DNA of 64,000 nucleotides from an uncultured Calditrichaceae bacterium (GTDB taxonomy: Bacteria; Calditrichota; Calditrichia; RBG-13-44-9). The DNA lies in assembly GCA_964495805.1 (NCBI GenBank), contig CAZBWV010000035.1, positions 5,924-69,923 of the forward strand. Reading direction: 5' to 3'. How positions within the stretch are numbered: position 1 is the first letter of the stretch; the number at the start of each line of letters is the position of its first letter. Shown piece by piece: positions 1 to 64,000 of the stretch. Made by a program: the position numbers and the translations under genes. The notes under the pieces were generated by a model that saw only the letters and a program-made list of their open reading frames with translations, was not told the DNA's origin and made no database searches.

Positions 1-42
1 GATATCGAGACACTATCTGAGCTACGCCATTTTGTAGAACAG

Positions 43-1530
43 GTGTATTCTCTGCTGTCTCCGGACTTCCGGGAAAGTAAGAGCGAACCGGAGCGAGCAA
101 CGGTTCTGGATCAGCTTTATGAGCGGGCGAAAGAATTGGTTTTGCGAGAGAACCTGACACCGGAGACCCTGTCTGCCGCCTATGCTCGCATCAGCCGAAG
201 TCCCAAACCGGTGAATGAATTGCGAGAAATTGCACGCAAGGAAGTGGATCGGGCACGAAAGTCCAATCAGAATATTATTTTCGGTTTGGGGCACAGTTCG
301 GTTGCCGAACATGCCGTATTTAATTTTGACGTGATTGATGTTTCGCGATTGGCGGTAGAATTCATTGAACACTTCCGGCTGGCATCTTTTACGGAAAAAT
401 CCCAGCGCTACGTACTTTTTCGGGATGAATTTGTGACTCCTGCGGAGCTGGAGTCAACGGATCTCCGGCAAGAATATCAGAGCGTGGTTAAGTCTCTTTT
501 CTCTGCGTACCACCAGCTGTACAAAAAACTTCGGCCGTATGTGTTCGAAAAATATGCTCACCTTGCCAGCGAGCGAAAGAATCACTCCATGCTGGAAGGA
601 TTGGCTAAAGAGGATGCCCGCTACATCACTCCCCTGGCTACCAGCACGCAGTTAGGCATAACTCTGAACGCCCGCTCCCTGGAACGAATGATTTCGAAGG
701 GAGCAGCCCATCCGCTTCAGGAGGTTCGACAATTCGCCCGAGCACTTTATCAGGCTTCGGCGCATTACGCTCCATCCCTTATCAAATACACCGAACCCAC
801 AAAATATTTGCTCAACAAAGAGGAGAAACTTCACCGGTTGTTAAATGTTTTTACAGCACCAGAAATATCGGAAGAACCAGCAGAAGAAGTTCGCCTGCTT
901 CAGGTAACACCGGACGCCGATCAGCATCTACTTACCACCTTATTTTTTCGCTACGCCTCTCTTTCCTTTCATCGTGCTCAACAGATGGCCAAACGTTTAA
1001 CCCCGGAAGATAAAAAGCGGATTTTTCGTGAAGTATTTCGTCACATCAATCCCTGGGATGCCGTACTCCGGGAATTTGAAACCGTTCAGATGACCTTTGA
1101 ATTGGTAGTCAGCGCTTCCAGTTATGCCCAGTTCAAACGGCACCGCATGGCCACCATCATTCCCCAGAATTACAATTTATCTCTGGGAACAACCATCCCA
1201 CCTGCCATTCGCGAGGTCGGCATGGAAGCATTTTTCCTGGAACACATTGAGCAGGCAGAAAAGTTGTACCGTAAACTCCAGCAATTCAATCCGGTAATTG
1301 CCCCTTATATTCTGACCAACGCCCACCGACGGCGCATTCTCTTTCAGCTCAATTTAAGGGAATTTTACCACTTCCTGCGCCTAAGGGAAGACGAACACGC
1401 CCAATGGGACATTCGTCAAACTGCGGAGCAGATGCACCGGACTGTATCCCGGCATCTTCCCCTGACCGGGGCTCTTCTGGCCGGGAAACACCGTTTTGTG
1501 GAAAGCTACCGGAAATTTTTCCAATCTTGA
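43..1530 (+). CDS. thyX: FAD-dependent thymidylate synthase ThyX, fused tandem-domain form of at least 495 aa. The reading frame is open back to window position 1, so the 5' end may lie upstream.
   Basis: The N-terminal half has the ThyX core (GHSSVAEHAVFNF...EKSQRY, EDARYITPLATST). The C-terminal half has a second ThyX core with the canonical RHR motif (QFKRHRMATIIPQNYNLS) and NAHRRRILFQLNLREFYHFLRLR. GTG start at 43. Confidence 0.8.
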   Translation: MYSLLSPDFRESKSEPERATVLDQLYERAKELVLRENLTPETLSAAYARISRSPKPVNELREIARKEVDRARKSNQNIIFGLGHSSVAEHAVFNFDVIDVSRLAVEFIEHFRLASFTEKSQRYVLFRDEFVTPAELESTDLRQEYQSVVKSLFSAYHQLYKKLRPYVFEKYAHLASERKNHSMLEGLAKEDARYITPLATSTQLGITLNARSLERMISKGAAHPLQEVRQFARALYQASAHYAPSLIKYTEPTKYLLNKEEKLHRLLNVFTAPEISEEPAEEVRLLQVTPDADQHLLTTLFFRYASLSFHRAQQMAKRLTPEDKKRIFREVFRHINPWDAVLREFETVQMTFELVVSASSYAQFKRHRMATIIPQNYNLSLGTTIPPAIREVGMEAFFLEHIEQAEKLYRKLQQFNPVIAPYILTNAHRRRILFQLNLREFYHFLRLREDEHAQWDIRQTAEQMHRTVSRHLPLTGALLAGKHRFVESYRKFFQS

Positions 1531-1580
1531 AACTTTTTTCTTTTCACCATCATCAAATTTAATTCAATAAGTCTGGAGGA

Positions 1581-1847
1581 ATGATTATGCCTACTTACAA
1601 ATATCGCTGTTCGTCATGTGGTTATGAATTCGAACAATTTAGCTCCATTTCCTCCTACAGCAGGGAATTAGAATGTCCCATTTGCGGTCACACTGCGCAT
1701 GTCATGATTACAGGTGGTTCCGGCCTGATTTTTAAAGGAAGCGGATTTTATATTACCGACTACAAAAACAAAAACAACGGAAACGGTTCCGGCAGTTCTA
1801 AAACTTCTTCTTCACCATCCAGTAGTTCCAAATCCGACAAAAAATAA
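1581..1847 (+). CDS. FmdB-family zinc-ribbon protein with an S/N/G-rich tail
   Basis: MPTYKYRCSSCGYEFE...CPICGH matches the CxxC-N-CxxC FmdB pattern. A strong GGAGGA SD sits 6 nt upstream. Confidence 0.7.
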   Translation: MIMPTYKYRCSSCGYEFEQFSSISSYSRELECPICGHTAHVMITGGSGLIFKGSGFYITDYKNKNNGNGSGSSKTSSSPSSSSKSDKK

Positions 1848-1929
1848 ATGGTTGACGAAAAAAACTTGTTTATTATGCTGCGTCTGTCTGGTCGCAGCAT
1901 TTTTTATTTTTTCAGGAAGGAAATCGCTT

Positions 1930-2577
1930 ATGATTTCGGTTGATTTAATAATTTTCGATTTAGATGGAACCCTGGTGGACTCCACGCTGGATATTGCCCA
2001 AACCACCAATTATGTGCTGGAAAAATTAGGATTTCATTCCCTTCCGATGGAGCAAATCAAGTCCTATGTAGGAGATGGAATTGCTCGTCTGGTGGAACGG
2101 AGTCTGAGCACCCAGACCCATCCGGATGAGCAACTGCTCAAACGTGCGCTGGATTTGTATTATCAGCATCATGAGGCACATTGCACCGACTTTTCCAGAC
2201 CATTTCCCGGTGTTGTGGAAACCCTTGACTATTTTGTCCGCAAGAAAAAGATTGTGATTAGCAACAAAGCGGAACGTTTTAGCCAAAAAGTGCTAAAAGA
2301 GCTGAATCTGGACAGGTATTTTGAGCTCATTCTGGGGGGTGATTCACTGCCGTTTAAAAAACCTGACCCGCGGGTTATCCAAACTGTACTCAAACAATTT
2401 TCTATCTCTCCCCAAAAAGCTATCATTGTTGGGGACGGACCCCAGGATATTGAGTGTGGACACCGGGCAGGAATTTACACCTGTGGAGTAACCTACGGAT
2501 TTCGTCCAGTTCACGAACTCCAGAAAGCTGATTTTTTAATAGAGCAAATGGCGAAATTGAAGGATATTTTGATATAG
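1930..2577 (+). CDS. HAD-IA family hydrolase (phosphoglycolate phosphatase-like)
   Basis: Motif I IIFDLDGTLVDS, motif III-like K(K)PDP, and IIVGDGPQD. The start was moved to the internal ATG that follows AGGAAGG. Confidence 0.75.
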   Translation: MISVDLIIFDLDGTLVDSTLDIAQTTNYVLEKLGFHSLPMEQIKSYVGDGIARLVERSLSTQTHPDEQLLKRALDLYYQHHEAHCTDFSRPFPGVVETLDYFVRKKKIVISNKAERFSQKVLKELNLDRYFELILGGDSLPFKKPDPRVIQTVLKQFSISPQKAIIVGDGPQDIECGHRAGIYTCGVTYGFRPVHELQKADFLIEQMAKLKDILI

Positions 2578-2890
2578 AAGAAATAAAGATTTGTTATTAA
2601 AAAAATCATCATCATTATCATCATTCTGTTCATTTCTGTGAAATACCGAATCTATCAGATAATATGCGAATGTCAATGTGAAAATGATGTGAAAAACTCT
2701 GGATATGGCTGATCAAAAAGTAGAATCATTTTGTTTGTCACTCAAAGTTGTTCACATTTCCTCACAATCAATTCACCCGAAAAATAGAAATGTTCAAAGG
2801 ATTGATAAAAAAAAGTAAGTAGGTAAGAAAACAGGGTGAAAAACAATTTCATAAGCAATGATGTGGATTGTTTGTTAAAGTGGGGTAAAT

Positions 2891-2968
2891 TGGTGGGCGC
2901 TACTGGATTCGAACCAGTGACCTCCGCCTTGTAAGGGCGGCGCTCTAAACCAGCTGAGCTAAGCGCCC
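2891..2968 (-). tRNA. tRNA-Val (anticodon TAC)
   Basis: The reverse complement folds as a cloverleaf: acceptor GGGCGCT/AGCGCCC, T-arm ACTGG-TTCGAAT-CCAGT, anticodon stem CCGCC/GGCGG with loop CTTACAA, and an encoded CCA. Confidence 0.9.
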
Positions 2969-2983
2969 GGAAAAATGTATGGA

Positions 2984-3229
2984 TTATTGCTGTTTGCCTC
3001 GGTAGAAGAGTCCGATGGGAATAATGATCAGGTAGCCAATAACCAGAATGATGGGAGAAAGTGTACGGGTTAAAAAAGCGTCCGGATCGTCGGGAATAAG
3101 CATAAAAATGTAACCAACCGCCAGCACCACAATTCCTAATAACAGGATGTAAAGATTGGTGCGATTCAGCGGAAAATGAAATCGGGGTTTAAAACTTTCT
3201 TTTTTTACTTTTTCTTTTGCTTTTGCCAT
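2984..3229 (-). CDS. small membrane protein (DUF3098-like, 2 TM)
   Basis: An 81-aa product MAKAKEKVKK... with two hydrophobic helices. The longer ORF back to 3319 lacks a plausible start, and no SD was seen. Confidence 0.45.
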   Translation of the reverse strand: MAKAKEKVKKESFKPRFHFPLNRTNLYILLLGIVVLAVGYIFMLIPDDPDAFLTRTLSPIILVIGYLIIIPIGLFYRGKQQ

Positions 3230-3344
3230 TGTTTTCAGTAGTTTTCGTTCAAAGCAGGCAAAATTTACTGGAAACAAAAGCTTAAAGCAAGAAGTTTTAA
3301 GAAAAAGAAAATCATTCAAGAATAACTATTGAGGAGGACACTGC

Positions 3345-4328
3345 ATGATTCGCGAAATTGTGCACAACGGAATTACCGTGGATGAGCATGCCCGGAAAGC
3401 GATTGATCGGAAAATTCAGAAACTGGAAGCCATGCTGGAAAAATTTCAGCCGGATATGGTGAAACTGCGCATGAAGTTAAACAAATTGAACAAGCGGGAA
3501 GAGTACACAGTGGATTTAATCCTGGAACTGCCCAACAAAACACTGCGTGCAAGTAAAAGCGGTGACAAACTTTCTAAGGCGCTGAATGAATCGTTTAACA
3601 GTCTGATTCGAGAGGTAAAAAAGTTTAAAGCCTTCCTGCGACGGGAACCGGATTACAAACGTAAAATCCGTCCCACTTACAAGGAGATGTTATTAAAAAC
3701 AACCACTCCGGAAGAAACCCAGGAACTGTACCTGGACTTCATTGAAAAGAATTTCCAGCGTTTTTACAATTTTGCCTACCGGGAGATTCGGAATCGAATC
3801 TATCAGGGATTACTCAAGCCCGGTGAGCTGATGGTGCAGGATGTGCTGGACGAGGCGATCCTGAAAATTTCCGAAGAAGTCGAGCCCAATTTCGATGAGA
3901 AACAGGTGCGGAAACGGGTGTATCAAGCCATAGAGACAATTATCAAACGGAAGGTCAAGGAAGTTCGTTTCCGTCGGGTACCTTTGGAGAAAACGGTGGA
4001 AATTCACGATCTGGATACCGAATTGTACGAATACTATCAACCGGATGATGTGGTAAAGGTGGAGGATGTCATTCCCGATCCGACTTCTCCTGAGCCGGAA
4101 GACTGGTACGAAGAAGAAGAAATTGAAGAAACAGTGGACCGGGTGATCTCCCTGTTGCCGAACCGCTGGCGGCAGGCACTTCAACTGGTGGAAATGGAAG
4201 GTTTTTCGCCAGAGGAGGTGGCTATGATTCAGGGAGTACCTGCGGAAAAGGTGAAACAGGAAGTGGAAAATGCCAAACAGTTTATACGCGAAAAACTCCA
4301 GGACTACGGATTGAAATGGAATCGGTAG
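3345..4328 (+). CDS. fusion protein of an N-terminal ribosome hibernation promoting factor (HPF/RaiA) domain and a C-terminal ECF-like sigma-70 domain (regions 2 and 4)
   Basis: The first 110 aa or so align to short HPF (GITVDEHARKAIDRKIQKLE...YTVDL...ASKSGDKLSKALNESFNSLIREVKKFK). The C-terminus carries sigma-70 region 2 (LMVQDVLDEAILKI) and region 4 (LPNRWRQALQLVEMEGFSPEEVAMIQGVPAEKVKQEV). A GAGGAGGA SD lies upstream, and it is one continuous frame. Confidence 0.7.
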   Translation: MIREIVHNGITVDEHARKAIDRKIQKLEAMLEKFQPDMVKLRMKLNKLNKREEYTVDLILELPNKTLRASKSGDKLSKALNESFNSLIREVKKFKAFLRREPDYKRKIRPTYKEMLLKTTTPEETQELYLDFIEKNFQRFYNFAYREIRNRIYQGLLKPGELMVQDVLDEAILKISEEVEPNFDEKQVRKRVYQAIETIIKRKVKEVRFRRVPLEKTVEIHDLDTELYEYYQPDDVVKVEDVIPDPTSPEPEDWYEEEEIEETVDRVISLLPNRWRQALQLVEMEGFSPEEVAMIQGVPAEKVKQEVENAKQFIREKLQDYGLKWNR

Positions 4329-4362
4329 CCTGGTTGCCCATTCCGATTGTGAATAAATTACA

Positions 4363-4397
4363 GGCCGTCTGTTCGCAGGCGGCCTTTTAATTTTTAT
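4363..4397 (+). terminator. rho-independent terminator
   Basis: GGCCGTCTG-TTCG-CAGGCGGCC hairpin followed by TTTTAATTTTTAT. Confidence 0.5.
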
Positions 4398-4432
4398 CTT
4401 GAAATCGTCGATTCCGAAATAGGAATTATGCG

Positions 4433-5527
4433 TTATTTTAGAGATAGTTTCAGCAACGGAAGTAATTTTGTCCACGCCATATCCGGTGTAAGCTCCCGCA
4501 TGCAGCGGAAGTGCCCTTTCGGGCAAGTTTCCCGACCAATGTGAGAGCAAGGGCGGCAACTCAGCGATTGGTTTTCCAGAACAACCGAATGAGAAGAAAG
4601 GGGGAAAAAGCCCAACTCTTTCACCGTGGAACCAAATATTGCCAGGGTGGGAATCTGAAGTGCATCGGCAATGTGCATCAGTCCGGAATCGTTGGTTACC
4701 ATTGCTGTGCTCAGGTGGATCACCCCGACGGTAAATAGGAGAGGAAGTTCACCGGTGAGAGAGATGATAGATTTCTCCCTGGAATGCTTCAACACTTCCC
4801 GGGCAACCGGTTGGTCTTCCGGTCCGCCCACCAGCACGGTTTTCAGCTGAAAATTCCGGTACAGTAAATCAGCCAGTTGTGCAAAATATTCTGCTGGCCA
4901 CCGCTTGGTGAAATGGCGTGAGCCGGGAGCCATAACCACAAACGGCGGATCAATACCATTGGAATGAAGAATGTTCCGGGCACGAGTCCGGTATTGTAAA
5001 GGATAAGGGAACTCAAAGACTTCCGGAGATTGAGGAACTCCCAGAGGCTGAGCCGTTTTTAAATATTTTTCCCGCACAGAAAGTGTACGCCCGTACCACT
5101 GCCGATACAGGTTGATTTTAAAATGTACCAGCAAAAAGCGGGCAATTTGTTGTTTGCGAATCCGGTAAACCCGGATCTGAGGTTTACCGGTTAGCCATCG
5201 CACCAGCGGTAAGGGGAACCGGCTCCCCGCTAACAGAACAAACGTTCGTAAATTGCGGTGAATATCCAGAATCACCGGGTAGTTCTGTTCCCGGATGTCC
5301 TTGCGCAACTGAAGAAGTCCGGGTAAGCCGTCAGAAGGGTTGAGTGTAATGACCCGATCCACAAAAGGGTGATTTTCCAGCAGTTCCCTGTATTCCGGTC
5401 GAACCAGAAAATGAATCCTTGCCCGGGGAAATGTCCGATGAAGCTGGTGGATCAGGGGATAACTCAAGACGATATCCCCCAGGGAAGAGAGGCGGATGAT
5501 GAGAATTTTATCCGGGTAAAAGTCCAT
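4433..5527 (-). CDS. glycosyltransferase family 9 (ADP-heptose:LPS heptosyltransferase-like)
   Basis: N-terminus KILIIRLSSLGDIVLSYPLI, plus GPEDQPVAREV and LAIFGST, which are typical of RfaF/WaaC-type GT9. Confidence 0.8.
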   Translation of the reverse strand: MDFYPDKILIIRLSSLGDIVLSYPLIHQLHRTFPRARIHFLVRPEYRELLENHPFVDRVITLNPSDGLPGLLQLRKDIREQNYPVILDIHRNLRTFVLLAGSRFPLPLVRWLTGKPQIRVYRIRKQQIARFLLVHFKINLYRQWYGRTLSVREKYLKTAQPLGVPQSPEVFEFPYPLQYRTRARNILHSNGIDPPFVVMAPGSRHFTKRWPAEYFAQLADLLYRNFQLKTVLVGGPEDQPVAREVLKHSREKSIISLTGELPLLFTVGVIHLSTAMVTNDSGLMHIADALQIPTLAIFGSTVKELGFFPLSSHSVVLENQSLSCRPCSHIGRETCPKGHFRCMRELTPDMAWTKLLPLLKLSLK

Positions 5528-5533
5528 ACTTAC

Positions 5534-6562
5534 TCAACGGTTTTGCGGATTCGGGATGATGCGGCGGAAGCGTTTTGCCAGACCCGGGGAGGCGGAAACG
5601 TTCAGCTCTCCTTCGCGGATGGTCACAAAAACGGCTTCCAGATCGGGGTGTCGCCGCAGAAATGCCATTCCCTTTTCCTTCCCCATGACGAAAAGGGCGG
5701 TAGAAAGTCCGTCCGCCTGGGTAGCCTTCGGTGCCAGCACGGTAACGCTTACCACTCCCCGGGACGGATAACCGGTTTTGGGATTCAGGATATGGTGATA
5801 GCGAACGGAATCCTGAAAAAAATAGTCCTGGTAATCCCCGGAGGTAGCCACCCCGCAACTTCTTGCCAGGGAAAAGGAGCCCAGAAATGTTCCTTCCTGG
5901 CGTGGATGACGAATATACACGGTAATGGAGTCCCGGCGATGCCATTCAATCCCAAGGTTGCCTCCCGCATCGACGATAAAATTCCGGAAACCGAAGCTTT
6001 TCAGCACCGTTCTGGCCTGTTCCACCGCATACCCTTTGCTGATTCCGCTCAGGTCCAGTCCCATACTGTCGGCAAAAAATAGCACTTTGCCGGAATCAAT
6101 TCGAAAATTTCTGTAATTGACCCGGGGGAGATTCCGGAGAATCTGGTTTTTCTCCGGCACACGGGCGCTATCTGTGCCGAAATGCCATAGCCGAAATACC
6201 GGCCACAAAGTAGGATCGTAGGCGCCGTCTGTTTTGCTGGCAACGTTGCGGGCTTGGCGAAGAATGGGCAAAAGCAGCGGAGAAACCTCCACAGGCTGCT
6301 TGGCCTTGGCTGTGGCATTGATCCGGGCAATTTCCGAACGGGAGTCGAACGGGTTGGTGTGCGCTTCGATTTGCTGAATCCGGCGAAAGGCGCTATCCGT
6401 TGCCTGCGCCATCAAATCCCGATTCAAGGTGGAATCGTAAATGGTGATGCGAACAAACGTACCCAGCAACAGCTCGCCGTCGCGATAGGGCTGATATTGT
6501 TTCCGATGACATCCCGGGAGGGCAAAAATTCCGATTAAAAAGAAAAGAAGCAGGTATTTCAT
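5534..6562 (-). CDS. apbE: FAD:protein FMN transferase ApbE (lipoprotein)
   Basis: A signal peptide ending in a LPGC lipobox-like sequence, and the ApbE motifs GISKGYAVEQ and DAGGN. It is adjacent to the rnf operon. Confidence 0.8.
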   Translation of the reverse strand: MKYLLLFFLIGIFALPGCHRKQYQPYRDGELLLGTFVRITIYDSTLNRDLMAQATDSAFRRIQQIEAHTNPFDSRSEIARINATAKAKQPVEVSPLLLPILRQARNVASKTDGAYDPTLWPVFRLWHFGTDSARVPEKNQILRNLPRVNYRNFRIDSGKVLFFADSMGLDLSGISKGYAVEQARTVLKSFGFRNFIVDAGGNLGIEWHRRDSITVYIRHPRQEGTFLGSFSLARSCGVATSGDYQDYFFQDSVRYHHILNPKTGYPSRGVVSVTVLAPKATQADGLSTALFVMGKEKGMAFLRRHPDLEAVFVTIREGELNVSASPGLAKRFRRIIPNPQNR

Positions 6563-6589
6563 GAGACAATTTAGTTATCCGAAATCCGG

Positions 6590-7567
6590 TTACTTGGTGC
6601 GGTTAACAACAAATTCCGCCAGGTCTTTTAACACAATGCGTGCTTTGCTGTCCGGTAGCTTTTCCAGCTCTGCCAGCGCACGGTCCTTGTACTCCCGCGC
6701 TTTGGCTTCCGCCCGCTTGATGCCCTGATATTTGAAGATGAAATCCACGATATAATTGATTTCTTTCTTCTCTACACCGTTTTTGAGCATACGGGTAATC
6801 TTTTTCCGCTCGCTGCTGTCCACCGACTCCAGCGCATAAATCAACGGGAGAGTGATTTTTTTCTCCTTCAAATCGTGACCCACCGGTTTGCCTAAAATAC
6901 TGGAACGGCTCTGGTAGTCCAGCAGGTCGTCTTTGATCTGGAAAGCGATTCCCAGATACTCGCCAAAGGAACGCAGCGTTTCTCGCTCCCGGTCGGTGGC
7001 GTTAACCGTAATGGCACCGATTTCGCAACAGGCGGAGATGAGCGAAGCGGTCTTGTCCGAAATCATCTGGAAATATTCGGATTCGTTGATGTTCAGTTTG
7101 CGGGATTTCTGGATTTGGAGCAGTTCCCCTTTGCTGAGCCGCTTGGCTACGTTGGCAATAATGTTCATCAGCTCCAGGTGACCAATCTCTGTGGCAATAA
7201 TCAGGGATTTGGAGAGCAGGTAATCTCCCATCAATACGGCAATTTTATTTTTCCACACTGCATTGATGGTGGGGAATCCCCGCCGGATTTCCGCCTCGTC
7301 CACCACATCGTCATGCACCAGGGTAGCGGTGTGAAGCAGTTCCACCACCACTGCCGCTTTGTAGGTTTTTTCCCCGGGATCGGCCAGCGTACGTGCCGAA
7401 GTAATTACCAGCATAGGGCGAAACTGTTTGCCTTTGTGCCGAACCAGGTATTTGGCCACCTCGTCCACAATCCGGACGTTGGAAGCCATGCTTTTTTTAA
7501 AGTAATCCTGAAAAACCCGAAGGTCGTGGGAAAACGGCTTAAAAATTTTTTTAGCGGAAAGAGCCAT
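6590..7567 (-). CDS. ispB: polyprenyl (octaprenyl/all-trans) diphosphate synthase
   Basis: First DDxxD motif LVHDDVVDEAEIRRG and second motif FQIKDDLLDY. Confidence 0.85.
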   Translation of the reverse strand: MALSAKKIFKPFSHDLRVFQDYFKKSMASNVRIVDEVAKYLVRHKGKQFRPMLVITSARTLADPGEKTYKAAVVVELLHTATLVHDDVVDEAEIRRGFPTINAVWKNKIAVLMGDYLLSKSLIIATEIGHLELMNIIANVAKRLSKGELLQIQKSRKLNINESEYFQMISDKTASLISACCEIGAITVNATDRERETLRSFGEYLGIAFQIKDDLLDYQSRSSILGKPVGHDLKEKKITLPLIYALESVDSSERKKITRMLKNGVEKKEINYIVDFIFKYQGIKRAEAKAREYKDRALAELEKLPDSKARIVLKDLAEFVVNRTK

Positions 7568-7675
7568 AATTATAAAAAGTTAACAGATTCCGTTTTGAGC
7601 GAACCTTTCCTCCCTTCAGGAGGTAAATTTACGAAAATATCACGAAAAATGGATGTGCTAAAATAAATTCGACTT

Positions 7676-8512
7676 TTATTCGGAGCCAGTGGTCTCTTCT
7701 CCGGTCTGAGCAGATTTCTTCTCTGCCTGTTCTCGCTCGTATTCCTCCTGCCTTTCCTGCTTAGATTTGTAAACCAGTTTTGAGACAAAGATGGAGAATT
7801 CGTACAGAACAATCAAAGGAATGGCCAGCATGACCTGCGTGAAGGGATCGGGTGGGGTGAGTATGGCTGCCAGAACAAAAATCAGCACGATTGCGTGACG
7901 TCGGTATTTTCGCATAAGATCCGGAGAGATGAGCCCGATTTTACTGAGGAAGAAGCTGAGCACCGGCAATTCGAAAATGATCCCAAAAATCACCAGCAAA
8001 CGGATGGTAAACCCGATGTAAAAATCGATGGCGATGTTGGTTTTCACGCTGGGTGGTGCCAGATTCAGGAAAAAATTCAGGGCAAACGGAAGAATTACAA
8101 AATAGGCAAACGCCACCCCGGCCAGGAATAGAAAAGTTGCCGAACTAATCAATCGGGGAAAATATCGCCGTTCTTTCGGGTACAACCCCGGGGCAATAAA
8201 AGCCCAAATCTGGTACAGAATGTAAGGAAGGCTCAAAATCAGGCCGCCGAAGAAGGCAATTTCTAACGTGACCAGAAACATGCCCTGAACTTTCAGCACC
8301 TGAATTTCCAGAGGCAGATTCACCCGTGTAGTGGGCCACAGCAACGCATTTAGCAACTGCTTGGAGAAAATCAGGCACAGCCCCGCTGCAATAATGACTG
8401 CCAGCAGCGACTTGATGATGCGATTCCGCAATTCCTCCAGATGTTCCAGAAAGGGCATTTCTTTGTCTTCGTACTTCACGGCCGTCCGTTGGTTTTCTTG
8501 TTCAATTCCCAA
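7676..8512 (-). CDS. tatC: twin-arginine translocase subunit TatC
   Basis: MPFLEHLEELRNRIIKSLL... with 6 TM. An alternative start at 8458 (MPFLEH) is possible. No tatA lies adjacent. Confidence 0.85.
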   Translation of the reverse strand: MGIEQENQRTAVKYEDKEMPFLEHLEELRNRIIKSLLAVIIAAGLCLIFSKQLLNALLWPTTRVNLPLEIQVLKVQGMFLVTLEIAFFGGLILSLPYILYQIWAFIAPGLYPKERRYFPRLISSATFLFLAGVAFAYFVILPFALNFFLNLAPPSVKTNIAIDFYIGFTIRLLVIFGIIFELPVLSFFLSKIGLISPDLMRKYRRHAIVLIFVLAAILTPPDPFTQVMLAIPLIVLYEFSIFVSKLVYKSKQERQEEYEREQAEKKSAQTGEETTGSE

Positions 8513-8767
8513 ATATAATAACGAAATCGGAAAAAATTAAGCAGGGTTTTATTTTAGATGGAGTTTTGATTTTGAGTGGTTTCTGACCTTCATGATTGTT
8601 TTTCGCTGAACGGATGGTTCCGGAAGTACAGATGGGATGATTCGTTTGTTGTGTTACGAAATCAGCAAACGTATTAAGCCACCTTTAAAAGCGCCACTAA
8701 AAATCTGTGGATTCCATTCTGTTGTAAAAGAAATTGCGGAACCACCCCTTTCTGTTTATTCCATCGA

Positions 8768-8796
8768 AACAAAAAACCCGACCGCGACGGTCGGGC
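8768..8796 (-). terminator. rho-independent terminator downstream of rnfA
   Basis: CCCGACCG-CGA-CGGTCGGG hairpin followed, on the minus strand, by TTTTTTGTTT. Confidence 0.5.
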
Positions 8797-8825
8797 TGTT
8801 GTATTCCGCTTGTAAGCCGTTGGAA

Positions 8826-9485
8826 TTATTCCACGTTCATTCCTGCGAAACCCAGGAAGGCGATGGACATGAGTCCCGCTACGATGAAGGCAATGGGGAG
8901 TCCGCGAAACGGTTTGGGGACATTGGCCAGTTCTAACTTTTCCCGGATGCCTGCCATCAGGATAAGCACCAGGGTAAACCCAACTCCGGAAGCAAAAGCC
9001 TGCACCAGGGTGTGAATAAAGCTGTTGTGCAACGGCAACCCGTCCTTAAAGAACATATCGATGTTCAGAACCGCCACACCCAGGATGGCACAGTTGGTGG
9101 TGATCAGAGGCAGGTAAATGCCCAGCGCTTTGTACAGGGTGGGACTCACCTTCTGGATGTACATTTCAATAAATTGCACCAGGGCAGCAATTACCAGGAT
9201 AAACACAATGGTTCGCAGGAAGGTCAGATCGGGTACCTTGTCGATGGGAGTGTGGAATACCACATAAAAGATACTCTGGTAAGTGGGCGCCAGGAAGAAA
9301 TTGTACAGCAGCCAGGTCACCAGCGATGCCAGGGTCATCACAAAGGTGACGGCCAGACCCATTCCCACAGCAGAATCCAGTTGTTTGCTAACCCCCATGT
9401 AGGGGCATAGCCCCAGAAATCGTGCCAGCACAAAGTTGTTGATGAAAATCGAAAGGATGATGAGTTGAAAAATGCCGTATTCCAT
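8826..9485 (-). CDS. rnfA: Rnf electron transport complex subunit A
   Basis: [39 protein letters not shown], the RnfA/NqrE family signature. Confidence 0.85.
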
Positions 9486-9501
9486 TTTATTCCCTCAACG
9501 G

Positions 9502-10128
9502 TTATTTTTTACGAGATTCCAGCCAGTTCAAACCACCCAGATAAAGTCCGATGACCAGAAACGCTCCCGGGGGCAGGATCATAAGCAGCACCGGCTGGTA
9601 GCCGGAGCCAAGAATGTTCACTCCAAGCAAATGTCCGCTCCCCAGCAGTTCCCGGGCAAAGGCAATTGCCGTCAGAGCAATGGTGAAACCCAACCCCATC
9701 CCCAGACCGTCCAGAATGGAGGCAAACACCGGGTTTTTGCTGGCAAAACCTTCTGCCCGCCCCAGGATGATACAGTTTACCACAATGAGGGGAATGAAAA
9801 TCCCCAGAGATTCGGACAGGGCGGGGAAGTAGGCGGACATCACCATCTCCACAATGGTCACAAAGGAGGCGATGACCACGATGAAGATGGGAATGCGGAT
9901 TTTGTTGATGCTTTTTAATCCCTCTTCGGACAGTGTTTTCTGGAACAGCTTCATGAGCAGGGAGACGATGGTATTGGAACTGACCAGCACGAAAATCACC
10001 GCCACTCCCATTCCGATGGCGTTATTAATGGAGGTGCTGACTGCCAGCGTGGGGCACAACCCCAGCGCCAGCCGGAACACCGGATTTTCTTTAAGAATGC
10101 CTTTGGTCAAATCGTTTAACGAGGCCAT
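9502..10128 (-). CDS. rnfE: Rnf electron transport complex subunit E
   Basis: ENPVFRLALGLCPTLAVSTSINNAIGMGVAVIFVL and GIFIPLIVVNCIILGRAEGFA, the RnfE/NqrD family signature. Confidence 0.85.
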   Translation of the reverse strand: MASLNDLTKGILKENPVFRLALGLCPTLAVSTSINNAIGMGVAVIFVLVSSNTIVSLLMKLFQKTLSEEGLKSINKIRIPIFIVVIASFVTIVEMVMSAYFPALSESLGIFIPLIVVNCIILGRAEGFASKNPVFASILDGLGMGLGFTIALTAIAFARELLGSGHLLGVNILGSGYQPVLLMILPPGAFLVIGLYLGGLNWLESRKK

Positions 10129-10136
10129 GCGAATTC

Positions 10137-10772
10137 TTACCCTCCGATTTTATGGGAAGCATCTGCGGTAATGCCCAGTTCGGGCAACAGAGTCTGCAAT
10201 TTGTTTTTAATGGCGTTGGTAATGGCGCGCGAGGTGATGGTCGCGCCGGTGATGCTGATGATTTTTCCGCCGTCTTTATCCACCTTCAGATCGTCCACCG
10301 TTTTCCCGACAAACTGTTCGGTGCTCCAGTGTTTGCCGTCGAACGGTGGGTCTTCCACGCAGCGGGCACCCAGGCCGGGTGTCTCTTTTTGCGAGATGAT
10401 TTTAATCTTTTTGATTTTCCCGGTAGGATCAATGCCCACCATGATTTCGATGATGCTGCTGTAACCGGAACCGTAAGCCATGAATGCATAGCCGGAGATT
10501 TGCGTGCTGTCCGCATCTGCATAGCCGATGTAGTAAACCACTTCCGAACGCTCATACAAAGTGTTGCCTTTGCTGTCCTTGACGGGCACCTTGCGCACGA
10601 TGGGCTTTACAACCTTCGCTTCCGGAAGCACAATCTGCAGAGCTTTACGCGTTTTCGCCTGTTTTTGCAGTTCAATTTGGGGCCGGGTGATGTTGTAAAT
10701 TTCGGCCAGGACCCAGGCCGCAATCAGTGTCACGATGGCCAGAATGAAACTTAACCGAAAAATATTACCCAT
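10137..10772 (-). CDS. rnfG: Rnf complex subunit G (FMN-binding)
   Basis: An N-terminal TM helix and the FMN_bind motifs GYSSIIEIMVGID, ETPGLG and ITGATITSRAI. It overlaps rnfD by 8 nt. Confidence 0.85.
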   Translation of the reverse strand: MGNIFRLSFILAIVTLIAAWVLAEIYNITRPQIELQKQAKTRKALQIVLPEAKVVKPIVRKVPVKDSKGNTLYERSEVVYYIGYADADSTQISGYAFMAYGSGYSSIIEIMVGIDPTGKIKKIKIISQKETPGLGARCVEDPPFDGKHWSTEQFVGKTVDDLKVDKDGGKIISITGATITSRAITNAIKNKLQTLLPELGITADASHKIGG

Positions 10773-11820
10773 TTTTCTTTACCTCTCCAAATACTCTGGG
10801 AACCGTGTAACGGTCAATTAAAGGAACAGCCAGGTTCATTAACAGAATGGCGTAGCTCACCCCTTCGGGGTATCCGCCCCAGATTCGAATGGCCACGGTT
10901 AAAATACCCACCCCCACGGCAAATATATATTGCCCTTTTGCGGTAATGGGGGAGGTCACCATGTCTGTCGCCATGTAAAAAGCGCCCAGCATCAATCCGC
11001 CGGACAGAATGTGGAAAATCCAGTTACCGGTAAACAGCCCCTCCGTCCCGCCAAAAATCCAGGCCAGCACAGCTACCGTACCGATGTAGGTAAATGGAAT
11101 CCGCCAGTCGATCACATGGCGGTAAAACATGATCAGTGCTCCAATGAGCAGGGCAATGACTGAGGTTTCTCCCAGACATCCGCCCACATTACCCACCAAC
11201 AAATTGGTGTAGCTGCTGGAAAGCTTTGCAATGGCATCCTGTGCCTGCTGGAGCTGAGTCGGATCGTACATCTCCGGATGAGCAATTATTTTGGCCGACT
11301 GTTTGAGCAAATTTAGCGGTGTTGCACTGGTAATAGCGGCAATGCCGGAGACGGTTCCTGTTTTTGGTGGCAGGAAGCTGGCATTTGCTGTCATCTGCAC
11401 CGGCCAGGAGGCCAGCAAAAATGCTCGTGCAGCCAGTGCGGGATTCAGAATGTTGTAACCCAGTCCGCCGAACAATTCCTTTACAATGGCAATGGCAAAC
11501 ACCGAACCCACTACCGGCATCCACCAGGGAACCGAAGGAGGCAGGTTGTACGCCAGCAGAATGCCGGTTACCACCGCTGCGCCATCGTGTACCCGGATCG
11601 GTTTATGGGCGAACTTCTGAATGAGCGCCTCGGTAGCAACGGCAGCCAGCACCGAAAGCAGGGTAATCCACAACGCCTTGAATCCAAAAAAATAGACGGC
11701 CATAATCAGCGCCGGGAGCAGAGCGATGTTTACCGTCCACATGATTTTGGCCACGGAGTCCTTATCGCGCACATGGGGCGAAGATGTTACCACAAAGAGC
11801 TTTTCGTTTACCTCAGTCAT
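10765..11820 (-). CDS. rnfD: Rnf complex subunit D
   Basis: SSPHVRDKDSVAKIMWTVNIALLPAL and polytopic RnfD/NqrB family features. Confidence 0.85.
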   Translation of the reverse strand: MTEVNEKLFVVTSSPHVRDKDSVAKIMWTVNIALLPALIMAVYFFGFKALWITLLSVLAAVATEALIQKFAHKPIRVHDGAAVVTGILLAYNLPPSVPWWMPVVGSVFAIAIVKELFGGLGYNILNPALAARAFLLASWPVQMTANASFLPPKTGTVSGIAAITSATPLNLLKQSAKIIAHPEMYDPTQLQQAQDAIAKLSSSYTNLLVGNVGGCLGETSVIALLIGALIMFYRHVIDWRIPFTYIGTVAVLAWIFGGTEGLFTGNWIFHILSGGLMLGAFYMATDMVTSPITAKGQYIFAVGVGILTVAIRIWGGYPEGVSYAILLMNLAVPLIDRYTVPRVFGEVKKNG

Positions 11821-11886
11821 TTTCTATTGCGCCTTTTTAAATTGTCCTGTTTGTTTACTTCTACGGAAAATGGCGCGCCAGCCCAA

Positions 11887-13221
11887 TTATGCGCTGGCTT
11901 TACGCCGCATTTCCAGAACTTTCCGTTTTCCCAGACGAATGGCGTGTACCAGCCTGCGATTCGCCGGGCAAATGTATGAGCAGGAACCACACTCGATGCA
12001 GTCCATCACATGGTACTTTTCAGCATCTTCGAACCGTTTGTTTTCCACCAGCATCTGCAAGGTGGTGGGCAACAGATGCATGGGACATACTTCCACGCAG
12101 CGCCCGCATCCAATGCACGGGTCTTCCGGGGGAAGCTTCGCTTCCGCTTCTTCAAATACCAGGATGCCAGAAGTCCCTTTTACCACCGGTACGTCCAGGT
12201 TCGGCTGTGCCAATCCCATCATGGGTCCGCCCATGATGATTTTCCGGGCATTTTCACTGAGCCCCCCGCAAAACGAGACCACATCTTTAAAGGGAGTTCC
12301 GATGGGCACCAGCACGTTTTTCGGTTCTTTGATGCCCGGGCCGGTTACGGTTACCACCCGATGGGTGAGTGGTCGTTTGTACGCCACGGCATCGTAGATG
12401 GCTCTGGCTGTGCCTACGTTTTGCACCACCACTCCCACATCCATGGGGAGGCCGCCGGTGGGTACTTCGCGATTCAGAATGGCTTTGATGAGCTGTTTTT
12501 CGGCACCCTGTGGGTATTTCACCGGTAGCACGGCAATCTGGATGTTCCGGTGGTTCGCCGCCGCCTGGCGCATTTTTTCCACCGCATCCATTTTGTTGTT
12601 CTCAATTCCAACAATCCCCCGCTCCACTCCCAGAATCTTCATGATGATTTCCAGCCCTTTGATGATTTCCTCCGCCTGTTCCAGCATCAGTCGATGGTCG
12701 GCAGTCAGGTAGGGCTCACACTCAGCACCGTTTAGAATGGCCACGTCAATTTTTTTGTCCGGGGGAGGGGATAGCTTGACGTGTGTAGGGAATGTCGCAC
12801 CACCCAGACCAGCCAGACCGGCCTCTTTAATCCGATCGCGCATCTCCTGAGCGGACAACTTCAGATATCCAGAGTCAAATTCCAGTCCTTCTACCCAATC
12901 CTCTCCACTGCCCTCCCCTCGCTCAATCACAATGGCTTTGCCCCGTCCGGAAACCGGATGCAGCACATCCAGGATGCCCTTTACCTTACCGGAAATGGAA
13001 GCGTGAATGGGCACGGAGACAAAACCGGTTGCATCAGCAATTTTCTGCCCCGCCAGCACCGAATCGCCTTTCGCCACCAGAGGTTTGGTCGGTGCGCCAA
13101 TGTGTTGCTGCAGGGGGATGTAAACGGTTGCAGGGGTGGGAAGCGTTTCGATGGGTTTCTTGTCGGTGAATTCTTTTCCTTCAAACGGATGAACACCACC
13201 TTCGAACGTTTGTTTGCTCAC
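11887..13221 (-). CDS. rnfC: Rnf complex subunit C (NADH-binding, 2x[4Fe-4S])
   Basis: GGVHPFEGKE, HIGAP, and two ferredoxin motifs CIGCGRCVEVCP and CIECGSCSYICP. Confidence 0.85.
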   Translation of the reverse strand: MSKQTFEGGVHPFEGKEFTDKKPIETLPTPATVYIPLQQHIGAPTKPLVAKGDSVLAGQKIADATGFVSVPIHASISGKVKGILDVLHPVSGRGKAIVIERGEGSGEDWVEGLEFDSGYLKLSAQEMRDRIKEAGLAGLGGATFPTHVKLSPPPDKKIDVAILNGAECEPYLTADHRLMLEQAEEIIKGLEIIMKILGVERGIVGIENNKMDAVEKMRQAAANHRNIQIAVLPVKYPQGAEKQLIKAILNREVPTGGLPMDVGVVVQNVGTARAIYDAVAYKRPLTHRVVTVTGPGIKEPKNVLVPIGTPFKDVVSFCGGLSENARKIIMGGPMMGLAQPNLDVPVVKGTSGILVFEEAEAKLPPEDPCIGCGRCVEVCPMHLLPTTLQMLVENKRFEDAEKYHVMDCIECGSCSYICPANRRLVHAIRLGKRKVLEMRRKASA

Positions 13222-13460
13222 AGTCTCTACCTTTGTGTTAATTCGAACCGAACACTCTTTTTAAGAAACCGAAACTTACAGGCGAAAAATATATCAAACT
13301 ATCTCTATAATTTTCAAGATGTTTTTAAGAAAGTGAAGAGCCCGGCCCAAAGAGAAAAATCAAAGACGGATGAAACACGGTTTGCGTGTGAAAGTTTTCT
13401 CTTTCTATAGACTGTTTCGGCTTTGCCTCGCTGGTTTCTACTTCTATCATTGATTTTAAA

Positions 13461-14243
13461 ATGCGCTCAATCTATATTCCCGAATTGTTAATGAAGGAAC
13501 AAGGTTTTATGGGACGGACTTTCTTTATATCGGACGTGCATCTGGGGACCAGCCACGCCAAATCGGAACTTCAGAAGGAAAAACGGCTCCTTTCTTTTTT
13601 CGACTACGTTGCGCAATACGGCGATCGCCTGTTTATTGTGGGAGATTTATTTGATTTCTGGTTCGAATATCGAACGGTGATTCCCAAAGGATATTCCCGC
13701 GTACTGTGTGCCCTGTCGCAGTTGCGGGAACTGGGCAAAGAGATGCACTACATTGCCGGAAACCATGACTTCTGGATGCGCGATTATTTGCAAAGGGAGT
13801 TCAACATACAGATTCATTTCGATGATCTATCTTATACTCTGGATGGGAAACGGTTTTACCTGTTCCATGGGGACGGATTATCCCGCAGTGATTGGGGGTA
13901 TCGTTTGTTGAAGAAAATTTTTCGATGCCGGGTCAACATCTTTCTGTACGGTTTGCTCCATCCGGACCTGGGGGTTCCCCTGGCCAGATGGGTTTCTTCC
14001 CTTAGCCGCGCCCATACCAGCGGATATGGTCCGCCGGACGATTCGGACTATCTCAGAGAAGCTTCACGGAAGTTTCAGGAAGGATTCGATTACGTGATTT
14101 TTGGGCATCTGCACTTCCCCAAACTGGAGTATTTCGGCCAGAAAGTTTATGTGAATTTAGGGGATTGGATTGAGCATTTCACCTACGCCGAATACGATGG
14201 GGAGGAGTTGCGACTTCTGGAATGGAAAGGATTTGGACTGTAA
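13461..14243 (+). CDS. lpxH: UDP-2,3-diacylglucosamine diphosphatase LpxH-like metallophosphoesterase
   Basis: FFISDVHLG, FIVGDLFDFWFEY and AGNHDFW are calcineurin-like / LpxH motifs. The start could be an internal Met (MGRTFF). Confidence 0.7.
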   Translation: MRSIYIPELLMKEQGFMGRTFFISDVHLGTSHAKSELQKEKRLLSFFDYVAQYGDRLFIVGDLFDFWFEYRTVIPKGYSRVLCALSQLRELGKEMHYIAGNHDFWMRDYLQREFNIQIHFDDLSYTLDGKRFYLFHGDGLSRSDWGYRLLKKIFRCRVNIFLYGLLHPDLGVPLARWVSSLSRAHTSGYGPPDDSDYLREASRKFQEGFDYVIFGHLHFPKLEYFGQKVYVNLGDWIEHFTYAEYDGEELRLLEWKGFGL

Positions 14244-14354
14244 GCCAGCCAGGGTGTTTTCTCTCCGAAAACAAATTTACTCACTCTATTGACTTGGCTC
14301 CGAAAAATTGTTTTATTTGCAAGCTTTAAAATTTTGAAGATACTGGAGGATACC

Positions 14355-14501
14355 ATGAAGCGTACATATCAGCCCCATAACCGAAAGCGGAAAAATAAAC
14401 ACGGTTTTCGTGCCCGCATGAAAACAAAGAACGGGCGAAAAGTACTGGCGCGCCGTCGGGCGAAAGGACGTCGTCGTTTAACTGTTAGCGATGAATTCTA
14501 A
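14355..14501 (+). CDS. rpmH: 50S ribosomal protein L34
   Basis: [42 protein letters not shown], with a GGAGGA SD 5 nt upstream. Confidence 0.9.
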
Positions 14502-14814
14502 AAAACGGTTCTCCCTGCCCCGCCGGATTATCCTGAAGCGACGAAAAGAAATTGGTCGGGTGTTAAGCGAAGGCCGGAAAATAACCGGTGAGATTTTTAA
14601 CACCTTTATCCTGTCCGATGGAGAAACCGGGGTGGCTTTTCTGGTCAGTCGGCGAATCGGCAATGCGGTTCGCCGAAACCGCATGAAACGACTGCTGCGC
14701 GAAGCGTATCGGTTAAACCGGGAGAAGTTCTCTGGCAAAAAGGTGGTCTTTTACATCAAAAAATTTCATGATGATTTTCACCGGATTGTCAACATCATCC
14801 AAAACGTTGAATAA
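14491..14814 (+). CDS. rnpA: RNase P protein component
   Basis: [13 protein letters not shown]...[21 protein letters not shown]. It overlaps the rpmH stop. Confidence 0.85.
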
Positions 14815-14817
14815 ACC

Positions 14818-15054
14818 ATGAAGCACATCCTGGCATTTATCATTAAGTTGTACCGAAAGCTCATCTCGCCTCTGTTCCCACCATCCTGTCGTTTTTACCC
14901 CACCTGTTCGGAATACTCCGAAGAAGCCATTCTTCGGTTTGGCGTAATTCGGGGAGGGTGGTTGGCTGTCAAGCGAGTGAGCAAGTGTCACCCCTTTCAT
15001 CCGGGAGGGTACGATCCCGTTCCAACATCATTGAAGAGGAAAGAGAATGGATAA
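14818..15054 (+). CDS. yidD: membrane protein insertion efficiency factor YidD
   Basis: [31 protein letters not shown]... Confidence 0.85.
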
Positions 15055-16855
15055 ACGCACATTCATTGGAATTGTTCTAATTATCATCATCACCCTGATG
15101 ATGCCCTTTTACCAGCGCTGGATTATGGGTGACCGGCCCCCACAACAACCGGTACAACAGGCTGTGGCACCGGATAGCCTTGCCGAAACAGAAACTCCGA
15201 TCGATACGGCAATGAACCACCGGATGACGGCTGCTGCGGATACGGCGTTAAGTCAGCCGGTTGAAGAAATGGCAGACACCACCCGGATTGCGCTTCGGGG
15301 GGCGGAACAGGTGAAACGGCTGGTGGTGGAAAACAAATACATCCGGGCGGAGTGGAGCACCGAAGACGGCGGGAATCCGGTTCGGTGGGAACTGAAAAAT
15401 TATGGTTATTATAAAGGTGGGAATGTTAATCTTATCGACCGGAACAGCCTGGATGTCGTGTTCATGAATAAGGATGGCAAGGAAATCCACTTAAACCGGT
15501 TCAATATGTATGCAGATTTTCCGGACCATCAGTCGGTGAATCTGACCGAATCCGGAGATTCGGCGTTTGTGTTTCAGTTTTATTTGCCCGTACGAAACGG
15601 AAAAATTGTGAAGACCATTCGCTTTTATCCCGATAAATACTCCGTGGATGTGGAGGTCCGTTTCGAAAATCTGCGCGATTACGTCATTAATCGGAAATAC
15701 GGATTGGCCTGGAAGAACGGGCTGCCTCCCACCGAAGAAAACATTCGGGACGACCTGAATTACAGTCGGGCGTTTGTTTACATGGCCGAAGAGCTGGAAG
15801 GGTTCGATGCCAATGATAAATACAAAGAGGAAAGTTTTAAGGGTCGAGTGGATTGGGTGGCAGTACGAACCAAGTATTTTCTCAGTGCCATCATTCCACA
15901 GCAACCGGAGCGAACCATTGGCGCCACGCTGGGCGGAGTAAAAACTAAAGAGGACGGGATTGAACACAAACGGTTTACCGCTGCTCTGGAAACCGAATAT
16001 CAACCGGTCGATCAATATTCCGACAATTTTACCGTTTATCTGGGACCGCTGGATTATTACATCCTGAAAAAGTATGGTGTGAACCTTCAGGTGCTGGTGA
16101 TGAACAAAGACTGGTACGAACGGTTATTCCGTCCCATCAGCCTGATTATCATCCCGGCGTTTCAGTTCCTGTACCGATTCATCCCCAATTACGGCTTTGT
16201 GATTATTGTTTTCTCCATTCTGATTAAGCTGATTCTGTATCCGCTCACCAAGAAGAGCTACCAATCCATGAGCGAGATGCAGTACCTGCAGCCCAAGATG
16301 ACCGAATTGCGGGAGAAGTACAAAAATGATCCCCAGCGCCTGAATCGCGAAATGATGAGACTGTACAAAGAGCACGGGGTGAATCCGTTAGGAGGGTGCT
16401 TGCCCACGCTGCTACAGATGCCTTTGCTCTTTGCTTTGTTTATTGTGTTCCGTTCCACTATTCAATTGCGCGGACAGCCTTTTATTGGGTGGATCACCGA
16501 CCTTTCCCGGCCGGACAAATTGCCGCTGGGTGTGCATCTTCCGTTGATCGGGGACAATATTCATGTGCTGCCAATCCTGATGGGATTAACCATGATCTGG
16601 CAGTCCAAAATATCCATGACCGATCCCAAGCAGAAGATGATGGTCTATTTCATGCCCATTTTTATGATATTCATTTTTTATTCGCTACCTTCCGGGTTAA
16701 ACCTGTATTATGCGGTATTCAACCTGTTAAGCATGATTCAGACCCATTACATCAAAAAGAAAATGCATCCTAACGGGGTACCGCCGGTTGCGGAAAAAGC
16801 GCCGGTTCGTTCGAAAAAGGTGGAGCGCGGAGGCACCACCAAAAAGAAGTCGTAA
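15047..16855 (+). CDS. yidC: membrane protein insertase YidC
   Basis: An N-terminal TM helix, a large periplasmic domain, and a C-terminal 5-TM core ([29 protein letters not shown]), in conserved rpmH-rnpA-yidD-yidC synteny. Confidence 0.85.
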
Positions 16856-16864
16856 CCTCAGATC

Positions 16865-18253
16865 ATGAACATTTTCCCGACGGAAGACACCATTGTCGCC
16901 CTTTCCACTCCGGCCGGAAAGGGCGCTCTTGCTATTGTTCGAATGAGCGGGGAGAAAAGTCTGGAGATTGTGAATCAGATGTTCTCCCGGCCGATATCGC
17001 CGAAGGCGCATCGGAAAGCGCATTTTGGTAAAATTGTTCATCCGGAGAGCGGGGAGGTGGTGGATGAGGTGGTGGTCACCTTTTTTCGGGCACCTCACTC
17101 CTATACGGGCGAACACGTGGTGGAGATTTCCTGCCACAACAATTTTTTAATTGTAGATCAAATCATTCGGCTGGCTATTGCCCGGGGAGCCAGACCGGCG
17201 CGGCCCGGAGAGTTTACCGAACGGGCATTTTTAAACCACAAGCTGGACCTGGCTCAGGCCGAAGCTGTAGCCAGTTTAATCGATTCCAGAACCCGATTGG
17301 GTGTGCGCACTTCCCTGCGCCAGTTGGAAGGAGGACTCTCCCGAAAAATCCACCGGCTCAAAGAGCAACTGATGAACATATTGGCCCTGGTGGAAGTTAG
17401 CCTGGATTTTAACGAAGAAGAGATGGAGGTCTATCGTCCGGATGAGCTGGAGCAAGCGGCACAAAAAGTGGTGAAAGAGCTGGAGCGGTTGTTAAGTAGC
17501 TATTCCCTGGGACGATTGTTAAACGAAGGATTGCGGCTGGTATTACTGGGTAAGCCCAATGTGGGAAAGTCCAGTTTACTCAACCATCTGTTGCAGCACG
17601 AACGGGCCATTGTGAGCGAAATCCCTGGCACCACCCGGGATTACATTGAGGAGACGGTGGAGATTGAGGGAATCCCGGTTCAGGTGGTGGACACGGCCGG
17701 GGTGCGGGAAACACGCGATCCCGTGGAAGAGGCGGGAGTAAAACGAGCGCTGGAACATGCCCGCACCGCGGATATCGTGCTGGCCATGTTCGATGCCCAC
17801 AGCGAATTGGATAAGGACGATCGGCGGTTACTGGAATTGTTGCAGGAGTTGAGAAATTCGGGTACCATAATTCTGGTGTGCAACAAAATAGATCTGGGTT
17901 GTCATCCGGGCACCCTGGAACAGTTGTCCCGGCTGAAACGTTTGATGGTGAGAATATCTGCTTTAACGGGCGAAGGAGTGGCGGAATTGCGTCAACGGAT
18001 TAAGCAGGCGGTAGTAGCGGGTGAGGTGGGGGAGGATGAACTGCTTTTAACCAGCGCACGGCATCGGGTAGCGGTGGAAAAAGCCCGGGAAGCACTGCTT
18101 TCCTTCATCCGGGGGCTTCGGCTGAAAGCCGATGAGGTCATTCTGGCCACCGATTTACGCAGTGCACTGGATTATCTGGGGGAAGTGGTGGGCGAGACCA
18201 CCACGGAAGATATCTTAAATCACATATTCGGCCAATTTTGCATTGGCAAATAG
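16865..18253 (+). CDS. mnmE: tRNA modification GTPase MnmE
   Basis: TIVALSTPAGKGALAIVRMSG, the G domain GKPNVGKSSLLN, and a C-terminal CIGK. Confidence 0.9.
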   Translation: MNIFPTEDTIVALSTPAGKGALAIVRMSGEKSLEIVNQMFSRPISPKAHRKAHFGKIVHPESGEVVDEVVVTFFRAPHSYTGEHVVEISCHNNFLIVDQIIRLAIARGARPARPGEFTERAFLNHKLDLAQAEAVASLIDSRTRLGVRTSLRQLEGGLSRKIHRLKEQLMNILALVEVSLDFNEEEMEVYRPDELEQAAQKVVKELERLLSSYSLGRLLNEGLRLVLLGKPNVGKSSLLNHLLQHERAIVSEIPGTTRDYIEETVEIEGIPVQVVDTAGVRETRDPVEEAGVKRALEHARTADIVLAMFDAHSELDKDDRRLLELLQELRNSGTIILVCNKIDLGCHPGTLEQLSRLKRLMVRISALTGEGVAELRQRIKQAVVAGEVGEDELLLTSARHRVAVEKAREALLSFIRGLRLKADEVILATDLRSALDYLGEVVGETTTEDILNHIFGQFCIGK

Positions 18254-18265
18254 ATCGTTTGGCAG

Positions 18266-20206
18266 GTGGTAAGAACAACAGTCAGAAGGTTTCACGTGAA
18301 ACACAAGGGGAACATTCGGGAGTTTGATGTGGTGGTCGCCGGCGGGGGTCACGCCGGTATTGAGGCGGCACTGGCCGCAGCACGGCTGGGTATGCGCACC
18401 GCCCTGGTCTCCCTGCGCATCGACACCATCGGTAAAATGTCCTGTAATCCCGCCATTGGCGGATTGGCCAAGGGACATCTGGTGCGCGAAATCGATGCAC
18501 TGGGAGGCGAGATGGCCAAACTGATCGATCGCACCGGAATTCATTTTAAAATTCTCAATCGCTCCAAAGGTCCTGCGGTGTGGTCGCCACGCGCCCAGGC
18601 CGACCGACAGGCGTATGCCCGCGCCGCCCAGCAGGTGGTGCTGAACCAACCCGGTCTGAAAGTCATCCAGGCTGCGGTTACCGGACTGCAGGTGAAAAAC
18701 GGGAAAGTGACTGCAGCGGTGCTGGACGATGGCACCCGACTCCCCTGTCGGGCGCTCATCCTGACCTGTGGGACGTTTTTAAACGGCAAAATTTTTATCG
18801 GATTGAGTGAACTGGCCAGCGGTCGTGCGGGAGAACCACCGGTACGCGGATTAACCGAAGCGCTGGTGGATTTGGGGTTTGAAGCGGGACGGTTGAAAAC
18901 CGGTACCCCTCCCCGGGTACATCGGGATTCCATCGATTATTCGAAGGTCATTGAACAAAAACCGGATCGTCCACCCGAACCGTTTTCATTTCAAACAGAA
19001 TCCATTAACCGCCGCCAGCTTAGTTGCTATATCACCCACACCAATCCTCATACCCACGATTTTCTTCGGTTGGGACTGGATCGGTCACCGCTATACACGG
19101 GCATGATCAAAGGCGTCGGTCCCCGTTACTGTCCTTCTATCGAGGACAAAATTGTGAGATTTGCGGACAAAGAACGACATCAGCTGTTTCTGGAACCGGA
19201 AGGGTTCGACAACGAAGAAGTCTATGTTAATGGGTTTGCCACCAGTTTACCGGAGGATGTGCAGATACGCTCCCTGCATTCGGTTCCGGGGCTTGAAAAA
19301 GCCAAAATCATTCGTCTGGGATATGCCATTGAGTACGATTTTTTCCCCTCTTATCAGATTCGCCATACCATGGAGACCCGGCTGGTGGAGGGGCTTTATT
19401 TTGCCGGGCAAATAAATGGTACCTCCGGGTATGAGGAGGCGGCCGCCCAGGGATTGATGGCGGGAATCAACGCTGCGTTGAAAATCAAAGGCGAGCCCCC
19501 GTTGATTCTGGATCGTTCTCAGGCTTACATCGGGGTGTTAATTGACGATTTGATCAACAAAACCATCCTGGAGCCCTACCGCATGTTTACTTCCCGGGCG
19601 GAGTTTCGGCTATTGTTACGGCACGACAATGCGGATTTACGGCTGATGGAGATTGGCTACCATATTGGCCTGCTTCCTGAGCGCGCATACCAGAGGATGG
19701 TGGAAAAGCGGGAGCGGATTCACCGTTTATTCGAAGAAATCGATCGGCACAGCGTGTCTCCGGAGCAGTTTAATGCCTATGCGGAAGAAGTGGGGACTGC
19801 CCCCATTCATCAAACCCTTCCCTTGAAGCAGGTGTTGAAACGTCCGGAGGTGAAATTAAGCGAAATGTTAAAAATGTTGGGAATAACCGATGAATACGGG
19901 AAGGATGAATTGATCCATGTGGAATTTTTGACCAAGTATGAGGGGTACATTCGTCGGCAGGAGGAGCTGGTGGAGAAGTTTAAGAAGATGGAGCATCGGG
20001 AGATACCGGAGGATTTTGATTATCTGGCCATACCGTCTCTTTCGGCGGAGAGCCGGGAGAAGTTGATGCAGGTGCGTCCGCGTTCGTTGGGGCAGGCCAG
20101 CCGCATTTCCGGGGTGCGACACAGCGACATCACCATTCTGATGATTTATCTGGACAAATACGAGCGCACTCGCCGGGACGTTTCACGTGAAACAGTTGAC
20201 GGTTAA
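18266..20206 (+). CDS. mnmG: tRNA uridine 5-carboxymethylaminomethyl modification enzyme MnmG (GidA)
   Basis: FDVVVAGGGHAGIEAALAAARLGMRTAL is the FAD site, and the protein is full-length GidA-like. A GTG start at 18266 or 18296 is possible; the latter lies inside the palindrome. Confidence 0.9.
   Translation: MVRTTVRRFHVKHKGNIREFDVVVAGGGHAGIEAALAAARLGMRTALVSLRIDTIGKMSCNPAIGGLAKGHLVREIDALGGEMAKLIDRTGIHFKILNRSKGPAVWSPRAQADRQAYARAAQQVVLNQPGLKVIQAAVTGLQVKNGKVTAAVLDDGTRLPCRALILTCGTFLNGKIFIGLSELASGRAGEPPVRGLTEALVDLGFEAGRLKTGTPPRVHRDSIDYSKVIEQKPDRPPEPFSFQTESINRRQLSCYITHTNPHTHDFLRLGLDRSPLYTGMIKGVGPRYCPSIEDKIVRFADKERHQLFLEPEGFDNEEVYVNGFATSLPEDVQIRSLHSVPGLEKAKIIRLGYAIEYDFFPSYQIRHTMETRLVEGLYFAGQINGTSGYEEAAAQGLMAGINAALKIKGEPPLILDRSQAYIGVLIDDLINKTILEPYRMFTSRAEFRLLLRHDNADLRLMEIGYHIGLLPERAYQRMVEKRERIHRLFEEIDRHSVSPEQFNAYAEEVGTAPIHQTLPLKQVLKRPEVKLSEMLKMLGITDEYGKDELIHVEFLTKYEGYIRRQEELVEKFKKMEHREIPEDFDYLAIPSLSAESREKLMQVRPRSLGQASRISGVRHSDITILMIYLDKYERTRRDVSRETVDG
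18289..18302. repeat. perfect 14-bp palindrome GTTTCACGTGAAAC, copy 1 (at the mnmG 5' end)
   Basis: Read directly from the sequence. Identical copies occur at 20180 and 20220. Confidence 0.9.
20180..20193. repeat. perfect 14-bp palindrome GTTTCACGTGAAAC, copy 2 (11 nt before the mnmG stop)
   Basis: Read directly from the sequence. Confidence 0.9.
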
Positions 20207-20217
20207 ATAAAAGACGG

Positions 20218-20904
20218 GTGTTTCACGTGAAACATGGAAAATCCACATACGCGAACCAATGGATACGGCTGCAGGAGCTGTTTCCGGAATTTTCTTCCGA
20301 CCAGATGGAAAAACTCAATCGATATGCGGGTATGCTGGTGGAGTGGAATCGCCGGGTTCATCTGATTTCCCGCGCGGATGAACAGCGAGTGTGGACCCAT
20401 CACCTTCTGCCCAGTTTAATTGTCCTGAAGTTGACCGAACTCCCCGCAGGGGGCTCCCTGCTTGACCTGGGGAGCGGTGGAGGGCTGCCCGGTCTGCCCC
20501 TAAAAATGGCACGACCTGACCTGTCGGTGGTGCTGGTAGAATCGGTGCGCAAAAAGGCGTTGTTCTTAAAGCGGGTGGTGGAAGAACTGGGACTAACCGG
20601 GATCGCGGTTATCAACGAACGGCTGGAACCGGGTCGAGAGGCACGTTGGGGGCTGGGTGAGAAAATAGATGTGGTCACCGCACGCGCGGTGGCGGAAGTG
20701 AATGTGTTGTGGGAGCTAAGTGTGCGACTGCTACGACCGGGAGGGGCTTTAATAACCTGGAAGGGAGATCAGGAGGAAAATGAGTTTCGGCAATTTCAAA
20801 AGCAGTTGTCACTTTCCGGCGAAATCCTTGCCGTTCCTTCCAGATGGCACGATTTCTCCCCGCGCTTCCCGCATATGCGCATTTTTCGCCTGGAAAAATC
20901 ATAA
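20218..20904 (+). CDS. rsmG: 16S rRNA (guanine527-N7)-methyltransferase RsmG (GidB)
   Basis: LLDLGSGGGLPGLPLKMARPDLSVVLVESVRKKALFLK, with a GTG start. Confidence 0.85.
   Translation: MFHVKHGKSTYANQWIRLQELFPEFSSDQMEKLNRYAGMLVEWNRRVHLISRADEQRVWTHHLLPSLIVLKLTELPAGGSLLDLGSGGGLPGLPLKMARPDLSVVLVESVRKKALFLKRVVEELGLTGIAVINERLEPGREARWGLGEKIDVVTARAVAEVNVLWELSVRLLRPGGALITWKGDQEENEFRQFQKQLSLSGEILAVPSRWHDFSPRFPHMRIFRLEKS
20220..20233. repeat. perfect 14-bp palindrome GTTTCACGTGAAAC, copy 3 (at the rsmG start)
   Basis: Read directly from the sequence. Its centre is 40 bp from copy 2. Confidence 0.9.
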
Positions 20905-21070
20905 CCACTTCATTTCCTGGTGGCATCTCAAAATTCATTTTTTTATTTTTGACCGAACGCAAATGAAAAGCTGGAAACCTTGGGTAAATTTAAACCGAAT
21001 TTCTAAAAAAACCGGCAGATTTATCCGGAAAGAGCGTTAAATTATCTGGTCAGATGACAGGGATGGAACA

Positions 21071-22057
21071 ATGACAAAAATCGTTTCTTTTATCATTCAA
21101 AAAGGAGGGTGCGGAAAAACCACCACGACTGCGAACACAGCAGGGTACCTGGCCCAACAGGGCTATCGGGTGTTGTGCGTGGATATGGATCCACAGGGAA
21201 ACCTCACCCAACATTTAGGTTATAATAATGAGGCTTTAGATCTCACGATTTTGCATCTTTTTCAGAAAAAAGCAGAGTTTGACGAAGTGGTGTTGAAACG
21301 CAGTGAGAACCTGCATTTGCTTCCCAACAATCTGGAAACGGCAGGCGCAGAACTGATTCTGTACCATTCCTTTTCCCGTGAATTCTTACTCCGGGATGTG
21401 CTGGCGCCAATAACGCATAGATATGATTTTATATTAATTGACTGTCCCCCCGCACTGGGACTCTTTTCAGTCAATGCACTGGCTGCTTCCACAGATTTTG
21501 TGCTGGTGGTGGCTCCTGAATTTTTCCCCATGCGTGCCATTAAACCTTTATACGAAACATACCGAATGGTAAAAGAAAAGCTCAACCATACCTTGCAATT
21601 TAATGGTGTATTAATGACTATGTGCGATTTCCGCACCAATCATAGCCGGGAAGTACTGAAAATCCTGAAACGAAATTTCCCTCATAAATTGTACAATGCT
21701 TTTATCCGCCAGAATGTCACATTAAAAGAAGCTTCAGCTTACGGCCAAACCATTTTTGAATATGCACCTAATTCCATCGGAGCATTTGATTACCAGAATT
21801 TTGTGGAAGAGTTTCTTTTGGATAATCATCAAAACAAGCTCAAGCGGGAATACTATCAGCGCCGGTTTGATTCCCTGCCTCCGGAAGAAAAGCAACAAAT
21901 CCTGGAATTCGCGAAAAAGAACCTTTCCACTTACAGTCAGACGCTGCTGGAGCGCGTGGATATCAGTCGTGTGTTGAAGGAAGCACTCATCATAGAACGC
22001 AATAAAATTATCGAAAGGCTTTTTCCTTATCGAAAGTCTCAACATGTGGAAACGTGA
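21071..22057 (+). CDS. ParA/Soj-family P-loop ATPase with an extension of about 80 aa at the C-terminus
   Basis: The deviant Walker A IQKGGCGKTTTTAN and VLCVDMDPQGNL. No parB follows it. Confidence 0.75.
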   Translation: MTKIVSFIIQKGGCGKTTTTANTAGYLAQQGYRVLCVDMDPQGNLTQHLGYNNEALDLTILHLFQKKAEFDEVVLKRSENLHLLPNNLETAGAELILYHSFSREFLLRDVLAPITHRYDFILIDCPPALGLFSVNALAASTDFVLVVAPEFFPMRAIKPLYETYRMVKEKLNHTLQFNGVLMTMCDFRTNHSREVLKILKRNFPHKLYNAFIRQNVTLKEASAYGQTIFEYAPNSIGAFDYQNFVEEFLLDNHQNKLKREYYQRRFDSLPPEEKQQILEFAKKNLSTYSQTLLERVDISRVLKEALIIERNKIIERLFPYRKSQHVET

Positions 22058-22881
22058 TGCGATATTCCTGTCTCCTTGTTTTGCTGATATTTGCAATGCA
22101 AGGGATGGCGGCTTTTGAGATTTCAGGAATGAACGTATTTAATAGCGGAAATCCAGCCCGGTCATGGGCGGGGACGAACTCAAACTCCGGTTTCATTAAC
22201 AATCCTGCCGGAATAACCAATGGACGTTTCTGGAGCGGAATCTCTTATTTTAAACCCTACAATCTGAATTCTCTGTATCAGGCATCCCTGGTGGTGCGTA
22301 TGCCTGGCTGGAAAAACTTAAATGGTGGAGTGGCTCTGAATAGTTTTGGAAATCCCCTATATCGGGAAACCATGATGTGTTTGAATGTATCTCGTTCTTT
22401 TTTCAGGAATACCTTTTATTTTGGGGTGAATTTGCGAAATTATTTTCTGACTATACAAAATTACGGTGGATTCTATAGTTGGGGAATTGATGTGGGAGCA
22501 GGATATTTTCTTTATGACCCTTTGTTTATATCGTTTTCGGTGATCAATCTCAACCAGCCCGTTTTGAATGGTTATCGGCACCAGATTCCAACCCTTGCCA
22601 GTCTGGGGATCGCTTTTCGACCGGGAGACCGTGTGGAATTTACCGCCGCAGTGCAAAAAGAGGAGGCCTTTCCGGTGAACGTGCTGGTGGGTTTCAGTTT
22701 CTGGATTGATCGGAATTTTATGGTCCAGAGCGGATTCCAGAGCTATCCCGGAACCCCTTCGGTGGGACTGATACTTGGCAAGGGAAACGTCCGATTTCAC
22801 TATGCACTTCAGTATCACTTTCAACTGGGGGAAACCCACTTCTGGGGAATATCGTTCGGGGGAGGAAATTTTGGACACTAA
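22054..22881 (+). CDS. putative outer-membrane beta-barrel protein (possibly PorP/SprF-like)
   Basis: A signal peptide and alternating hydrophobic/aromatic beta-strand pattern rich in G/N/Y/F. No catalytic motif was seen. Confidence 0.4.
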   Translation: MMRYSCLLVLLIFAMQGMAAFEISGMNVFNSGNPARSWAGTNSNSGFINNPAGITNGRFWSGISYFKPYNLNSLYQASLVVRMPGWKNLNGGVALNSFGNPLYRETMMCLNVSRSFFRNTFYFGVNLRNYFLTIQNYGGFYSWGIDVGAGYFLYDPLFISFSVINLNQPVLNGYRHQIPTLASLGIAFRPGDRVEFTAAVQKEEAFPVNVLVGFSFWIDRNFMVQSGFQSYPGTPSVGLILGKGNVRFHYALQYHFQLGETHFWGISFGGGNFGH

Positions 22882-24058
22882 ACGGAGAAAAATCGGATTC
22901 TTTTTTGTTTTCTGGATTCTGGCAATCTTTGCCCTCCCGATAGCTCAGGACGTCGCCACCCTTCAGCAAAAGCTGGCCCGTATCGAGAAGGAAATCCAGG
23001 ACCTGGAACAACAATTGGCGAGTACAAACAAAAAACTGCGCACCGAGAGCGCATTTCTGGATAAACTGGACCAGCAGATTAGCTTGATTCATCGAAAGGC
23101 ATTAATTTACCGGCAGGCGGTGGAGGAAAAGAACCGCCGTATTCAGCAGCTGGAAGCCCAGATAGACTCCCTTCAGAGAAAGAAGAGAAAGCTGCAGGCG
23201 GTTTTCGAAAGGGAGGTGCGATTTGCCTACAAATATCAACGGGGGAAACACCTGGACTGGATTTTAGGTGCACGGAATTTTCACGCTGCGCTCATCCGGC
23301 AACGGTATTTCCAGCTGGCCACCGCAGCGGAAAAAAAGAACTACCAGCGATTAATGCGGTTAAACGAAGAACTTCGTTCGCGGAAGGCAAAGTTGGCAGC
23401 GGAGGTGGAGGCAGTCCAAAAATTGCTCGCCGAATTGAATCAGGAAGAGAACCGGTTGAAAAAACAGCGCCGGTTCAAAACTCAGCTGGTTCAGAAAATT
23501 GTTCGGAATAAAAAATTGCTGGCTCAATCCCTGCAAAACAAAAAACGCAGTTTCGAGAAACTCAAGAAACTGCTCGCCTCTCTGGAAAAAGAGCGACCTC
23601 AACGTCGGTATGAAACCAAAACAAAAATTAAATGGGAAAAGTTAACCGGCAGCTTTGCCCGCAACAAAGGCCGATTGAACTGGCCAGTGCAGGGAACCAT
23701 TCTCCATAAATTTGGGCGCTATAGAAATCCCCGATTGAAAACAGTTCTAAATAACACCGGAATTGACATTCGGGCAAAATTAGGGACCCAGGTACGGTGT
23801 GTTTTTTCCGGAGTGGTTAGCCTGATTACGTACATTAGCGGCTTCGGCAATACCATCATTATCGATCATAACGATGGATATTATACGGTATATTCGCACC
23901 TGGATCAGGTTTTGGTGGGACGCGATGAATTTGTGGAAGGGGGAACGGTTATCGGGACGGTAGGAGAGTCCGGATCACTGGAAGGTCCGAAGCTCCACTT
24001 CGAAATCTACGGGAACAATAAACCTCTCAACCCATTAAAATGGTTAAGTAAAAAGTAA
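22871..24058 (+). CDS. M23-family peptidase with an N-terminal coiled coil (EnvC-like murein hydrolase activator)
   Basis: A long coiled coil, then the LytM/M23 domain GIDIRAKLGTQVRCVFSGVV...IIIDHNDGYYTVYSHL...GESGSLEGPKLHFEI. A TTG start at 22871 after GGGGGAGGA was chosen to avoid the overlap that the ORF-track start at 22775 would create. Confidence 0.7.
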   Translation: MDTKRRKIGFFFVFWILAIFALPIAQDVATLQQKLARIEKEIQDLEQQLASTNKKLRTESAFLDKLDQQISLIHRKALIYRQAVEEKNRRIQQLEAQIDSLQRKKRKLQAVFEREVRFAYKYQRGKHLDWILGARNFHAALIRQRYFQLATAAEKKNYQRLMRLNEELRSRKAKLAAEVEAVQKLLAELNQEENRLKKQRRFKTQLVQKIVRNKKLLAQSLQNKKRSFEKLKKLLASLEKERPQRRYETKTKIKWEKLTGSFARNKGRLNWPVQGTILHKFGRYRNPRLKTVLNNTGIDIRAKLGTQVRCVFSGVVSLITYISGFGNTIIIDHNDGYYTVYSHLDQVLVGRDEFVEGGTVIGTVGESGSLEGPKLHFEIYGNNKPLNPLKWLSKK

Positions 24059-24156
24059 ATACAGTTTCATTTCGGATAAGAAATTTTTGTATTTTTTACG
24101 TGAAGATGTTAAAATTGTATAACCACATCAATCACTAAAATTCAGGGGAGGATTGT

Positions 24157-24588
24157 ATGTCTCGTGGAACAGTCAACAAAGTCGTACTCATTGGGCGGTT
24201 GGGGGCAGATCCGGAAGTTCGCTATGCTCCCAGTGGAAGTGCGGTGGCAAATTTTCGAATCGCCACAAACCATTCTTACAAGGATAGGGATGGGAATTTT
24301 CAGGAAGTCACCGCCTGGCATCGCATTGTCGCCTGGACGCGGCTGGCCGAATTTGCCAAGCAATATTTACACAAAGGCATGCGGGTGTACGTGGAGGGCC
24401 GAATCCAGTATCGGGAGTGGGAAGATCAGAATGGGGTGAAGCGAAACACCACCGAAATTATCGCCAATGATATTCAAATGCTGGATTCGCCACCGGCTCA
24501 GGAAGCCATCCAGGATGAAATTGCTGATTCCGAATTCGACTCGCCCTCCGAAAATGATCAGGTAGCGGATGAGGATGTACCATTTTAA
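24157..24588 (+). CDS. ssb: single-stranded DNA-binding protein
   Basis: [18 protein letters not shown] is an OB fold, and the acidic tail ends in DEDVPF. Confidence 0.9.
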
Positions 24589-24657
24589 CAGAAAAGAAAC
24601 GACCGGGTGGTTGTGGCGTTTAAAATATGACAAAACATTGGGATAATGTGAAATTCA

Positions 24658-25287
24658 ATGAACCGTTTATTTAGCATACTGGTTATTCTATGCGTTCCTG
24701 TTTTTCTGATGGCTCAATACGAAGATCTGGAACCGCCACAACATGGTACTGAATATGGAATTGGTTTTACCCTGGCGATGGGCGGATTCGGTCTGGGTGG
24801 TTATTATCGGCACGCGTTACCCGGATATATGGGATTGGGTGTCAGTGCCGATTTTTACATGATGCGCGATGACAAGGAATACGAAATTTATGACCCTTAT
24901 AGCAATTTTTACTATCAGCTAAACAAAATTAACCGGTTATTCTTCATCCCTATCCACGTGGAGCTAAAAAAACGGCTGTTTCCTGACGATATTGAGGACA
25001 ATTTTCGGCCGTACATAGTGGGCGGTGCCGGTGGTGTTTTTGGCATGAACTTCCCGCGGAAAACACAGGTGGAAGGGGGAGATTACCCCCGAAAAAATGA
25101 ATTTCGTTTTACTTTGGATTTTTACTTTGGGTTTGGTGTGGATATTACAACGAACGAAGATTATTATTTTTCGATTCGGCCTCAGATTCGATTTGTTCAG
25201 TTTGCTCAGAGCATTGCTGGCGATCGAAATCATTCCACTTTTGAAATCCGCCTGGAGTTGGGGAAACGAATTGTGACCCAAAATTAA
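24658..25287 (+). CDS. hypothetical outer-membrane beta-barrel protein (OmpW/porin-like)
   Basis: A signal peptide followed by alternating beta-strand pattern such as YYFSIRPQIRFVQF. Confidence 0.5.
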   Translation: MNRLFSILVILCVPVFLMAQYEDLEPPQHGTEYGIGFTLAMGGFGLGGYYRHALPGYMGLGVSADFYMMRDDKEYEIYDPYSNFYYQLNKINRLFFIPIHVELKKRLFPDDIEDNFRPYIVGGAGGVFGMNFPRKTQVEGGDYPRKNEFRFTLDFYFGFGVDITTNEDYYFSIRPQIRFVQFAQSIAGDRNHSTFEIRLELGKRIVTQN

Positions 25288-25297
25288 CGGGGGAACT

Positions 25298-25495
25298 ATG
25301 GGACCATTTTACAGAAGTTTGCTGAAGAGCAGTGAGACCAATCGTTTTTATAACCATTTTTTCCGTGCGGGCAGGAACATGATGGCTTTCTGGCGACAGC
25401 GGCGGAACAGAATTTTAAAGCATGTGGGGTTGGGCGGTAAAACCCACGTGTTCGAGCGAGGCCATGTTCAGTGGAATCGCAAAGGTCGGTGGTAG
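25298..25495 (+). CDS. small, very basic hypothetical protein (65 aa)
   Basis: GGGGGA lies 5 nt upstream, and a terminator follows 28 nt downstream. I recognise no homologue. Confidence 0.25.
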   Translation: MGPFYRSLLKSSETNRFYNHFFRAGRNMMAFWRQRRNRILKHVGLGGKTHVFERGHVQWNRKGRW

Positions 25496-25522
25496 TTGTA
25501 GTATATTGTTTTAAAATGACTT

Positions 25523-25550
25523 AAGCGCCCTCCGGGGCGCTTTTTCGTTT
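25523..25550 (+). terminator. rho-independent terminator
   Basis: AAGCGCCC-TCCG-GGGCGCTT hairpin followed by TTTCGTTTT. Confidence 0.45.
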
Positions 25551-25626
25551 TAGCGAGGACTAAAATTTTGCACAACATTGATGTGGAACAACTCGATTCA
25601 TCGAAGATGAATTTTTGCAGAATGTA

Positions 25627-27036
25627 TTAGAATTTGAATATCTGGAAAATACCCTTTTTACTCTCTTTCCGTTTCTCTTCGCAAATCTTTTCCACTACAC
25701 TTTCGTCGATGTGGTTTTGCAGTAATTTGGCGCGCAGTTCGTCCAGTGAGAGATTACGATTGTTCATGTAAATCTCTCGGGCCCTCTGGGTATCCCACTC
25801 AATCTTCATATCCCTGATGTGTGTCTTCAGGTTCGAATATTTATTAATGATATCCTCGGTTTTTTGTATGTATTCCGCGAGGAGTTTGGCATCAACCCGA
25901 TCATCCTGGATTACCTGCAGACGCTTTAACCGACGATCTGCGGCATCGCGAAAAGCGTTGGCTTTATCCAGCAGTCGTTGCGTGGTATAAAGGGCATTTT
26001 CGTAATCCTGGATTTTCAGGTAGAAAAAGATAAGCAGCCTGTACACATGGAAGAGCTTGAGTTTTTTGTCCTCCAGCACTTTGTTTCGAATGATGTCCCG
26101 GTAAGCATTGATGGTTCCTTTCAGAACCGTTTGCTGATCCAGTGGTACGCCGGGCCAATAGGATTGAACTTGCGATATGTATTTCAGATAGGAGGGATAT
26201 TCATGGAAGGGTGAGTGCAACAAATTCCCGGAACCGGCCATGGTTACCTCGCGAAACTCATTGCCCAGCTTGTTGTATTCGTTCAGTCGGAGTAACACAT
26301 CATCCATGTGCCGAGTCATGGATTGATAGAGCTGATGTATTTTATCCTGAAAGTTTACCCATCCGGGGACATTTTGTTCTTTTTCCAGCTGAATTTGTCT
26401 ATCCAGCCATTGATTCAAATCCTCCAGGTTGGCCAGCGCATTCATAAAGTTCGATTGCATCATTTCATAATATTTTTTGTATTCATCGTAAATCTTGCTG
26501 CGCTCCATTGAGTTTTTGTTTGTCTCAACGGTTAGAAACATCCAGTACAGGCGGTGGTAATACCGGGCAATTTTTAACAGATCAGGATCGCTCTCACCAA
26601 CGACTTGCTGGATATAAATGGCCAGATAGTGCAAAGAGACCTGAGAAAGAAAATCCGTGTAGGGATAGTTAATGTAACGGCTAAGATGCTCAATCACCGG
26701 GTTTTTTGAGTATACCTCCCGGTATTTTTTTATAAGCTGTTTTTGTCGGAAAAGAAGTTCGCTCGGTTTTTTCAAAAAGGTGCTTTTTTCTTCAGTGAAC
26801 TTGCAATGAATGCAATGCCAGAAAAAGTACTGGTGAAGATTGTAGCGTGTGTAATGGGGGTCAACCCAGTGATATTTGCTAATATAACCATCCTCTTCCC
26901 GACGTTCGATGACGTAAGTGCGATCTTTCAGAAATATATGCAGCGACTCCTTACCGCACACCGGACATTTTGTCGTCTTTTCCAGAAAGGGTTTTACATT
27001 TTCACCGGGTAGCGGTTGTGTGGAGGCGTTCGTCAT
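25627..27036 (-). CDS. hypothetical protein with an N-terminal zinc ribbon and a helical (TPR-like?) C-terminal region, possibly DUF2225-like
   Basis: CPVCG...(48 aa)...CIHCKF. The start was moved to the ATG at 27036, which is preceded by a GGAGGG SD. Confidence 0.55.
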   Translation of the reverse strand: MTNASTQPLPGENVKPFLEKTTKCPVCGKESLHIFLKDRTYVIERREEDGYISKYHWVDPHYTRYNLHQYFFWHCIHCKFTEEKSTFLKKPSELLFRQKQLIKKYREVYSKNPVIEHLSRYINYPYTDFLSQVSLHYLAIYIQQVVGESDPDLLKIARYYHRLYWMFLTVETNKNSMERSKIYDEYKKYYEMMQSNFMNALANLEDLNQWLDRQIQLEKEQNVPGWVNFQDKIHQLYQSMTRHMDDVLLRLNEYNKLGNEFREVTMAGSGNLLHSPFHEYPSYLKYISQVQSYWPGVPLDQQTVLKGTINAYRDIIRNKVLEDKKLKLFHVYRLLIFFYLKIQDYENALYTTQRLLDKANAFRDAADRRLKRLQVIQDDRVDAKLLAEYIQKTEDIINKYSNLKTHIRDMKIEWDTQRAREIYMNNRNLSLDELRAKLLQNHIDESVVEKICEEKRKESKKGIFQIFKF

Positions 27037-27169
27037 ACCTGTGCCCTCCAAATTGGTAATTATATAATCGACAGACACGGAATGACTTTAGAATCGGTTT
27101 GTGAAACGAATACTAAATCCGAATGATGGGAAAGAAAAAAGGCGGGCCAACCTTAAAAAATCTATCTTC

Positions 27170-27198
27170 TTGACATAAAATGTTTCCCGATGTAATTT
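27170..27198 (+). promoter_or_regulatory. sigma-70-like promoter for rnfB (TTGACA-17-TAATTT)
   Basis: Read from the sequence. The longest-ORF ATG at 27180 lies inside this promoter, which argues for the downstream start. Confidence 0.4.
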
Positions 27199-27212
27199 TT
27201 CCCACAAATTTA

Positions 27213-28079
27213 ATGTTGAGGGAACAACAGGTGGATGTACAAATCCTTTCTTCGTTGATAACACTGGGCGGTTTGGGATTTTTATTTGGTGCCATTCTGG
27301 CCATTGCCTCCCGTGTGTTTTATGTGGAAAAAGATCCGCGCATTGAGCAAATTGATGAGATTTTGCCGCAGGCTAACTGCGGTGGTTGCGGTTACCCCGG
27401 ATGTGCTAACTATGCAGAAGCGATAGTAAAGGATGGTGCGCCGATTAATTTGTGTGCACCGGGTGGCGAGGAAGTACTGGTTAAAATCAGCGAAATTCTG
27501 GGTGTGGAAGCCGAAGAAGTGGAGCCTCAGGTGGCGGTCGTCCGTTGTCAGGGTGCCCATGGCGTGGCAAAGGATAAGTTTGAGTACGAAGGGATTGAGG
27601 ATTGTAACGCTGCTGTGTTGGTTCAGGGAGGACACAAAGCCTGTGTGTATGGGTGTCTGGGATTTGGCTCCTGTGTCAAAGCCTGTCCCTTCGATGCCAT
27701 GAAAATGCTGGATAACGGTTTGCCCTATGTGTTTGAAGATAAATGTACCGGTTGCGGCATCTGCGTGGAAGAATGTCCCAAGGGAATCATGGAACTGGTT
27801 CCCCGTTCTCAGAAGGTCTTTTTGGGATGCGTGAATAAGGATGCCGGTAAGGCGGTGCGCGAGGTGTGTAGTGTGGGATGTATCGCCTGCGGATTGTGCG
27901 CCAAACCAAAAATCACGCCTTCCGGAAAGGTTTATATGGAAGATAATCTGCCGGTGGTTCCCCCGGATTGGGAAGATTTCGAAATGGCGGTTAAGCGCTG
28001 TCCCACCAAATCGTTTGTGGTGCGAATTCCCAAAGAAGAAGAAGCTGAGCAGAAAGTGGAGAAAGCAGTGGAGGCCTGA
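27213..28079 (+). CDS. rnfB: Rnf complex subunit B (polyferredoxin), encoded apart from rnfCDGEA
   Basis: An N-terminal TM helix, the RnfB cluster CGGCGYPGCANYAEA, and then CxxCxxCxxxCP ferredoxin motifs (CTGCGICVEECP, CIACGLCAKP). A start at GTG 27234 after GAGGGAA is also plausible. Confidence 0.8.
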   Translation: MLREQQVDVQILSSLITLGGLGFLFGAILAIASRVFYVEKDPRIEQIDEILPQANCGGCGYPGCANYAEAIVKDGAPINLCAPGGEEVLVKISEILGVEAEEVEPQVAVVRCQGAHGVAKDKFEYEGIEDCNAAVLVQGGHKACVYGCLGFGSCVKACPFDAMKMLDNGLPYVFEDKCTGCGICVEECPKGIMELVPRSQKVFLGCVNKDAGKAVREVCSVGCIACGLCAKPKITPSGKVYMEDNLPVVPPDWEDFEMAVKRCPTKSFVVRIPKEEEAEQKVEKAVEA

Positions 28080-28131
28080 GGGAGACAATAAAATTCCAAT
28101 TTCTTGAACATTGATTGAATTAGGTTAAATC

Positions 28132-28902
28132 GTGATTAGCGGTTTACTGATTGACATTGATGGCGTCCTGATAACCAACGACCGGCCGATTCCCGGAGCA
28201 GTGGACGCCATTCGTTTTTTAAAGGAGCGCCGCGTTCCCTTTCTGCTGGTAACCAACACCACCCGGAAAAACCGACAAATCATCTGGCATCATCTCAAAC
28301 GACAGGGATTCGTAATAGAAGAAAACGCTATTTACACAGCGCCCATGGCTGCCGTGCAGTTTTTAAAATCCCGTCGAGTGTCACGCATTCATCTGCTTCT
28401 CACCGGAAGTACCATCCATGAATTTCATGATTTTAAAGTGACAGCAGGCAATCCCGAATATGTGATTATTGGCGATCTGGGAAAGGATCTTACATTCGAT
28501 CGACTGAATCGGGCGTTTCGCATGGTGATGAAAGGTGCCCGGATGTTAGCCCTGCAAAAAAATCGTTACTGGGAAACAGCCGGAGGACTCACTATTGATG
28601 CCGGAGCAATTGTGGCTGCACTGGAATACGCCACCGGAAAGCGAGCGGTAGTAGTGGGAAAACCAAGAAAGGAATTTTTTCTGCAAGCGGTGCAAATGTT
28701 AGGCGCTTCTCCTGACGAGGTGGTGATGATTGGGGATGATGTGGAAGTGGATGTGGGAGGCGCTCAGAAATCCGGGTTAAAAGGAGTTCTGGTCAAAACC
28801 GGTAAATTTCGTCAAAACATTCTGGACAGAAGCAACATCCAGCCAGATCTGGTGCTGGAATCCATTGCCCAACTTCCTCAAATTTTCGAAAAATTTCATT
28901 AA
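28132..28902 (+). CDS. HAD-IIA family hydrolase (NagD-like)
   Basis: LLIDIDGVLI, the LVTNTTRKN motif and the C-terminal cap MIGDDVEVDVGGAQKSG. Confidence 0.75.
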   Translation: MISGLLIDIDGVLITNDRPIPGAVDAIRFLKERRVPFLLVTNTTRKNRQIIWHHLKRQGFVIEENAIYTAPMAAVQFLKSRRVSRIHLLLTGSTIHEFHDFKVTAGNPEYVIIGDLGKDLTFDRLNRAFRMVMKGARMLALQKNRYWETAGGLTIDAGAIVAALEYATGKRAVVVGKPRKEFFLQAVQMLGASPDEVVMIGDDVEVDVGGAQKSGLKGVLVKTGKFRQNILDRSNIQPDLVLESIAQLPQIFEKFH

Positions 28903-28932
28903 ACCATTAATTATTTCCTGACGGGTAGTTCA

Positions 28933-29565
28933 ATGCGCGTTTCCTATCTGATTACATTATTATTCCTGTTTTTGCTTTTGGCGGAATGTCAGCGAACCCC
29001 CCAATATTCTCCGGAACAACAGAAAATTGTCCAGGCTATTCTGAAGATACGAGCGGAGAAAGATAGCGCCTTCGCTGCGGCGGATTGGTCTCCCCTGTTG
29101 CCTGAAGATAAGGCTCATTTTAAAGGACTGAAATACTATCCCATCGATCTCTCCCTGCGGTTTGAGGGACCTATTGTAAAATACGACACGCTTATTCCCG
29201 ATACCATTATGGGAACCCGGGGCGATTTACGACCGGCAGTTAAATATGGTTACTTCCCGTTTACCTACCAGGGGAAAGAGTACCGCTTGCAAATCTATCA
29301 AATCAAACATAAGAATCCGGAATACGACAAATATTTGTTTTTGGGATTTACCGACGCTACCACCGGAAAGGAAACATACGGAGCCGGTCGGTATATCGAC
29401 CTGGAGATCAACCCTCAGAACAGGTACGTGGTGGATTTCAATCTGGCCTACAATCCCTATTGTGCTTATAACCCCCGTTATACCTGTGCCATTCCTCCGG
29501 AGGAAAACCGACTTCCCTTTCCCGTTCGGGCAGGAGAAAAAATATTTAAAGAACACCACAAGTAG
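28933..29565 (+). CDS. DUF1684-family secreted protein
   Basis: A signal peptide, GAGRYID and the conserved C-terminal PYCAYNPRYTCAIPP. Confidence 0.6.
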   Translation: MRVSYLITLLFLFLLLAECQRTPQYSPEQQKIVQAILKIRAEKDSAFAAADWSPLLPEDKAHFKGLKYYPIDLSLRFEGPIVKYDTLIPDTIMGTRGDLRPAVKYGYFPFTYQGKEYRLQIYQIKHKNPEYDKYLFLGFTDATTGKETYGAGRYIDLEINPQNRYVVDFNLAYNPYCAYNPRYTCAIPPEENRLPFPVRAGEKIFKEHHK

Positions 29566-29867
29566 TTTGGTCTTCAGAAACAAATCGGGCATATAAAAAA
29601 GGCAGGCCCACATTCCCTGTGGTACCTGCCTCTAATTGATGGAGGTAAATATGAGGTACTTTCGTAGGTATTAGACTACAAAACCTGTGCCAAAGTTTCA
29701 TATATTTTTATTTTTTTGTTACTGATTGATTATTCAGAAGTTACAATGTCTCCCGTCTAAGCATTTGAAGGAATCTTTAATGAAAACAGGTCTCATGTGT
29801 TTAAAATTTAATAAAACTGTTTTAATTTTTGATAATAAACCCCACTGACAACAAAACTAAGCATCCG

Positions 29868-30383
29868 ATGGAATTATTCTGGAGCACATTTAACAGTCCG
29901 GTTGGTCTTATTTATCTGGTTGCTACCCGGGATGCATTGGTTCGGCTGCAGTTTGGAGCCCTGGGGGATGAAAACGATTTCCCTTTCCCGGTGGAGGCAC
30001 AGGGACGGGTTAATTCCGTACTCAAACAGGCCATTCATCAATTAGCAGAATATTTCTCCGGGGATCGGCAGAAGTTTGACCTGCCTCTGCAGCTTAAGGG
30101 TACTCCTTTCCAAAGGAGGGTTTGGTTGGCCCTTCGCGAAATTCCTTATGGTAGATTGTGGAGTTACAGTCACCTGGCGAAACGAATCGGGCAACCCGGA
30201 GCAGTGCGAGCAGTTGGCAATGCCAATGGGCGTAACCCGCTACCAATTATCATCCCCTGCCATCGGGTGATTCGGAAGAACGGCAAGTTGGGAGGATACA
30301 GCTCCGGGCTTGAGATTAAACGAATGCTTCTGAAAATTGAGGGCGTGGATGTTTCCCGATTGACAGACTTTTTAATGGATTAG
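29868..30383 (+). CDS. ogt: methylated-DNA--protein-cysteine methyltransferase
   Basis: TPFQRRVW...IPYG, then PCHRV at the active-site Cys. Confidence 0.8.
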   Translation: MELFWSTFNSPVGLIYLVATRDALVRLQFGALGDENDFPFPVEAQGRVNSVLKQAIHQLAEYFSGDRQKFDLPLQLKGTPFQRRVWLALREIPYGRLWSYSHLAKRIGQPGAVRAVGNANGRNPLPIIIPCHRVIRKNGKLGGYSSGLEIKRMLLKIEGVDVSRLTDFLMD

Positions 30384-30387
30384 CCAA

Positions 30388-31584
30388 TCAGGTTTTTAAC
30401 TTCAGGATGATGCGGAAAGTAGTACCCACCCCAATCTGACTCTCTTTCACCTGAATACTTCCCCCGTGATATTCTTCCACAATGCGTTTGGCCAGGCTGA
30501 GTCCCAGGCCCCATCCGCGCTTTTTGGTGCTGAATCCCGGATTGAACACATGTTTTCGGTCGCGGGAGGGGATGCCTTTTCCCGTATCGGAAACATCGAT
30601 AAAGATGGCATCCGGTCGCAAAAAATCTGCCCGTATGGAGATGGTACCTTCTTTACCATTGATGGCGTCAATGGCATTTTTAATCAAATTTTCCAGCACC
30701 CAGCTGAACAAATCCCGGTTCAACCGCAGCAATGGGATGTCCGGATTCAGGTGTGTTTCCAGCTTAATGGATTGTTTGGTGCGCGGGATGCGCCGCTCGA
30801 AATATTCCAGTAAATCGTTAATAATTTGCTGAAGCGATTCTTCTCGTAGATCAGGTCGCGAACCAATTTGTGAGAAGCGATTGGCAATTTTTTGTAAGCG
30901 TTTCAGGTCGCGCTCAATCTCGGGTAAAACGGATGGAGCCCGTTCCGGTGACGATTTGATATATTCCACCCAGCCAATCAGGGAGGAAAGCGGTGTTCCT
31001 AACTGATGGGCGGTCTCTTTAGCCATCCCGACCCAGATAAGCCGTTCCTCACTCTTTTTAATGGAGCTGAATCCCAGATAGCCGATCAGGATAAACAGTG
31101 CCACCACTATAATTTCGATAAAAGGCAACCAGCGCAGTTTGCGGATAATGGGCAATTCCCCATAATGATAGTAACCCAGTACCGTACCCCGATAAGAGAT
31201 AGGGATGGGTTCATTCATCTCATCAAATTCCCGAATGAGTTTTTTCAGGATGCGTAAGGTGTCCGGAGAAAGTGGACGCGGTAGGGTGTCCGGTAAACTG
31301 ATGTTTCGCCAGAAAGCAGGTTCTCCTTGAGCGTCGGTGTAAATAATCGGGTAGTCTGCTTGCTGGATCACTTCGTTGAAGAAAAAACTTAGGTCCTGAT
31401 CGGCTTCGGCGTTGATGTTCTTTTCGAATATTTTGATTCGAAACTGCAAAAACTCCCGGCTTTGTTGCTGGAGCTCTTTCACTAACAGCTGAGTGTAGTA
31501 CAGAAAGCCAAAAACCAGTGCCACGGCGAGAATGAATAAAAAGCTCTTGAAATTTCCTTTAAATCGATAGATATTTTTAGACAT
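30388..31584 (-). CDS. sensor histidine kinase (2 TM, HisKA + HATPase_c); I see no adjacent response regulator
   Basis: H-box AHQLGTPLSSLIGWVEY, N-box LIKNAIDA, and G-boxes DTGKGIP and GWGLGLSLAKRIV. Confidence 0.8.
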   Translation of the reverse strand: MSKNIYRFKGNFKSFLFILAVALVFGFLYYTQLLVKELQQQSREFLQFRIKIFEKNINAEADQDLSFFFNEVIQQADYPIIYTDAQGEPAFWRNISLPDTLPRPLSPDTLRILKKLIREFDEMNEPIPISYRGTVLGYYHYGELPIIRKLRWLPFIEIIVVALFILIGYLGFSSIKKSEERLIWVGMAKETAHQLGTPLSSLIGWVEYIKSSPERAPSVLPEIERDLKRLQKIANRFSQIGSRPDLREESLQQIINDLLEYFERRIPRTKQSIKLETHLNPDIPLLRLNRDLFSWVLENLIKNAIDAINGKEGTISIRADFLRPDAIFIDVSDTGKGIPSRDRKHVFNPGFSTKKRGWGLGLSLAKRIVEEYHGGSIQVKESQIGVGTTFRIILKLKT

Positions 31585-31682
31585 ACGATTCTCCGTCAGA
31601 CCGTGCTCTAAAAGATATAAGCTACCGGCGGAATTTACAAGGGGCGATACATGTTCAACAGAAAAACGAAAGGGATAATGCG

Positions 31683-32180
31683 GTGAGTATGGAAAAGAAA
31701 TATTTGAGCTGGGATGAATATTTTATGGGAATTGCCATTTTTACCTCCCTGCGTTCCAAGGATCCCAGCAGCAAAGTGGGAGCAGTAATTGTAAACCAGA
31801 AAAATCATATTGTGGGAACCGGATACAACGGCTTCGTGGCCGGGGTGGATGAGTCGCTATTCAGCTGGGAGCGGGAAGGGGAATGGCTGGAGACCAAATA
31901 CCCTTATGTGGTTCATGCAGAAGCCAATGCCATTCTGAATTCCACCACCAGCAATCTGGAAGGTTGCCGGATCTATACCACCCTGTTCCCCTGTAATGAA
32001 TGTGCCAAGCAGATTGCTCAGAAGGGAATCAAGGAGGTGATCTACGTTTCGGACAAACACCGGGATCAGGATTTCCATCAGGCGGCACTGAAGATTTTCC
32101 AGGCCGCCGGGGTGAAAACCCGAAAATTGGAAATCCCGCCGTTAATGGATATCTTGAGCAATTTCCTGAAGTTCTTATAA
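31683..32180 (+). CDS. dCMP deaminase (ComEB-like)
   Basis: HAEANAI and PCNECAKQIAQKGIKEVIY, the zinc-binding cytidine/deoxycytidylate deaminase motifs. Confidence 0.8.
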   Translation: MSMEKKYLSWDEYFMGIAIFTSLRSKDPSSKVGAVIVNQKNHIVGTGYNGFVAGVDESLFSWEREGEWLETKYPYVVHAEANAILNSTTSNLEGCRIYTTLFPCNECAKQIAQKGIKEVIYVSDKHRDQDFHQAALKIFQAAGVKTRKLEIPPLMDILSNFLKFL

Positions 32181-32313
32181 TGATTTGATTTTTCCATATT
32201 CCATCTGTTGTTTAATTGGTTGTCTTTTCATATATTTTATCTGGATTGGTGAGGTTGAATAAAACGATTCTTGTTAAGAAAAAGGTTCGAACATAGCAGA
32301 TGGAGGTACGACC

Positions 32314-33555
32314 ATGAAGGGATTTCGGTTTAATTACAGGGATTTGTTCCGGGCTCCCAGAGTTGCTTTCAGCATGCAACGCATCTGGGTAAGTGGAATT
32401 GGACTTCTGGCTGGTTATCTGATTTATCTGGTGGTCACCTATCTGGCAATGGCAGTGGGTGGTGTGTCGCTTTCCAGTGTCTGGTTCCGCCATGGACTTC
32501 TTCCCTGTGCGTTTGCGGAAGCGCTGCCCTGGTATGCCATGTTGATTTACTGGATTGGGGTGTTGCTTTTTCTGGCAGTTATCCTCCTGACCAACACGGC
32601 GGTCTCCCGGGTGGTGTACATGGTGCTGCGGGATGAACTATTTTACACCTGGACGCAGGCATACCGTTTTGCACTGAAGAAATGGATCTCTGTGCTGGGA
32701 GCCATGCTTACCTTCCTGTTTATGATAGCCTTTTTTGTGATTGGTGCGCTGATCATGGGCTATCTGGGTCGAATTCCTTATATTGGCGAAATTGGTACCA
32801 CCCTGTTAACTCTTCCCTACATCTTTGCTGCTCTGCTTCTCCTCTTTATCTCCGTTGTATTTGTCGTGGGACTTTTCTTCGTCCCTGCTATTATTGCAAC
32901 TTCGGACGAAGACGCCCTGGGCGGTGTGTTCCAGTCGTTTAGCATCACCTTCAACCAGCCCTGGCGGCTGATTGTGTACTCGCTGATAATTGGTGTGCTA
33001 AAGTCGGTAGGTGTGTTTCTGTTTGCTGCCGCACTGAAAATTTCCTACCGTATTTTTATTGCGTTGTTTACAGTGGGAATGGGAGAAAAACTGGTACAGA
33101 TTAAGGAGTATGCTCTTGCTCTGGTGGATAGGGCATTCCCCTCCATGTACGGATTTTTCCAGGCATTGCCTATGGGATTGGGGAACTATGTGTATTTAAC
33201 CCATTCTCACGCATTGCAAAACCTACCCGGGACGTACGTGATTTCCGGATATATCTTTGCTTTCTTCTTGATTCTGTTGGCAGGCACGGTGGTGGCGTAT
33301 GGAGCAGCGATCGGTAATGCCGGGTTGACCATCATTTATGTGATTTTGTACAAACTGCATGAGGATGAAAACCTGCTGGAACGGGAAGACGAGGAATTAA
33401 AAGAAGAAGAAGAGGAGGAAGAAGAATCAAAAGAAGAGGAAGAAGAACAGGAGGAGGAGCTGGAAGAAGACGAAAGTTCCCGGGAAGAAGATGAATCCGG
33501 GGAAGAATCATCGAAGACTGATTCAGATCAGGAAAATGAGGAGGAAGAAAAATAA
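32314..33555 (+). CDS. polytopic membrane protein with a C-terminal poly-acidic tail of about 60 aa
   Basis: About 9 predicted TM helices, then EDEELKEEEEEEEESKEEEEEQEEELEEDESS..., encoded by a GAA/GAG-rich tract. Confidence 0.55.
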   Translation: MKGFRFNYRDLFRAPRVAFSMQRIWVSGIGLLAGYLIYLVVTYLAMAVGGVSLSSVWFRHGLLPCAFAEALPWYAMLIYWIGVLLFLAVILLTNTAVSRVVYMVLRDELFYTWTQAYRFALKKWISVLGAMLTFLFMIAFFVIGALIMGYLGRIPYIGEIGTTLLTLPYIFAALLLLFISVVFVVGLFFVPAIIATSDEDALGGVFQSFSITFNQPWRLIVYSLIIGVLKSVGVFLFAAALKISYRIFIALFTVGMGEKLVQIKEYALALVDRAFPSMYGFFQALPMGLGNYVYLTHSHALQNLPGTYVISGYIFAFFLILLAGTVVAYGAAIGNAGLTIIYVILYKLHEDENLLEREDEELKEEEEEEEESKEEEEEQEEELEEDESSREEDESGEESSKTDSDQENEEEEK

Positions 33556-33617
33556 AATATGAATTCTTTTTCCGGAATGTGAAGCGGTAATTAGTTAGAG
33601 AGCCATATTTTAAAGAA

Positions 33618-33660
33618 GAGGCAATTGGTGTCGAAGACCGGTTGCCTCTTTTTTATTCTT
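33618..33660. terminator. bidirectional rho-independent terminator between convergent genes
   Basis: GAGGCAA-N17-TTGCCTC hairpin followed by TTTTTTATTCTTT. Confidence 0.5.
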
Positions 33661-33695
33661 TGGATAAATGGTTTTTTGGAATGAATCCACCGTTT

Positions 33696-35198
33696 TTAAA
33701 GCCTGGAGAACAGAAGTTTCAGAATTTCCCGGGGTTTCGGCTTCCGTCCGTACATTAAACTACCGATTTTGAATAACTTGCCGGCGAATAGAGTCCCCAC
33801 GATGATGGAACCCAGCATAATGCCCGCGGAAATGTAGTAATCAATAGTGGGTGGGTTTCCCATGGGTGTGCGGAGAATCATAAATGTGGGGGTGAGCGGA
33901 GGAATGAAGGAGAGAATCCGCACAACCAGTGAATTGGGGCTTTCCAGCACCAGTACTGCCAGTACAATGGGGAAGATGGACAGCAGACGCATAAACTGAT
34001 TCAGGTGATGCGCATCCTCTTCGCTGGAGAACAGGGAACCAATTCCCACAAACACGGTGGCAAAGAACAGGTAACCCAGTACGAAGTAGAGCAGGAAGAG
34101 TCCGGCGTTTTGCCAGGTGAGAAAAGAGATTTCCCCGGTTTTCAGGACCTGAAGCCCAATTAAAATCAGGGTCAGACCATACCAGATAAGTATCTGGAAA
34201 ATGCCCAGTAGACCCAGTCCCAGAATTTTACCTGCAACCAGCTGGGTGTGATGCACGGAAGAGAGCAGGATTTCGATAACCCGGTTGGTTTTTTCCTTTA
34301 GCACACCGCTAAACAGAAAACCACTGGAGGTAAAGATGCTGATGAACAGAAACAATACCACGATGATAGGACCGATATAGGTAACCATAAAATCGAATTC
34401 CTGTTTTTGCTCTCCCTGAAGCTGAATTTCCTTTAGTGTAACCGGTTTTAACAGCTCCTGAATTTTGGCTACCCGGAGCCCCTCCTGGCGCATTCGTTCT
34501 TCCACCATCACAATCTGGACAGCTTGTTTGATGGAGCCCATTTGCAGAAAGCTTGCGGGAAGCAGGGAGTGGAATTCCACCACACCGCTGGCAAATTCCT
34601 CCGGGTCGATGAGCAAATATCCTTCTATGGTCTGGCTGCGGAGCAGGTTATCCGCATTGCGAATAATTTCCATGTGCCAGAGGGAATCCAGTTCGGCACG
34701 GGCTTTCTGGTAATCCAGTTGAGCCAGATCGCGTGCTTCGCGCGTGGCCGAGAGCTGTTCGTAGGTCTGACGAAGCAGTTTTTCCCGTTTGCGTGTGCGT
34801 GGTTTCTGAAAAATGTATTTCCGACGCTCTTTGATTTTATTATAAGCATCCTGTAGGCTGTCCAGTTCGTGTTTCATCTGTGCAATGCGCAAAAACCGTT
34901 CCTTCATTGCCTGCGATGTATCCGTACGGATAGGTAAAATGCGCAGGGGAATATCGCTTGGTTTCTCACTATTAAGCGTCTCGAATCGTTGTTGAATTTT
35001 CTGGCAAATGGTGGTGGAATCCAGTTCCACGCAACCGATAAGGCGCGGCTGGTTGGCGTTCGGATTTTCCAGGAATAGAGTGGGAAAAAGAACCATCAGT
35101 GCAAAAAGCAACGGCGATACAAATGTGGCCAGAATAAAACTGCGTGATTTAAAATGGCGCCAGAATTCCCATTGTGCAATAATGAACAGTGCTTTCAT
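33696..35198 (-). CDS. ABC-2 type transporter permease with an internal coiled-coil insert
   Basis: N-terminus IAQWEFWRHFKSRSFI, typical of an ABC-2/NatB-like permease, and six C-terminal TM helices. Confidence 0.7.
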   Translation of the reverse strand: MKALFIIAQWEFWRHFKSRSFILATFVSPLLFALMVLFPTLFLENPNANQPRLIGCVELDSTTICQKIQQRFETLNSEKPSDIPLRILPIRTDTSQAMKERFLRIAQMKHELDSLQDAYNKIKERRKYIFQKPRTRKREKLLRQTYEQLSATREARDLAQLDYQKARAELDSLWHMEIIRNADNLLRSQTIEGYLLIDPEEFASGVVEFHSLLPASFLQMGSIKQAVQIVMVEERMRQEGLRVAKIQELLKPVTLKEIQLQGEQKQEFDFMVTYIGPIIVVLFLFISIFTSSGFLFSGVLKEKTNRVIEILLSSVHHTQLVAGKILGLGLLGIFQILIWYGLTLILIGLQVLKTGEISFLTWQNAGLFLLYFVLGYLFFATVFVGIGSLFSSEEDAHHLNQFMRLLSIFPIVLAVLVLESPNSLVVRILSFIPPLTPTFMILRTPMGNPPTIDYYISAGIMLGSIIVGTLFAGKLFKIGSLMYGRKPKPREILKLLFSRL

Positions 35199-35207
35199 AA
35201 GTCCGAC

Positions 35208-36104
35208 CTACTGTGCATGTTGAATGGTTTCCAGAAAAATATCGTTTAGACCAGGTTCGTACAGCTCCAGCCGGGAGATTTCGAATCGGTTAACAATTTC
35301 GCGAAGGACCTCTTTAATGGGTGCATTTTCTTCCACGTAAAGATGAGCGCGCCCATTTTCCACTATCACTTTTTTCAGATGAGGCAGTTCCCGAATAGCG
35401 GAAAGGTCGTCGGGAGATTCCACGATAATTAATTTCTTTTGAAATTTTTTCCGGAGCTGGGCAAGTGTACCCTGAAGTACGGTTTCTCCGTGATGGATGA
35501 GCAGGAAATAATCGCACAAATCTTCTGCCTCATTTAATTGATGAGTGGAAAGAAGAACCGCTTTCCCTTCCTTTCGAAATTGCCGGATTTTTTCGCGTAC
35601 CAGTTTCTGGTTCAGGGGGTCGAGGCCACGAAAAGGTTCATCCAGAATCACCAATTCAGGATTGTGAATGGTGGCGATGATAAATTGGAGTTTTTGCTGC
35701 ATGCCTTTGGAGAGTTGATGAACCGGTGATTCCACATAATCCACCAGATTCATTCGGTCCAGTTGTCGAATAGCTTCTACCCGACTTTTATTACCGGGCA
35801 TATTTTTAAGTCGGGCCATGTAAGTCAGCACGTCGATTACCCGGTATTTCTGATAAATTCCCCTTTCTTCCGGCAGATAACCGATTCGGTAACGAATTTT
35901 TCGGTTGATTTTTTTGCCGTCGAAAGTAATTTGCCCTTTATCCGGTCGCAAAATATCCAGAATCATGCGCAGGGTAGTGGTTTTACCGGCTCCATTGGGA
36001 CCCAGCAATCCCACCACCTGGCCGGGCTCTACCGTTAACGATAGTTCTTTGACCACCGGTGAATCCAGAAACGATTTGGAGACTTCATGTAGTTCCAGTT
36101 TCAT
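35208..36104 (-). CDS. ABC transporter ATP-binding protein
   Basis: Walker A GLLGPNGAGKTT, signature LSKGMQQKL, and Walker B LVILDEPF. Confidence 0.85.
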   Translation of the reverse strand: MKLELHEVSKSFLDSPVVKELSLTVEPGQVVGLLGPNGAGKTTTLRMILDILRPDKGQITFDGKKINRKIRYRIGYLPEERGIYQKYRVIDVLTYMARLKNMPGNKSRVEAIRQLDRMNLVDYVESPVHQLSKGMQQKLQFIIATIHNPELVILDEPFRGLDPLNQKLVREKIRQFRKEGKAVLLSTHQLNEAEDLCDYFLLIHHGETVLQGTLAQLRKKFQKKLIIVESPDDLSAIRELPHLKKVIVENGRAHLYVEENAPIKEVLREIVNRFEISRLELYEPGLNDIFLETIQHAQ

Positions 36105-36135
36105 GCCTGCCGTCCTTTTTCCAATCTCTCGTGAA

Positions 36136-36759
36136 TCAGGGTAGAAATTTAATTTGACCGGCTGTGCGATGAATCAGGTCATTTTTAAATCCCGTTAGCT
36201 GGGAAGGAAGCAAACGAATGTGAGCGATCATTCCCTCGGGTGTGGCATCTTCCCGGATTTTGGCTCGGTATTGATGGACCAGGTGCTGAACCCGGTTGAT
36301 CTGAGAAAATGGATAAGCCACACGAAGATTGACCTCCCGAAAATGTTGGATGATGGGAGCCACCCGGATGGTTTCATGCGCTGCCTCGGAATAGGCGCGG
36401 ATGAGTCCTCCGGTACCCAGTTTGGTTCCCCCGAAGTAGCGGGTTACGACCAGTGCCACTCGTTGCAACGGGTGCTTATCTATTACCGAAAGGATTGGTC
36501 TGCCAGCCGTTCCGGAGGGTTCGCCATCATCGGAGTAGCGGAATGTTTGTTCATCAATTCGATAAGCAAAGCAATTGTGGGTTGCGTCGTGGAATTCCTT
36601 TCGGATGGTTTCCAGGAATGCTTCGGCTTCCTGGCGGTTGGCAACAGGCGAAATGGTGCCAATAAACACGGAACCTTTCACTTTTATTTCCGCTCGTGCA
36701 GGCCGGGCAACTGTCCAGTAAAAATCATCCGAACGATGTTCAGCTTCTGCTTTTTTCAT
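36136..36759 (-). CDS. yigZ: YigZ/IMPACT-family protein
   Basis: KGSVFIGTISP...ATHNCFAYRI...DDGEPSGTAGRPIL...TRYFGGTKLGTGGL. Confidence 0.75.
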   Translation of the reverse strand: MKKAEAEHRSDDFYWTVARPARAEIKVKGSVFIGTISPVANRQEAEAFLETIRKEFHDATHNCFAYRIDEQTFRYSDDGEPSGTAGRPILSVIDKHPLQRVALVVTRYFGGTKLGTGGLIRAYSEAAHETIRVAPIIQHFREVNLRVAYPFSQINRVQHLVHQYRAKIREDATPEGMIAHIRLLPSQLTGFKNDLIHRTAGQIKFLP

Positions 36760-36830
36760 CGCTCGAATTTACGTAGTTCTGGTAATTCTGTCAAGTCCTT
36801 CTGCGGTCGTAGCGATGAAGTTATATGGCT

Positions 36831-37655
36831 TTAATCTTTGTAAAAGGCGTCCAGTTGAGTTCCACAATACTTGCAATAGCGGGCATCTGCATCGTGTCCA
36901 GATGCTCCGCAGCCGGGGCATTTCCGGGTTTGTTTGTCCGCCCGGGCTACCTCCACCGTAACAATGCCCGTGGGTACCGCAATGATGCTGTAGCCTAAAA
37001 TCATCACCAGTGAGGAGAGTGCCTGTCCTAATGGTGTCCGGGGAGAAATGTCTCCGTATCCCACCGTGGTTAGCGTAACAATTGCCCAATATATGCTGCG
37101 GGGGATGCTGGTGAAACCGTTCTCTTCCCCTTCGATGATGTACATCATCGAACCCAGGATCACCACCAGCGTGAGCACGGTAAACAAAAAAACGGTGATT
37201 TTTCGGCGGCTGGCGCGCAGCGCCTGCATTAGTAAGCGCGCCTCACCCAGATATTGTACCAGTTTTAACACCCGGAAAATACGCAGAACCCGTAGCACGC
37301 GAATGACTGCCAGATAGTGACTGCCCGGAAAAATTAAACTAACGTAGGTGGGTAAAATGGCCAGTAAATCCACCACACCGAAAAAGCTGGTGGCATATTT
37401 CAGCGGTCGTTCCACACAGTACAGGCGGGCCAGATATTCGATGGTGAAGAGAATGGTAAAAATCCATTCCAGAAGGGTAAAAAGGGCATCCAGGCGCATG
37501 TGGAAACGGTTTACGCTGTCCAGCATTACCACTACCACGCTGAGTAGAATTACCGCAATCAAAGCAACATCGAATGCTTTGCCTGCCGGGGTATCCGCCT
37601 CAAAAATGATGATTCGCAATCGCTGACGAAATGATGACCGGTATGTGGAATGCAT
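36831..37655 (-). CDS. voltage-gated-type K+ channel with a C-terminal zinc ribbon
   Basis: The selectivity filter [12 protein letters not shown], an S4-like segment [14 protein letters not shown], and a C-terminal CPGCG...CKYCG. The start was moved to ATG 37655. Confidence 0.75.
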
Positions 37656-37873
37656 GAGTTCGCCCGGATTTAAATTTCCGCTTAAAAATACGAACAATTC
37701 ATCGGTAATTAAAATTTTTTTGAAAATAAAATAAATTCGTTTGGAATGGGCGGAAAAAGGTGTTATACTGCTCCCGCTTTTGAGACCTTCCTTCCTATCT
37801 GGAACAATCCTCAAGGTGGAATTTCTTAAAAGGGTTAAACAAATTTATTTTATTTTAATGTAGGAGTCGTAAT

Positions 37874-38086
37874 ATGTCAGATCGAGTAAGTGGTGTCGTA
37901 AAGTGGTTTAACGACAGCAAAGGTTATGGGTTCATCTCGCGCAGTGATGGCGAGGATGTGTTTGTACACTATAGTTCCATCCGCGAAAATGGCGGTTTCC
38001 GCAGCCTGGAAGAGGGCCAGGAAGTGGAATTCACCATTGGCCAGGGGAGCAAAGGCCTCCAGGCGCAGGACGTGGTGGTTCTGTAA
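37874..38086 (+). CDS. cspA: cold-shock protein
   Basis: [15 protein letters not shown] and VFVHYSSI, the RNP1/RNP2 motifs. The leader is long and AT-rich. Confidence 0.9.
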
Positions 38087-38168
38087 AAGAACCCATGGTA
38101 GAGGGTGTTCGAGTAATTTGAAATTTTTTTTCTAACTACCAGAACAAAACGTTTCTCTGAAAATAAAA

Positions 38169-38201
38169 GGGCGGTACCAGCAGGTGCCGCCCTTTGTTTA
38201 T
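38169..38201. terminator. strong bidirectional rho-independent terminator
   Basis: GGGCGGTACC-AGCA-GGTGCCGCCC is a 10-bp stem, followed by TTTGTTTAT. Confidence 0.6.
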
Positions 38202-38230
38202 AGAATTGTGTTCCCCTGTGTTTCTCTTGT

Positions 38231-39316
38231 TTATTTCCCTCCCCGAGGACGAATAGGGGTACGTTTGTAATCGGTCCGATTTAGATTCACATCAGTTCGT
38301 GGATCGTACGAAGCGTTATTGGTGTAGATAATATCGCCGTTGGGATTTTCCCACCGATATTGCCACTGATTGGAGCCCAATTCCACCTCTCCGGTAAATG
38401 GATTCACATATTCTTCCTGATCAGTCAGAGTAAGAAATACGTCGTTGTGAATTTCGGCATTGGTTCGCTGCTGGTGTTCCAGTATCTCCCGGTCGATTGC
38501 TTGTTGCTGGTGCATATTATCCACCAGTGCCTCCCCCCGGTGGTTCTGTCCGCCAATTTCCTGCGCTAACCACCGGGAATTAATTCGCACGGAGCCCTGA
38601 ATGATGCTGAATACCGGTTCCCAGCGGGCAAATTCCTCCTGTGGTGCCCGGATGAAAAAAGTACTCTTGTTTCCCCACATTCCGGCTCCCATCTCACCCC
38701 AGTTTTCGATAACGGCAATAATTTTTTCTTTAAAAACGATTCCGTTTTCCCGATAGGTTACAGTTGCCAGGGCAGCGTCGTATTGCATGGTGAGCATGGG
38801 GTTCATCCGATGAGTAAACTGCTGATAACTCCGCGCCAGCTTTTCCATCTGTCTTTGCTGGAGGATTTGAACATCGCTGGCGTTGGGATGGGCATAAGGG
38901 AACACTACCCGGGTGATGAATTCCGCCGCGCTCATCAAAGGATACACCGTCATCCCGTTGTAGTTGCTACCGGGCGGAAAAACCCCCATCTGACCGGCTG
39001 GAGAAAAACGCATATCCATAAACAGCATGTCCGGTAGCCAGCGAATCATCACGCTACCCGATTGATCTTTTTTCACGGAAAAATCCACTTTTGCAGCAAT
39101 GGACTGTGCCGCCCCACCCTGTGCAATGGGATTCACCCGAAAAATGCCCCCTTCGGTGAGCCAACCGGCAGGTATTAAAAGGGTAAATGCCTGTTCCCGG
39201 GGTTCGGTGGTGCGCTGAAAAATCACGGTTCCGGGTGGTGGGGCATCCTGACTATATGTGTGGCCAAACGGACAGAACAGGGCAAAGATTAGCGAAATAA
39301 GAAAATGTCTCTTCAT
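38231..39316 (-). CDS. secreted hypothetical protein
   Basis: A signal peptide MKRHFLISLIFALFCPFGHTYSQ after a GGAGG SD. I recognise no domain. Confidence 0.5.
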   Translation of the reverse strand: MKRHFLISLIFALFCPFGHTYSQDAPPPGTVIFQRTTEPREQAFTLLIPAGWLTEGGIFRVNPIAQGGAAQSIAAKVDFSVKKDQSGSVMIRWLPDMLFMDMRFSPAGQMGVFPPGSNYNGMTVYPLMSAAEFITRVVFPYAHPNASDVQILQQRQMEKLARSYQQFTHRMNPMLTMQYDAALATVTYRENGIVFKEKIIAVIENWGEMGAGMWGNKSTFFIRAPQEEFARWEPVFSIIQGSVRINSRWLAQEIGGQNHRGEALVDNMHQQQAIDREILEHQQRTNAEIHNDVFLTLTDQEEYVNPFTGEVELGSNQWQYRWENPNGDIIYTNNASYDPRTDVNLNRTDYKRTPIRPRGGK

Positions 39317-39462
39317 CTCGAATCCTCCTGTAAAGGATTGCTTTGCCGCCTTCGCACCTGGCAGTGACTTTTTCCCGTTCTTCACCATCTGATTTACGCT
39401 GCATGCGTCTGGGACCACGCTAAGTTCTGCTGGTTTTTCAGGTGTGGTGGGAACAGAGCTTA

Positions 39463-39993
39463 TCAGGAGAAGAGACCCAGCCCCACCAGCGCGATTCCCG
39501 ACAAGAGCAATCCGGTAATAAAAGCCATGTACGCCCAGCGGACGTAGCGATATTTTTTTACTGCCAGGAATTTCCCCAGCGTGTAAATCTCGCGGATTTG
39601 TGCCTGGTAATTCTTCGACGGGTCATTCAGAATGGTTTCCATCTCTTTTTCAAATTCGTCGTAATCCAGGTGCACAAAATTTCCGAAAAACAAAATGTTG
39701 AAATTAGGGCTGTGAACATCCACCTTCTGACCATGCTTGAGCGGGTAGTTGATTTTGGGCATCACCGTGTAAATGGCCAGCACAATGGTAAGCAGGGAGA
39801 AAGCGATAAGGATAATGGCGGGATATTTCAGTTGCGGATCGGTGACAAAACGAAAGGACAGACTGGTGACCACTGAGGCCAGGGTGAGCAGGATGTTGGC
39901 TTTCAGGTCGGCCATGGAGCTGAGCTGCACGTGGTGGTTGCGCGTCTGGCGGAGCATGTGATCGATGTGGCCGCCGGGACTTTTAACTTTCAT
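39463..39993 (-). CDS. small 3-TM membrane protein (TM hairpin, soluble domain of about 80 aa, C-terminal TM). SLATT/Pycsar-effector-like is only a guess.
   Basis: The hydrophobic segments are LKANILLTLASVVTSLSF, AIILIAFSLLTIVLAIYTV and MAFITGLLLSGIALVGLGLF. A GGAG SD lies before ATG 39993. Confidence 0.5.
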   Translation of the reverse strand: MKVKSPGGHIDHMLRQTRNHHVQLSSMADLKANILLTLASVVTSLSFRFVTDPQLKYPAIILIAFSLLTIVLAIYTVMPKINYPLKHGQKVDVHSPNFNILFFGNFVHLDYDEFEKEMETILNDPSKNYQAQIREIYTLGKFLAVKKYRYVRWAYMAFITGLLLSGIALVGLGLFS

Positions 39994-40100
39994 GGTACAC
40001 TCCACAATCTGTTTTCCTGATCCGGAAGGAAACGGTAGAAGTATGCGCGTAAAAGTGACGATTTCGTTGTGTGCTCCTCAATTAATAAACCTCGCTGTTT

Positions 40101-41591
40101 TTATTTCAGTAGCAGCATGTGCCGGGTCTGGTGGAATTTCCCGGCAGTTAACCGATAGAAGTACATACCCGCCGGTGCCTCTCCGGCATTCCAGAAGATC
40201 CGATATTCTCCGGGAGGCAGTGGTCCGTTCACCAGCGTAGCCACAATTCGCCCAAGCGGGTCGAAAATTTGTAGAGTAATCTGTGTCTGCTTTTCCCCTC
40301 CTGCGGGAACTGTAAATGGAATGGTGGTTCCCGGATTAAACGGATTGGGATAATTAGCCATCAGAGAGAATTGAGCCGGGAGCGGGTTGCCGTGGGGTAA
40401 TTCGGACGGGTCTTCGTATTCCAGCGCACCCATGTCCGGTGCACTTCCGGAATATTGGGTGGAGTCCAGAGCCACCAGAGTGTCTCCATTATTCACCAAA
40501 AAGGCGGTGCCGGAGTCGATGCAGGGGGAACCTGCGGAAAGTCGAAAATCGCCAGCTGCAGGTTGCGTAAACATCGGATTGGAGTTCAGATTGCCGGTTC
40601 CGCCAAAATTGCCCGGGACATCGCTGTAATACACACTGGCCTGTCCCATGATGTCCAGGTAAATTTCGTTTCCGTAGCCGGTATTTCCCCACACAATGGA
40701 GTTGGTCAGGTAAAGATTGGTGTAGCTCAGGTAAATTCCTCCGCCCCAGCCAGCGGTTCCGTTGCTGGCGACGGTGCAGTTGGTAAGGATTAATTCACTC
40801 AGGTTGGCCTGTACGCCCCCGGCCTGCGTCCCTGCCTGATTATGATGCATCAGGCAGCGAAAAAATCGGGGGGTGTAAGCCGATTCGCAGCAGAGCGCCG
40901 CTCCGTGGTAACCGGTGTTGTTGTAGGAGATTTCGCACCGATTGAATGTTCCTCCGGAAAAATAAAGATAGATGGCACCGCCATCGTAAACGGCGGAGTT
41001 ATCGGAGAATCGGCAATCTTCTACCAGCGGATTGGCGTTCCAGCAAAACAGCCCCCCGCCGTGGTGATCGGCGCTGTTGTGCAGAAAGACGCTGTGGCGG
41101 ATGGTTACGTCGGTGCTCCACAGGGAGACACCACCGCCGCTGTTGTCCGGCCAGTCGCCAGTGGCGTGGCCATGGGAGAAATGGCAGTAAGCCAGCTCGC
41201 TGCCCGGGGAGGCATCGGTAAAGCGCAAACCGCCCCAGGCCGACACACCACTGTCCGGCATGAACCAGATGCTGTCCGATTCACTCCCCACAGCTCGCAG
41301 ATATCCGTTTACCCGGAAGCGATAATTCCCCTGAAATAAAATTTGAACTCCAGGCTGGATGATTAAACTATCTCCGGCCGGTACCGTTACCTGGCCGGTA
41401 ATCAGGTAGGGAGAGCCGGAGAGGTCCCAGAGGCCGGATTGGTTCCCGCTAACGGGGGTTTGGGCAAATACCCGGGTCAGTACCGGTAGCAAAAGTAAAA
41501 TGCTGAACAGGAATTGACGGGAAAAATTCCCCGATTGCCGGAGTATTCCGCTCAATCGGAAGAAATGCGCATGGGTAAATTGTGTGTTCAT
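40101..41591 (-). CDS. secreted right-handed beta-helix repeat protein with a T9SS C-terminal sorting domain
   Basis: Repeated G-x-G/N beta-helix turns (HGGGLFCW, DGGAIYL, GGGIYLS). The C-terminus NYPNPFNPGTTIPF...GMYFYRL is a Por_Secre_tail. The ATG overlaps the upstream stop as ATGA. Confidence 0.75.
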   Translation of the reverse strand: MNTQFTHAHFFRLSGILRQSGNFSRQFLFSILLLLPVLTRVFAQTPVSGNQSGLWDLSGSPYLITGQVTVPAGDSLIIQPGVQILFQGNYRFRVNGYLRAVGSESDSIWFMPDSGVSAWGGLRFTDASPGSELAYCHFSHGHATGDWPDNSGGGVSLWSTDVTIRHSVFLHNSADHHGGGLFCWNANPLVEDCRFSDNSAVYDGGAIYLYFSGGTFNRCEISYNNTGYHGAALCCESAYTPRFFRCLMHHNQAGTQAGGVQANLSELILTNCTVASNGTAGWGGGIYLSYTNLYLTNSIVWGNTGYGNEIYLDIMGQASVYYSDVPGNFGGTGNLNSNPMFTQPAAGDFRLSAGSPCIDSGTAFLVNNGDTLVALDSTQYSGSAPDMGALEYEDPSELPHGNPLPAQFSLMANYPNPFNPGTTIPFTVPAGGEKQTQITLQIFDPLGRIVATLVNGPLPPGEYRIFWNAGEAPAGMYFYRLTAGKFHQTRHMLLLK

Positions 41592-42874
41592 CAGCGTATC
41601 AGCACCATTTTTATTGTTTGTTGATGGATGATTTCCAGGTTGTCCGGTGCAGTTGCGGTCATCCGGCAAAAATACACCCCTCCCGGCAGCGTCCCCGCCT
41701 GCCATTCTGTCTGGTAGCTTCCTGCGGTTCGGACTCCCTCATTCAGGATGGCAACTTGCCTGCCAGTAATGTCGAAAATTTCCAGCACCACTCTGGCGGT
41801 GGTGGCCAGCCGGTACGCGATACGTGTGGATGGATTAAACGGGTTGGGGTAATTCCCCACCAGCCGGGTGGTGCGTGGGATCGTTGAGTTCCGATCGTTG
41901 GTTAAACGGTTCGGTGGTTCCCCGCCGGTGGTGGTCCGTAAAATCACGCCACCACTCCCCACCACAAAGCCGGTATCTGGATTCAGAAAATGCACAGCAT
42001 TCAGAGCGGCAGCAACTCCACTGTTCTGAAACATCCAGAAGCCGCCATAATTGATGCTTTTCACAATCATTCCCTGATCGCCCACGGCATATACTACCAC
42101 CATGGTGTCCACATCCAGCGCTTCCACACCGTTCATGGTCGTATTAAAGATTGTGGTATTCCAGTTCTGCCCACCGTCGCTGGTCACGGAGATGGCTCCG
42201 CCGCCGTTCCACAGGCGGCTGGCAGCAAAACCGGTATCGGGGTTGATGAAATCCAGCGCCAGAATTCGACCCTCGTTGTTATTTAAATAGAACACCGAAA
42301 AACTCCAGTTCATTCCGCCGTTGGTGGTTTTTGCCAGAATAGGCTGAAAGATGGAGTTCTCACCGCCTAAATATCCCACATTCTCATTCACCATGCTGGC
42401 GCCAAAAAAGCCACCTCCCATCAAGCCGGACTGAAACACCGTCCAGGTGCGCCCGGCATCCTGGGAGTACAGAATACCCTGGTCCTGAGCCCCGCAGATA
42501 CCAATGTCTCCGCAAAAAGAGACGGAGCGCAATTTGCTGAAAATCCCGCTGCTGATTTCCGACCAGGTCGCACCACCGTCTGTGGTCCGAAAAATCTTAC
42601 CGGATTGTCCCACCACCAACCCGGAATCCGCATTGAAGAAATAAATGCCGTACAAATTGGGGGCACCTGCCGGAGAGATATCGCTCCAGCTGAAACCGGC
42701 ATCGGTGGTTTTTAATACCAGACCATTGTCGCCCGCAACAAAGCCGGTGCTATCGTCCACAAACCAGACGGCATTTAAATTTACCGTTGTACCGGAAACA
42801 AGCGGTTCCCAACCAAATTGGGAAAACGCCGGGCAAAAGATCAGGAAAACCAGAAAAATGGTGAATGCTTTCAT
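41591..42874 (-). CDS. BNR/Ycf48-like repeat protein with a T9SS C-terminal sorting domain
   Basis: Repeated TTDAGFSW, TTDGGATW, DAGRTW, TNGGMNW and SDGGQNW motifs. C-terminus NYPNPFNPSTRIAY...GVYFCRM. Confidence 0.75.
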   Translation of the reverse strand: MKAFTIFLVFLIFCPAFSQFGWEPLVSGTTVNLNAVWFVDDSTGFVAGDNGLVLKTTDAGFSWSDISPAGAPNLYGIYFFNADSGLVVGQSGKIFRTTDGGATWSEISSGIFSKLRSVSFCGDIGICGAQDQGILYSQDAGRTWTVFQSGLMGGGFFGASMVNENVGYLGGENSIFQPILAKTTNGGMNWSFSVFYLNNNEGRILALDFINPDTGFAASRLWNGGGAISVTSDGGQNWNTTIFNTTMNGVEALDVDTMVVVYAVGDQGMIVKSINYGGFWMFQNSGVAAALNAVHFLNPDTGFVVGSGGVILRTTTGGEPPNRLTNDRNSTIPRTTRLVGNYPNPFNPSTRIAYRLATTARVVLEIFDITGRQVAILNEGVRTAGSYQTEWQAGTLPGGVYFCRMTATAPDNLEIIHQQTIKMVLIR

Positions 42875-42892
42875 TGAAAACCCCCTGGAATT

Positions 42893-45574
42893 TTATTTAA
42901 TGAGAACCATTTTCTTCACCAATTTCCGATTTCCGTAAGTTAATTGGTAATAGTAAATTCCGCTGGGGATGGAACGGTGGGAGGCATCCCACTGAATTTG
43001 GTATTCCCCGGGCGGTAACTTTCGGTGTATCAACGTTTCTACCTGTCGCCCCAATATATCAAAAATTTGCAGGGTAACCAAATCGAAATTCCCGGTGGAG
43101 CCAGGGGAACCGGGAATGGAGAAAGTGATGGTAGTAACCGGATTAAACGGGTTGGGGAAGTTTTGCTTCAGCCGAAATTTTAAGGGAACGGGCGGAGAAT
43201 CAGCCGTCAGATCGTTGGGGATGTTCACGTTCAATTGCACGGGGATGAGCAGCGTATGCCGGTCCGGATCGTTGCTGGTGAGCAGCAGATGTGCCCGGTA
43301 GCGCCCGGAATTCAGACCAGCGGCGTTTACCTCCAGGGTAATAGTGGTGCTCTGCCCCGGTTCCAGCGTACCGGAGGTGTCATTCACCGTTAACCAGGGG
43401 CAATCAGCGGTGGGAATTCCGACATCGGCACTGATAATCTGCTTGCGGGTGTTGTCGGCAAAACGCAGGTATTGCCCGTCGAAAGTGATGCCACCGTCAG
43501 AGTTCCCCGGTGTAATCATCGATTGCACCACGGAGTCTCCCGCCAGTTGCCACAGCTGGTAGGTGATGGCATACCACAGATGGCTGCCATCCCAGCCGAG
43601 TCCCTGGCACCAACCGGCTGGCACCGGGATGGTGTCCGTTACCGTGCCAGTGGTATCGAAACGGATAATCAGGCTATCGGAACCTCCACGGTATAGGTCG
43701 GTGCCGTCGCAGGTTAATCCTTCGCCGTTAGGTAGAGGGTTGGGAATGCTGCATAGAATATCTCCGCTTAGCGGGTGGATTTTCCGAATCTGGTCTCCGG
43801 CGAAATCAAAAAACCACAGGTAATATCCGTCGTGGGCTAAACCGCCGGGAAACGTGCTGGCTGTGGGAAACGTTCGGAGCACCTGTCCTGTGACCGGATC
43901 GAGCTTTATGATTTTCTGATTGGTGACATCGGCAATCCAGATTCCCAGATTACCCCAGGTCAGTCCGTTGACCTCCTCCGTTCCGGCGGGAAAGGGCAGT
44001 TCAAAAACACGGAAAGGAAGAGAGTCCCGCTGGGTACCGGAGTCAAGATGGCGGGTTGAAATGGAGGTCTGGCGGTCAACCAATTTCCACTTCAGAGTTT
44101 TGCAACCGGGTGTTGCCGTGTTGGTGATGGTGAATGTGGCACTTGCTGTTCCGGATGTGCCCACGTACATATCGAAACCGGTGGGAGAGACACCCACCTG
44201 CGCTGCCGGAGCATACTTCAGCAGGCAAAAGTCGTCCCGGCTTCGGCCAGCGACGTACAGAATGTTTTCCGTTTCCACATTCAGGGCGTGGCCCACCTCC
44301 TGCCATCCGGTGGAGCGAAACTGTGCCGACCACTGCAAATTCCCTCCGGAATCGAACTTAACCGTCAGAATATCCGTCCGATTGCTGAGGTTCCCGGTAA
44401 GGTACACATTTCCCAGATCGTCAACAGAGAGGGCTTCGGGGGCATCATCTCCAAAATTTTCGTAACGGGCTTCCCAGAGCAGATTTCCTGAGGGATCGTA
44501 TTGAACCACAGCGATATCCTTTCCGGTACCGGACATGGAGTAGGCGGTGCCAGCCACCAGGATGTTTCCGTTTCCGTCCAGAGTTAACAGATAGGCTTCG
44601 TTCATGGAATCGGGAGCAGCATAGAGGCGCACCCAGAGGGTATCGCCGGTTGCCGCATCATAACAGATGGTGCAAAATGCGGTATATACGGCGCCACCTG
44701 TGAATGCCCGTCCGGCTACGTACACATGGCCATTGTTGTCTGCAACCACAGCGTAAGGGTAATCCGTGTTGTGTGCGGGACCATCGTAGATGGCAACCCA
44801 TTGTTGCTGACCGGCGGAATCGTACTTCACCGTGGCAAAGTTAATGGAGCCGGTTGGTGCTGTTCCCACAACGTATAAATTTTCCTGAGCATCCCGGGCA
44901 ATGGCAGCAGGCCGGAAGTAATCGGTTGAAGAGGTTGGGTAGCGAGCTGTCCACAATACCTGACCCCGGTGGTTTATTTTCATGGTGCAAAAACTGGTGG
45001 CGTAAGGGATCACGGAACTGTCCTTGCGAGATCCGGTGACGTACACACACCCCTGAGAGCCATACGTCATCATAGGGGTTGTTTTTCCGTTGGATTCGCA
45101 CCACATGCCGGGGATGCGCATCGTCCAGACTGTATCGCCGGTATCCGGGCGGTATTTTAAGACGAAATACCAGGGAGCCTGAGCCGGTGGTGCACCCCAG
45201 CCACTCACATAGACAAACCCCGAATCATCCACCACCAGTCCGTGGGGACGATCGTCCATATTGCCTCCATCGAAACGAAAAGCCCAGAGCGAATCTCCTT
45301 CCGGAGAGAAGCAGGCGGTGAATATGTCTGCATTGCTGGTGCCAGTGACCAAAAACTGACCGGCATCGTTCCGGCACATGTAGTAAGCTTCGTCCGTGCA
45401 TCCGGGACCTCCATTCAAAAAACTCACCCAGGCGGTATCCACCTGAGCGGTTGCCAGGCTAATTAGCAGAAGGGTAAACGCAAAGATTCGGAGTCTGATG
45501 CCGGACTCCTTACGGAATGTTAAGATTTTTGGTGGAATCATGGTTGTTCCTCCGAATTTGGATGAGTGGATCAT
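42893..45574 (-). CDS. large secreted SBBP/beta-propeller repeat protein with a T9SS C-terminal sorting domain
   Basis: Repeats DSGFVYVSGW, NGHVYVAGR and LGNVYLTGN. C-terminus NFPNPFNPVTTITF...GIYYYQL. Confidence 0.7.
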   Translation of the reverse strand: MIHSSKFGGTTMIPPKILTFRKESGIRLRIFAFTLLLISLATAQVDTAWVSFLNGGPGCTDEAYYMCRNDAGQFLVTGTSNADIFTACFSPEGDSLWAFRFDGGNMDDRPHGLVVDDSGFVYVSGWGAPPAQAPWYFVLKYRPDTGDTVWTMRIPGMWCESNGKTTPMMTYGSQGCVYVTGSRKDSSVIPYATSFCTMKINHRGQVLWTARYPTSSTDYFRPAAIARDAQENLYVVGTAPTGSINFATVKYDSAGQQQWVAIYDGPAHNTDYPYAVVADNNGHVYVAGRAFTGGAVYTAFCTICYDAATGDTLWVRLYAAPDSMNEAYLLTLDGNGNILVAGTAYSMSGTGKDIAVVQYDPSGNLLWEARYENFGDDAPEALSVDDLGNVYLTGNLSNRTDILTVKFDSGGNLQWSAQFRSTGWQEVGHALNVETENILYVAGRSRDDFCLLKYAPAAQVGVSPTGFDMYVGTSGTASATFTITNTATPGCKTLKWKLVDRQTSISTRHLDSGTQRDSLPFRVFELPFPAGTEEVNGLTWGNLGIWIADVTNQKIIKLDPVTGQVLRTFPTASTFPGGLAHDGYYLWFFDFAGDQIRKIHPLSGDILCSIPNPLPNGEGLTCDGTDLYRGGSDSLIIRFDTTGTVTDTIPVPAGWCQGLGWDGSHLWYAITYQLWQLAGDSVVQSMITPGNSDGGITFDGQYLRFADNTRKQIISADVGIPTADCPWLTVNDTSGTLEPGQSTTITLEVNAAGLNSGRYRAHLLLTSNDPDRHTLLIPVQLNVNIPNDLTADSPPVPLKFRLKQNFPNPFNPVTTITFSIPGSPGSTGNFDLVTLQIFDILGRQVETLIHRKLPPGEYQIQWDASHRSIPSGIYYYQLTYGNRKLVKKMVLIK

Positions 45575-45615
45575 TCTCCTTTGCCATAAGGGAAAGATGA
45601 GAAAAGGCGATTTAC

Positions 45616-47232
45616 TTACTGGAGCAGAAGCATTTTCCCGGTTCGAATGATCTGGCCCGACTGAAGCCGATAAAAATACACGCCGCTGGAAAGGTTCTCA
45701 CCATTCTGGTTGGTGCCATCCCAGATGATTCGGTGTTCGCCAGGTGGAAACGTTTGCCGAACCAGCGTGCGGACTTTTCTTCCGGTGGCATCGTACACAT
45801 CTAAGCAGATAGGGGCGGTCTTTGCATTGCGAAACAGGATGATTGTGCGCGAATTAAACGGATTGGGATAGTTTGCATGCAGATCGATATTTGCCGGTGC
45901 TGAATGTTTCGGGCGCGATATGTTTGTGATAGAAGAAGGGAGTTTGAGGGCTACCAGATAATGTTGGGGTCCGTTGAAACTGACCCCGCTTACCAGGACG
46001 TCACCGGAGGGATCGATGGCAACACCGTATCCGTCGTTACGATCGGTACCCGGAACGGAGTAGATGGCATCCCATGCCAGCGTACCATCGGGCAAATACT
46101 TCAGGGTGGTAATCCGGTTGACTAAATAATACTGCTCCTTTGTCCAGCCGGTCAGATAAATGTTCCCATCGGCATCCAGTGCCATGTCGTTAATCTTGTT
46201 ATCCTGTGAGAGGGTGTAGTAAAATCGAACCCACACCGTGTCTCCCATGGCGTTATATTTAATGAGGGTTATTTTGGATTGGGAACCCCCTGCCACGTAG
46301 ATCTGGTTGGAATCGTGTACGGCAATTCGTCGGGCGAATTCAGCACCGCCGCCGGACTGATTATAGAGCCGGATCCAGCGGAGTTGCCCGTGACGGTTAA
46401 TTTTGGCTACCGCAATGTCGTATCCGGTAAGGGTCTCCAGGGTAAATCCGGTCACATAAACATTTCCGGCGTCATCAACAGCTACGTCGGCGGCTTCGTC
46501 GGAATAGTTCGCGCTACCATTGTGGGCGAAAACCCAGCGGAAGTTGCCGGAAGAGTCGTATTTTACCACAGTAATATCGCGTTGGGTCACAGCCCCGGTG
46601 GTATAGCCCGCAATCAGTACATTTTCGGAATCGTCCAGTGTTACCCGGTAAGGAATGTCCAGACCGTTCCCTGAACCGTTATAATGGGCAATCCATTTTA
46701 CGGTACCGTCGGATTGGTACTTCACCACACTGAAATCGCTACCAGTTTGCGGATGGCTGGAATAGCCGATGGCGTAGGCATTGCCGGATGGTGCCGGTTT
46801 CAGATCGTAAACCGCCTTCATACCTTCTGCCGGAGTGTGCTTCCAGCAAAATTGCCCGGTGGAGTCCAGTTGAATCACCGTCCAGCCATCGCTATTCTGG
46901 GTGGAAGAAAAACCACCTACCCACACACGACCCTGTGAATCCGCTGCCACTACCCGTGCAACATCCATCCCGTTTACCAGCGAGTCGTTGTAGGTGTACT
47001 CCCATGCCAGTCCGCCCTGTGGGGTAAATTGAGCCACTTTTAAATCCTCTTGTGTGGTTTCGTCGATAAAACCGCATAAGATGAGATTTCCGGCGGGCGA
47101 GACCGCCAGCTGGCGAATGTAGTCGTCGTATATCTGACCATTTACCTGGTTGCTCCATTCCGGTGTAACCTGGCACAGCACAATCCCGAACCACAGCCAT
47201 CCGATGATTCCCCAAAAATATGCTGCTCTCAT
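45616..47232 (-). CDS. secreted SBBP/beta-propeller repeat protein with a T9SS C-terminal sorting domain
   Basis: Repeats DAGNVYVTGFT, DADGNIYLTGWT and DPSGDVLVSGVS. C-terminus NYPNPFNSRTIILF...GVYFYRL. An AAAGGGGA SD lies before ATG 47232. Confidence 0.7.
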   Translation of the reverse strand: MRAAYFWGIIGWLWFGIVLCQVTPEWSNQVNGQIYDDYIRQLAVSPAGNLILCGFIDETTQEDLKVAQFTPQGGLAWEYTYNDSLVNGMDVARVVAADSQGRVWVGGFSSTQNSDGWTVIQLDSTGQFCWKHTPAEGMKAVYDLKPAPSGNAYAIGYSSHPQTGSDFSVVKYQSDGTVKWIAHYNGSGNGLDIPYRVTLDDSENVLIAGYTTGAVTQRDITVVKYDSSGNFRWVFAHNGSANYSDEAADVAVDDAGNVYVTGFTLETLTGYDIAVAKINRHGQLRWIRLYNQSGGGAEFARRIAVHDSNQIYVAGGSQSKITLIKYNAMGDTVWVRFYYTLSQDNKINDMALDADGNIYLTGWTKEQYYLVNRITTLKYLPDGTLAWDAIYSVPGTDRNDGYGVAIDPSGDVLVSGVSFNGPQHYLVALKLPSSITNISRPKHSAPANIDLHANYPNPFNSRTIILFRNAKTAPICLDVYDATGRKVRTLVRQTFPPGEHRIIWDGTNQNGENLSSGVYFYRLQSGQIIRTGKMLLLQ

Positions 47233-47332
47233 GTTTCCCCTTTCTTTTTTGTATCTAATGAACAATTCATTGCGTTAAAAATTGGCGCGGAAAATATTTG
47301 AGAGATTGCAGCGCACGGGTTTCGGAATCGCC

Positions 47333-47950
47333 TCAGGGAGATTTGTGTTGGGCAGACGCACGGTGAATTTGCTGGTAAATATTGCGAATTTCCCGGAAGA
47401 TGTGCGTTGTGGTGCAGTTCAGTACACTGGCCATGGTCCGGTCGGAGTCGCCGCGCGCGGCATGCTGTAAGATGCGTTGCTGAAAAGCGGACATTCGGAG
47501 CCGGAAGGACGGTTGAGATGCTTGTAGAAGAATCGTCCGGGCAAGGGAAGGATTCAGGGGGGAACCTCCCTGAAGAATTGTGCGAAGCACCTTCCGGGTT
47601 TTTTCCGGAGCCGATTTTTGAATCACAAATCCCACCGCTCCCGCCCGAATGGCTTCCAGAATGTCCGGACTTTCTTCCCGCGCCGCACAAAGCACAACTT
47701 GCATATTCGGGTGGTACCGAATTAATTGGCGGATGCTTTCGGGGTTATTCAGACCCGACAATCCGTTTCCAATGAGCACCAACCGCACCCGATGAAATCT
47801 GGGATCAGCAAATGCTTCTTCGAAAGAGGCGTAGGTATGTACGGGCGCAAAGAAGGGTTCATTTTCTAAAAGCAGTACTAAACCATCCCGTACGAACCGG
47901 TTGTTGTGGATAATAGCCGTGGGAATGGGTATGGCTCCGGAATGGTGCAT
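47333..47950 (-). CDS. LuxR/FixJ-family transcriptional regulator with a degenerate (aspartate-less) receiver domain
   Basis: A C-terminal LuxR HTH (QQRILQHAARGDSDRTMASVL...THIFREIRNIY). The REC-like N-terminus has HNN where the acidic pair normally sits, and G/N at the phospho-Asp position. A GGAGG SD lies before ATG 47950. Confidence 0.7.
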   Translation of the reverse strand: MHHSGAIPIPTAIIHNNRFVRDGLVLLLENEPFFAPVHTYASFEEAFADPRFHRVRLVLIGNGLSGLNNPESIRQLIRYHPNMQVVLCAAREESPDILEAIRAGAVGFVIQKSAPEKTRKVLRTILQGGSPLNPSLARTILLQASQPSFRLRMSAFQQRILQHAARGDSDRTMASVLNCTTTHIFREIRNIYQQIHRASAQHKSP

Positions 47951-48020
47951 GGAGTCGCCTCCTATCCTGAGTTTAAGATTTTTCGGCGTGCGGTTGCGTG
48001 GCTTATCGTAATGCATTGCG

Positions 48021-49262
48021 TTAGCGCATCAGCACCATTTTTCGGATTACCGTGTGTTTCCCGATTTGTACCCGGCAGAGATAAACCCCTCCGGCGACAG
48101 GTCGGTGGTTACTGTCGGTTCCATCCCATTCAATGATGTGTTGACCGGCTGGTAAAATGGCTTCGATCAATGTTTTAATTCGTTCCCCGGCGATGGTGTA
48201 CACCTGGGCGCGTACCATACCCTGTGCGGGCAACACCAACTCCATGTGCGTGGTGGGATTAAACGGATTGGGATAGTTCGACGAAAGAGAGAATTGGTCG
48301 GGTGAGCCGGATGGGTGCGAAAGAGCGGTGAGCGGTGCGTATCTGAGTACAGTAGAGTAGTAGCCAATTACATATCCGTTTGTGGACGATGTGAAATACA
48401 GAGACGTTAGCACATTGTTGGTCATTCCCCACGCAACAGTTTCCCAGGACTGTCCGCCGTCTGTTGTATGAAGAATCAGCCCCATTATCGATCCGATTAC
48501 CCAACCTTCCTGTGAGTTGATAAAATGGACTCCCATCATTGAGGTGACATACGGAATGGGTTGAGTGACCCAATCTTTTCCGTTTTCGGTATGGACAATC
48601 AGACCATTATCTCCCACAGCCCAGCCGACCAGCGTGTCCAGCATAAAAATATCGAAATATTCGGTCGGTGGGAAGTTCTGATCGGCTATCCAGCTGCCGT
48701 TCTTGTAATGGAAAATTCCCTCACCACCGCAAAGCCAGCCTTCCCGGGAAGAGTTGGGGAAACACATTCCACTAAGGTACGAGCTGGTGGGGGTAGTCAT
48801 TCCATAAATGCTATCTCCCACAATCATCGCCATGGAACCATCACGTCCGCACACAAAACATGTGTCACTGGACGGAATGCATTCCACTTTACTCAGAAAT
48901 GCACCATATTGCCCGATGATTGGCCAGCTTGCTCCGCCGTCTGTCGTACGATAGATGTACCCGCCAGCCCCCACAGCATATCCGTTCATCTCGTCCCACA
49001 TGTCAATTCCACTGGTGCGGTAACTAATTAAAGTGGACTGCCAGGTTTGTCCGCCATCTGTGGTGTGGTAGATGTAGGTACTATTGCTACGGGTAACCCA
49101 GGCCTGGTTATCCCCCACACAGACAATATCCGAGAGGTAGGCTCCGTAGCCAGTAACTGCCTGCATGTTGCTGGTTAAGTTCTGCCAGACCGGATTCTGT
49201 GCCCGAAGGGGTAGAAAACCGGTACTCAGTGCAAAGATAAGCAGGATGTAAAAGTGTTTCAT
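48021..49262 (-). CDS. BNR/Ycf48-like repeat protein with a T9SS C-terminal sorting domain
   Basis: Repeated TTDGGQTW, TTDGGASW and TTDGGQSW motifs. C-terminus NYPNPFNPTTHMEL...GVYLCRV. Confidence 0.75.
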   Translation of the reverse strand: MKHFYILLIFALSTGFLPLRAQNPVWQNLTSNMQAVTGYGAYLSDIVCVGDNQAWVTRSNSTYIYHTTDGGQTWQSTLISYRTSGIDMWDEMNGYAVGAGGYIYRTTDGGASWPIIGQYGAFLSKVECIPSSDTCFVCGRDGSMAMIVGDSIYGMTTPTSSYLSGMCFPNSSREGWLCGGEGIFHYKNGSWIADQNFPPTEYFDIFMLDTLVGWAVGDNGLIVHTENGKDWVTQPIPYVTSMMGVHFINSQEGWVIGSIMGLILHTTDGGQSWETVAWGMTNNVLTSLYFTSSTNGYVIGYYSTVLRYAPLTALSHPSGSPDQFSLSSNYPNPFNPTTHMELVLPAQGMVRAQVYTIAGERIKTLIEAILPAGQHIIEWDGTDSNHRPVAGGVYLCRVQIGKHTVIRKMVLMR

Positions 49263-49413
49263 GACGCCCCCTTATGTTTTTTGATCTGTTTGATAGTAAG
49301 GGGCCGAAGTGAAAAAAGCACTACATGGATATGTAGTTTTTTCGGGAAAGTTTAAAAAAAATGGGATGGATGGAAAAAGTTGGGTAAAAAACTACGATTC
49401 AGGGAAAGAAATT

Positions 49414-50583
49414 TTATTGGGAAAGAAGTGGGAGGGTGATCATAAACGTGGTTTTCTGGTGAGGAATGCTCTGGCAGGTGATGGTGCCCCGATGGGCTTC
49501 CACAATGGATTTGGCAATGGCCAGGCCCAACCCGATGCCGTTCTTTTTATTGTGGGAGAAAAATGGTTCGAACACATGGGGAAGTGTGGAGGAGGGGATT
49601 CCGGGTCCGTTGTCGGAAATAGCTATGACCAGATTACTGTTTTCGATATGCGTTTCGATCTGGATGCCCGGATTTTTTTCGGCGGGGAGTGCGCGTACAG
49701 CTTCCAGTGCATTTTTAACCAGATTAAAGATAACCCGCTGCATGCGCAGGGTGTCCACCTGCACTCTGGCTTCGCTTTCCACCGGGCGAATTTGCCAGTT
49801 GATTTCATAGTTTTGCAGGTAGCTGCGGATGCGCGATTCCAGCACAGCCCAGAATTCACTGACGGTGAGGGTGTCCAGATGTGGCTGGTAGTCTCCTTTG
49901 CTGTACTCCAGAATTTCCTGGATCATTTCGGTGAATCGGTGGGTTTCCTGCTTAATCATGGTGGCAATTTCGATTCGGTCTGCCTGGTCCAGGTCCACCC
50001 GCGCCATGGTTTCCGCAGCGGAACGAATAAAATCCAGTGGTTGTTTCAGGTCGTGAATAATCATACTGGCCATGCGTCCCAGGACGGAGAGCCGTTCCGC
50101 CTGGAGCAACTTTTCCTGCGTTTCCTTTAGCTCCTGCAAGGCAGCATCCAGCTCCAGATTTTTAGCGCGCAAATCCTCAATCAATTGCAGGCGGTCCATG
50201 TTCGCCTGGTAGTGTTCCAGCGCTTTTTGCACGGTTACCCGTAATTCATGAGGGTCCCACGGTTTGGTGATGTACCGATACACCTCTCCCCGATTGATCG
50301 CATGAATCAGGTAGTCGATGTCCGTGTAGGCGCTTAATACAATTCGGATGGGATTGGGATTGATCTCTTTCAGTCGGGCCAGCAGTTCGGTTCCCAGCAT
50401 TTCCGGCATGCGCTGATCCGCGATGACCAGATGAATGGGTTCCTGCTGAAAAATTTGAATGGCTTCCTGTGGCGAAGGCGTGATATATACCTGGTACTGC
50501 TTGCGAAATGTTCGTTGAATCGCTTCCAGGTTGTAAATCTCGTCGTCAACAGCTAAAATGTTGTAATGATATTTTCTATTCAC
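49414..50583 (-). CDS. hybrid response-regulator receiver-histidine kinase (REC-HisKA-HATPase)
   Basis: REC domain ILAVDDEIYN...VIADQRMP, H-box IIHDLKQPL, and NLVKNALEA with DNGPGIP...GIGLGLAIAKSIV. Confidence 0.8.
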   Translation of the reverse strand: MNRKYHYNILAVDDEIYNLEAIQRTFRKQYQVYITPSPQEAIQIFQQEPIHLVIADQRMPEMLGTELLARLKEINPNPIRIVLSAYTDIDYLIHAINRGEVYRYITKPWDPHELRVTVQKALEHYQANMDRLQLIEDLRAKNLELDAALQELKETQEKLLQAERLSVLGRMASMIIHDLKQPLDFIRSAAETMARVDLDQADRIEIATMIKQETHRFTEMIQEILEYSKGDYQPHLDTLTVSEFWAVLESRIRSYLQNYEINWQIRPVESEARVQVDTLRMQRVIFNLVKNALEAVRALPAEKNPGIQIETHIENSNLVIAISDNGPGIPSSTLPHVFEPFFSHNKKNGIGLGLAIAKSIVEAHRGTITCQSIPHQKTTFMITLPLLSQ

Positions 50584-50760
50584 GGGGAGAATTTACAGCA
50601 AAATTGCCATTTTTTCAAGGGGGAAGTAGGGGGAATTTTTCCGATGGTGGGGAACCTGTCCGCTGAACGGCGGGTAAAAAATCATTTGAACAATCCGTAA
50701 AAAAGAGAACGAAGTGACGGACTGTTGGAAAAGGTGAAAAAAAGCAAGGAGAAGCGAACC

Positions 50761-51453
50761 ATGAAAAAGGTAACCCTCTGGTTTATTCTGGGAATGCTGC
50801 TGTTGTTTGCCAGCTGTTCCAAAGATGAGGATTCCAATCCGCTGGCTCCTTCGGAAGAACCACCCACAGTAAGTGTGATTCCCCGGGTTAATGTACCTGC
50901 TCATGCGCCAGCCACACTGCAGCAACAATTTGCGCTATTGAATCAGATGACCACATTCTGGTACAACACTTTTTTCTATTTGCCTAATTTACAGGCGGTG
51001 CATCAGGGGAATACCTGGACCTGGACGGTGGTCAATGGCCAGCTAACCGGTACGGTAACCGCTACGGAACAGGACAACGACACTGTACACTGGAAAGTGG
51101 TTCTAAACGGCACGGATGGGCAGTACGTGTACCAGAACTGGGTGGCAATGGAGGGAGACCTGAGCCGGGATGGTAACTCCGGAAACTGGACGTTTTATGA
51201 GTTGAATTCCACCCAGGTAAGCGCAACCTGCCAGTGGAATAAAGAGGAAAACGGAGATTTTACTGCTACCATCCAGATTCCGGGTACCGGGGAAAAAGTG
51301 GAGTTGACCATCCACCCGGATGGCAGCGGAGAGGCAACGGTGTACCAGAACAACCTCAAATTTATGGAGTTTGGCTGGAATGCGGATGGTTCCGGCTGGT
51401 GGAAGCAGTATGATGAACAGGGAAATCTGGTCAATCAGGGCAACTGGGCTTGA
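50761..51453 (+). CDS. hypothetical lipoprotein
   Basis: MKKVTLWFILGMLLLFASCSKDED gives a lipobox FASC, and an AAGGAGA SD lies upstream. Confidence 0.55.
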   Translation: MKKVTLWFILGMLLLFASCSKDEDSNPLAPSEEPPTVSVIPRVNVPAHAPATLQQQFALLNQMTTFWYNTFFYLPNLQAVHQGNTWTWTVVNGQLTGTVTATEQDNDTVHWKVVLNGTDGQYVYQNWVAMEGDLSRDGNSGNWTFYELNSTQVSATCQWNKEENGDFTATIQIPGTGEKVELTIHPDGSGEATVYQNNLKFMEFGWNADGSGWWKQYDEQGNLVNQGNWA

Positions 51454-51488
51454 GTGAAAAGAAATCATTTCCTTAATGAAGACTGACC

Positions 51489-51528
51489 GAACCGCCTCTG
51501 TTGTTAAAAGAGGCGGTTCCTGTTTTTA
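51489..51528 (+). terminator. strong rho-independent terminator
   Basis: GAACCGCCTCT-N9-AGAGGCGGTTC is an 11-bp stem, followed by CTGTTTTTA. Confidence 0.6.
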
Positions 51529-51619
51529 GGAAAAGGGAGATGGAGGAAATCCGATTGAACGCTGTGTTGCACCACACGGAAATCTCACCTATATTTCTCC
51601 ATCGAATCAAGAGGGTTCC

Positions 51620-52549
51620 ATGTGGTGGTTCAGGCGAAAATGCTGTAAAATTGTCTATCGCAGTGAGTACATGACAGCCATTCACTCCCGCGATTCCCGG
51701 CAATCCTTCGACGTCATGAAATTCAAAAAAATCCGCGACCAGCTCATCAAGGATCGGGTGATTCGGCGGAAGGATGTGCTGAAAGCGCCCAGGTTGAGCG
51801 ATGAGGACCTGTTGCTGGTTCACACCCGGGAGTATCTGAATCGCCTGAAGAACCCCATGTATGTGGGCGAAATTCTTAACCTGGACTATGTCAATCCCTG
51901 GGACGAGTACATTTTTGAATACTTTCGCTATGTAGCCGGGGGAACGGTACTGGCCACGGAATATACCCTGGAACATGGCAATCCGGTGTTCAATCTGGGG
52001 GGTGGTTACCACCATGCCCATCCCGACCGTGCGGAAGGGTTCTGCCTGATTAACGATGTGGCCATTGCCATCCGCAAGATGCAACTTCGCGGTAAGTTAG
52101 GACGAGTGCTGATTGTGGACCTGGACTACCATCAGGGCAATGGCAATCTGCTGTTCTTTCGCGATGACGAATCGGTGTTTACCTTTTCCATTCATGCCGA
52201 AAACTGGGTGGATTGTACCCGCAAAATCAACAATGTGGATATTGAATTACCCTCTCATGTGAAGGACGAGGAGTATTTGCAGGTGTTGCGGGAGCATTTG
52301 CCCGGGGTGTTCGAAACGTTTCGTCCTGATTTTGTGATGTATCTGGCGGGGAGCGACCCGTATGTGCTGGACAGCATCGGGGATTTCGACATCAGCGAGG
52401 CAGGAATGCTGGAGAGAGACCGCTTTGTGTTTAATTTAACCCGCAGCCGAAAGCTACCCATGGTAATATTAGGAGCAGGCGGTTACGGACCGGAAAGCTG
52501 GAAGGTGTATTACAATTTCATTAAGTGGGCTATGAAAAAGGGGAAGTAA
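51620..52549 (+). CDS. histone deacetylase-family protein (AcuC/acetylpolyamine amidohydrolase-like)
   Basis: GGGYHHAHPDRAEGFCLINDVAIA and VDLDYHQGNGN, the HDAC catalytic motifs. An AAGAGGG SD lies upstream. Confidence 0.8.
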   Translation: MWWFRRKCCKIVYRSEYMTAIHSRDSRQSFDVMKFKKIRDQLIKDRVIRRKDVLKAPRLSDEDLLLVHTREYLNRLKNPMYVGEILNLDYVNPWDEYIFEYFRYVAGGTVLATEYTLEHGNPVFNLGGGYHHAHPDRAEGFCLINDVAIAIRKMQLRGKLGRVLIVDLDYHQGNGNLLFFRDDESVFTFSIHAENWVDCTRKINNVDIELPSHVKDEEYLQVLREHLPGVFETFRPDFVMYLAGSDPYVLDSIGDFDISEAGMLERDRFVFNLTRSRKLPMVILGAGGYGPESWKVYYNFIKWAMKKGK

Positions 52550-52556
52550 ACTGGGT

Positions 52557-53462
52557 ATGTCCAAACGTCGTTTTCGTCTGCACTGGATTTCCCGAAGGTT
52601 GAGTACACATCAACTTCGTCGCCTTCAGGAGAAAGATATTGCGTTGAATTTCGAGGATATTTTAGGGGCACCACCCACGAAACGCAGTTCGCCTTTTTTT
52701 CTGGGATTTTATTCCCCGGACGGGATTCGCTACGCCCTGGAGAAATATGGATTGTACGATGAACTCCGCAAGCGCGGGTACGACAATTTTAAAACGGTTA
52801 TTAACACCCGGGACCCGTACAAGCAACGCATCGCCATCTACTACGATAAAAAGGACAACCAGCATCTGTTAGGCGAGCTCATTGTAAAACGCAAGCACAT
52901 TACCGTCTATCCGCCCTTTCCTTCCCGTATTTACGGGCGAAATTTTGAGGTAATCGCAGTGGAATGGCTGTGCATGCAGCATCCGAAGGGAAAATTCACC
53001 CCGGAGAAACCCCGTTTGCCGGGCCAGAAATATCCCGGATTGGGGTTAGGGGATATGGTGATGGAGATTCTGGTGATAATGACCGGACGTCTGCGTCTGG
53101 CCGGACTGCTCAATGTGCCGGAGCATTTCCACAATGCCCAGATGTACAGTCCGCAGTTCAAGTACATCGACCCGCTGTACGAAGCCAAGCGGATGGCGCT
53201 GGAGCGTGACCTGCTCTCCCGCTATCCACTGGCTACCGTCTCCTGGGCTATCGAACTGAAATGCGTGACCGAGAATACCAAGCCATTCGAATGGTTTGTG
53301 GCGGAACAAATTATTCCGCTGAACCGCGATCTGCAGGACTATTTTTCCGGAAAAGAATACCGTAAATATGTGGAAAAGGCAGCTCAGCAGTATCACTATG
53401 AACTGAACCGGGAACTGTTTGAAAGCAAGCGGGATCAGATGGACCGGTTGATTACCTGTTAA
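52557..53462 (+). CDS. conserved hypothetical protein co-transcribed with the HDAC-family gene (possible GNAT-like fold)
   Basis: The gap after the HDAC gene is 7 nt. QKYPGLGLGDMVMEI resembles GNAT motif A (Q/R-x-x-G-x-G/A). I see no other recognisable domain. Confidence 0.55.
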   Translation: MSKRRFRLHWISRRLSTHQLRRLQEKDIALNFEDILGAPPTKRSSPFFLGFYSPDGIRYALEKYGLYDELRKRGYDNFKTVINTRDPYKQRIAIYYDKKDNQHLLGELIVKRKHITVYPPFPSRIYGRNFEVIAVEWLCMQHPKGKFTPEKPRLPGQKYPGLGLGDMVMEILVIMTGRLRLAGLLNVPEHFHNAQMYSPQFKYIDPLYEAKRMALERDLLSRYPLATVSWAIELKCVTENTKPFEWFVAEQIIPLNRDLQDYFSGKEYRKYVEKAAQQYHYELNRELFESKRDQMDRLITC

Positions 53463-53715
53463 ACCGTTTTCCCGGTTACATTCCGTTTCCCCACCGCAGG
53501 AGAGCCCCTTTCCGGTAAATGAGAAGGAAAAAAGCTTTCTGTCCAGACATCCTGCAGAGTAAGAGAAAATTTTGATTTCGAAACCGCCCGAATCCTTCCC
53601 AACGGTCAAATAGGATTTTTAAAAATCCGTTTATTTTCAATAGGATTCCCTTTAAATTGGAATGCAATGGGAAAAATTTATCAATGAAAAAGACTTTCCA
53701 ACAGGAGGTTTGTGT

Positions 53716-54741
53716 ATGGCTCGCACAATCAATTGCGATGAACTGACCTTTTCGCTTTATCCGTACGAACACGAAATGAAGATGTACGAAAGCTACTATC
53801 GGGATGGTCGCTGGGACGATGGAGCGATTGTAGGATTTCATTCCATTGAGCTATCGCCGGCTGCCAATATTTTAAATTACGGACAGGGCATTTTTGAGGG
53901 CATGAAGGCTTACTACAGCGCAAAAGGGAACATTGTTATGTTTCGTCCGCAGGAGAATGCCCGTCGGTTTGTGCGCAGCGCCCGGAAGCTGGCCATTCCC
54001 GAAATAAGCGAAGAAAAATTTATGGAAGCGGTGCGCCGGATGGTGCTGGCAAACCGGGAGTTTGTCCCGCAAAGTGAGGATGGTCGCTGCAGCATGTATT
54101 TGCGTCCGGTGTGTATTGGCATCGAACCCCTGTTGGGTGTGCGCGCCTCGCTGGAGTACCTGTTTTACATTTATGCCAGCCCTGTGGGACCCTATTTCGA
54201 CAAAGTGGGGGTGGTAAAGCTGGTAGCGAAAGAAATCAGTCGGGCAACTCCCAACGGTACCGGGGACGCCAAAGCGGTTTGTAACTATCCGGTAACCATG
54301 GCCCCCAAAAAGGAGGCCAAAAAGGAAGGATTCGACGATGTGATCTATCTGGACCCCTGCGAGAACCGGTACATCGAAGAGGCGGGAGCAGCCAATTTCT
54401 TTGCCCTGATGGAAGATGATACGCTGGTTACCCCGGAACTGGGCTCCATTTTACCGGGCATTACCCGCGATTCGGTGATTCATCTGGCGCGCACGGAGTT
54501 TGGGTTAAAGGTGGAGGAGCGAAAACTCTCTGTGGAAGAGGTGGTTCAGCGGGCGAAAGAATGCTTTGTAACCGGAACCGGCGCCATTATTACCTCCGTC
54601 AGCCATATCGGCTGGAGGGGAAAAACCTATCCGGTGAACCGGAACGAATACCAGCTGGCACATCGCCTTTACGATCGTCTGACGGGGATTCAATTTCAGC
54701 GGGAAGAAGACCCCTACGGTTGGGTCACAGTAATTGAGTAA
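53716..54741 (+). CDS. branched-chain amino acid aminotransferase, long (type II-like) class IV PLP enzyme
   Basis: EGMKAYY..., NFFALMEDDTLVTPELGSILPGITRDSV, with an AGGAGG SD upstream. Confidence 0.8.
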   Translation: MARTINCDELTFSLYPYEHEMKMYESYYRDGRWDDGAIVGFHSIELSPAANILNYGQGIFEGMKAYYSAKGNIVMFRPQENARRFVRSARKLAIPEISEEKFMEAVRRMVLANREFVPQSEDGRCSMYLRPVCIGIEPLLGVRASLEYLFYIYASPVGPYFDKVGVVKLVAKEISRATPNGTGDAKAVCNYPVTMAPKKEAKKEGFDDVIYLDPCENRYIEEAGAANFFALMEDDTLVTPELGSILPGITRDSVIHLARTEFGLKVEERKLSVEEVVQRAKECFVTGTGAIITSVSHIGWRGKTYPVNRNEYQLAHRLYDRLTGIQFQREEDPYGWVTVIE

Positions 54742-54762
54742 AAGTAAAAATCAGGAGGTGTT

Positions 54763-55692
54763 ATGGCTCCCAATACAGGTCTTGCGGAAAAAATCTGGTA
54801 CAACGGAAAATTCATCAACTGGGACGATGCGAAGATTCATGTGATGTCCCATGTCGTGCACTACGGCACCTCTGTGTTTGAAGGCATTCGGTGCTACAAA
54901 ACGAAAAAGGGGAGTGCCATTTTTCGTTTGCCGGAACACGTGAAACGCCTTTTTAATTCAGCTAAGATTTATCGCATGGTACCGGAGAATTTCACATACG
55001 ACGACATTTACAATGCCTGCATCGAGACGGTGAAGGTGAACCATTTTGAGGAATGCTACATTCGCCCGGTAATTTTCCGCGGACTGGGTGAGTTTGGGGT
55101 GAATCCGTTCAAATCGCCCATCGAAACATACATCATCACCTGGTACTGGGGAAAATATTTAGGACCAGAAGCGCTGGAGAAAGGGGTGGATGTGCAGATT
55201 TCCTCCTGGCACCGCTTTTCGCCGGACACGCTACCTGCCCTGGCTAAAGCCGGAGCCAATTACATGAATTCCCAGCTCATAAAGATGGAAGCGGTACTGA
55301 ACGGATATGTGGAGGGCATTGCACTGGATTCCTACGGCTACGTTTCCGAGGGGAGTGGCGAGAACATTTTTGTGGTTCGGGAGGGCAAGGTGTACACGCC
55401 ACCGCTGGCTGCTTCGGTTCTGCCGGGCATCACCCGCTGGTCCATCATCCAGCTATGCCGGGACCTGGGAATTGAAGTGCACGAAGAGATGATTCCCCGG
55501 GAAATGCTGTACATTGCCGATGAGGTCTTCTTTACCGGCACGGCTGCGGAAATTACCCCCATTCGCAGCATCGACGGAATTACCATTGGAGAGGGCAAGC
55601 GGGGACCGATTACCAAAATGCTTCAGGACGAATTTTTTGCCATCGTAACCGGCGAGAAGGAAGACCGTCGCGGTTGGCTCCAGTACATTTAA
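54763..55692 (+). CDS. ilvE: branched-chain amino acid aminotransferase
   Basis: VFEGIRCY and [30 protein letters not shown] are close to E. coli IlvE motifs. The product is 309 aa. Confidence 0.85.
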
Positions 55693-55717
55693 GTGGGGTT
55701 CAATCGAAATTATCCGG

Positions 55718-55752
55718 GCACCGTTACATTCCGTATCGGTGCTTTTTTGTTT
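55718..55752 (+). terminator. rho-independent terminator after ilvE
   Basis: GCACCG-N13-CGGTGC hairpin followed by TTTTTTGTTT. Confidence 0.55.
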
Positions 55753-55866
55753 CGGGCCGGAAATAAAAAATTTTTTGATTCCATTCTCCGCCCAATTTTT
55801 TATATTAGAAAATCTGTTTTTTGCAACTGTGGATAGCCCGACAAAACGAATTGGATTGGAGATGCC

Positions 55867-57198
55867 ATGAGTACGGTTCAAACCAGTCAGTATCCGTTTT
55901 TTCATCCGGCCACACGTGCCTACCGTTTCACTGTTTTGTTATTTGTCTCACTTCTAACATTTGGCAGTTACTTTGCTTACGACATTATCGGAGCCATTGC
56001 TCCCCGTCTGGTGGAGGAATTGGGTGCTCAGCGCGGTACCGTGGGTTCCTTTTACACCATGTACAGCATTGCCGCTATTCTGTCTGTGTTCATCGGCGGG
56101 GTGTTGATTGACAAACTGGGTACCCGAAAAGCCAGCATGCTCTTTTCCGTGCTGGTATTTATCGGTGCGGCCATAGTGGCTCTGGCGAAAAGCATCCCCG
56201 TGCTATTTTTAGGACGGTTTATTTTCGGTGCTGGCTCAGAACCCCTGGTGGTGGCACAAAGTGCCATTCTGGCCCGCTGGTTTAAAGGCAAGGAACTGGC
56301 ATTATCGTTCGGAATTGCGCTAACGGTGAGCCGACTGGGTACGTTGTTCAGTTTCAACACCGGTGAACTGATCGCTCAGCACTTTGGTGGGTACCACTAT
56401 TCCCTGTGGGCGGCCGTGATCTTCTGCGGCGTTTCGCTTTTAGCCAATATTGTGTACATCATCATGGATTTGCACGGGGAAAAGGTACTGGAGCTGAAGG
56501 AGGAAGGTGCGGAGGAGAAAATCGTCTGGGCGGATATCAAAGCGTTCAAACCCAGCTTCTGGTATGTGACCCTGCTGTGCGTGACATTCTATTCGGCCAT
56601 TTTCCCATTTACCGCGCTTTCTACGGATTTCTTTGTGGATAAATGGCATATTCCCCGGGTGGCGGAGGCAACCGGCGGATTTATTTATCAGGTGTTTAAC
56701 AACTTCATTCACATGTTCAGTACGGCGGGCGGAATTACTTCCATCATCATTTTTGCTTCCATGGTGTTTGCCCCGTTTGCCGGTCAGCTGGTGGATAAAA
56801 TCGGCAAACGTGCCACGCTGATGATCATTGGCTCCCTGCTGATGATTCCCAGCCACCTGGCTATGGGTCTGACCCATGTCAATCCGGTGATTCCGATGAT
56901 TCTGTTGGGAGCGGCGTTTGTGCTGGTTCCCGCAGCCATGTGGCCATCGGTGCCGCTGATTGTGCCCAAAGAACGGGTCGGCACCGCGTTTGGGTTAATG
57001 ACCACCATTCAAAACATCGGTCTGGCACTGTTTCCCTTCCTGAATGGTCGTTTGCGCGATATTACCCACGATTACACCGCCAGCATGGTGATGTTTGCCA
57101 GCCTGGGATTGTTTGGGCTGGTGTTTGCAATTTTACTGAAGCGTGCCGATGCCCGGGAAGGTGGCGTACTGGAGCGCCCGGGAGTGGTGACCTCATAG
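55867..57198 (+). CDS. MFS transporter
   Basis: Twelve predicted TM helices, GRFIFGAGSEP, and an MFS loop motif of the LIDKLGTRKA type. Confidence 0.8.
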   Translation: MSTVQTSQYPFFHPATRAYRFTVLLFVSLLTFGSYFAYDIIGAIAPRLVEELGAQRGTVGSFYTMYSIAAILSVFIGGVLIDKLGTRKASMLFSVLVFIGAAIVALAKSIPVLFLGRFIFGAGSEPLVVAQSAILARWFKGKELALSFGIALTVSRLGTLFSFNTGELIAQHFGGYHYSLWAAVIFCGVSLLANIVYIIMDLHGEKVLELKEEGAEEKIVWADIKAFKPSFWYVTLLCVTFYSAIFPFTALSTDFFVDKWHIPRVAEATGGFIYQVFNNFIHMFSTAGGITSIIIFASMVFAPFAGQLVDKIGKRATLMIIGSLLMIPSHLAMGLTHVNPVIPMILLGAAFVLVPAAMWPSVPLIVPKERVGTAFGLMTTIQNIGLALFPFLNGRLRDITHDYTASMVMFASLGLFGLVFAILLKRADAREGGVLERPGVVTS

Positions 57199-57430
57199 TT
57201 GTGACGGGGTGGCAGCGCCGGAATTACCACCGACGCTGCCGCGCATCCTGTGTTTTTTAACAATACCGGTCTTACACCCAGAAAAACCTGTCTTTAACCG
57301 AACATTTCCTTGCTTTTTAATCTGCTGTCGCTGCCGCGATGTGGTTTAACCTTTGCCCACTTCCCGGCATGTGCTTATATTTAACGGTTCCGGGAAGGAG
57401 GGGCATCTGCTTAACAAAGGAAAGAAGTGC

Positions 57431-59233
57431 ATGGGTAAAATTAAAGTACTGCCGCCGCAGATTGCCAACAAAATAGCCGCCGGGGAGGTGGTGGACCGCC
57501 CTGCTTCGGTGGTCAAAGAACTGCTGGAGAATTCCATCGATGCCGGTGCCACGGAAATTACCGTGGTGATTGAGCAAGCCGGGAAAGAACTCATTCAGGT
57601 GATTGACGACGGCGAGGGCATGGGCGCGGACGATGTGCCCCTGGCATTTAAGCGGCATGCTACCAGCAAAATTGAGACGGTAAGCGACCTGGACCGCATC
57701 ATCACTCTGGGATTTCGCGGAGAGGCATTACCCAGCATCGCCTCTGTAGCCCGGGTGGAGGTGAAGACGCGCCGCAAAGATTCCGAAAGCGGTGTGTGGG
57801 TGGAGCTGGAAGGTGGCGAAATTGTGCGGCAAAGTGAGCTGGCCATGAAGCCGGGAACTATCATTGCCGTTAAAAATCTGTTTTACAACACCCCGGCCCG
57901 ACGAAACTTTTTACGCGCAGATGTAACTGAATTCAATCACATTCACCGGGTGCTCAAGCGTTTCTTCCTGGGATATCCGGAAATCCATTTCACGGTTATC
58001 AACAACGGAAAAGAAATTTACCATTTACCTGCCACCACCATCGACGAGCGCATTAGCGGAGTACTGGGGAAAGAGCTGTACGAAGGGATGGTGTACGTGC
58101 GGGAAGAGCTGAACGAAATTGAGCTGGAAGGATACATCTGCCGTCCCGATCTGGCCCGGGGGAAAAGCGATAACCAGTTTATCTTTCTGAATAAACGCGC
58201 CATCCAGAACCGCAGCCTGGCGCATGCGGTGTTGCAGGGCTACGGAAATCTGATAGAACGCTCTCAGTATCCGCAGTACGTGATGTTTCTCAACATCCCG
58301 CCGGCGCTGGTGGACGTGAATGTCCATCCCACCAAAATGGAAGTGCGCTTTTCCAACGAGCGGGTTATTTATCACCTGTTTCTCTCCGCTGTGCGAAAAG
58401 CCATTCAAACGGAACAGATCATTCCGGCCTTTACCGGCGGAAGTACCGCGGCACCGGAAGAGGCTCCCATGCGCCGGGAGGTGGACCGGGAGTTCAAACT
58501 GCGCCTTCAGCAACATCCCCGGCCGTTCCGACCCGGGCAGGTGCGTCCCCCCCGCGAGGCACCGGTGAATCAGTTAGCGTTTAGCTACACCATTCCGGAA
58601 ACCCAGATGCCTGAAGGACAAGAAGAAACGCCGCCCGAAACGGAAGAAAGGGAGGAAAGCAACATCCAGCCGCGTTTGTGGCAGGTACATCGTCGCTACA
58701 TCTTCTCTCAGATTAAAAGCGGAGTGGTTATCATCGACCAGCATGTCGCGCACGAGCGGGTTCTGTACGAAAAAATTTTGAACTCCATCCGGCAACAAAA
58801 AACCATCCCTTCCCAGAAGCTGCTCTTTCCGCAAACCCTGGAGTTATCGCTGGAAGATTATTTGATTTACGACGAGATCAAGGAGTGGCTGGCGAAAATC
58901 GGATTTTCCATCTCCGAATTGAGCGGGCGTACCATTTTAATTGAAGCCATTCCGGCTGATGTAAAAGTGGGATACGAGGGCAAAGTGCTGCTGGAAATGA
59001 TTGATTACTATCGGGAGAACGAGGGGAGCAAACTGCAACCTCACGAAAAAATTGCTGCAGCGTTTGCCTGCAAAAACGCCATCAAATCCGGCGATAAACT
59101 TACCCTGCGGGAGATGGAAGCGCTGGTGGATCAGCTCTTTTCCACCAGTGAACCGTATTTCTGTCCCCACGGGCGGCCGGTTATCGTCACCCTGAATCTG
59201 GAAGAAATCGATAAGAAATTCAAACGATTGTAA
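57431..59233 (+). CDS. mutL: DNA mismatch repair protein MutL
   Basis: IKVLPPQIANKIAAGEVVDRPASVVKELLENSIDAGAT is the GHKL ATPase motif, and the C-terminal dimerisation domain is present. The start was moved to ATG 57431 after AAGGAAAG. Confidence 0.9.
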   Translation: MGKIKVLPPQIANKIAAGEVVDRPASVVKELLENSIDAGATEITVVIEQAGKELIQVIDDGEGMGADDVPLAFKRHATSKIETVSDLDRIITLGFRGEALPSIASVARVEVKTRRKDSESGVWVELEGGEIVRQSELAMKPGTIIAVKNLFYNTPARRNFLRADVTEFNHIHRVLKRFFLGYPEIHFTVINNGKEIYHLPATTIDERISGVLGKELYEGMVYVREELNEIELEGYICRPDLARGKSDNQFIFLNKRAIQNRSLAHAVLQGYGNLIERSQYPQYVMFLNIPPALVDVNVHPTKMEVRFSNERVIYHLFLSAVRKAIQTEQIIPAFTGGSTAAPEEAPMRREVDREFKLRLQQHPRPFRPGQVRPPREAPVNQLAFSYTIPETQMPEGQEETPPETEEREESNIQPRLWQVHRRYIFSQIKSGVVIIDQHVAHERVLYEKILNSIRQQKTIPSQKLLFPQTLELSLEDYLIYDEIKEWLAKIGFSISELSGRTILIEAIPADVKVGYEGKVLLEMIDYYRENEGSKLQPHEKIAAAFACKNAIKSGDKLTLREMEALVDQLFSTSEPYFCPHGRPVIVTLNLEEIDKKFKRL

Positions 59234-59392
59234 ATGCGGCAGATCGAGCTGCTGGTGTACAGGGGGAGGCTGGGAGCGGTTACCGGAAACTCTTTTGGGA
59301 AGATCAGACACCAAACAACAGACATGTTGACCGTCGGGCTACCGGCAGGGATTGGTTAAACCCTTTTGCTGAAGCCCGCTCAAAAGCGACCC

Positions 59393-60343
59393 ATGAGTGC
59401 GGAGAAACGTCACAAAATTGTCCTTGTGGTGGTTGGACCAACGGGGGTGGGAAAAACCCGATTAAGTAAACTGCTGGCCGAACAGTTGCCGGTGGAAATT
59501 GTGTCGGCAGATTCCCGGCAGATTTACCGGTATATGGATATTGGAACCGCCAAACCCTCACCGGAGCTGCTTAAACGCATTCCGCATCATTTCATCAATA
59601 TTCTCAATCCCGACCAATATTACAGTGCGGGCGAGTATGGTCAGCAAGCCCGGCGGGTGATTGAAGAAATCTTTGCCCGGGAGCGGGTGCCGCTGGTGGT
59701 GGGTGGTTCCGGTCTGTACATTCGGGCACTGCTGGAGGGATTTTTCCAGCACGATGTACGCAACGAAAAGATTCGCGAGAGTCTGGAACATCGTCTGCGG
59801 GAGGAAGGTTCCCAATCCCTTTATCGGGATTTGCAGAAAGTGGACCCGGTGAGTGCGGGACGAATTCATCCCAACAACAGCCAGCGCATAATTCGCGCCC
59901 TGGAGGTGTACCTGGCCGGTGGCGTACCCCTCTCCCGCTTGCAGGAAAAAAAACTTCCTCCGCCCGATTTTACTCCCCTCAAATTTGGGCTCACCCGCGA
60001 GCGAAAAAAACTGTACCAGGATATCAATCGGCGGGTGGAGGAAATGTTCCGCCGCGGATTGATTCAGGAGGTCTCCCGAATTCTGGGTATGGGTTACGAA
60101 AAAAATCTGAATAGCCTGAACAGTGTGGGATACCGGGAAGTTATTGCGTATCTGGAGGGAGAGATAGATTACGACACCTGCGTGGAGCTGGTGAAACGGA
60201 ACACCCGTCGCTATGCCAAGCGGCAGTACACCTGGTTCCGTGCCGATCCGGAAATCCGCTGGCTGGAAGTGGAGCGCGAGGAAGATTTTACGCGGGCTGC
60301 GCAGGAAATAGTGGACGCGTATCGAAAGGCAATGGAGTTATGA
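59393..60343 (+). CDS. miaA: tRNA dimethylallyltransferase
   Basis: IVLVVVGPTGVGKTRLS is the P-loop, with SADSRQIYRYMDIGTAKP. Confidence 0.85.
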   Translation: MSAEKRHKIVLVVVGPTGVGKTRLSKLLAEQLPVEIVSADSRQIYRYMDIGTAKPSPELLKRIPHHFINILNPDQYYSAGEYGQQARRVIEEIFARERVPLVVGGSGLYIRALLEGFFQHDVRNEKIRESLEHRLREEGSQSLYRDLQKVDPVSAGRIHPNNSQRIIRALEVYLAGGVPLSRLQEKKLPPPDFTPLKFGLTRERKKLYQDINRRVEEMFRRGLIQEVSRILGMGYEKNLNSLNSVGYREVIAYLEGEIDYDTCVELVKRNTRRYAKRQYTWFRADPEIRWLEVEREEDFTRAAQEIVDAYRKAMEL

Positions 60344-60822
60344 AACAACCTTTGCGGGTGTATTTGGCTGGTGCCATCGAAAAAGCACCGGATAACGGAT
60401 GTGCCTGGCGCGAGGAAATGGGACGCTTCCTGACCCGGGAATTGCATCATACTGTGTTCAACCCTTGCCTGGAAGAAAACCATGTGCTAACCCCGGAAGA
60501 GTTTCGCCATTTTCGGGAATGGAAGGAGAACAACCTGCCGCGCTTCCGACAGGTGGTGCACAAAATCATTCGCACGGACCTGGACACTCTGCTTCATCGC
60601 ATCGATTATGTGGTGTGCCTGTGGGACCGGTACGTAATGGCAGGTGGAGGAACCCATGGCGAGCTGACCATGGCTTTCTGGCATGGCATACCGGTGTACA
60701 TGGTCTCTCACATTCCGTTGGCGGAGATGAGTAGCTGGATAATTGGTTGCACCACGGAAATTTTTACCGATTTTGTTCAACTCAAGGGGTTTTTACGCCA
60801 GCGTTACGGAGGGGAATCGTGA
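60340..60822 (+). CDS. YtoQ-like protein (nucleoside 2-deoxyribosyltransferase/LOG-like Rossmann superfamily)
   Basis: VYLAGAIEKAPDNGCAWREE, and AGGGTHGEL resembling the PGGxGTxxE motif. It overlaps the miaA stop as ATGA. Confidence 0.5.
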   Translation: MKQPLRVYLAGAIEKAPDNGCAWREEMGRFLTRELHHTVFNPCLEENHVLTPEEFRHFREWKENNLPRFRQVVHKIIRTDLDTLLHRIDYVVCLWDRYVMAGGGTHGELTMAFWHGIPVYMVSHIPLAEMSSWIIGCTTEIFTDFVQLKGFLRQRYGGES

Positions 60823-61502
60823 AACCGGAGGAAAGTGTGATTTTACCAGCGGGAGAAACCCGCTACATCTACCTGCATGGATTCCTGTCCGGACCGGAAT
60901 CCACCAAAGGGAAATATTTTGCCGAGCAGATGGCGACTGAGGGCGTTTCTCTTATTCGTCCGGATTTGAAGGGGGAGCAACCCGAGCGGATGACCCTCAC
61001 CTCCCAGCTAAAAATCCTGAAAGAAGAAATAGCCAGGACATCCGGCACGGTGGTGCTGCTGGGTTCCAGTCTGGGGGCTTATTTAGCGTTGCTGGCGGCA
61101 GAGCACCATCGCAATGTTCGCCGGTTGATTCTGATCGCACCCGCTTTTGAATTCCCGCTGCGTTTTCTTCGGCTTCTGCCGGAAGAACAACTACGCCAGT
61201 GGGAACGGAACGGGGAGCTTCCCTTCTTTTTTTATTCACTGAACAGAGAACATCCCCTGCGATACGATTTTGTCCGCGACCTGAAGCAGTATCGTTCTGT
61301 TGAGTTGAAGCGCCAGCTACCGGTTCAGATTTTCCACGGTGTGCGGGATGAGGTGGTGCCTTACCGCCTGAGCGTGGAATATCTGGAATCTCATCCCATG
61401 ACCGATCTGATTCTGCTCAACACCGACCATGGAATGCTGGATAAAATGGATGTGATGTGGGAGTATATGAAGCTGTTTTTAGGTTTTGTCCGGAACGGAT
61501 GA
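60819..61502 (+). CDS. alpha/beta-hydrolase esterase (YqiA/UPF0227-like)
   Basis: YIYLHGFLSGPES and the nucleophile elbow LLGSSLGAYLAL. The GTG start overlaps the upstream stop as GTGA. Confidence 0.6.
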   Translation: MKPEESVILPAGETRYIYLHGFLSGPESTKGKYFAEQMATEGVSLIRPDLKGEQPERMTLTSQLKILKEEIARTSGTVVLLGSSLGAYLALLAAEHHRNVRRLILIAPAFEFPLRFLRLLPEEQLRQWERNGELPFFFYSLNREHPLRYDFVRDLKQYRSVELKRQLPVQIFHGVRDEVVPYRLSVEYLESHPMTDLILLNTDHGMLDKMDVMWEYMKLFLGFVRNG

Positions 61503-61524
61503 GCCCGGGATGCTTCCTGCCCGA

Positions 61525-62244
61525 TTACAATTTTCCGTACATTTTTAAAAGCGTACCCGATAAGCCACTGGCTTCCGGTCGGCACAGGCTAACCAGCACG
61601 CTGGCAATTTCTTCCGGGGTAATCCAGCGGGAGTAGTCGGCTTCTGGCATGCTGGCGCGGTTGGCAGGTGTGTCGATGATGCTGGGTAAAATGGCATTGA
61701 CGGTAATTTTGTATGCCCGCCCCTCCCGGGCCAGAACCTGGGTAAGCGCTAAAACAGCCGCTTTGCTTACCGAATAGGCTCCCATGTTCGCCGGTAGTTC
61801 CAGAGCCGCCTGGGCACCCACCGTAAAAATCTTGCCCCCCTCACCACGTTCCTTCATCAGTGCAAATCCGCGCCGGGCAACCAGAAAAGTGCTGTGTAAA
61901 TTTAGCTCCATCATTTCATTCCATTTTTCTACGGGTGTTTCGGAAATTTCCCCACCCATCCAGAAGCCGCCCATCAGATGTAGCACCACATCAATTTTCT
62001 CCAGAAGGTCTATGGCTTCGCTGAAAAAGGCTTCCACCTTCTCCTCCCGGGTCAGGTTTGCCTGAATCCCGAACAGGTTCGGGTTGTGCCCGACCAGATC
62101 GCGCAGAGCAGTCATCTTCTCCAGCGAACGGTAATTGGTGACCACCCGGGCACCTTCCCGAAGAAATTGACGGATCACTTCCTGCCCCAGAAAACCGGTT
62201 CCACCGGTTACTACCACATTTATGTGTCGTAATAATTCTGCCAT
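61525..62244 (-). CDS. SDR-family NAD(P)-dependent oxidoreductase
   Basis: VVVTGGTGFLGQEV is the Rossmann motif, and YSVSKAA is the catalytic YxxxK. An AGGAG SD lies before ATG 62244. Confidence 0.75.
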   Translation of the reverse strand: MAELLRHINVVVTGGTGFLGQEVIRQFLREGARVVTNYRSLEKMTALRDLVGHNPNLFGIQANLTREEKVEAFFSEAIDLLEKIDVVLHLMGGFWMGGEISETPVEKWNEMMELNLHSTFLVARRGFALMKERGEGGKIFTVGAQAALELPANMGAYSVSKAAVLALTQVLAREGRAYKITVNAILPSIIDTPANRASMPEADYSRWITPEEIASVLVSLCRPEASGLSGTLLKMYGKL

Positions 62245-62603
62245 GAGCATCTCCTTTTTTGTTGAATGAAATTTACAGAATAGAGGGAGCTGAATCCACC
62301 GGATACTGGTTTGGGGGAGAAAAATAGGAACGAATTCGCTGTTTTCTTTATGGAAATCATCATACCGTTTCAGATGTGCTGGCAAAGAGGATATGGTAGT
62401 TGCTTAACTAAACATCATTTTACCACACCGAGTACTCTTATCTTTCCAATTTATTTTTCCATTTGTATTCCCTCACTTGTGGTCGAAAATTAAGGATGAA
62501 GGGAAAGGGAGAGCACAGGCAGGTGAATTCCTGGCAGGGAAGAAACACAACCTCCATCTCCGGGAATTCATCAGGACATCGTGATTTAACAGGAAGGTGC
62601 GGG

Positions 62604-63806
62604 ATGATGAAACGGATTTTCTGGGTAGCGGTCCTGCTGGTACGGCTGGTGCTGGGCCAGGCGGATACCGTGTGGGTGATGACCTACAACGTGTTGAATT
62701 TCCCTGGCAGTAATGGCAACCAGCGACTGGGTTATTTTTCCACGATTCTTCAATATGTGGAACCGGATGTGTTGCTGGTCCAGGAAGTGGAGAGTCAGGA
62801 TGGGGTCAATCTGCTTCTTTCCGTACTGGATACGGACTTTCAGGCGGTACCCTTTCATGACGGGCCGGACACAGATAATGCACTGTTTTATCGTGCCAGC
62901 CGCTTTACCTTTCTGGGAGCCAGTTACCACAGTACGGCATTGCGGGATATTGCCGAGTACCATTTGAAGCATCTTGCCTCCGGAGAGGAAATGTACTGCT
63001 ATTCCGTGCATTTAAAAGCCAGTCAGGGTACCCAGAACGAACAGAAGCGATTGGCTGAAGCGACCATTCTGAAAAACAGCATTCTGGCTCTGCCTCCGCA
63101 GGCAAATTATATTGCCGTTGGGGATATGAACCTATACACCAGCAATGAACCAGCCTATCAGCTGCTAATCAGCGATAGCACTTTGTTCGACCCGATTGAT
63201 GCACCGGGCAACTGGCACAACAATCCTGCTTTTGCCGATATCCATACCCAGTCCCCAAGGGCAAACAGTTTTGGAGGCGGGAGCAGTGGCGGACTGGATG
63301 ATCGGTTCGACTTTATTCTCATCTCTCCGACGTTGTTGGATAATATCATCTCTTCCGGATACCATGTGGTGGGGAACGATGGTAACCACTTCAACCTTTC
63401 GGTGAACGATGGCACCAACTGGGTGGTACCACCGTCGGTTGCCGATGCCCTGTATTACGCATCCGATCATCTGCCTGTGGTTTGTCCGTTTGTTTTTGAA
63501 GATGTCAGTACCATTTCCCACGGCGCTGCACCTGTGCCGGAAACGGTGGTGTTGCTTCCCAACTTTCCCAATCCGTTTAATCCCGGTACCACCATTACGT
63601 TTCGGCTTGGAAGCGATGCTCAGGTGGAACTTGCTGTGTATGATATACGGGGAGCGAAAGTGGCGCAACTAATCAGCGGATATCGCCAGGCGGGGATGTA
63701 TCGGGTGAACTGGCAACCTTCCTCCGCCGTGCCCGGTGGGGTGTACTTTGTGCGCCTGAGCACGCCCGGGCTAACGGCTGTTCGGAAAATGGTATATGTA
63801 AAGTAA
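62604..63806 (+). CDS. endonuclease/exonuclease/phosphatase (EEP) family protein with a T9SS C-terminal sorting domain
   Basis: A signal peptide, the EEP motifs VMTYNVLNF, LLVQEV and GDMNLY, and C-terminus NFPNPFNPGTTITF...GVYFVRL. An AGGAAGG SD lies upstream. Confidence 0.75.
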   Translation: MMKRIFWVAVLLVRLVLGQADTVWVMTYNVLNFPGSNGNQRLGYFSTILQYVEPDVLLVQEVESQDGVNLLLSVLDTDFQAVPFHDGPDTDNALFYRASRFTFLGASYHSTALRDIAEYHLKHLASGEEMYCYSVHLKASQGTQNEQKRLAEATILKNSILALPPQANYIAVGDMNLYTSNEPAYQLLISDSTLFDPIDAPGNWHNNPAFADIHTQSPRANSFGGGSSGGLDDRFDFILISPTLLDNIISSGYHVVGNDGNHFNLSVNDGTNWVVPPSVADALYYASDHLPVVCPFVFEDVSTISHGAAPVPETVVLLPNFPNPFNPGTTITFRLGSDAQVELAVYDIRGAKVAQLISGYRQAGMYRVNWQPSSAVPGGVYFVRLSTPGLTAVRKMVYVK

Positions 63807-64000
63807 ACTGTTTTTTAGCCACCAGGCACAGCCTCTAACCACTCAATCATTCAATAGCAATGCATCTCAACCCGGTGTAAGGGAGCAACCTGTGCTGATA
63901 AAGAAAACCGCTTCAGCGGTTTCTCCGGGTGCCAGTTTCTGCTGTTTTCACTGCGCCAGCCCGGGAACTCATCCCGGGCATAGCCGTTCCTGACCGCCCG

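Follow-up and report, generated by a model that had tools for sequence, protein, structure and literature searches.

The gene analysed here is a real, vertically conserved and ancient fusion of two modules, an HPF/RaiA-type domain and an ECF-like sigma module, carried by a Calditrichia bacterium on the 64,000-nucleotide stretch of DNA that we examined (hereafter the window; Table 1). The initial annotation, made from the letters of the sequence, had placed both domains in a single polypeptide, and Pfam, NCBIfam, PDB profile, hhalign and Foldseek searches all agree with it. Its description of one uninterrupted frame preceded by a strong Shine-Dalgarno sequence was also borne out. The open reading frame comprises 327 codons and, as read from the ORFs of the window, the frame is closed just 4 codons upstream of the ATG at 3345. 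Alignment of the upstream regions places a GGAGG at equal spacing in front of the orthologous loci.

Table 1 Features of the fusion gene and its flanking DNA (positions are those of the window).
Feature	Residues	Position	Strand	Basis or remark
CDS, HPF-sigma fusion protein		3345..4328	+	327 aa, complete, ATG start
HPF/RaiA-type domain	1-100	3345..3644	+	Pfam PF02482, PDB profile, predicted fold
Basic tail/interdomain segment (LRREPDYKRKIRPTYKE..)	99-122	3639..3710	+	Net charge +5; predicted mostly disordered
Sigma2-like three-helix domain	123-210	3711..3974	+	TIGR02937, hhalign, Foldseek; region 2.2 motif DVLDEA
Acidic sigma2-sigma4 linker	211-262	3975..4130	+	Net charge -17; low to moderate pLDDT
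Family signature D.E...(F/Y)YQPD(D/E)..(K/L).ED.IPD....PE	224-251	4014-4097	+	Within linker
Sigma4 helix-turn-helix domain	263-320	4131..4304	+	Pfam, PDB profile, sigmaE region 4 alignment
Shine-Dalgarno GAGGAGG		3331..3337	+	7 nt before ATG; read off sequence
Intergenic region upstream of fusion gene		3230..3344	+	115 nt; presumed promoter carrier
Intrinsic-terminator-like hairpin and T-run		4362..4395	+	Between convergent genes; 10 bp stem, 7 GC pairs

A search of related genomes recovered the same architecture in a large family. At E<=1e-30 we obtained about 190 clusters (50% identity), and both halves are covered in about 130 of the top 150; all 29 of the close clusters are full length. 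Identities of the full-length homologues range from 87% down to about 25%. The family spans Calditrichota, Latescibacteria and Acidobacteriota MAGs, proteobacterial plasmids and orf11 of the tLST heat-resistance island. Cultured Brucella, Caulobacter, Burkholderia and Methylorubrum carry full-length homologues on finished plasmids; examples are OANT_RS23040 on pOANT01 of Brucella anthropi and the copy on the megaplasmid of Methylorubrum extorquens AM1. Out of 58 family members analyzed with Pfam, 53 contain S30AE (E<=0.01), 53 contain Sigma70_r4_2 and 44 contain PhyR_sigma-like. In databases these relatives usually go by the names 'sigma-70 family', 'FliA' or 'hypothetical'. Shorter relatives also occur there, either fragments or sigma-only forms, and at least one close relative, P0129, consists of the sigma part with the HPF domain absent.

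Such shorter relatives are the sole hint that the fusion could be an artefact, whether from a frameshift, from a wrong join in the assembly or from two neighbouring genes mis-called as one read-through, and the probability of this is negligible. The identical 327-aa protein is encoded on 5 independently assembled contigs (NCBI, ENA and JGI assemblies), the same architecture recurs in hundreds of clusters and on the finished plasmids of cultured bacteria, and purifying selection acts on every segment of the protein, across the junction too (dN 0.03-0.15 against the 87% relative L004, with dS saturated in every segment). A join at codons 110-120, where the initial annotation had advised caution, is thereby excluded.

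The same annotation knew of no such architecture, but one has been recorded. A November 2025 preprint (bioRxiv 10.1101/2025.11.04.686544), in the part accessible to us, counts fusions of HPF with SigE among "chimeric HPF isoforms" on bioinformatic grounds only. HPF-SigE, HPF-Csp and HPF-CBS are grouped there as isoforms of a replacement type, present alongside canonical HPF, and the preprint describes a scattered distribution, plasmids included, with variable genomic location, pEc78 being an example. The present findings match that description: the architecture is the same (an HPF N-domain without dimerisation domain followed by a SigE-like module), the gene lies away from the canonical hpf operon, and the family is scattered, plasmid-borne and variable in location. 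The architecture was thus already noted, and the window protein adds Calditrichota to this known kind of family. The accessible part of the preprint covers neither the Calditrichota clade nor the linker motif, the sigma-only members or a mechanism. New here are the reach of the family across Calditrichota, Latescibacteria, Acidobacteriota, plasmids and orf11, the occurrence of many of its members in chaperone clusters and the conservation of its linker. In the literature searched we found no experimental work on any family member.

To characterize the N-terminal module we combined profile and structure comparisons. Pfam Ribosomal_S30AE (PF02482) matches residues 5-96 with 32.0 bits against a gathering score of 23.7, and the PDB profile search gave matches that span whole HPF chains. 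The NCBIfam equivalog TIGR00741 (yfiA) scores 34.2 bits, which is HPF-like but under its cut-off of 40.9. In the AF2 model the domain has the topology beta-alpha-beta-beta-beta-alpha (E-H-E-E-E-H) with a pLDDT of about 95, and Foldseek aligns it to ribosome-bound HPF/RaiA with TM 0.78-0.89 and rmsd 1.6-3.3 A (8uu4_w, 8fmw_W, 4hei and 4y4o). The N-terminus had been described as following the short-HPF pattern; the HPF assignment stands but the short type does not, because the nearest match is the N-terminal domain of long HPF (S. aureus 6qbz, E 1.7e-5, an end-to-end alignment of residues 2-101 with 2-99) whereas E. coli short HPF gives E 0.046. The KLE motif of alpha1 and the L.RQ..K.K..LR motif of alpha2 are present, and the alpha2 motif, in the form L.R(Q/E)..K.K..LR, matches S. 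aureus HPF position for position. Family-wide, the basic alpha2 motif that faces the rRNA is conserved, and so is the basic tail. The fusion shares fold, motifs and a basic segment after alpha2 with long HPF, short HPF and RaiA. In long HPF, the domain that follows is the dimerisation domain Ribosom_S30AE_C, which drives 100S formation; in the fusion this domain has no Pfam match even at E<=10 and a 200-aa sigma module is found instead. The gene of the window is also not part of an operon of the rpoN-hpf type, and neither a second HPF (hmmsearch with the family HPF profile) nor a second sigma relative was found in the 64-kb window.

In the C-terminal part, NCBIfam TIGR02937 (sigma70-ECF) covers residues 131-318 with 55.5 bits against a cut-off of 42.9. 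The family profile aligns with E. coli RpoE by hhalign (probability 98.2%, E 3e-14, RpoE residues 46-186), and Foldseek aligns about 200 columns to the ECF sigma factors SigW, AlgU, sigmaE and EcfG. The hhalign alignment begins at region 2.2, where the stretch read earlier as region 2 (..VQDVLDEAILKI) indeed pairs with region 2.2 of sigmaE (DVPDVVQEAFIKAY). Across the family, region 2.2 follows D..DEA (D166 in 93% and D169 in 88% of members) and region 2.3 is WLYR in most members. At W191, the Trp position of WLYR, the window protein has Arg, and Trp is likewise missing from the Calditrichota relatives in the alignment. Out of the three Pfam domains predicted at the outset, Ribosomal_S30AE and Sigma70_r4_2 (residues 263-312, a marginal pass with 26.7 against a gathering score of 25.7) were recovered. 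In contrast, Sigma70_r2 has no Pfam match in the window protein, even if TIGR02937 passes, and is found in only 2 of the 58 family members; Sigma70_r3 gives a weak match in 2 of the 58 only. The helix-turn-helix called a textbook region 4 does align with sigma4 of sigmaE, but the recognition helix departs from the textbook: A310 is conserved, as is R311, the usual R-A-R is without its first Arg, a Glu (E308, 59% Asp/Glu) is conserved where sigmaE has DNA-contacting residues, and the basic character of the helix is weaker than that seen in canonical ECF sigma factors. Judged from these sequence features (Sigma70_r2 missed, Trp lost, Glu in the recognition helix), the sigma module is textbook only in part.

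On the sigma4 region the best Pfam score belongs to PhyR_sigma-like (residues 274-314, 36.2 against a gathering score of 27), a match confined to the helix-turn-helix. Like the fusion, PhyR is a multi-domain regulator with a sigma-derived module, which raises the possibility that the module is a decoy in the manner of this anti-anti-sigma factor, titrating an anti-sigma factor instead of binding RNA polymerase. The prevalence of the PhyR_sigma-like match in the family, a weak PhyR_sigma2 match in a Burkholderia homologue and the partly degenerate DNA-recognition positions fit such a role. We nonetheless consider it very improbable. One fold underlies the PhyR_sigma-like and Sigma70_r4_2 models, which cross-match, and in the PDB profile search sigma4 of the true ECF factors AlgU and sigmaE (E ~8e-12) ranks far above PhyR (7e-7). 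PhyR moreover has a receiver domain and the partners NepR and EcfG, whereas Pfam finds no Response_reg in the window protein, and NepR-like or EcfG-like neighbours are missing from every locus examined.

Between the two sigma domains lies an acidic linker, as had been noted at the outset. It carries the motif FYQPDE..L..ED..PD and is the best-conserved segment of the family, with a mean pairwise identity of 39% against 23-31% in the folded domains, and in the comparison with the 87% relative it has the lowest dN of all segments (0.029), the HPF domain being the fastest-evolving part. The linkers between sigma2 and sigma4 of ECF sigma factors are described as highly variable (PMC7826278). With RpoE, AlgU and SigW of the ECF type (group 4), the fusion shares the restriction to sigma2 and sigma4, with no sigma3 or sigma1.1, and the acidity of the linker; it differs from them in its 120-aa HPF extension, in the length and conservation of the linker, in the Sigma70_r2 model missed by Pfam and in having no anti-sigma gene, none being conserved or present in the window or in any related locus examined. 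This exceptionally conserved linker was previously undescribed and offers a concrete handle on the family.

We then considered the predicted structure of the whole protein. AF2 gives a pLDDT of 87.6 and a pTM of 0.59, and the two folded domains anticipated by the initial annotation are seen, the N-domain having the HPF/RaiA fold and the C-part aligning to ECF sigma factors. Sigma2 and sigma4 are packed compactly, as in the anti-sigma-bound forms SigW/RsiW and EcfG/NepR (TM 0.67), and less like the open holoenzyme form (TM 0.32-0.40). AF2 often gives compact predictions for free ECF sigma factors. The compact packing would suit an ordinary ECF-type sigma factor in which an HPF fold has been recruited to form an inhibitory or sensor extension acting in cis, without ribosome binding, as in ECF41/42 and BldN (ECF121). 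The missing anti-sigma partner points the same way, since ECF sigma factors controlled by a fused extension typically have none, and N-terminal extensions are a known mode of ECF regulation (PMC7826278). The fusion may work like ECF41/42 (C-terminal SnoaL-like or TPR extension), ECF121 BldN (N-terminal pro-sequence) and ECF36 SigC; the extensions of these factors are small-molecule-binding domains or pro-peptides, whereas that of the fusion is a ribosome-binding fold, and the main text of the ECF classification mentions no extension of the S30AE type (PMC7826278). The sub-threshold TIGR00741 score and the fast evolution of the HPF domain are also consistent with a fold reused for another purpose. 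We regard this explanation as unlikely, because conservation of the rRNA-facing alpha2 motif and of the basic tail would be unexpected if the fold alone had been reused, and because the match to the anti-sigma-bound form is weak evidence given the tendency of AF2 towards compact models and the pTM of the prediction.

To our knowledge, all characterised HPF/RaiA proteins dock in the decoding channel of vacant 30S or 70S ribosomes. The explanation that we favour, as quite possible though short of probable, is that the protein binds ribosomes through its HPF module and RNA polymerase through its sigma module and so couples the two under stress. The HPF module would dock in the decoding channel of vacant 30S/70S ribosomes, the sigma module would bind the RNA polymerase core, and the protein would partition between the two machines. 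Idle ribosomes would be silenced in this way, and the condition of the ribosome pool would determine the availability of an alternative sigma factor. The role of the missing anti-sigma factor could fall to the ribosome, or to the HPF domain acting in cis. Control might run in either direction, ribosome binding either sequestering the sigma module or activating it. The retention of the HPF basic motifs, of D..DEA in region 2.2, of WLYR and of A310/R311 supports a function of both modules. Points against it are the atypical sigma module, the TIGR00741 score under the cut-off, an HPF part that escapes Pfam in tLST orf11 and is absent in P0129, the sigma54-type or sigma32-like promoters of the hsp20 and hsp70 operons beside relatives, the lack of a chaperone context in the clade of the window and the lack of a convincing ECF-type promoter common to the orthologues. 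The two ideas put forward in the initial annotation, a link from hibernation to a stress transcription programme or a tethering of the sigma factor to ribosomes, both remain plausible, and the heat-shock genes beside many relatives lend them indirect support.

The nature of the stress is suggested by the gene neighbourhoods. In proteobacterial plasmids and uncultivated lineages, relatives of the fusion adjoin genes for Hsp20 (three copies), ClpK/ClpB, FtsH, DegP, HtpX, DnaJ, DnaK, GroES/EL and YfdX, and at locus L026 the fusion gene appears to be co-transcribed with heat-shock genes. Because the gene lies within heat-shock or proteostasis clusters in many relatives, the programme would most likely be a proteotoxic or heat stress response. 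By tblastn, chaperone homologues were found near the gene neither in the window nor in the Calditrichota loci nor at L003, L012, L014 and L015, so that a heat-shock context is not claimable for the clade of the window itself. The hsp20 and hsp70 operons beside the relatives carry sigma54-type or sigma32-like promoters, which indicates that the fusion protein is probably not the sigma factor driving them.

These promoters would suit a protein that is mainly a hibernation factor, a truncated long HPF whose dimerisation domain has been replaced by a sigma-derived module for dimerisation, anchoring or partner binding that no longer acts in transcription. The adjoining chaperone operons do not use ECF-type promoters, and at L026 the fusion gene seems to travel with the heat-shock genes as cargo would. 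The N-domain is nearest to long-HPF N-domains, the recognition helix of sigma4 has a weaker basic character than usual, Sigma70_r2 goes undetected, and the preprint (10.1101/2025.11.04.686544), which in its accessible part places HPF-SigE among the replacement isoforms, reads the protein in this way. We judge this rather unlikely nevertheless: by identity and by dN the sigma part and the linker are conserved more than the HPF domain, the core-binding region 2.2 and WLYR are kept in most members, and it is the sigma part that persists in P0129 and, with its motifs, in tLST orf11, where the HPF part has decayed past recognition by Pfam.

The orf11 protein deserves closer description. It is a full-length family member (hhalign 99.9%, E 2.8e-32, 336 columns) with about 21% identity to the family consensus. 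The motifs DVVDEAI and FYQ.DD are kept; it resembles the window protein over the full length and differs in that its HPF part lies beyond Pfam detection. The gene sits between hdeD-GI and trx-GI on mobile islands, and the hosts of the tLST heat-resistance island include Klebsiella, Enterobacter and E. coli. In a delta-orf11 strain, lipid oxidation after chlorine was unchanged (PMC8407380). The HPF part that is undetectable in orf11 and absent in P0129 indicates that ribosome binding may be dispensable.

A more specific form of the coupling that we favour, and in our view an improbable one, is that the anti-sigma factor is the ribosome itself. HPF would park the protein in the decoding channel of vacant ribosomes, and the conserved acidic FYQPDE linker and the sigma module would come within reach of RNA polymerase only once that position is taken or given up, or the other way round. 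If true, the pool of idle ribosomes would be read directly as a transcriptional signal in proteotoxic stress, hibernation and sigma switching would be coupled directly at the protein level, and tLST orf11 would gain a function. The coordination of translation shutdown with transcription reprogramming is known mostly through indirect routes, (p)ppGpp or Rsd with RMF. A single protein that unites a ribosome-silencing domain with a sigma module would connect the two processes directly and physically. The occurrence of the family in tractable organisms and in the tLST of Klebsiella, Enterobacter and E. coli makes the hypothesis experimentally testable, and the family bears on the heat and chlorine tolerance of food and hospital isolates.

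Finally, we searched the DNA around the gene for regulatory sites. A consensus scan of 3230..3344 gave no sigma-70-like promoter. We aligned 220 nt of upstream sequence from 12 orthologues and then scanned them for bipartite ECF-like motifs, and found no convincing ECF-type promoter common to these 12 regions: GGAAAC recurs (at 3270-3275 in the window, where it is kept in L004) without a common -10 element. A GTAAC-N16-CATCGA block is common to four close relatives only (L001, L007, L008 and L010) and is not present upstream of the window gene. A pattern scan gave no sigma54 site near the window gene; the candidate TGGAAAC-N4-GC was rejected for its GG-GC spacing of 8 nt, as compared with the 10 needed. 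A motif common to the upstream regions of the sigma gene and of hsp20 at L023 (GATGTAAYAGGT) was also set aside, about 0.3-0.6 chance matches being estimated for it. Within the gene, AAGGAG abuts the ATG of Met115 with no spacer, which makes a separate sigma-only product from this internal start unlikely. The neighbours of the fusion gene in the window encode a HAD hydrolase, a GT9 glycosyltransferase and, divergently on the upstream side, an 81-aa membrane protein with no Pfam match. On the downstream side, the stem-loop of the terminator-like element occupies 4362-4385 and is followed by TTTAATTTTT.

The HPF-sigma gene is a single ORF of 327 codons whose start codon is unambiguous because the frame opens just 4 codons upstream. 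The strong Shine-Dalgarno sequence described in the initial annotation is present (GAGGAGG, 7 nt 5' of the ATG). Pfam assigned Ribosomal_S30AE to residues 5-96 (32.0 bits, gathering score 23.7), Sigma70_r4_2 to residues 263-312 (26.7, gathering score 25.7) and PhyR_sigma-like to residues 274-314 (36.2, gathering score 27). The S30AE and region 4 matches expected from that annotation were recovered, and Sigma70_r2 was not reported by Pfam in this protein. With NCBIfam, TIGR02937 (sigma70-ECF) passed its cut-off of 42.9 over residues 131-318 (55.5 bits) and the HPF equivalog TIGR00741 fell under its own (34.2, cut-off 40.9). A profile built from 16 homologues matched whole HPF chains in the PDB (4v8h_AX, 1.8e-8; E. 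coli HPF, 9.6e-8; also S. aureus HPF) as well as the ECF sigma factors AlgU (7.6e-12) and sigmaE (8.6e-12). As a single sequence, residues 2-101 align end to end with residues 2-99 of the S. aureus long HPF N-domain (E 1.7e-5), with position-for-position agreement of the KLE, LRA and R(E/Q)V(K/R)K(F/Y)K motifs. The stretches initially read as regions 2 and 4 were both upheld when residues 46-186 of E. coli RpoE were aligned by hhalign with a 58-member family profile (98.2% probability, E 3e-14), the aligned span covering regions 2.2 and 2.3/2.4, the linker and the chain through region 4.2. With the PhyR_sigma-like match in mind the protein could also be read as a PhyR-like decoy, which we hold to be highly improbable.

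The AlphaFold2 model (58 sequences; mean pLDDT 87.6, pTM 0.59) contains the two folded domains that had been anticipated. Using Foldseek, the N-domain resembled ribosome-bound HPF/RaiA (TM 0.78-0.89) and the entire C-terminal part aligned with ECF sigma factors over ~200 columns. The initial observation stands and its structural interpretation was right. For the C-terminal part, TM scores are higher against SigW/RsiW and EcfG/NepR, which are compact and bound to an anti-sigma factor (0.67), than against open holoenzyme forms (0.32-0.40); this compact arrangement, seen in a predicted model, is weak evidence. Net charge is +8 in the HPF domain, +5 in its tail and -17 in the sigma2-sigma4 linker, which is indeed acidic.

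The identical protein with the same neighbours was found on five contigs (NCBI GCA_054029175.1, ENA and JGI assemblies), and all 29 homologue clusters at 90% clustering, with identities from 87% down to 25%, were full length. When 1.84 billion representatives were searched exhaustively with a profile, 190 clusters scored E<=1e-30, and roughly 130 of the best 150 carried both halves in one protein, the fused architecture that the initial annotation had proposed to look for in related genomes. Among 58 diverse members, Pfam detected S30AE in 53 and Sigma70_r4_2 in 53. Compared with its 87%-identity relative (locus L004), the protein has dN values of 0.15 (HPF), 0.07 (sigma2), 0.03 (linker) and 0.05 (sigma4), synonymous sites being saturated; in this lineage purifying selection acts on every part. 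An artefact, such as a frameshift or an assembly join, is contradicted by the five identical copies, the full-length homologues and this selection, and its probability is practically nil. The HPF fold and the ECF-type sigma module thus form a real, selected fusion that belongs to a large family. In a genome-collection scan the close relatives (87-45% identity) came from Calditrichia/Calditrichota MAGs and farther copies from MAGs labelled Acidobacteriota, Caldisericaceae and Sedimenticola; candidate division KSB1, Calditrichaeota and Latescibacteria are further source names. Searching plasmids by tblastn gave full-length homologues on 32 of them (91-98% coverage, 25-29% identity), with hosts including cultured Brucella anthropi, Caulobacter, Burkholderia, Cupriavidus, Sphingomonas, Paracoccus and Methylorubrum extorquens AM1. 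These proteins are labelled 'sigma-70 family', 'FliA', 'sigma-28' or 'hypothetical', and their Pfam matches, too, pair S30AE with sigma region 4.

Mean pairwise identity in the family is highest in the linker core (residues 224-251, motif D.E...FYQPDE.L..ED..PD....PE; 39%), followed by sigma4 (31%), HPF (26%) and sigma2 (23%). The linker core is therefore the best-conserved segment, the opposite of ordinary ECF sigma factors, which are described in the 2021 ECF re-classification as having a highly variable sigma2-sigma4 linker and only rarely N-terminal extensions (PMC7826278). Region 2.2 residues D166, D169 and E170 agree with sigmaE, as does the WLYR.A motif of region 2.3 in most members; its Trp is Arg in the window protein and is likewise missing from the aligned Calditrichota relatives. 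In the sigma4 recognition helix V303, A310 and R311 are retained and 304/305 are partly basic; of the usual R-A-R the first Arg is absent, and position 308 (Phe175 in sigmaE) is Asp or Glu in 59% of members (30/58 have Glu). A pure hibernation factor in which the sigma-derived part is merely structural is a credible but unlikely reading. At least one close relative, P0129, is sigma-only, lacking the HPF domain and having merely a 183 nt spacer upstream; two Hsp20 genes and then a DnaJ gene follow it. The constant core of the family is the sigma module plus linker, with the HPF domain a frequent, not obligatory addition. An ECF sigma factor with the HPF fold as just a cis-regulatory extension seems to us quite unlikely. 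In a single database sequence, P0149, the sigma-like part is joined to a J-domain, which could be a Rosetta-stone fusion or a chimeric assembly.

On Brucella anthropi pOANT01 and the Caulobacter plasmid, the HPF-sigma gene lies directly 3' of a gene for a 960-aa ClpK/ClpG-like AAA ATPase and is overlapped by hdeD. Its surroundings on pOANT01 (three Hsp20 genes, MarR, FtsH, YfdX1/2, TrxC, PsiE) are a tLST-like heat-resistance island, and on the Burkholderia plasmid it is flanked by three Hsp20 genes and groES-groEL-dnaK. Three loci from uncultivated lineages have comparable genes (see the table), with phospholipase D and GroEL/ES farther out at L028. Chaperone homologues were found neither in the window nor at 14 other loci (11 of the Calditrichota clade plus L003, L014 and L015); the window's own clade lacks the heat-shock context of other relatives. 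A tblastn search with the Brucella protein matched 288 plasmids, the majority from Klebsiella, Enterobacter, Acinetobacter and Escherichia, and the full-length matches on Enterobacter/Klebsiella plasmids corresponded to a 'hypothetical' gene adjoining trx-GI. At the one locus examined (Enterobacter hormaechei plasmid NZ_CP056721.1) this is tLST orf11, between hdeD-GI and trx-GI, called a gene of unknown function in reviews. By hhalign orf11 matches the family over 336 columns (99.9%, E 2.8e-32) and keeps DVVDEAI and FYQ.DD, Pfam giving just a weak sigma4 signal. Profile comparison thus establishes orf11 as a divergent member along its full length.

The hsp20/hsp70 operons adjoining HPF-sigma genes in uncultivated lineages carry near-perfect sigma54-type promoters (TGGCAC-N5-TTGC), which implies that heat-shock genes are expressed there under sigma54; the flanks of these loci showed no gene for an enhancer-binding protein. 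By eye and without statistics, sigma32-like CTTGAA/CTTGCA...CCTATCT elements precede the Brucella and Burkholderia plasmid hsp20 operons, and a similar element (CTTGAT...TTTATAT) the Burkholderia HPF-sigma gene. Because of these promoter types the HPF-sigma gene seems to belong to the local heat-shock regulon rather than to encode its master sigma factor, and the idea that its product transcribes the adjoining chaperone genes is weakened; the product may have another regulon. In one Calditrichota clade a GTAAC-N16-CATCGA(A) block, which may be either a promoter or a phylogenetic footprint, is conserved ~75-105 nt 5' of the start; no such block precedes the window gene. The promoter analyses do not discriminate among the explanations considered. 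Tentatively, and at somewhat less than an even chance, we propose that the HPF domain would bind vacant ribosomes and the sigma module RNAP core, so that under proteotoxic stress ribosome silencing would be coupled to alternative-sigma availability; the role of the missing anti-sigma factor would fall to the ribosome or to the HPF domain.

The initial annotation knew of no such architecture. A preprint of November 2025 (bioRxiv 10.1101/2025.11.04.686544) already reports some divergent 'long HPF' homologues without dimerisation domain and fused to Csp, SigE or CBS, scattered, on plasmids, coexisting with canonical HPF and in variable loci; it attributes a SigE-HPF fusion to pEc78 and describes no experiment on the SigE chimera. 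The main text of PMC7826278 does not mention an S30AE-type extension. Beyond the preprint our literature search returned nothing more specific, and no experimental study of any family member. Novelty is below the initial estimate because the architecture was already noted and the family is common. The chaperone-cluster context is new here; together with the conserved linker and the tLST orf11 link it provides concrete leads that merit attention, and tractable hosts are available for testing them.

Features of the HPF-sigma gene, its product and related loci
Feature	Location	Strand	Remark
HPF-sigma gene	window 3345-4328	+	
Hairpin, 10 bp, GC-rich, with T-run	window 4362-4395		ends the unit, facing convergent glycosyltransferase gene
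ThyX	window 43-1530	+	495 aa
Divergent 81-aa protein	window 2984-3229	-	
Rnf cluster and downstream genes	window 8826-13221; 14491-24588	-; +	
beta-alpha-beta-beta-beta-alpha domain	residues 1-98		AlphaFold2, pLDDT about 95
Basic segment, poorly ordered	residues 100-122		AlphaFold2
Three long helices	residues 123-153, 164-178, 185-208		AlphaFold2
Acidic linker	residues 211-250		AlphaFold2, low confidence
Four-helix sigma4 domain	residues 251-320		AlphaFold2
P0129 gene	L023:1845-2480		
tLST orf11	L019:9001-10146		
Gene order, uncultivated	L026		Hsp20 x3, DegP, HPF-sigma, ClpB, 359-aa ORF without Pfam match, HtpX-like M48 peptidase, DnaJ
Gene order, uncultivated	L027		Hsp20 x3, HPF-sigma; LonC-like protease gene ~1.7 kb off, opposite strand
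Gene order, uncultivated	L028		Hsp70, YfdX, Hsp20 x3 divergent from GGDEF/PEP-utiliser, HPF-sigma, DnaJ
sigma54-type promoter	L027:4128-4144	+	TTGGCACAGAGCTTGCA
sigma54-type promoters	L028:3073-3057; intergenic region 319-660 upstream of hsp70	-; -	TTGGCACAGACTTTGCA and ATGGCACGGAGATTGCTG
sigma54 near-match	L026, intergenic region 1806-2108		upstream of hsp20
sigma32-like elements	L016:2440-2641; L018:6418-6667, 7525-7925		by eye
GTAAC-N16-CATCGA(A) block	L001:5898-5924; L007:5891-5917; L008:2651-2677; L010:5895-5921		

The neighbours in the window are ordinary chromosomal genes: tandem ThyX, a zinc-ribbon protein, a HAD hydrolase, a small divergent membrane protein, GT9, ApbE, a polyprenyl synthase and TatC. 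The Rnf cluster (two Rnf-Nqr membrane subunits, RnfD, and RnfC with Fe-S domains) is followed by rnpA-yidC-mnmE-mnmG...parA...ssb, a gene set often near the replication origin, which indicates a chromosomal housekeeping neighbourhood. The small divergent protein (N-terminus MAKAKEK) has no Pfam match and, read by eye, two hydrophobic segments; its gene is likewise found upstream of the HPF-sigma gene at L004 and is absent from more distant orthologous loci. With two Thy1 matches, ThyX is a flavin-dependent thymidylate synthase with an internal duplication.

Follow-up and report, generated by a model that had tools for sequence, protein, structure and literature searches.

The parS sites of bacterial chromosomes, which resemble centromeres and serve ParABS as loading sites, were reportedly surveyed by Livny, Yamaichi and Waldor in 2007. 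They include the Spo0J sites of Bacillus subtilis, with the consensus TGTTTCACGTGAAACA / tGTTNCACGTGAAACa. The consensus parS TGTTTCAC-GTGAAACA has been used in ParB biochemistry and crystallography (bioRxiv 10.1101/724823) and in genome scans that refer to Livny 2007 (PMC10197239), and the importance of the parS core has also been described (PMC4368675). Pseudomonas aeruginosa carries several high-affinity palindromes, parS1 to parS4, within a few kb, some intragenic and some intergenic, and these sites are functionally redundant (PMC4368675). In P. aeruginosa the sequence is TGTTCCACGTGGAACA, positions 5 and 12 being C/G, and the cluster adjoins dnaA/oriC in a genome in which parAB is present and has been studied. 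Noc-binding sites (NBS) are scattered over the chromosome and kept out of the terminus region. In Firmicutes these 16-bp palindromes (TATTTCCCGGGAAATA) are likewise recognised by a CTPase of the ParB family (bioRxiv 10.1101/724823), and their half-site, TATTTCCC, differs from parS TGTTTCAC at positions 2, 7, 10 and 15 of the 16-mer.

Three palindromes around mnmG in an uncultured Calditrichota genome are, judging from their sequence and setting, very probably chromosomal parS sites. This assignment is supported by identity to the consensus, by gene context and by cross-phylum conservation of both position and sequence. One of the palindromes is identical to the B. subtilis consensus and the other two match it at 15 of 16 positions, and degeneracy falls at the same positions (1, 5, 12 and 16). 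As with chromosomal parS elsewhere, the copies in the 64 kb are few and clustered in the gid/par neighbourhood, with a ParA/Soj gene adjoining, and their arrangement within a few kb, partly intragenic and partly intergenic, resembles that of parS1 to parS4 in P. aeruginosa, although they lack the C/G at positions 5 and 12 found there. The locus differs from known ParABS systems in that parB is not beside parA and in that the local ParA has a C-terminal extension of ~75 aa.

Three candidate parS sites around mnmG

The palindromes lie in a co-directional gene run, rpmH-rnpA-yidC-mnmE-mnmG-rsmG-parA, within the window, which is the whole 64-kb stretch of DNA that was analysed. On the plus strand, rpmH, rnpA and yidC (14355..16855; Pfam Ribonuclease_P and 60KD_IMP, with Ribosomal_L34 from a gene call) are followed by mnmE, encoding the tRNA modification GTPase (16865..18253; Pfam TrmE_N, MnmE_helical and MMR_HSR1), mnmG/gidA (18296..20206; TIGR00136 at 847 bits and Pfam GIDA, with a gene call of 636 aa), rsmG/gidB (20227..20904; TIGR00138, Pfam GidB and gene calls) and a gene for a ParA/Soj-type ATPase of 328 aa (21071..22057; Pfam AAA_31 and CbiA).

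The 14-mer GTTTCACGTGAAAC occurs in exactly three exact copies in the window, at 18289-18302, 20180-20193 and 20220-20233, all within 1.95 kb. These positions reproduce those of a preliminary description of this DNA, which had reported three identical palindromes and no fourth: no further GTTTCACGTGAAAC-like 14-mer at up to two mismatches and no further 16-mer match at up to three mismatches was present in the 64 kb, nor was a parS copy found in the 10 kb that precede the window. The chance of such a tripling had been called negligible, and a base-composition model gives the same picture, with 2.4e-4 exact copies expected in 64 kb and a probability of ~2e-12 for at least three. With their flanking bases, copies 1, 2 and 3 read GGTTTCACGTGAAACA, CGTTTCACGTGAAACA and TGTTTCACGTGAAACA. 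The third, parS-3 (20219..20234), is a perfect 16-bp palindrome with no mismatch to consensus parS, while parS-1 (18288..18303) and parS-2 (20179..20194) each carry a single mismatch at the outermost base 1. The CACGTG core is intact in all three, and none is assigned a strand.

parS-1 is held in the mnmE-mnmG spacer of 42 bp. The mnmG reading frame is open from 18266, and public gene calls start at GTG 18296 in the centre of this copy, in keeping with the earlier suggestion that a GTG within a palindrome at the mnmG 5' end might serve as the start; this GTG, inside parS-1, is likely to be the start codon. parS-2 lies in frame in the non-conserved C-terminal tail of mnmG (..VSRETVDG*), where it is read as VSRET, and ends 10 nt ahead of the stop codon at 20204, as its reported place just before the stop implied. 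parS-3 overlaps the rsmG start and begins 40 bp after the start of copy 2, so that both the overlap and the spacing given previously were recovered. The rsmG reading frame is open from 20218, and gene calls disagree between GTG 20227, inside parS-3, and ATG 20305. The peptide FHVKH shared by the two gene starts had been ascribed to the palindrome, which does itself encode FHVKH. Both FHVKH and VSRET, like the GTG starts, would be by-products of parS placement.

In a near-identical NCBI assembly the core of copy 2 is CAAGTG, and in near-identical assemblies copy 3 has a terminal substitution, which indicates that not every copy is strictly constrained; such substituted copies fit the known redundancy of parS sites. 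The window differs from public records by ~0.4% in sequence.

Conservation of the sites at mnmG boundaries

The sites were compared across 80 mnmG loci from other genomes, mostly of Bacteroidota, Ignavibacteria, Chlorobiaceae, KSB1 and Calditrichota. In these loci, parS-like sites were concentrated at the 5' end of mnmG (45 in 14.4 kb, ~3 per kb) and were also present at its 3' end (19 in 23.7 kb), compared with two in 137 kb inside mnmG and 17 in 805 kb (0.02 per kb) in other flanking sequence, which amounts to a ~150-fold enrichment at the 5' end. A parS-like site at an mnmG boundary was found in 44 of the 80 loci, and loci from KSB1, Ignavibacteria and Chlorobiaceae have sites at both ends of the gene.

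The preliminary description had named absence from the orthologous junctions of relatives as evidence against a conserved element, and the sites proved to be conserved at those junctions. The locus L002, from a related Calditrichota metagenome-assembled genome (MAG) with 78% identity in MnmG, shares the three-site layout, with a spacing of 39 bp, and includes an orthologous copy of parS-2. Sites orthologous to parS-1 are present in L001, L002, L004 and L071, and these loci together with L007 keep a site at the same gene boundaries. In alignments of orthologous junctions nothing but the 16-mer forms an invariant block, the flanks being unalignable, and in one alignment (A2) this block is parS-3. 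Variation among 83 orthologous sites is limited to positions 1, 5, 12 and 16, with both TGTTCCACGTGGAACA, the P. aeruginosa parS, and TGTTCCACGTGAAACA being common. As an independent check only, the parS motif was ~200-fold above chance in 80 independent metagenome ParA loci, among the matches listed, whose ParAs are 32 to 41% identical to the local ParA.

Helical phasing of the 40-bp pair was considered and rejected: the spacing of four helical turns that had been pointed out is not conserved, neighbouring site pairs in relatives being 28 to 71 bp apart.

Operator and RNA explanations

The palindromes had been proposed to be operator sites for a dimeric regulator, in which case a dedicated transcription factor recognising an E-box-like CACGTG core would control mnmG and rsmG. 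The 5' ends of both genes are overlapped by sites, and in P. aeruginosa ParB binding to parS3 and parS4, both intergenic, represses the promoters next to them (PMC5521831), which makes a local transcriptional side effect of ParB binding plausible. However, the match to the ParB site covers the full 16-mer and not the CACGTG core alone, a promoter scan found no sigma-70-like promoter overlapping any copy, the spacers are at most 42 bp in a co-directional gene run, and one copy is part of the coding sequence at the mnmG 3' end. The same site is also kept across several phyla, which is unexpected for a lineage-specific regulator, and dedicated operators are very unlikely. The part of the proposal that stands is the dimeric DNA-binding protein, which is likely; since the 16-mer is consensus parS, this binder would be ParB, a CTPase clamp of chromosome segregation and SMC loading, and not a regulator of mnmG and rsmG.

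Still less probable is an action of the palindromes as RNA, either as hairpins at gene boundaries, which had also been suggested, or by base pairing between copies 2 and 3 that would hide the rsmG start and link rsmG translation to that of mnmG. These two copies can form a 15-bp stem (-24.8 kcal/mol, z -3.55) whose loop contains the mnmG stop codon and whose 3' arm contains the GTG start of rsmG, and a comparable pair 39 bp apart occurs in L002 and L078. Such pairing is automatic for any two identical palindromes, however, and the spacing of pairs varies between 28 and 71 bp, with a single site at the junction in most relatives. The boundary hairpins did not hold up, single sites forming stems of 5 to 7 bp with energies as in shuffled sequence (z -0.26 to -1.46), with no terminator-like T-run at the sites in a terminator scan and no Rfam family matching them. 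Across relatives the sequence is kept and the pairing is not: 25 of the 83 sites are non-Watson-Crick at positions 5 and 12 (20 C/A and 5 T/G).

ParA and the location of parB

The parS reading implies a ParB, and the gene adjoining the sites encodes a ParA whose residues 1-249 match the Soj/ParA structures 1wcv, 6iub and 8ray and which is 38% identical to Ignavibacteria Soj. Its C-terminal extension is conserved in L002. The Ignavibacteria locus L007 runs mnmG-parS-rsmG-parA-parB. Where Ignavibacteria have parB, in the slot following parA, both this locus and L002 encode an unrelated signal-peptide protein of 274 aa. No parB was detected in the 64-kb window by a six-frame scan for GERRxRA/ENLQR motifs or by a hidden Markov model (HMM) of nine ParBs from the comparison loci (best E-value 2.4), and the 10 kb preceding the window likewise yielded no ParB. 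A homologue search with Ignavibacteria ParB found no named Calditrichota ParB among the matches listed (at least 120), which were only Ignavibacteria- and Zixibacteria-like, and a search of the literature on Caldithrix ParB or parS found nothing.

Of the 44 comparison loci that have an mnmG parS, 43 similarly lack a gene for ParB within ~6 kb on either side. We infer that ParB binds at the three sites and that its gene is located elsewhere in the source genome, presumably as in those 43 loci. It is improbable to about the same degree as the RNA reading that Calditrichota instead lost parB from the parA-parB slot and that a non-canonical partner, such as the 75-aa extension of ParA, reads or bridges parS in place of a relocated canonical ParB.

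Relation to the replication origin

Chromosomal parS typically lies by the gidA, gidB and parAB genes in the origin-proximal domain, and the gene neighbourhood here suggests that the sites probably mark such a domain. Unlike the P. aeruginosa cluster, they do not adjoin dnaA: the window contains no dnaA gene, no DnaA-box cluster and no clear skew minimum. Least probable of all is that the copies form a small repeat family, as the preliminary description had considered, dispersed and of REP or MITE type, or that they are DnaA boxes specific to this species at oriC: Caldithrix abyssi does have a REP-like 18-nt palindrome, AACCGTTnnAACGGTT (PMC5317091), and TGTTTCACG was proposed as a DnaA box beside gidA in Bradyrhizobiaceae in the Ori-Finder paper (PMC2275245), but the C. 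abyssi palindrome has another sequence and does not match the window significantly, the unit common to the three copies is only 15 nt (GTTTCACGTGAAACA) with no shared sequence in the flanks and no copies in the 64 kb beyond these three within 2 kb, the motif is unlike TTATCCACA and is documented as parS, and neither a DnaA-box cluster nor an AT-rich unwinding region lies beside the sites.

Proposed function and significance

If the palindromes act as parS, established knowledge of ParABS suggests that a ParB dimer would read each 16-bp palindrome through its helix-turn-helix domains, then bind CTP, close as a clamp and slide off onto the flanking DNA. Repeated loading at each site would build up a partition complex extending for several kb over mnmE-mnmG-rsmG-parA, and a ParA/Soj ATPase would move this complex; here this motor partner of the ParB-parS complex is presumed to be the product of the gene at 21071-22057. 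The partition complex would in turn recruit the SMC condensin, by which the chromosome arms would be organised, and the presence of three sites may provide redundancy and faster loading. The sites appear to have been placed in short spacers and at the mnmG and rsmG termini, which are not conserved, since such places tolerate a fixed 16-mer.

A parS at mnmG is a real but well-known kind of site, and the understanding of ParABS is unchanged by its presence here. Its value lies in annotation, as the sites would mark the region of partition-complex formation and SMC loading in an uncultured Calditrichota genome, and parS would explain the odd common N-terminus (F)HVKH and the GTG starts called for mnmG and rsmG. 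Given that a boundary parS occurs at more than half of the mnmG loci compared, nearly always with no parB close by, mnmG-flanking parS could serve as a marker of the origin domain in fragmented MAGs.

Recurrence and identity of the palindrome

The 64-kb window contains three exact copies of the 14-mer GTTTCACGTGAAAC, starting at 18289, 20180 and 20220, with no further match at up to two mismatches. The coordinates, the 40 bp start-to-start spacing of the second and third copies and the gene-relative positions reported in the preliminary description were all correct on rechecking, as was its claim of non-chance recurrence: a base-composition model predicts 2.4e-4 exact copies per 64 kb against the three seen (probability of at least three, ~2e-12), and the triple recurrence is real and far beyond chance. 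Extended to 16 bases, the copies read GGTTTCACGTGAAACA (copy 1, 18288-18303), CGTTTCACGTGAAACA (copy 2, 20179-20194) and TGTTTCACGTGAAACA (copy 3, 20219-20234), and the window holds no other 16-mer site at up to three mismatches. Only 15 nt are repeated, and the sequences around the copies are unrelated to one another.

Copy 3 equals, base for base, the consensus of parS, the ParB loading site of the ParABS chromosome segregation system, and copies 1 and 2 deviate from it at the outermost base only. The sequence TGTTTCAC-GTGAAACA is given as consensus parS in a study of ParB/Noc specificity (bioRxiv 10.1101/724823) and is the parS search pattern of a gut-bacteria Hi-C study citing Livny et al. 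2007 (PMC10197239); among the matches listed, papers containing the exact consensus string are mostly on ParB and parS. The parS identity of such sites is already known, and the palindromes are read as parS sites, probably of the origin domain, the textbook explanation. The earlier proposal that a dimeric DNA-binding protein reads the sites had the right kind of element in view but did not recognise it as parS, read by ParB.

Gene neighbourhood and start codons

Pfam and NCBIfam assign the genes around the sites as rpmH (14355-14501, + strand), rnpA (14491-14814), yidC (15047-16855), mnmE (16865-18253), mnmG (ORF 18266 to 20206), rsmG (ORF 20218 to 20904) and a ParA/Soj-type ATPase (21071-22057); next come a 274-aa signal-peptide protein (22054-22881) that matches no family in either database, an M23 peptidase and SSB. 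Near this cluster the genes change strand only once, at ~13.2 to 13.5 kb, where rnfC on one side is encoded on the minus strand and a metallophosphoesterase gene and rpmH on the other side are encoded on the plus strand.

Near-identical public contigs (JBPNUJ010000085.1 of GCA_054029175.1 and one ENA contig, 99.4 to 99.8% nucleotide identity) carry gene calls starting mnmG at GTG 18296 and rsmG at GTG 20227, each being the GTG of the palindrome's CACGTG core; a second gene caller starts rsmG at ATG 20305. GTG 18296 is a plausible mnmG start, as suggested in the preliminary description, since it follows AGAAGG at a spacing of 7 nt and is the only start codon ahead of the conserved FDVVVAGGGHAG strand. 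The frame from the palindrome GTG is kept in a Calditrichia MAG (L001), whereas in L002 (Calditrichota), L004 (KSB1) and L071 (Chlorobiaceae) the start of mnmG is an ATG located 12 to 21 nt past the palindrome, indicating that the palindrome is a DNA element that sometimes supplies a start codon. The peptides FHVKH and VSRET are by-products of it, upholding the earlier view that FHVKH arises from the palindrome only.

Equivalents of window 20179-20234 in near-identical assemblies (L081, 9109-9164; L083, 26-81) carry substitutions within the parS copies. The core of copy 2 has a C>A change in the NCBI MAG (CAAGTG) and copy 3 terminates in G in the NCBI and JGI contigs, with copy 1 unchanged. 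These 2 changes in 48 bp, compared with 0.42% overall, may mean that constraint on these redundant sites is relaxed, or may be errors of assembly.

Elsewhere in the window, a 327-aa protein (3345-4328, +) has an unusual fusion of an N-terminal Ribosomal_S30AE domain (hibernation factor) to a C-terminal PhyR_sigma-like/sigma-70 region 4. The 519-aa ThyX (1-1530, +) is truncated by the window start, its ORF call beginning at the internal GTG 43; the gene is complete in locus L086 (16038-17597), and the Thy1 domain, matched in two stretches, may be present twice. C-terminal sorting domains of type IX secretion (Por_Secre_tail) occur on an Exo_endo_phos protein and on several large proteins of the beta-propeller/SBBP kind (42893-49262, -; 62463-63806, +), which makes type IX cargo prominent in this Calditrichota genome.

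Conservation across phyla

In 80 mnmG loci from one-genome-per-species contigs, 16-mers within two mismatches of the consensus were scanned. The loci were found by six peptide patterns, one of which, FHVKHKGN, is palindrome-encoded and may favour the closest relatives, the other five being independent. The closest MnmG proteins were those of L001 (88% identity) and L002 (78%), which places the genome in Calditrichota. The 5' end of mnmG (-150 to +30) held 45 sites in 35 loci (14.4 kb scanned), and 19 sites in 16 loci fell no more than 150 bp from its 3' end, compared with 2 sites in 137 kb of mnmG interior and 17 in 805 kb of remaining sequence. A parS-like site was present at an mnmG boundary in 44/80 loci, mostly from Bacteroidota, Ignavibacteria, Chlorobiaceae, KSB1 and Calditrichota, and its placement was very consistent across the sampled loci of these groups.

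The three-site layout recurs in L002 (sites at 5976, 7872 and 7911; spacing 39 bp), and L004, L007 (Ignavibacteria) and L071 have one site per mnmG end, so that comparison of orthologous junctions finds the site kept at mnmG boundaries. In junction alignments the 15- to 16-mer is the sole invariant block, the flanks being effectively unalignable. The mnmG ORF of L002 (5923-7887) is interrupted at 7617, with protein similarity extending to 7887, probably owing to a frameshift or assembly error in the record.

Variation among the 83 sites is confined to positions 1, 5, 12 and 16, which is the known parS degeneracy; common forms are TGTTCCACGTGGAACA (22), the P. aeruginosa parS (PMC4368675), TGTTTCACGTGAAACA (17) and the asymmetric TGTTCCACGTGAAACA (11). 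This pattern, including the asymmetric form, indicates that sequence rather than pairing is conserved. A second, independent sample, of 80 metagenome ParA loci, had 31 such sites in 590 kb, against ~0.16 predicted by counting the 16-mers that lie within two mismatches.

Alternative readings

Pairing of copies 2 and 3 in the mRNA could couple rsmG translation to mnmG. The two copies (20180-20234) can form a 15-bp stem (-24.8 kcal/mol, z -3.55) whose loop holds the mnmG stop codon and whose 3' arm holds the rsmG GTG start, and a pair 39 bp apart also occurs in L002 and L078. Such a stem is, however, the automatic outcome of two identical palindromes, and pair spacing in relatives ranges from 28 to 71 bp, so that coupling is at most a possible by-product. 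Operators of a dedicated transcription factor are an unlikely reading, given that the full 16-mer is a ParB site common to several phyla, one copy lies within coding sequence and no promoter-like element was found overlapping any copy. RNA hairpins at gene boundaries, also raised in the preliminary description, are similarly unlikely: single sites fold no better than shuffled sequence, non-complementary position 5/12 combinations are common among the 83 sites, and Rfam gave no match.

The Ori-Finder paper proposed TGTTTCACG as the species-specific DnaA box of Bradyrhizobiaceae, based on the palindrome TGTTTCACGTGAAACA beside gidA in predicted oriC regions (PMC2275245); that palindrome is the consensus parS. 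A DnaA-box reading is unsupported here, with no DnaA-box cluster, adjacent AT-rich unwinding element or dnaA gene in the window. Even with the rpmH-rnpA-yidC-mnmE-mnmG-rsmG-parA cluster present, the full 64 kb has neither dnaA nor a DnaA-box cluster, and scans of the window did not locate the replication origin. With a unit of just 15 nt and three copies in the 64 kb, all of them local, the small repeat family once suggested, whether REP- or MITE-like, is excluded; the REP-like palindrome of Caldithrix abyssi is a different sequence (PMC5317091).

Partition genes and proposed function

No parB was found in the window by motif scan or by an HMM of nine ParBs, nor in the 10 kb upstream. The gene order in the Ignavibacteria locus L007 is mnmG-parS-rsmG-parA-parB-M23 peptidase, and in the window and L002 the position of parB is occupied by the 274-aa protein without family match. 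A search with Ignavibacteria ParB returned no named Calditrichota ParB among the 120 matches listed. A ParB box was absent from the fetched 6-kb flanks in 43/44 comparison loci carrying parS at mnmG, indicating that a distant parB is the rule in this sample, and the strict conservation of consensus sites within Calditrichota implies a predicted reader with ParB specificity. In the region 21071-22881 (8819-10626 in L002), the 328-aa ParA/Soj-type ATPase has a ~75-aa C-terminal extension without Pfam match, which is kept in L002 (70% identity overall); residues 1-249 of the ATPase match Soj/ParA crystal structures.

By the outline of established ParABS knowledge, ParB dimers would nucleate on parS, bind CTP, close into a clamp and slide to neighbouring DNA, and the partition complex would be moved by ParA-ATP and would load SMC. 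As a single origin-proximal high-affinity parS can suffice (PMC4368675), three sites would give redundancy, which fits a near-identical strain with a core change in copy 2, a terminal change in copy 3 and copy 1 intact. In P. aeruginosa, promoters next to an intergenic parS can be repressed by ParB bound there (PMC5521831), and it is thus conceivable by analogy that expression of mnmG or rsmG is mildly affected, secondary to ParB.

Three non-trivial loose ends are the only ones: in Calditrichota, parB is presumably displaced and ParA is extended, and across the groups sampled parS sits very regularly at the boundaries of mnmG. A parS site in that position might be used to mark the origin domain in MAGs.
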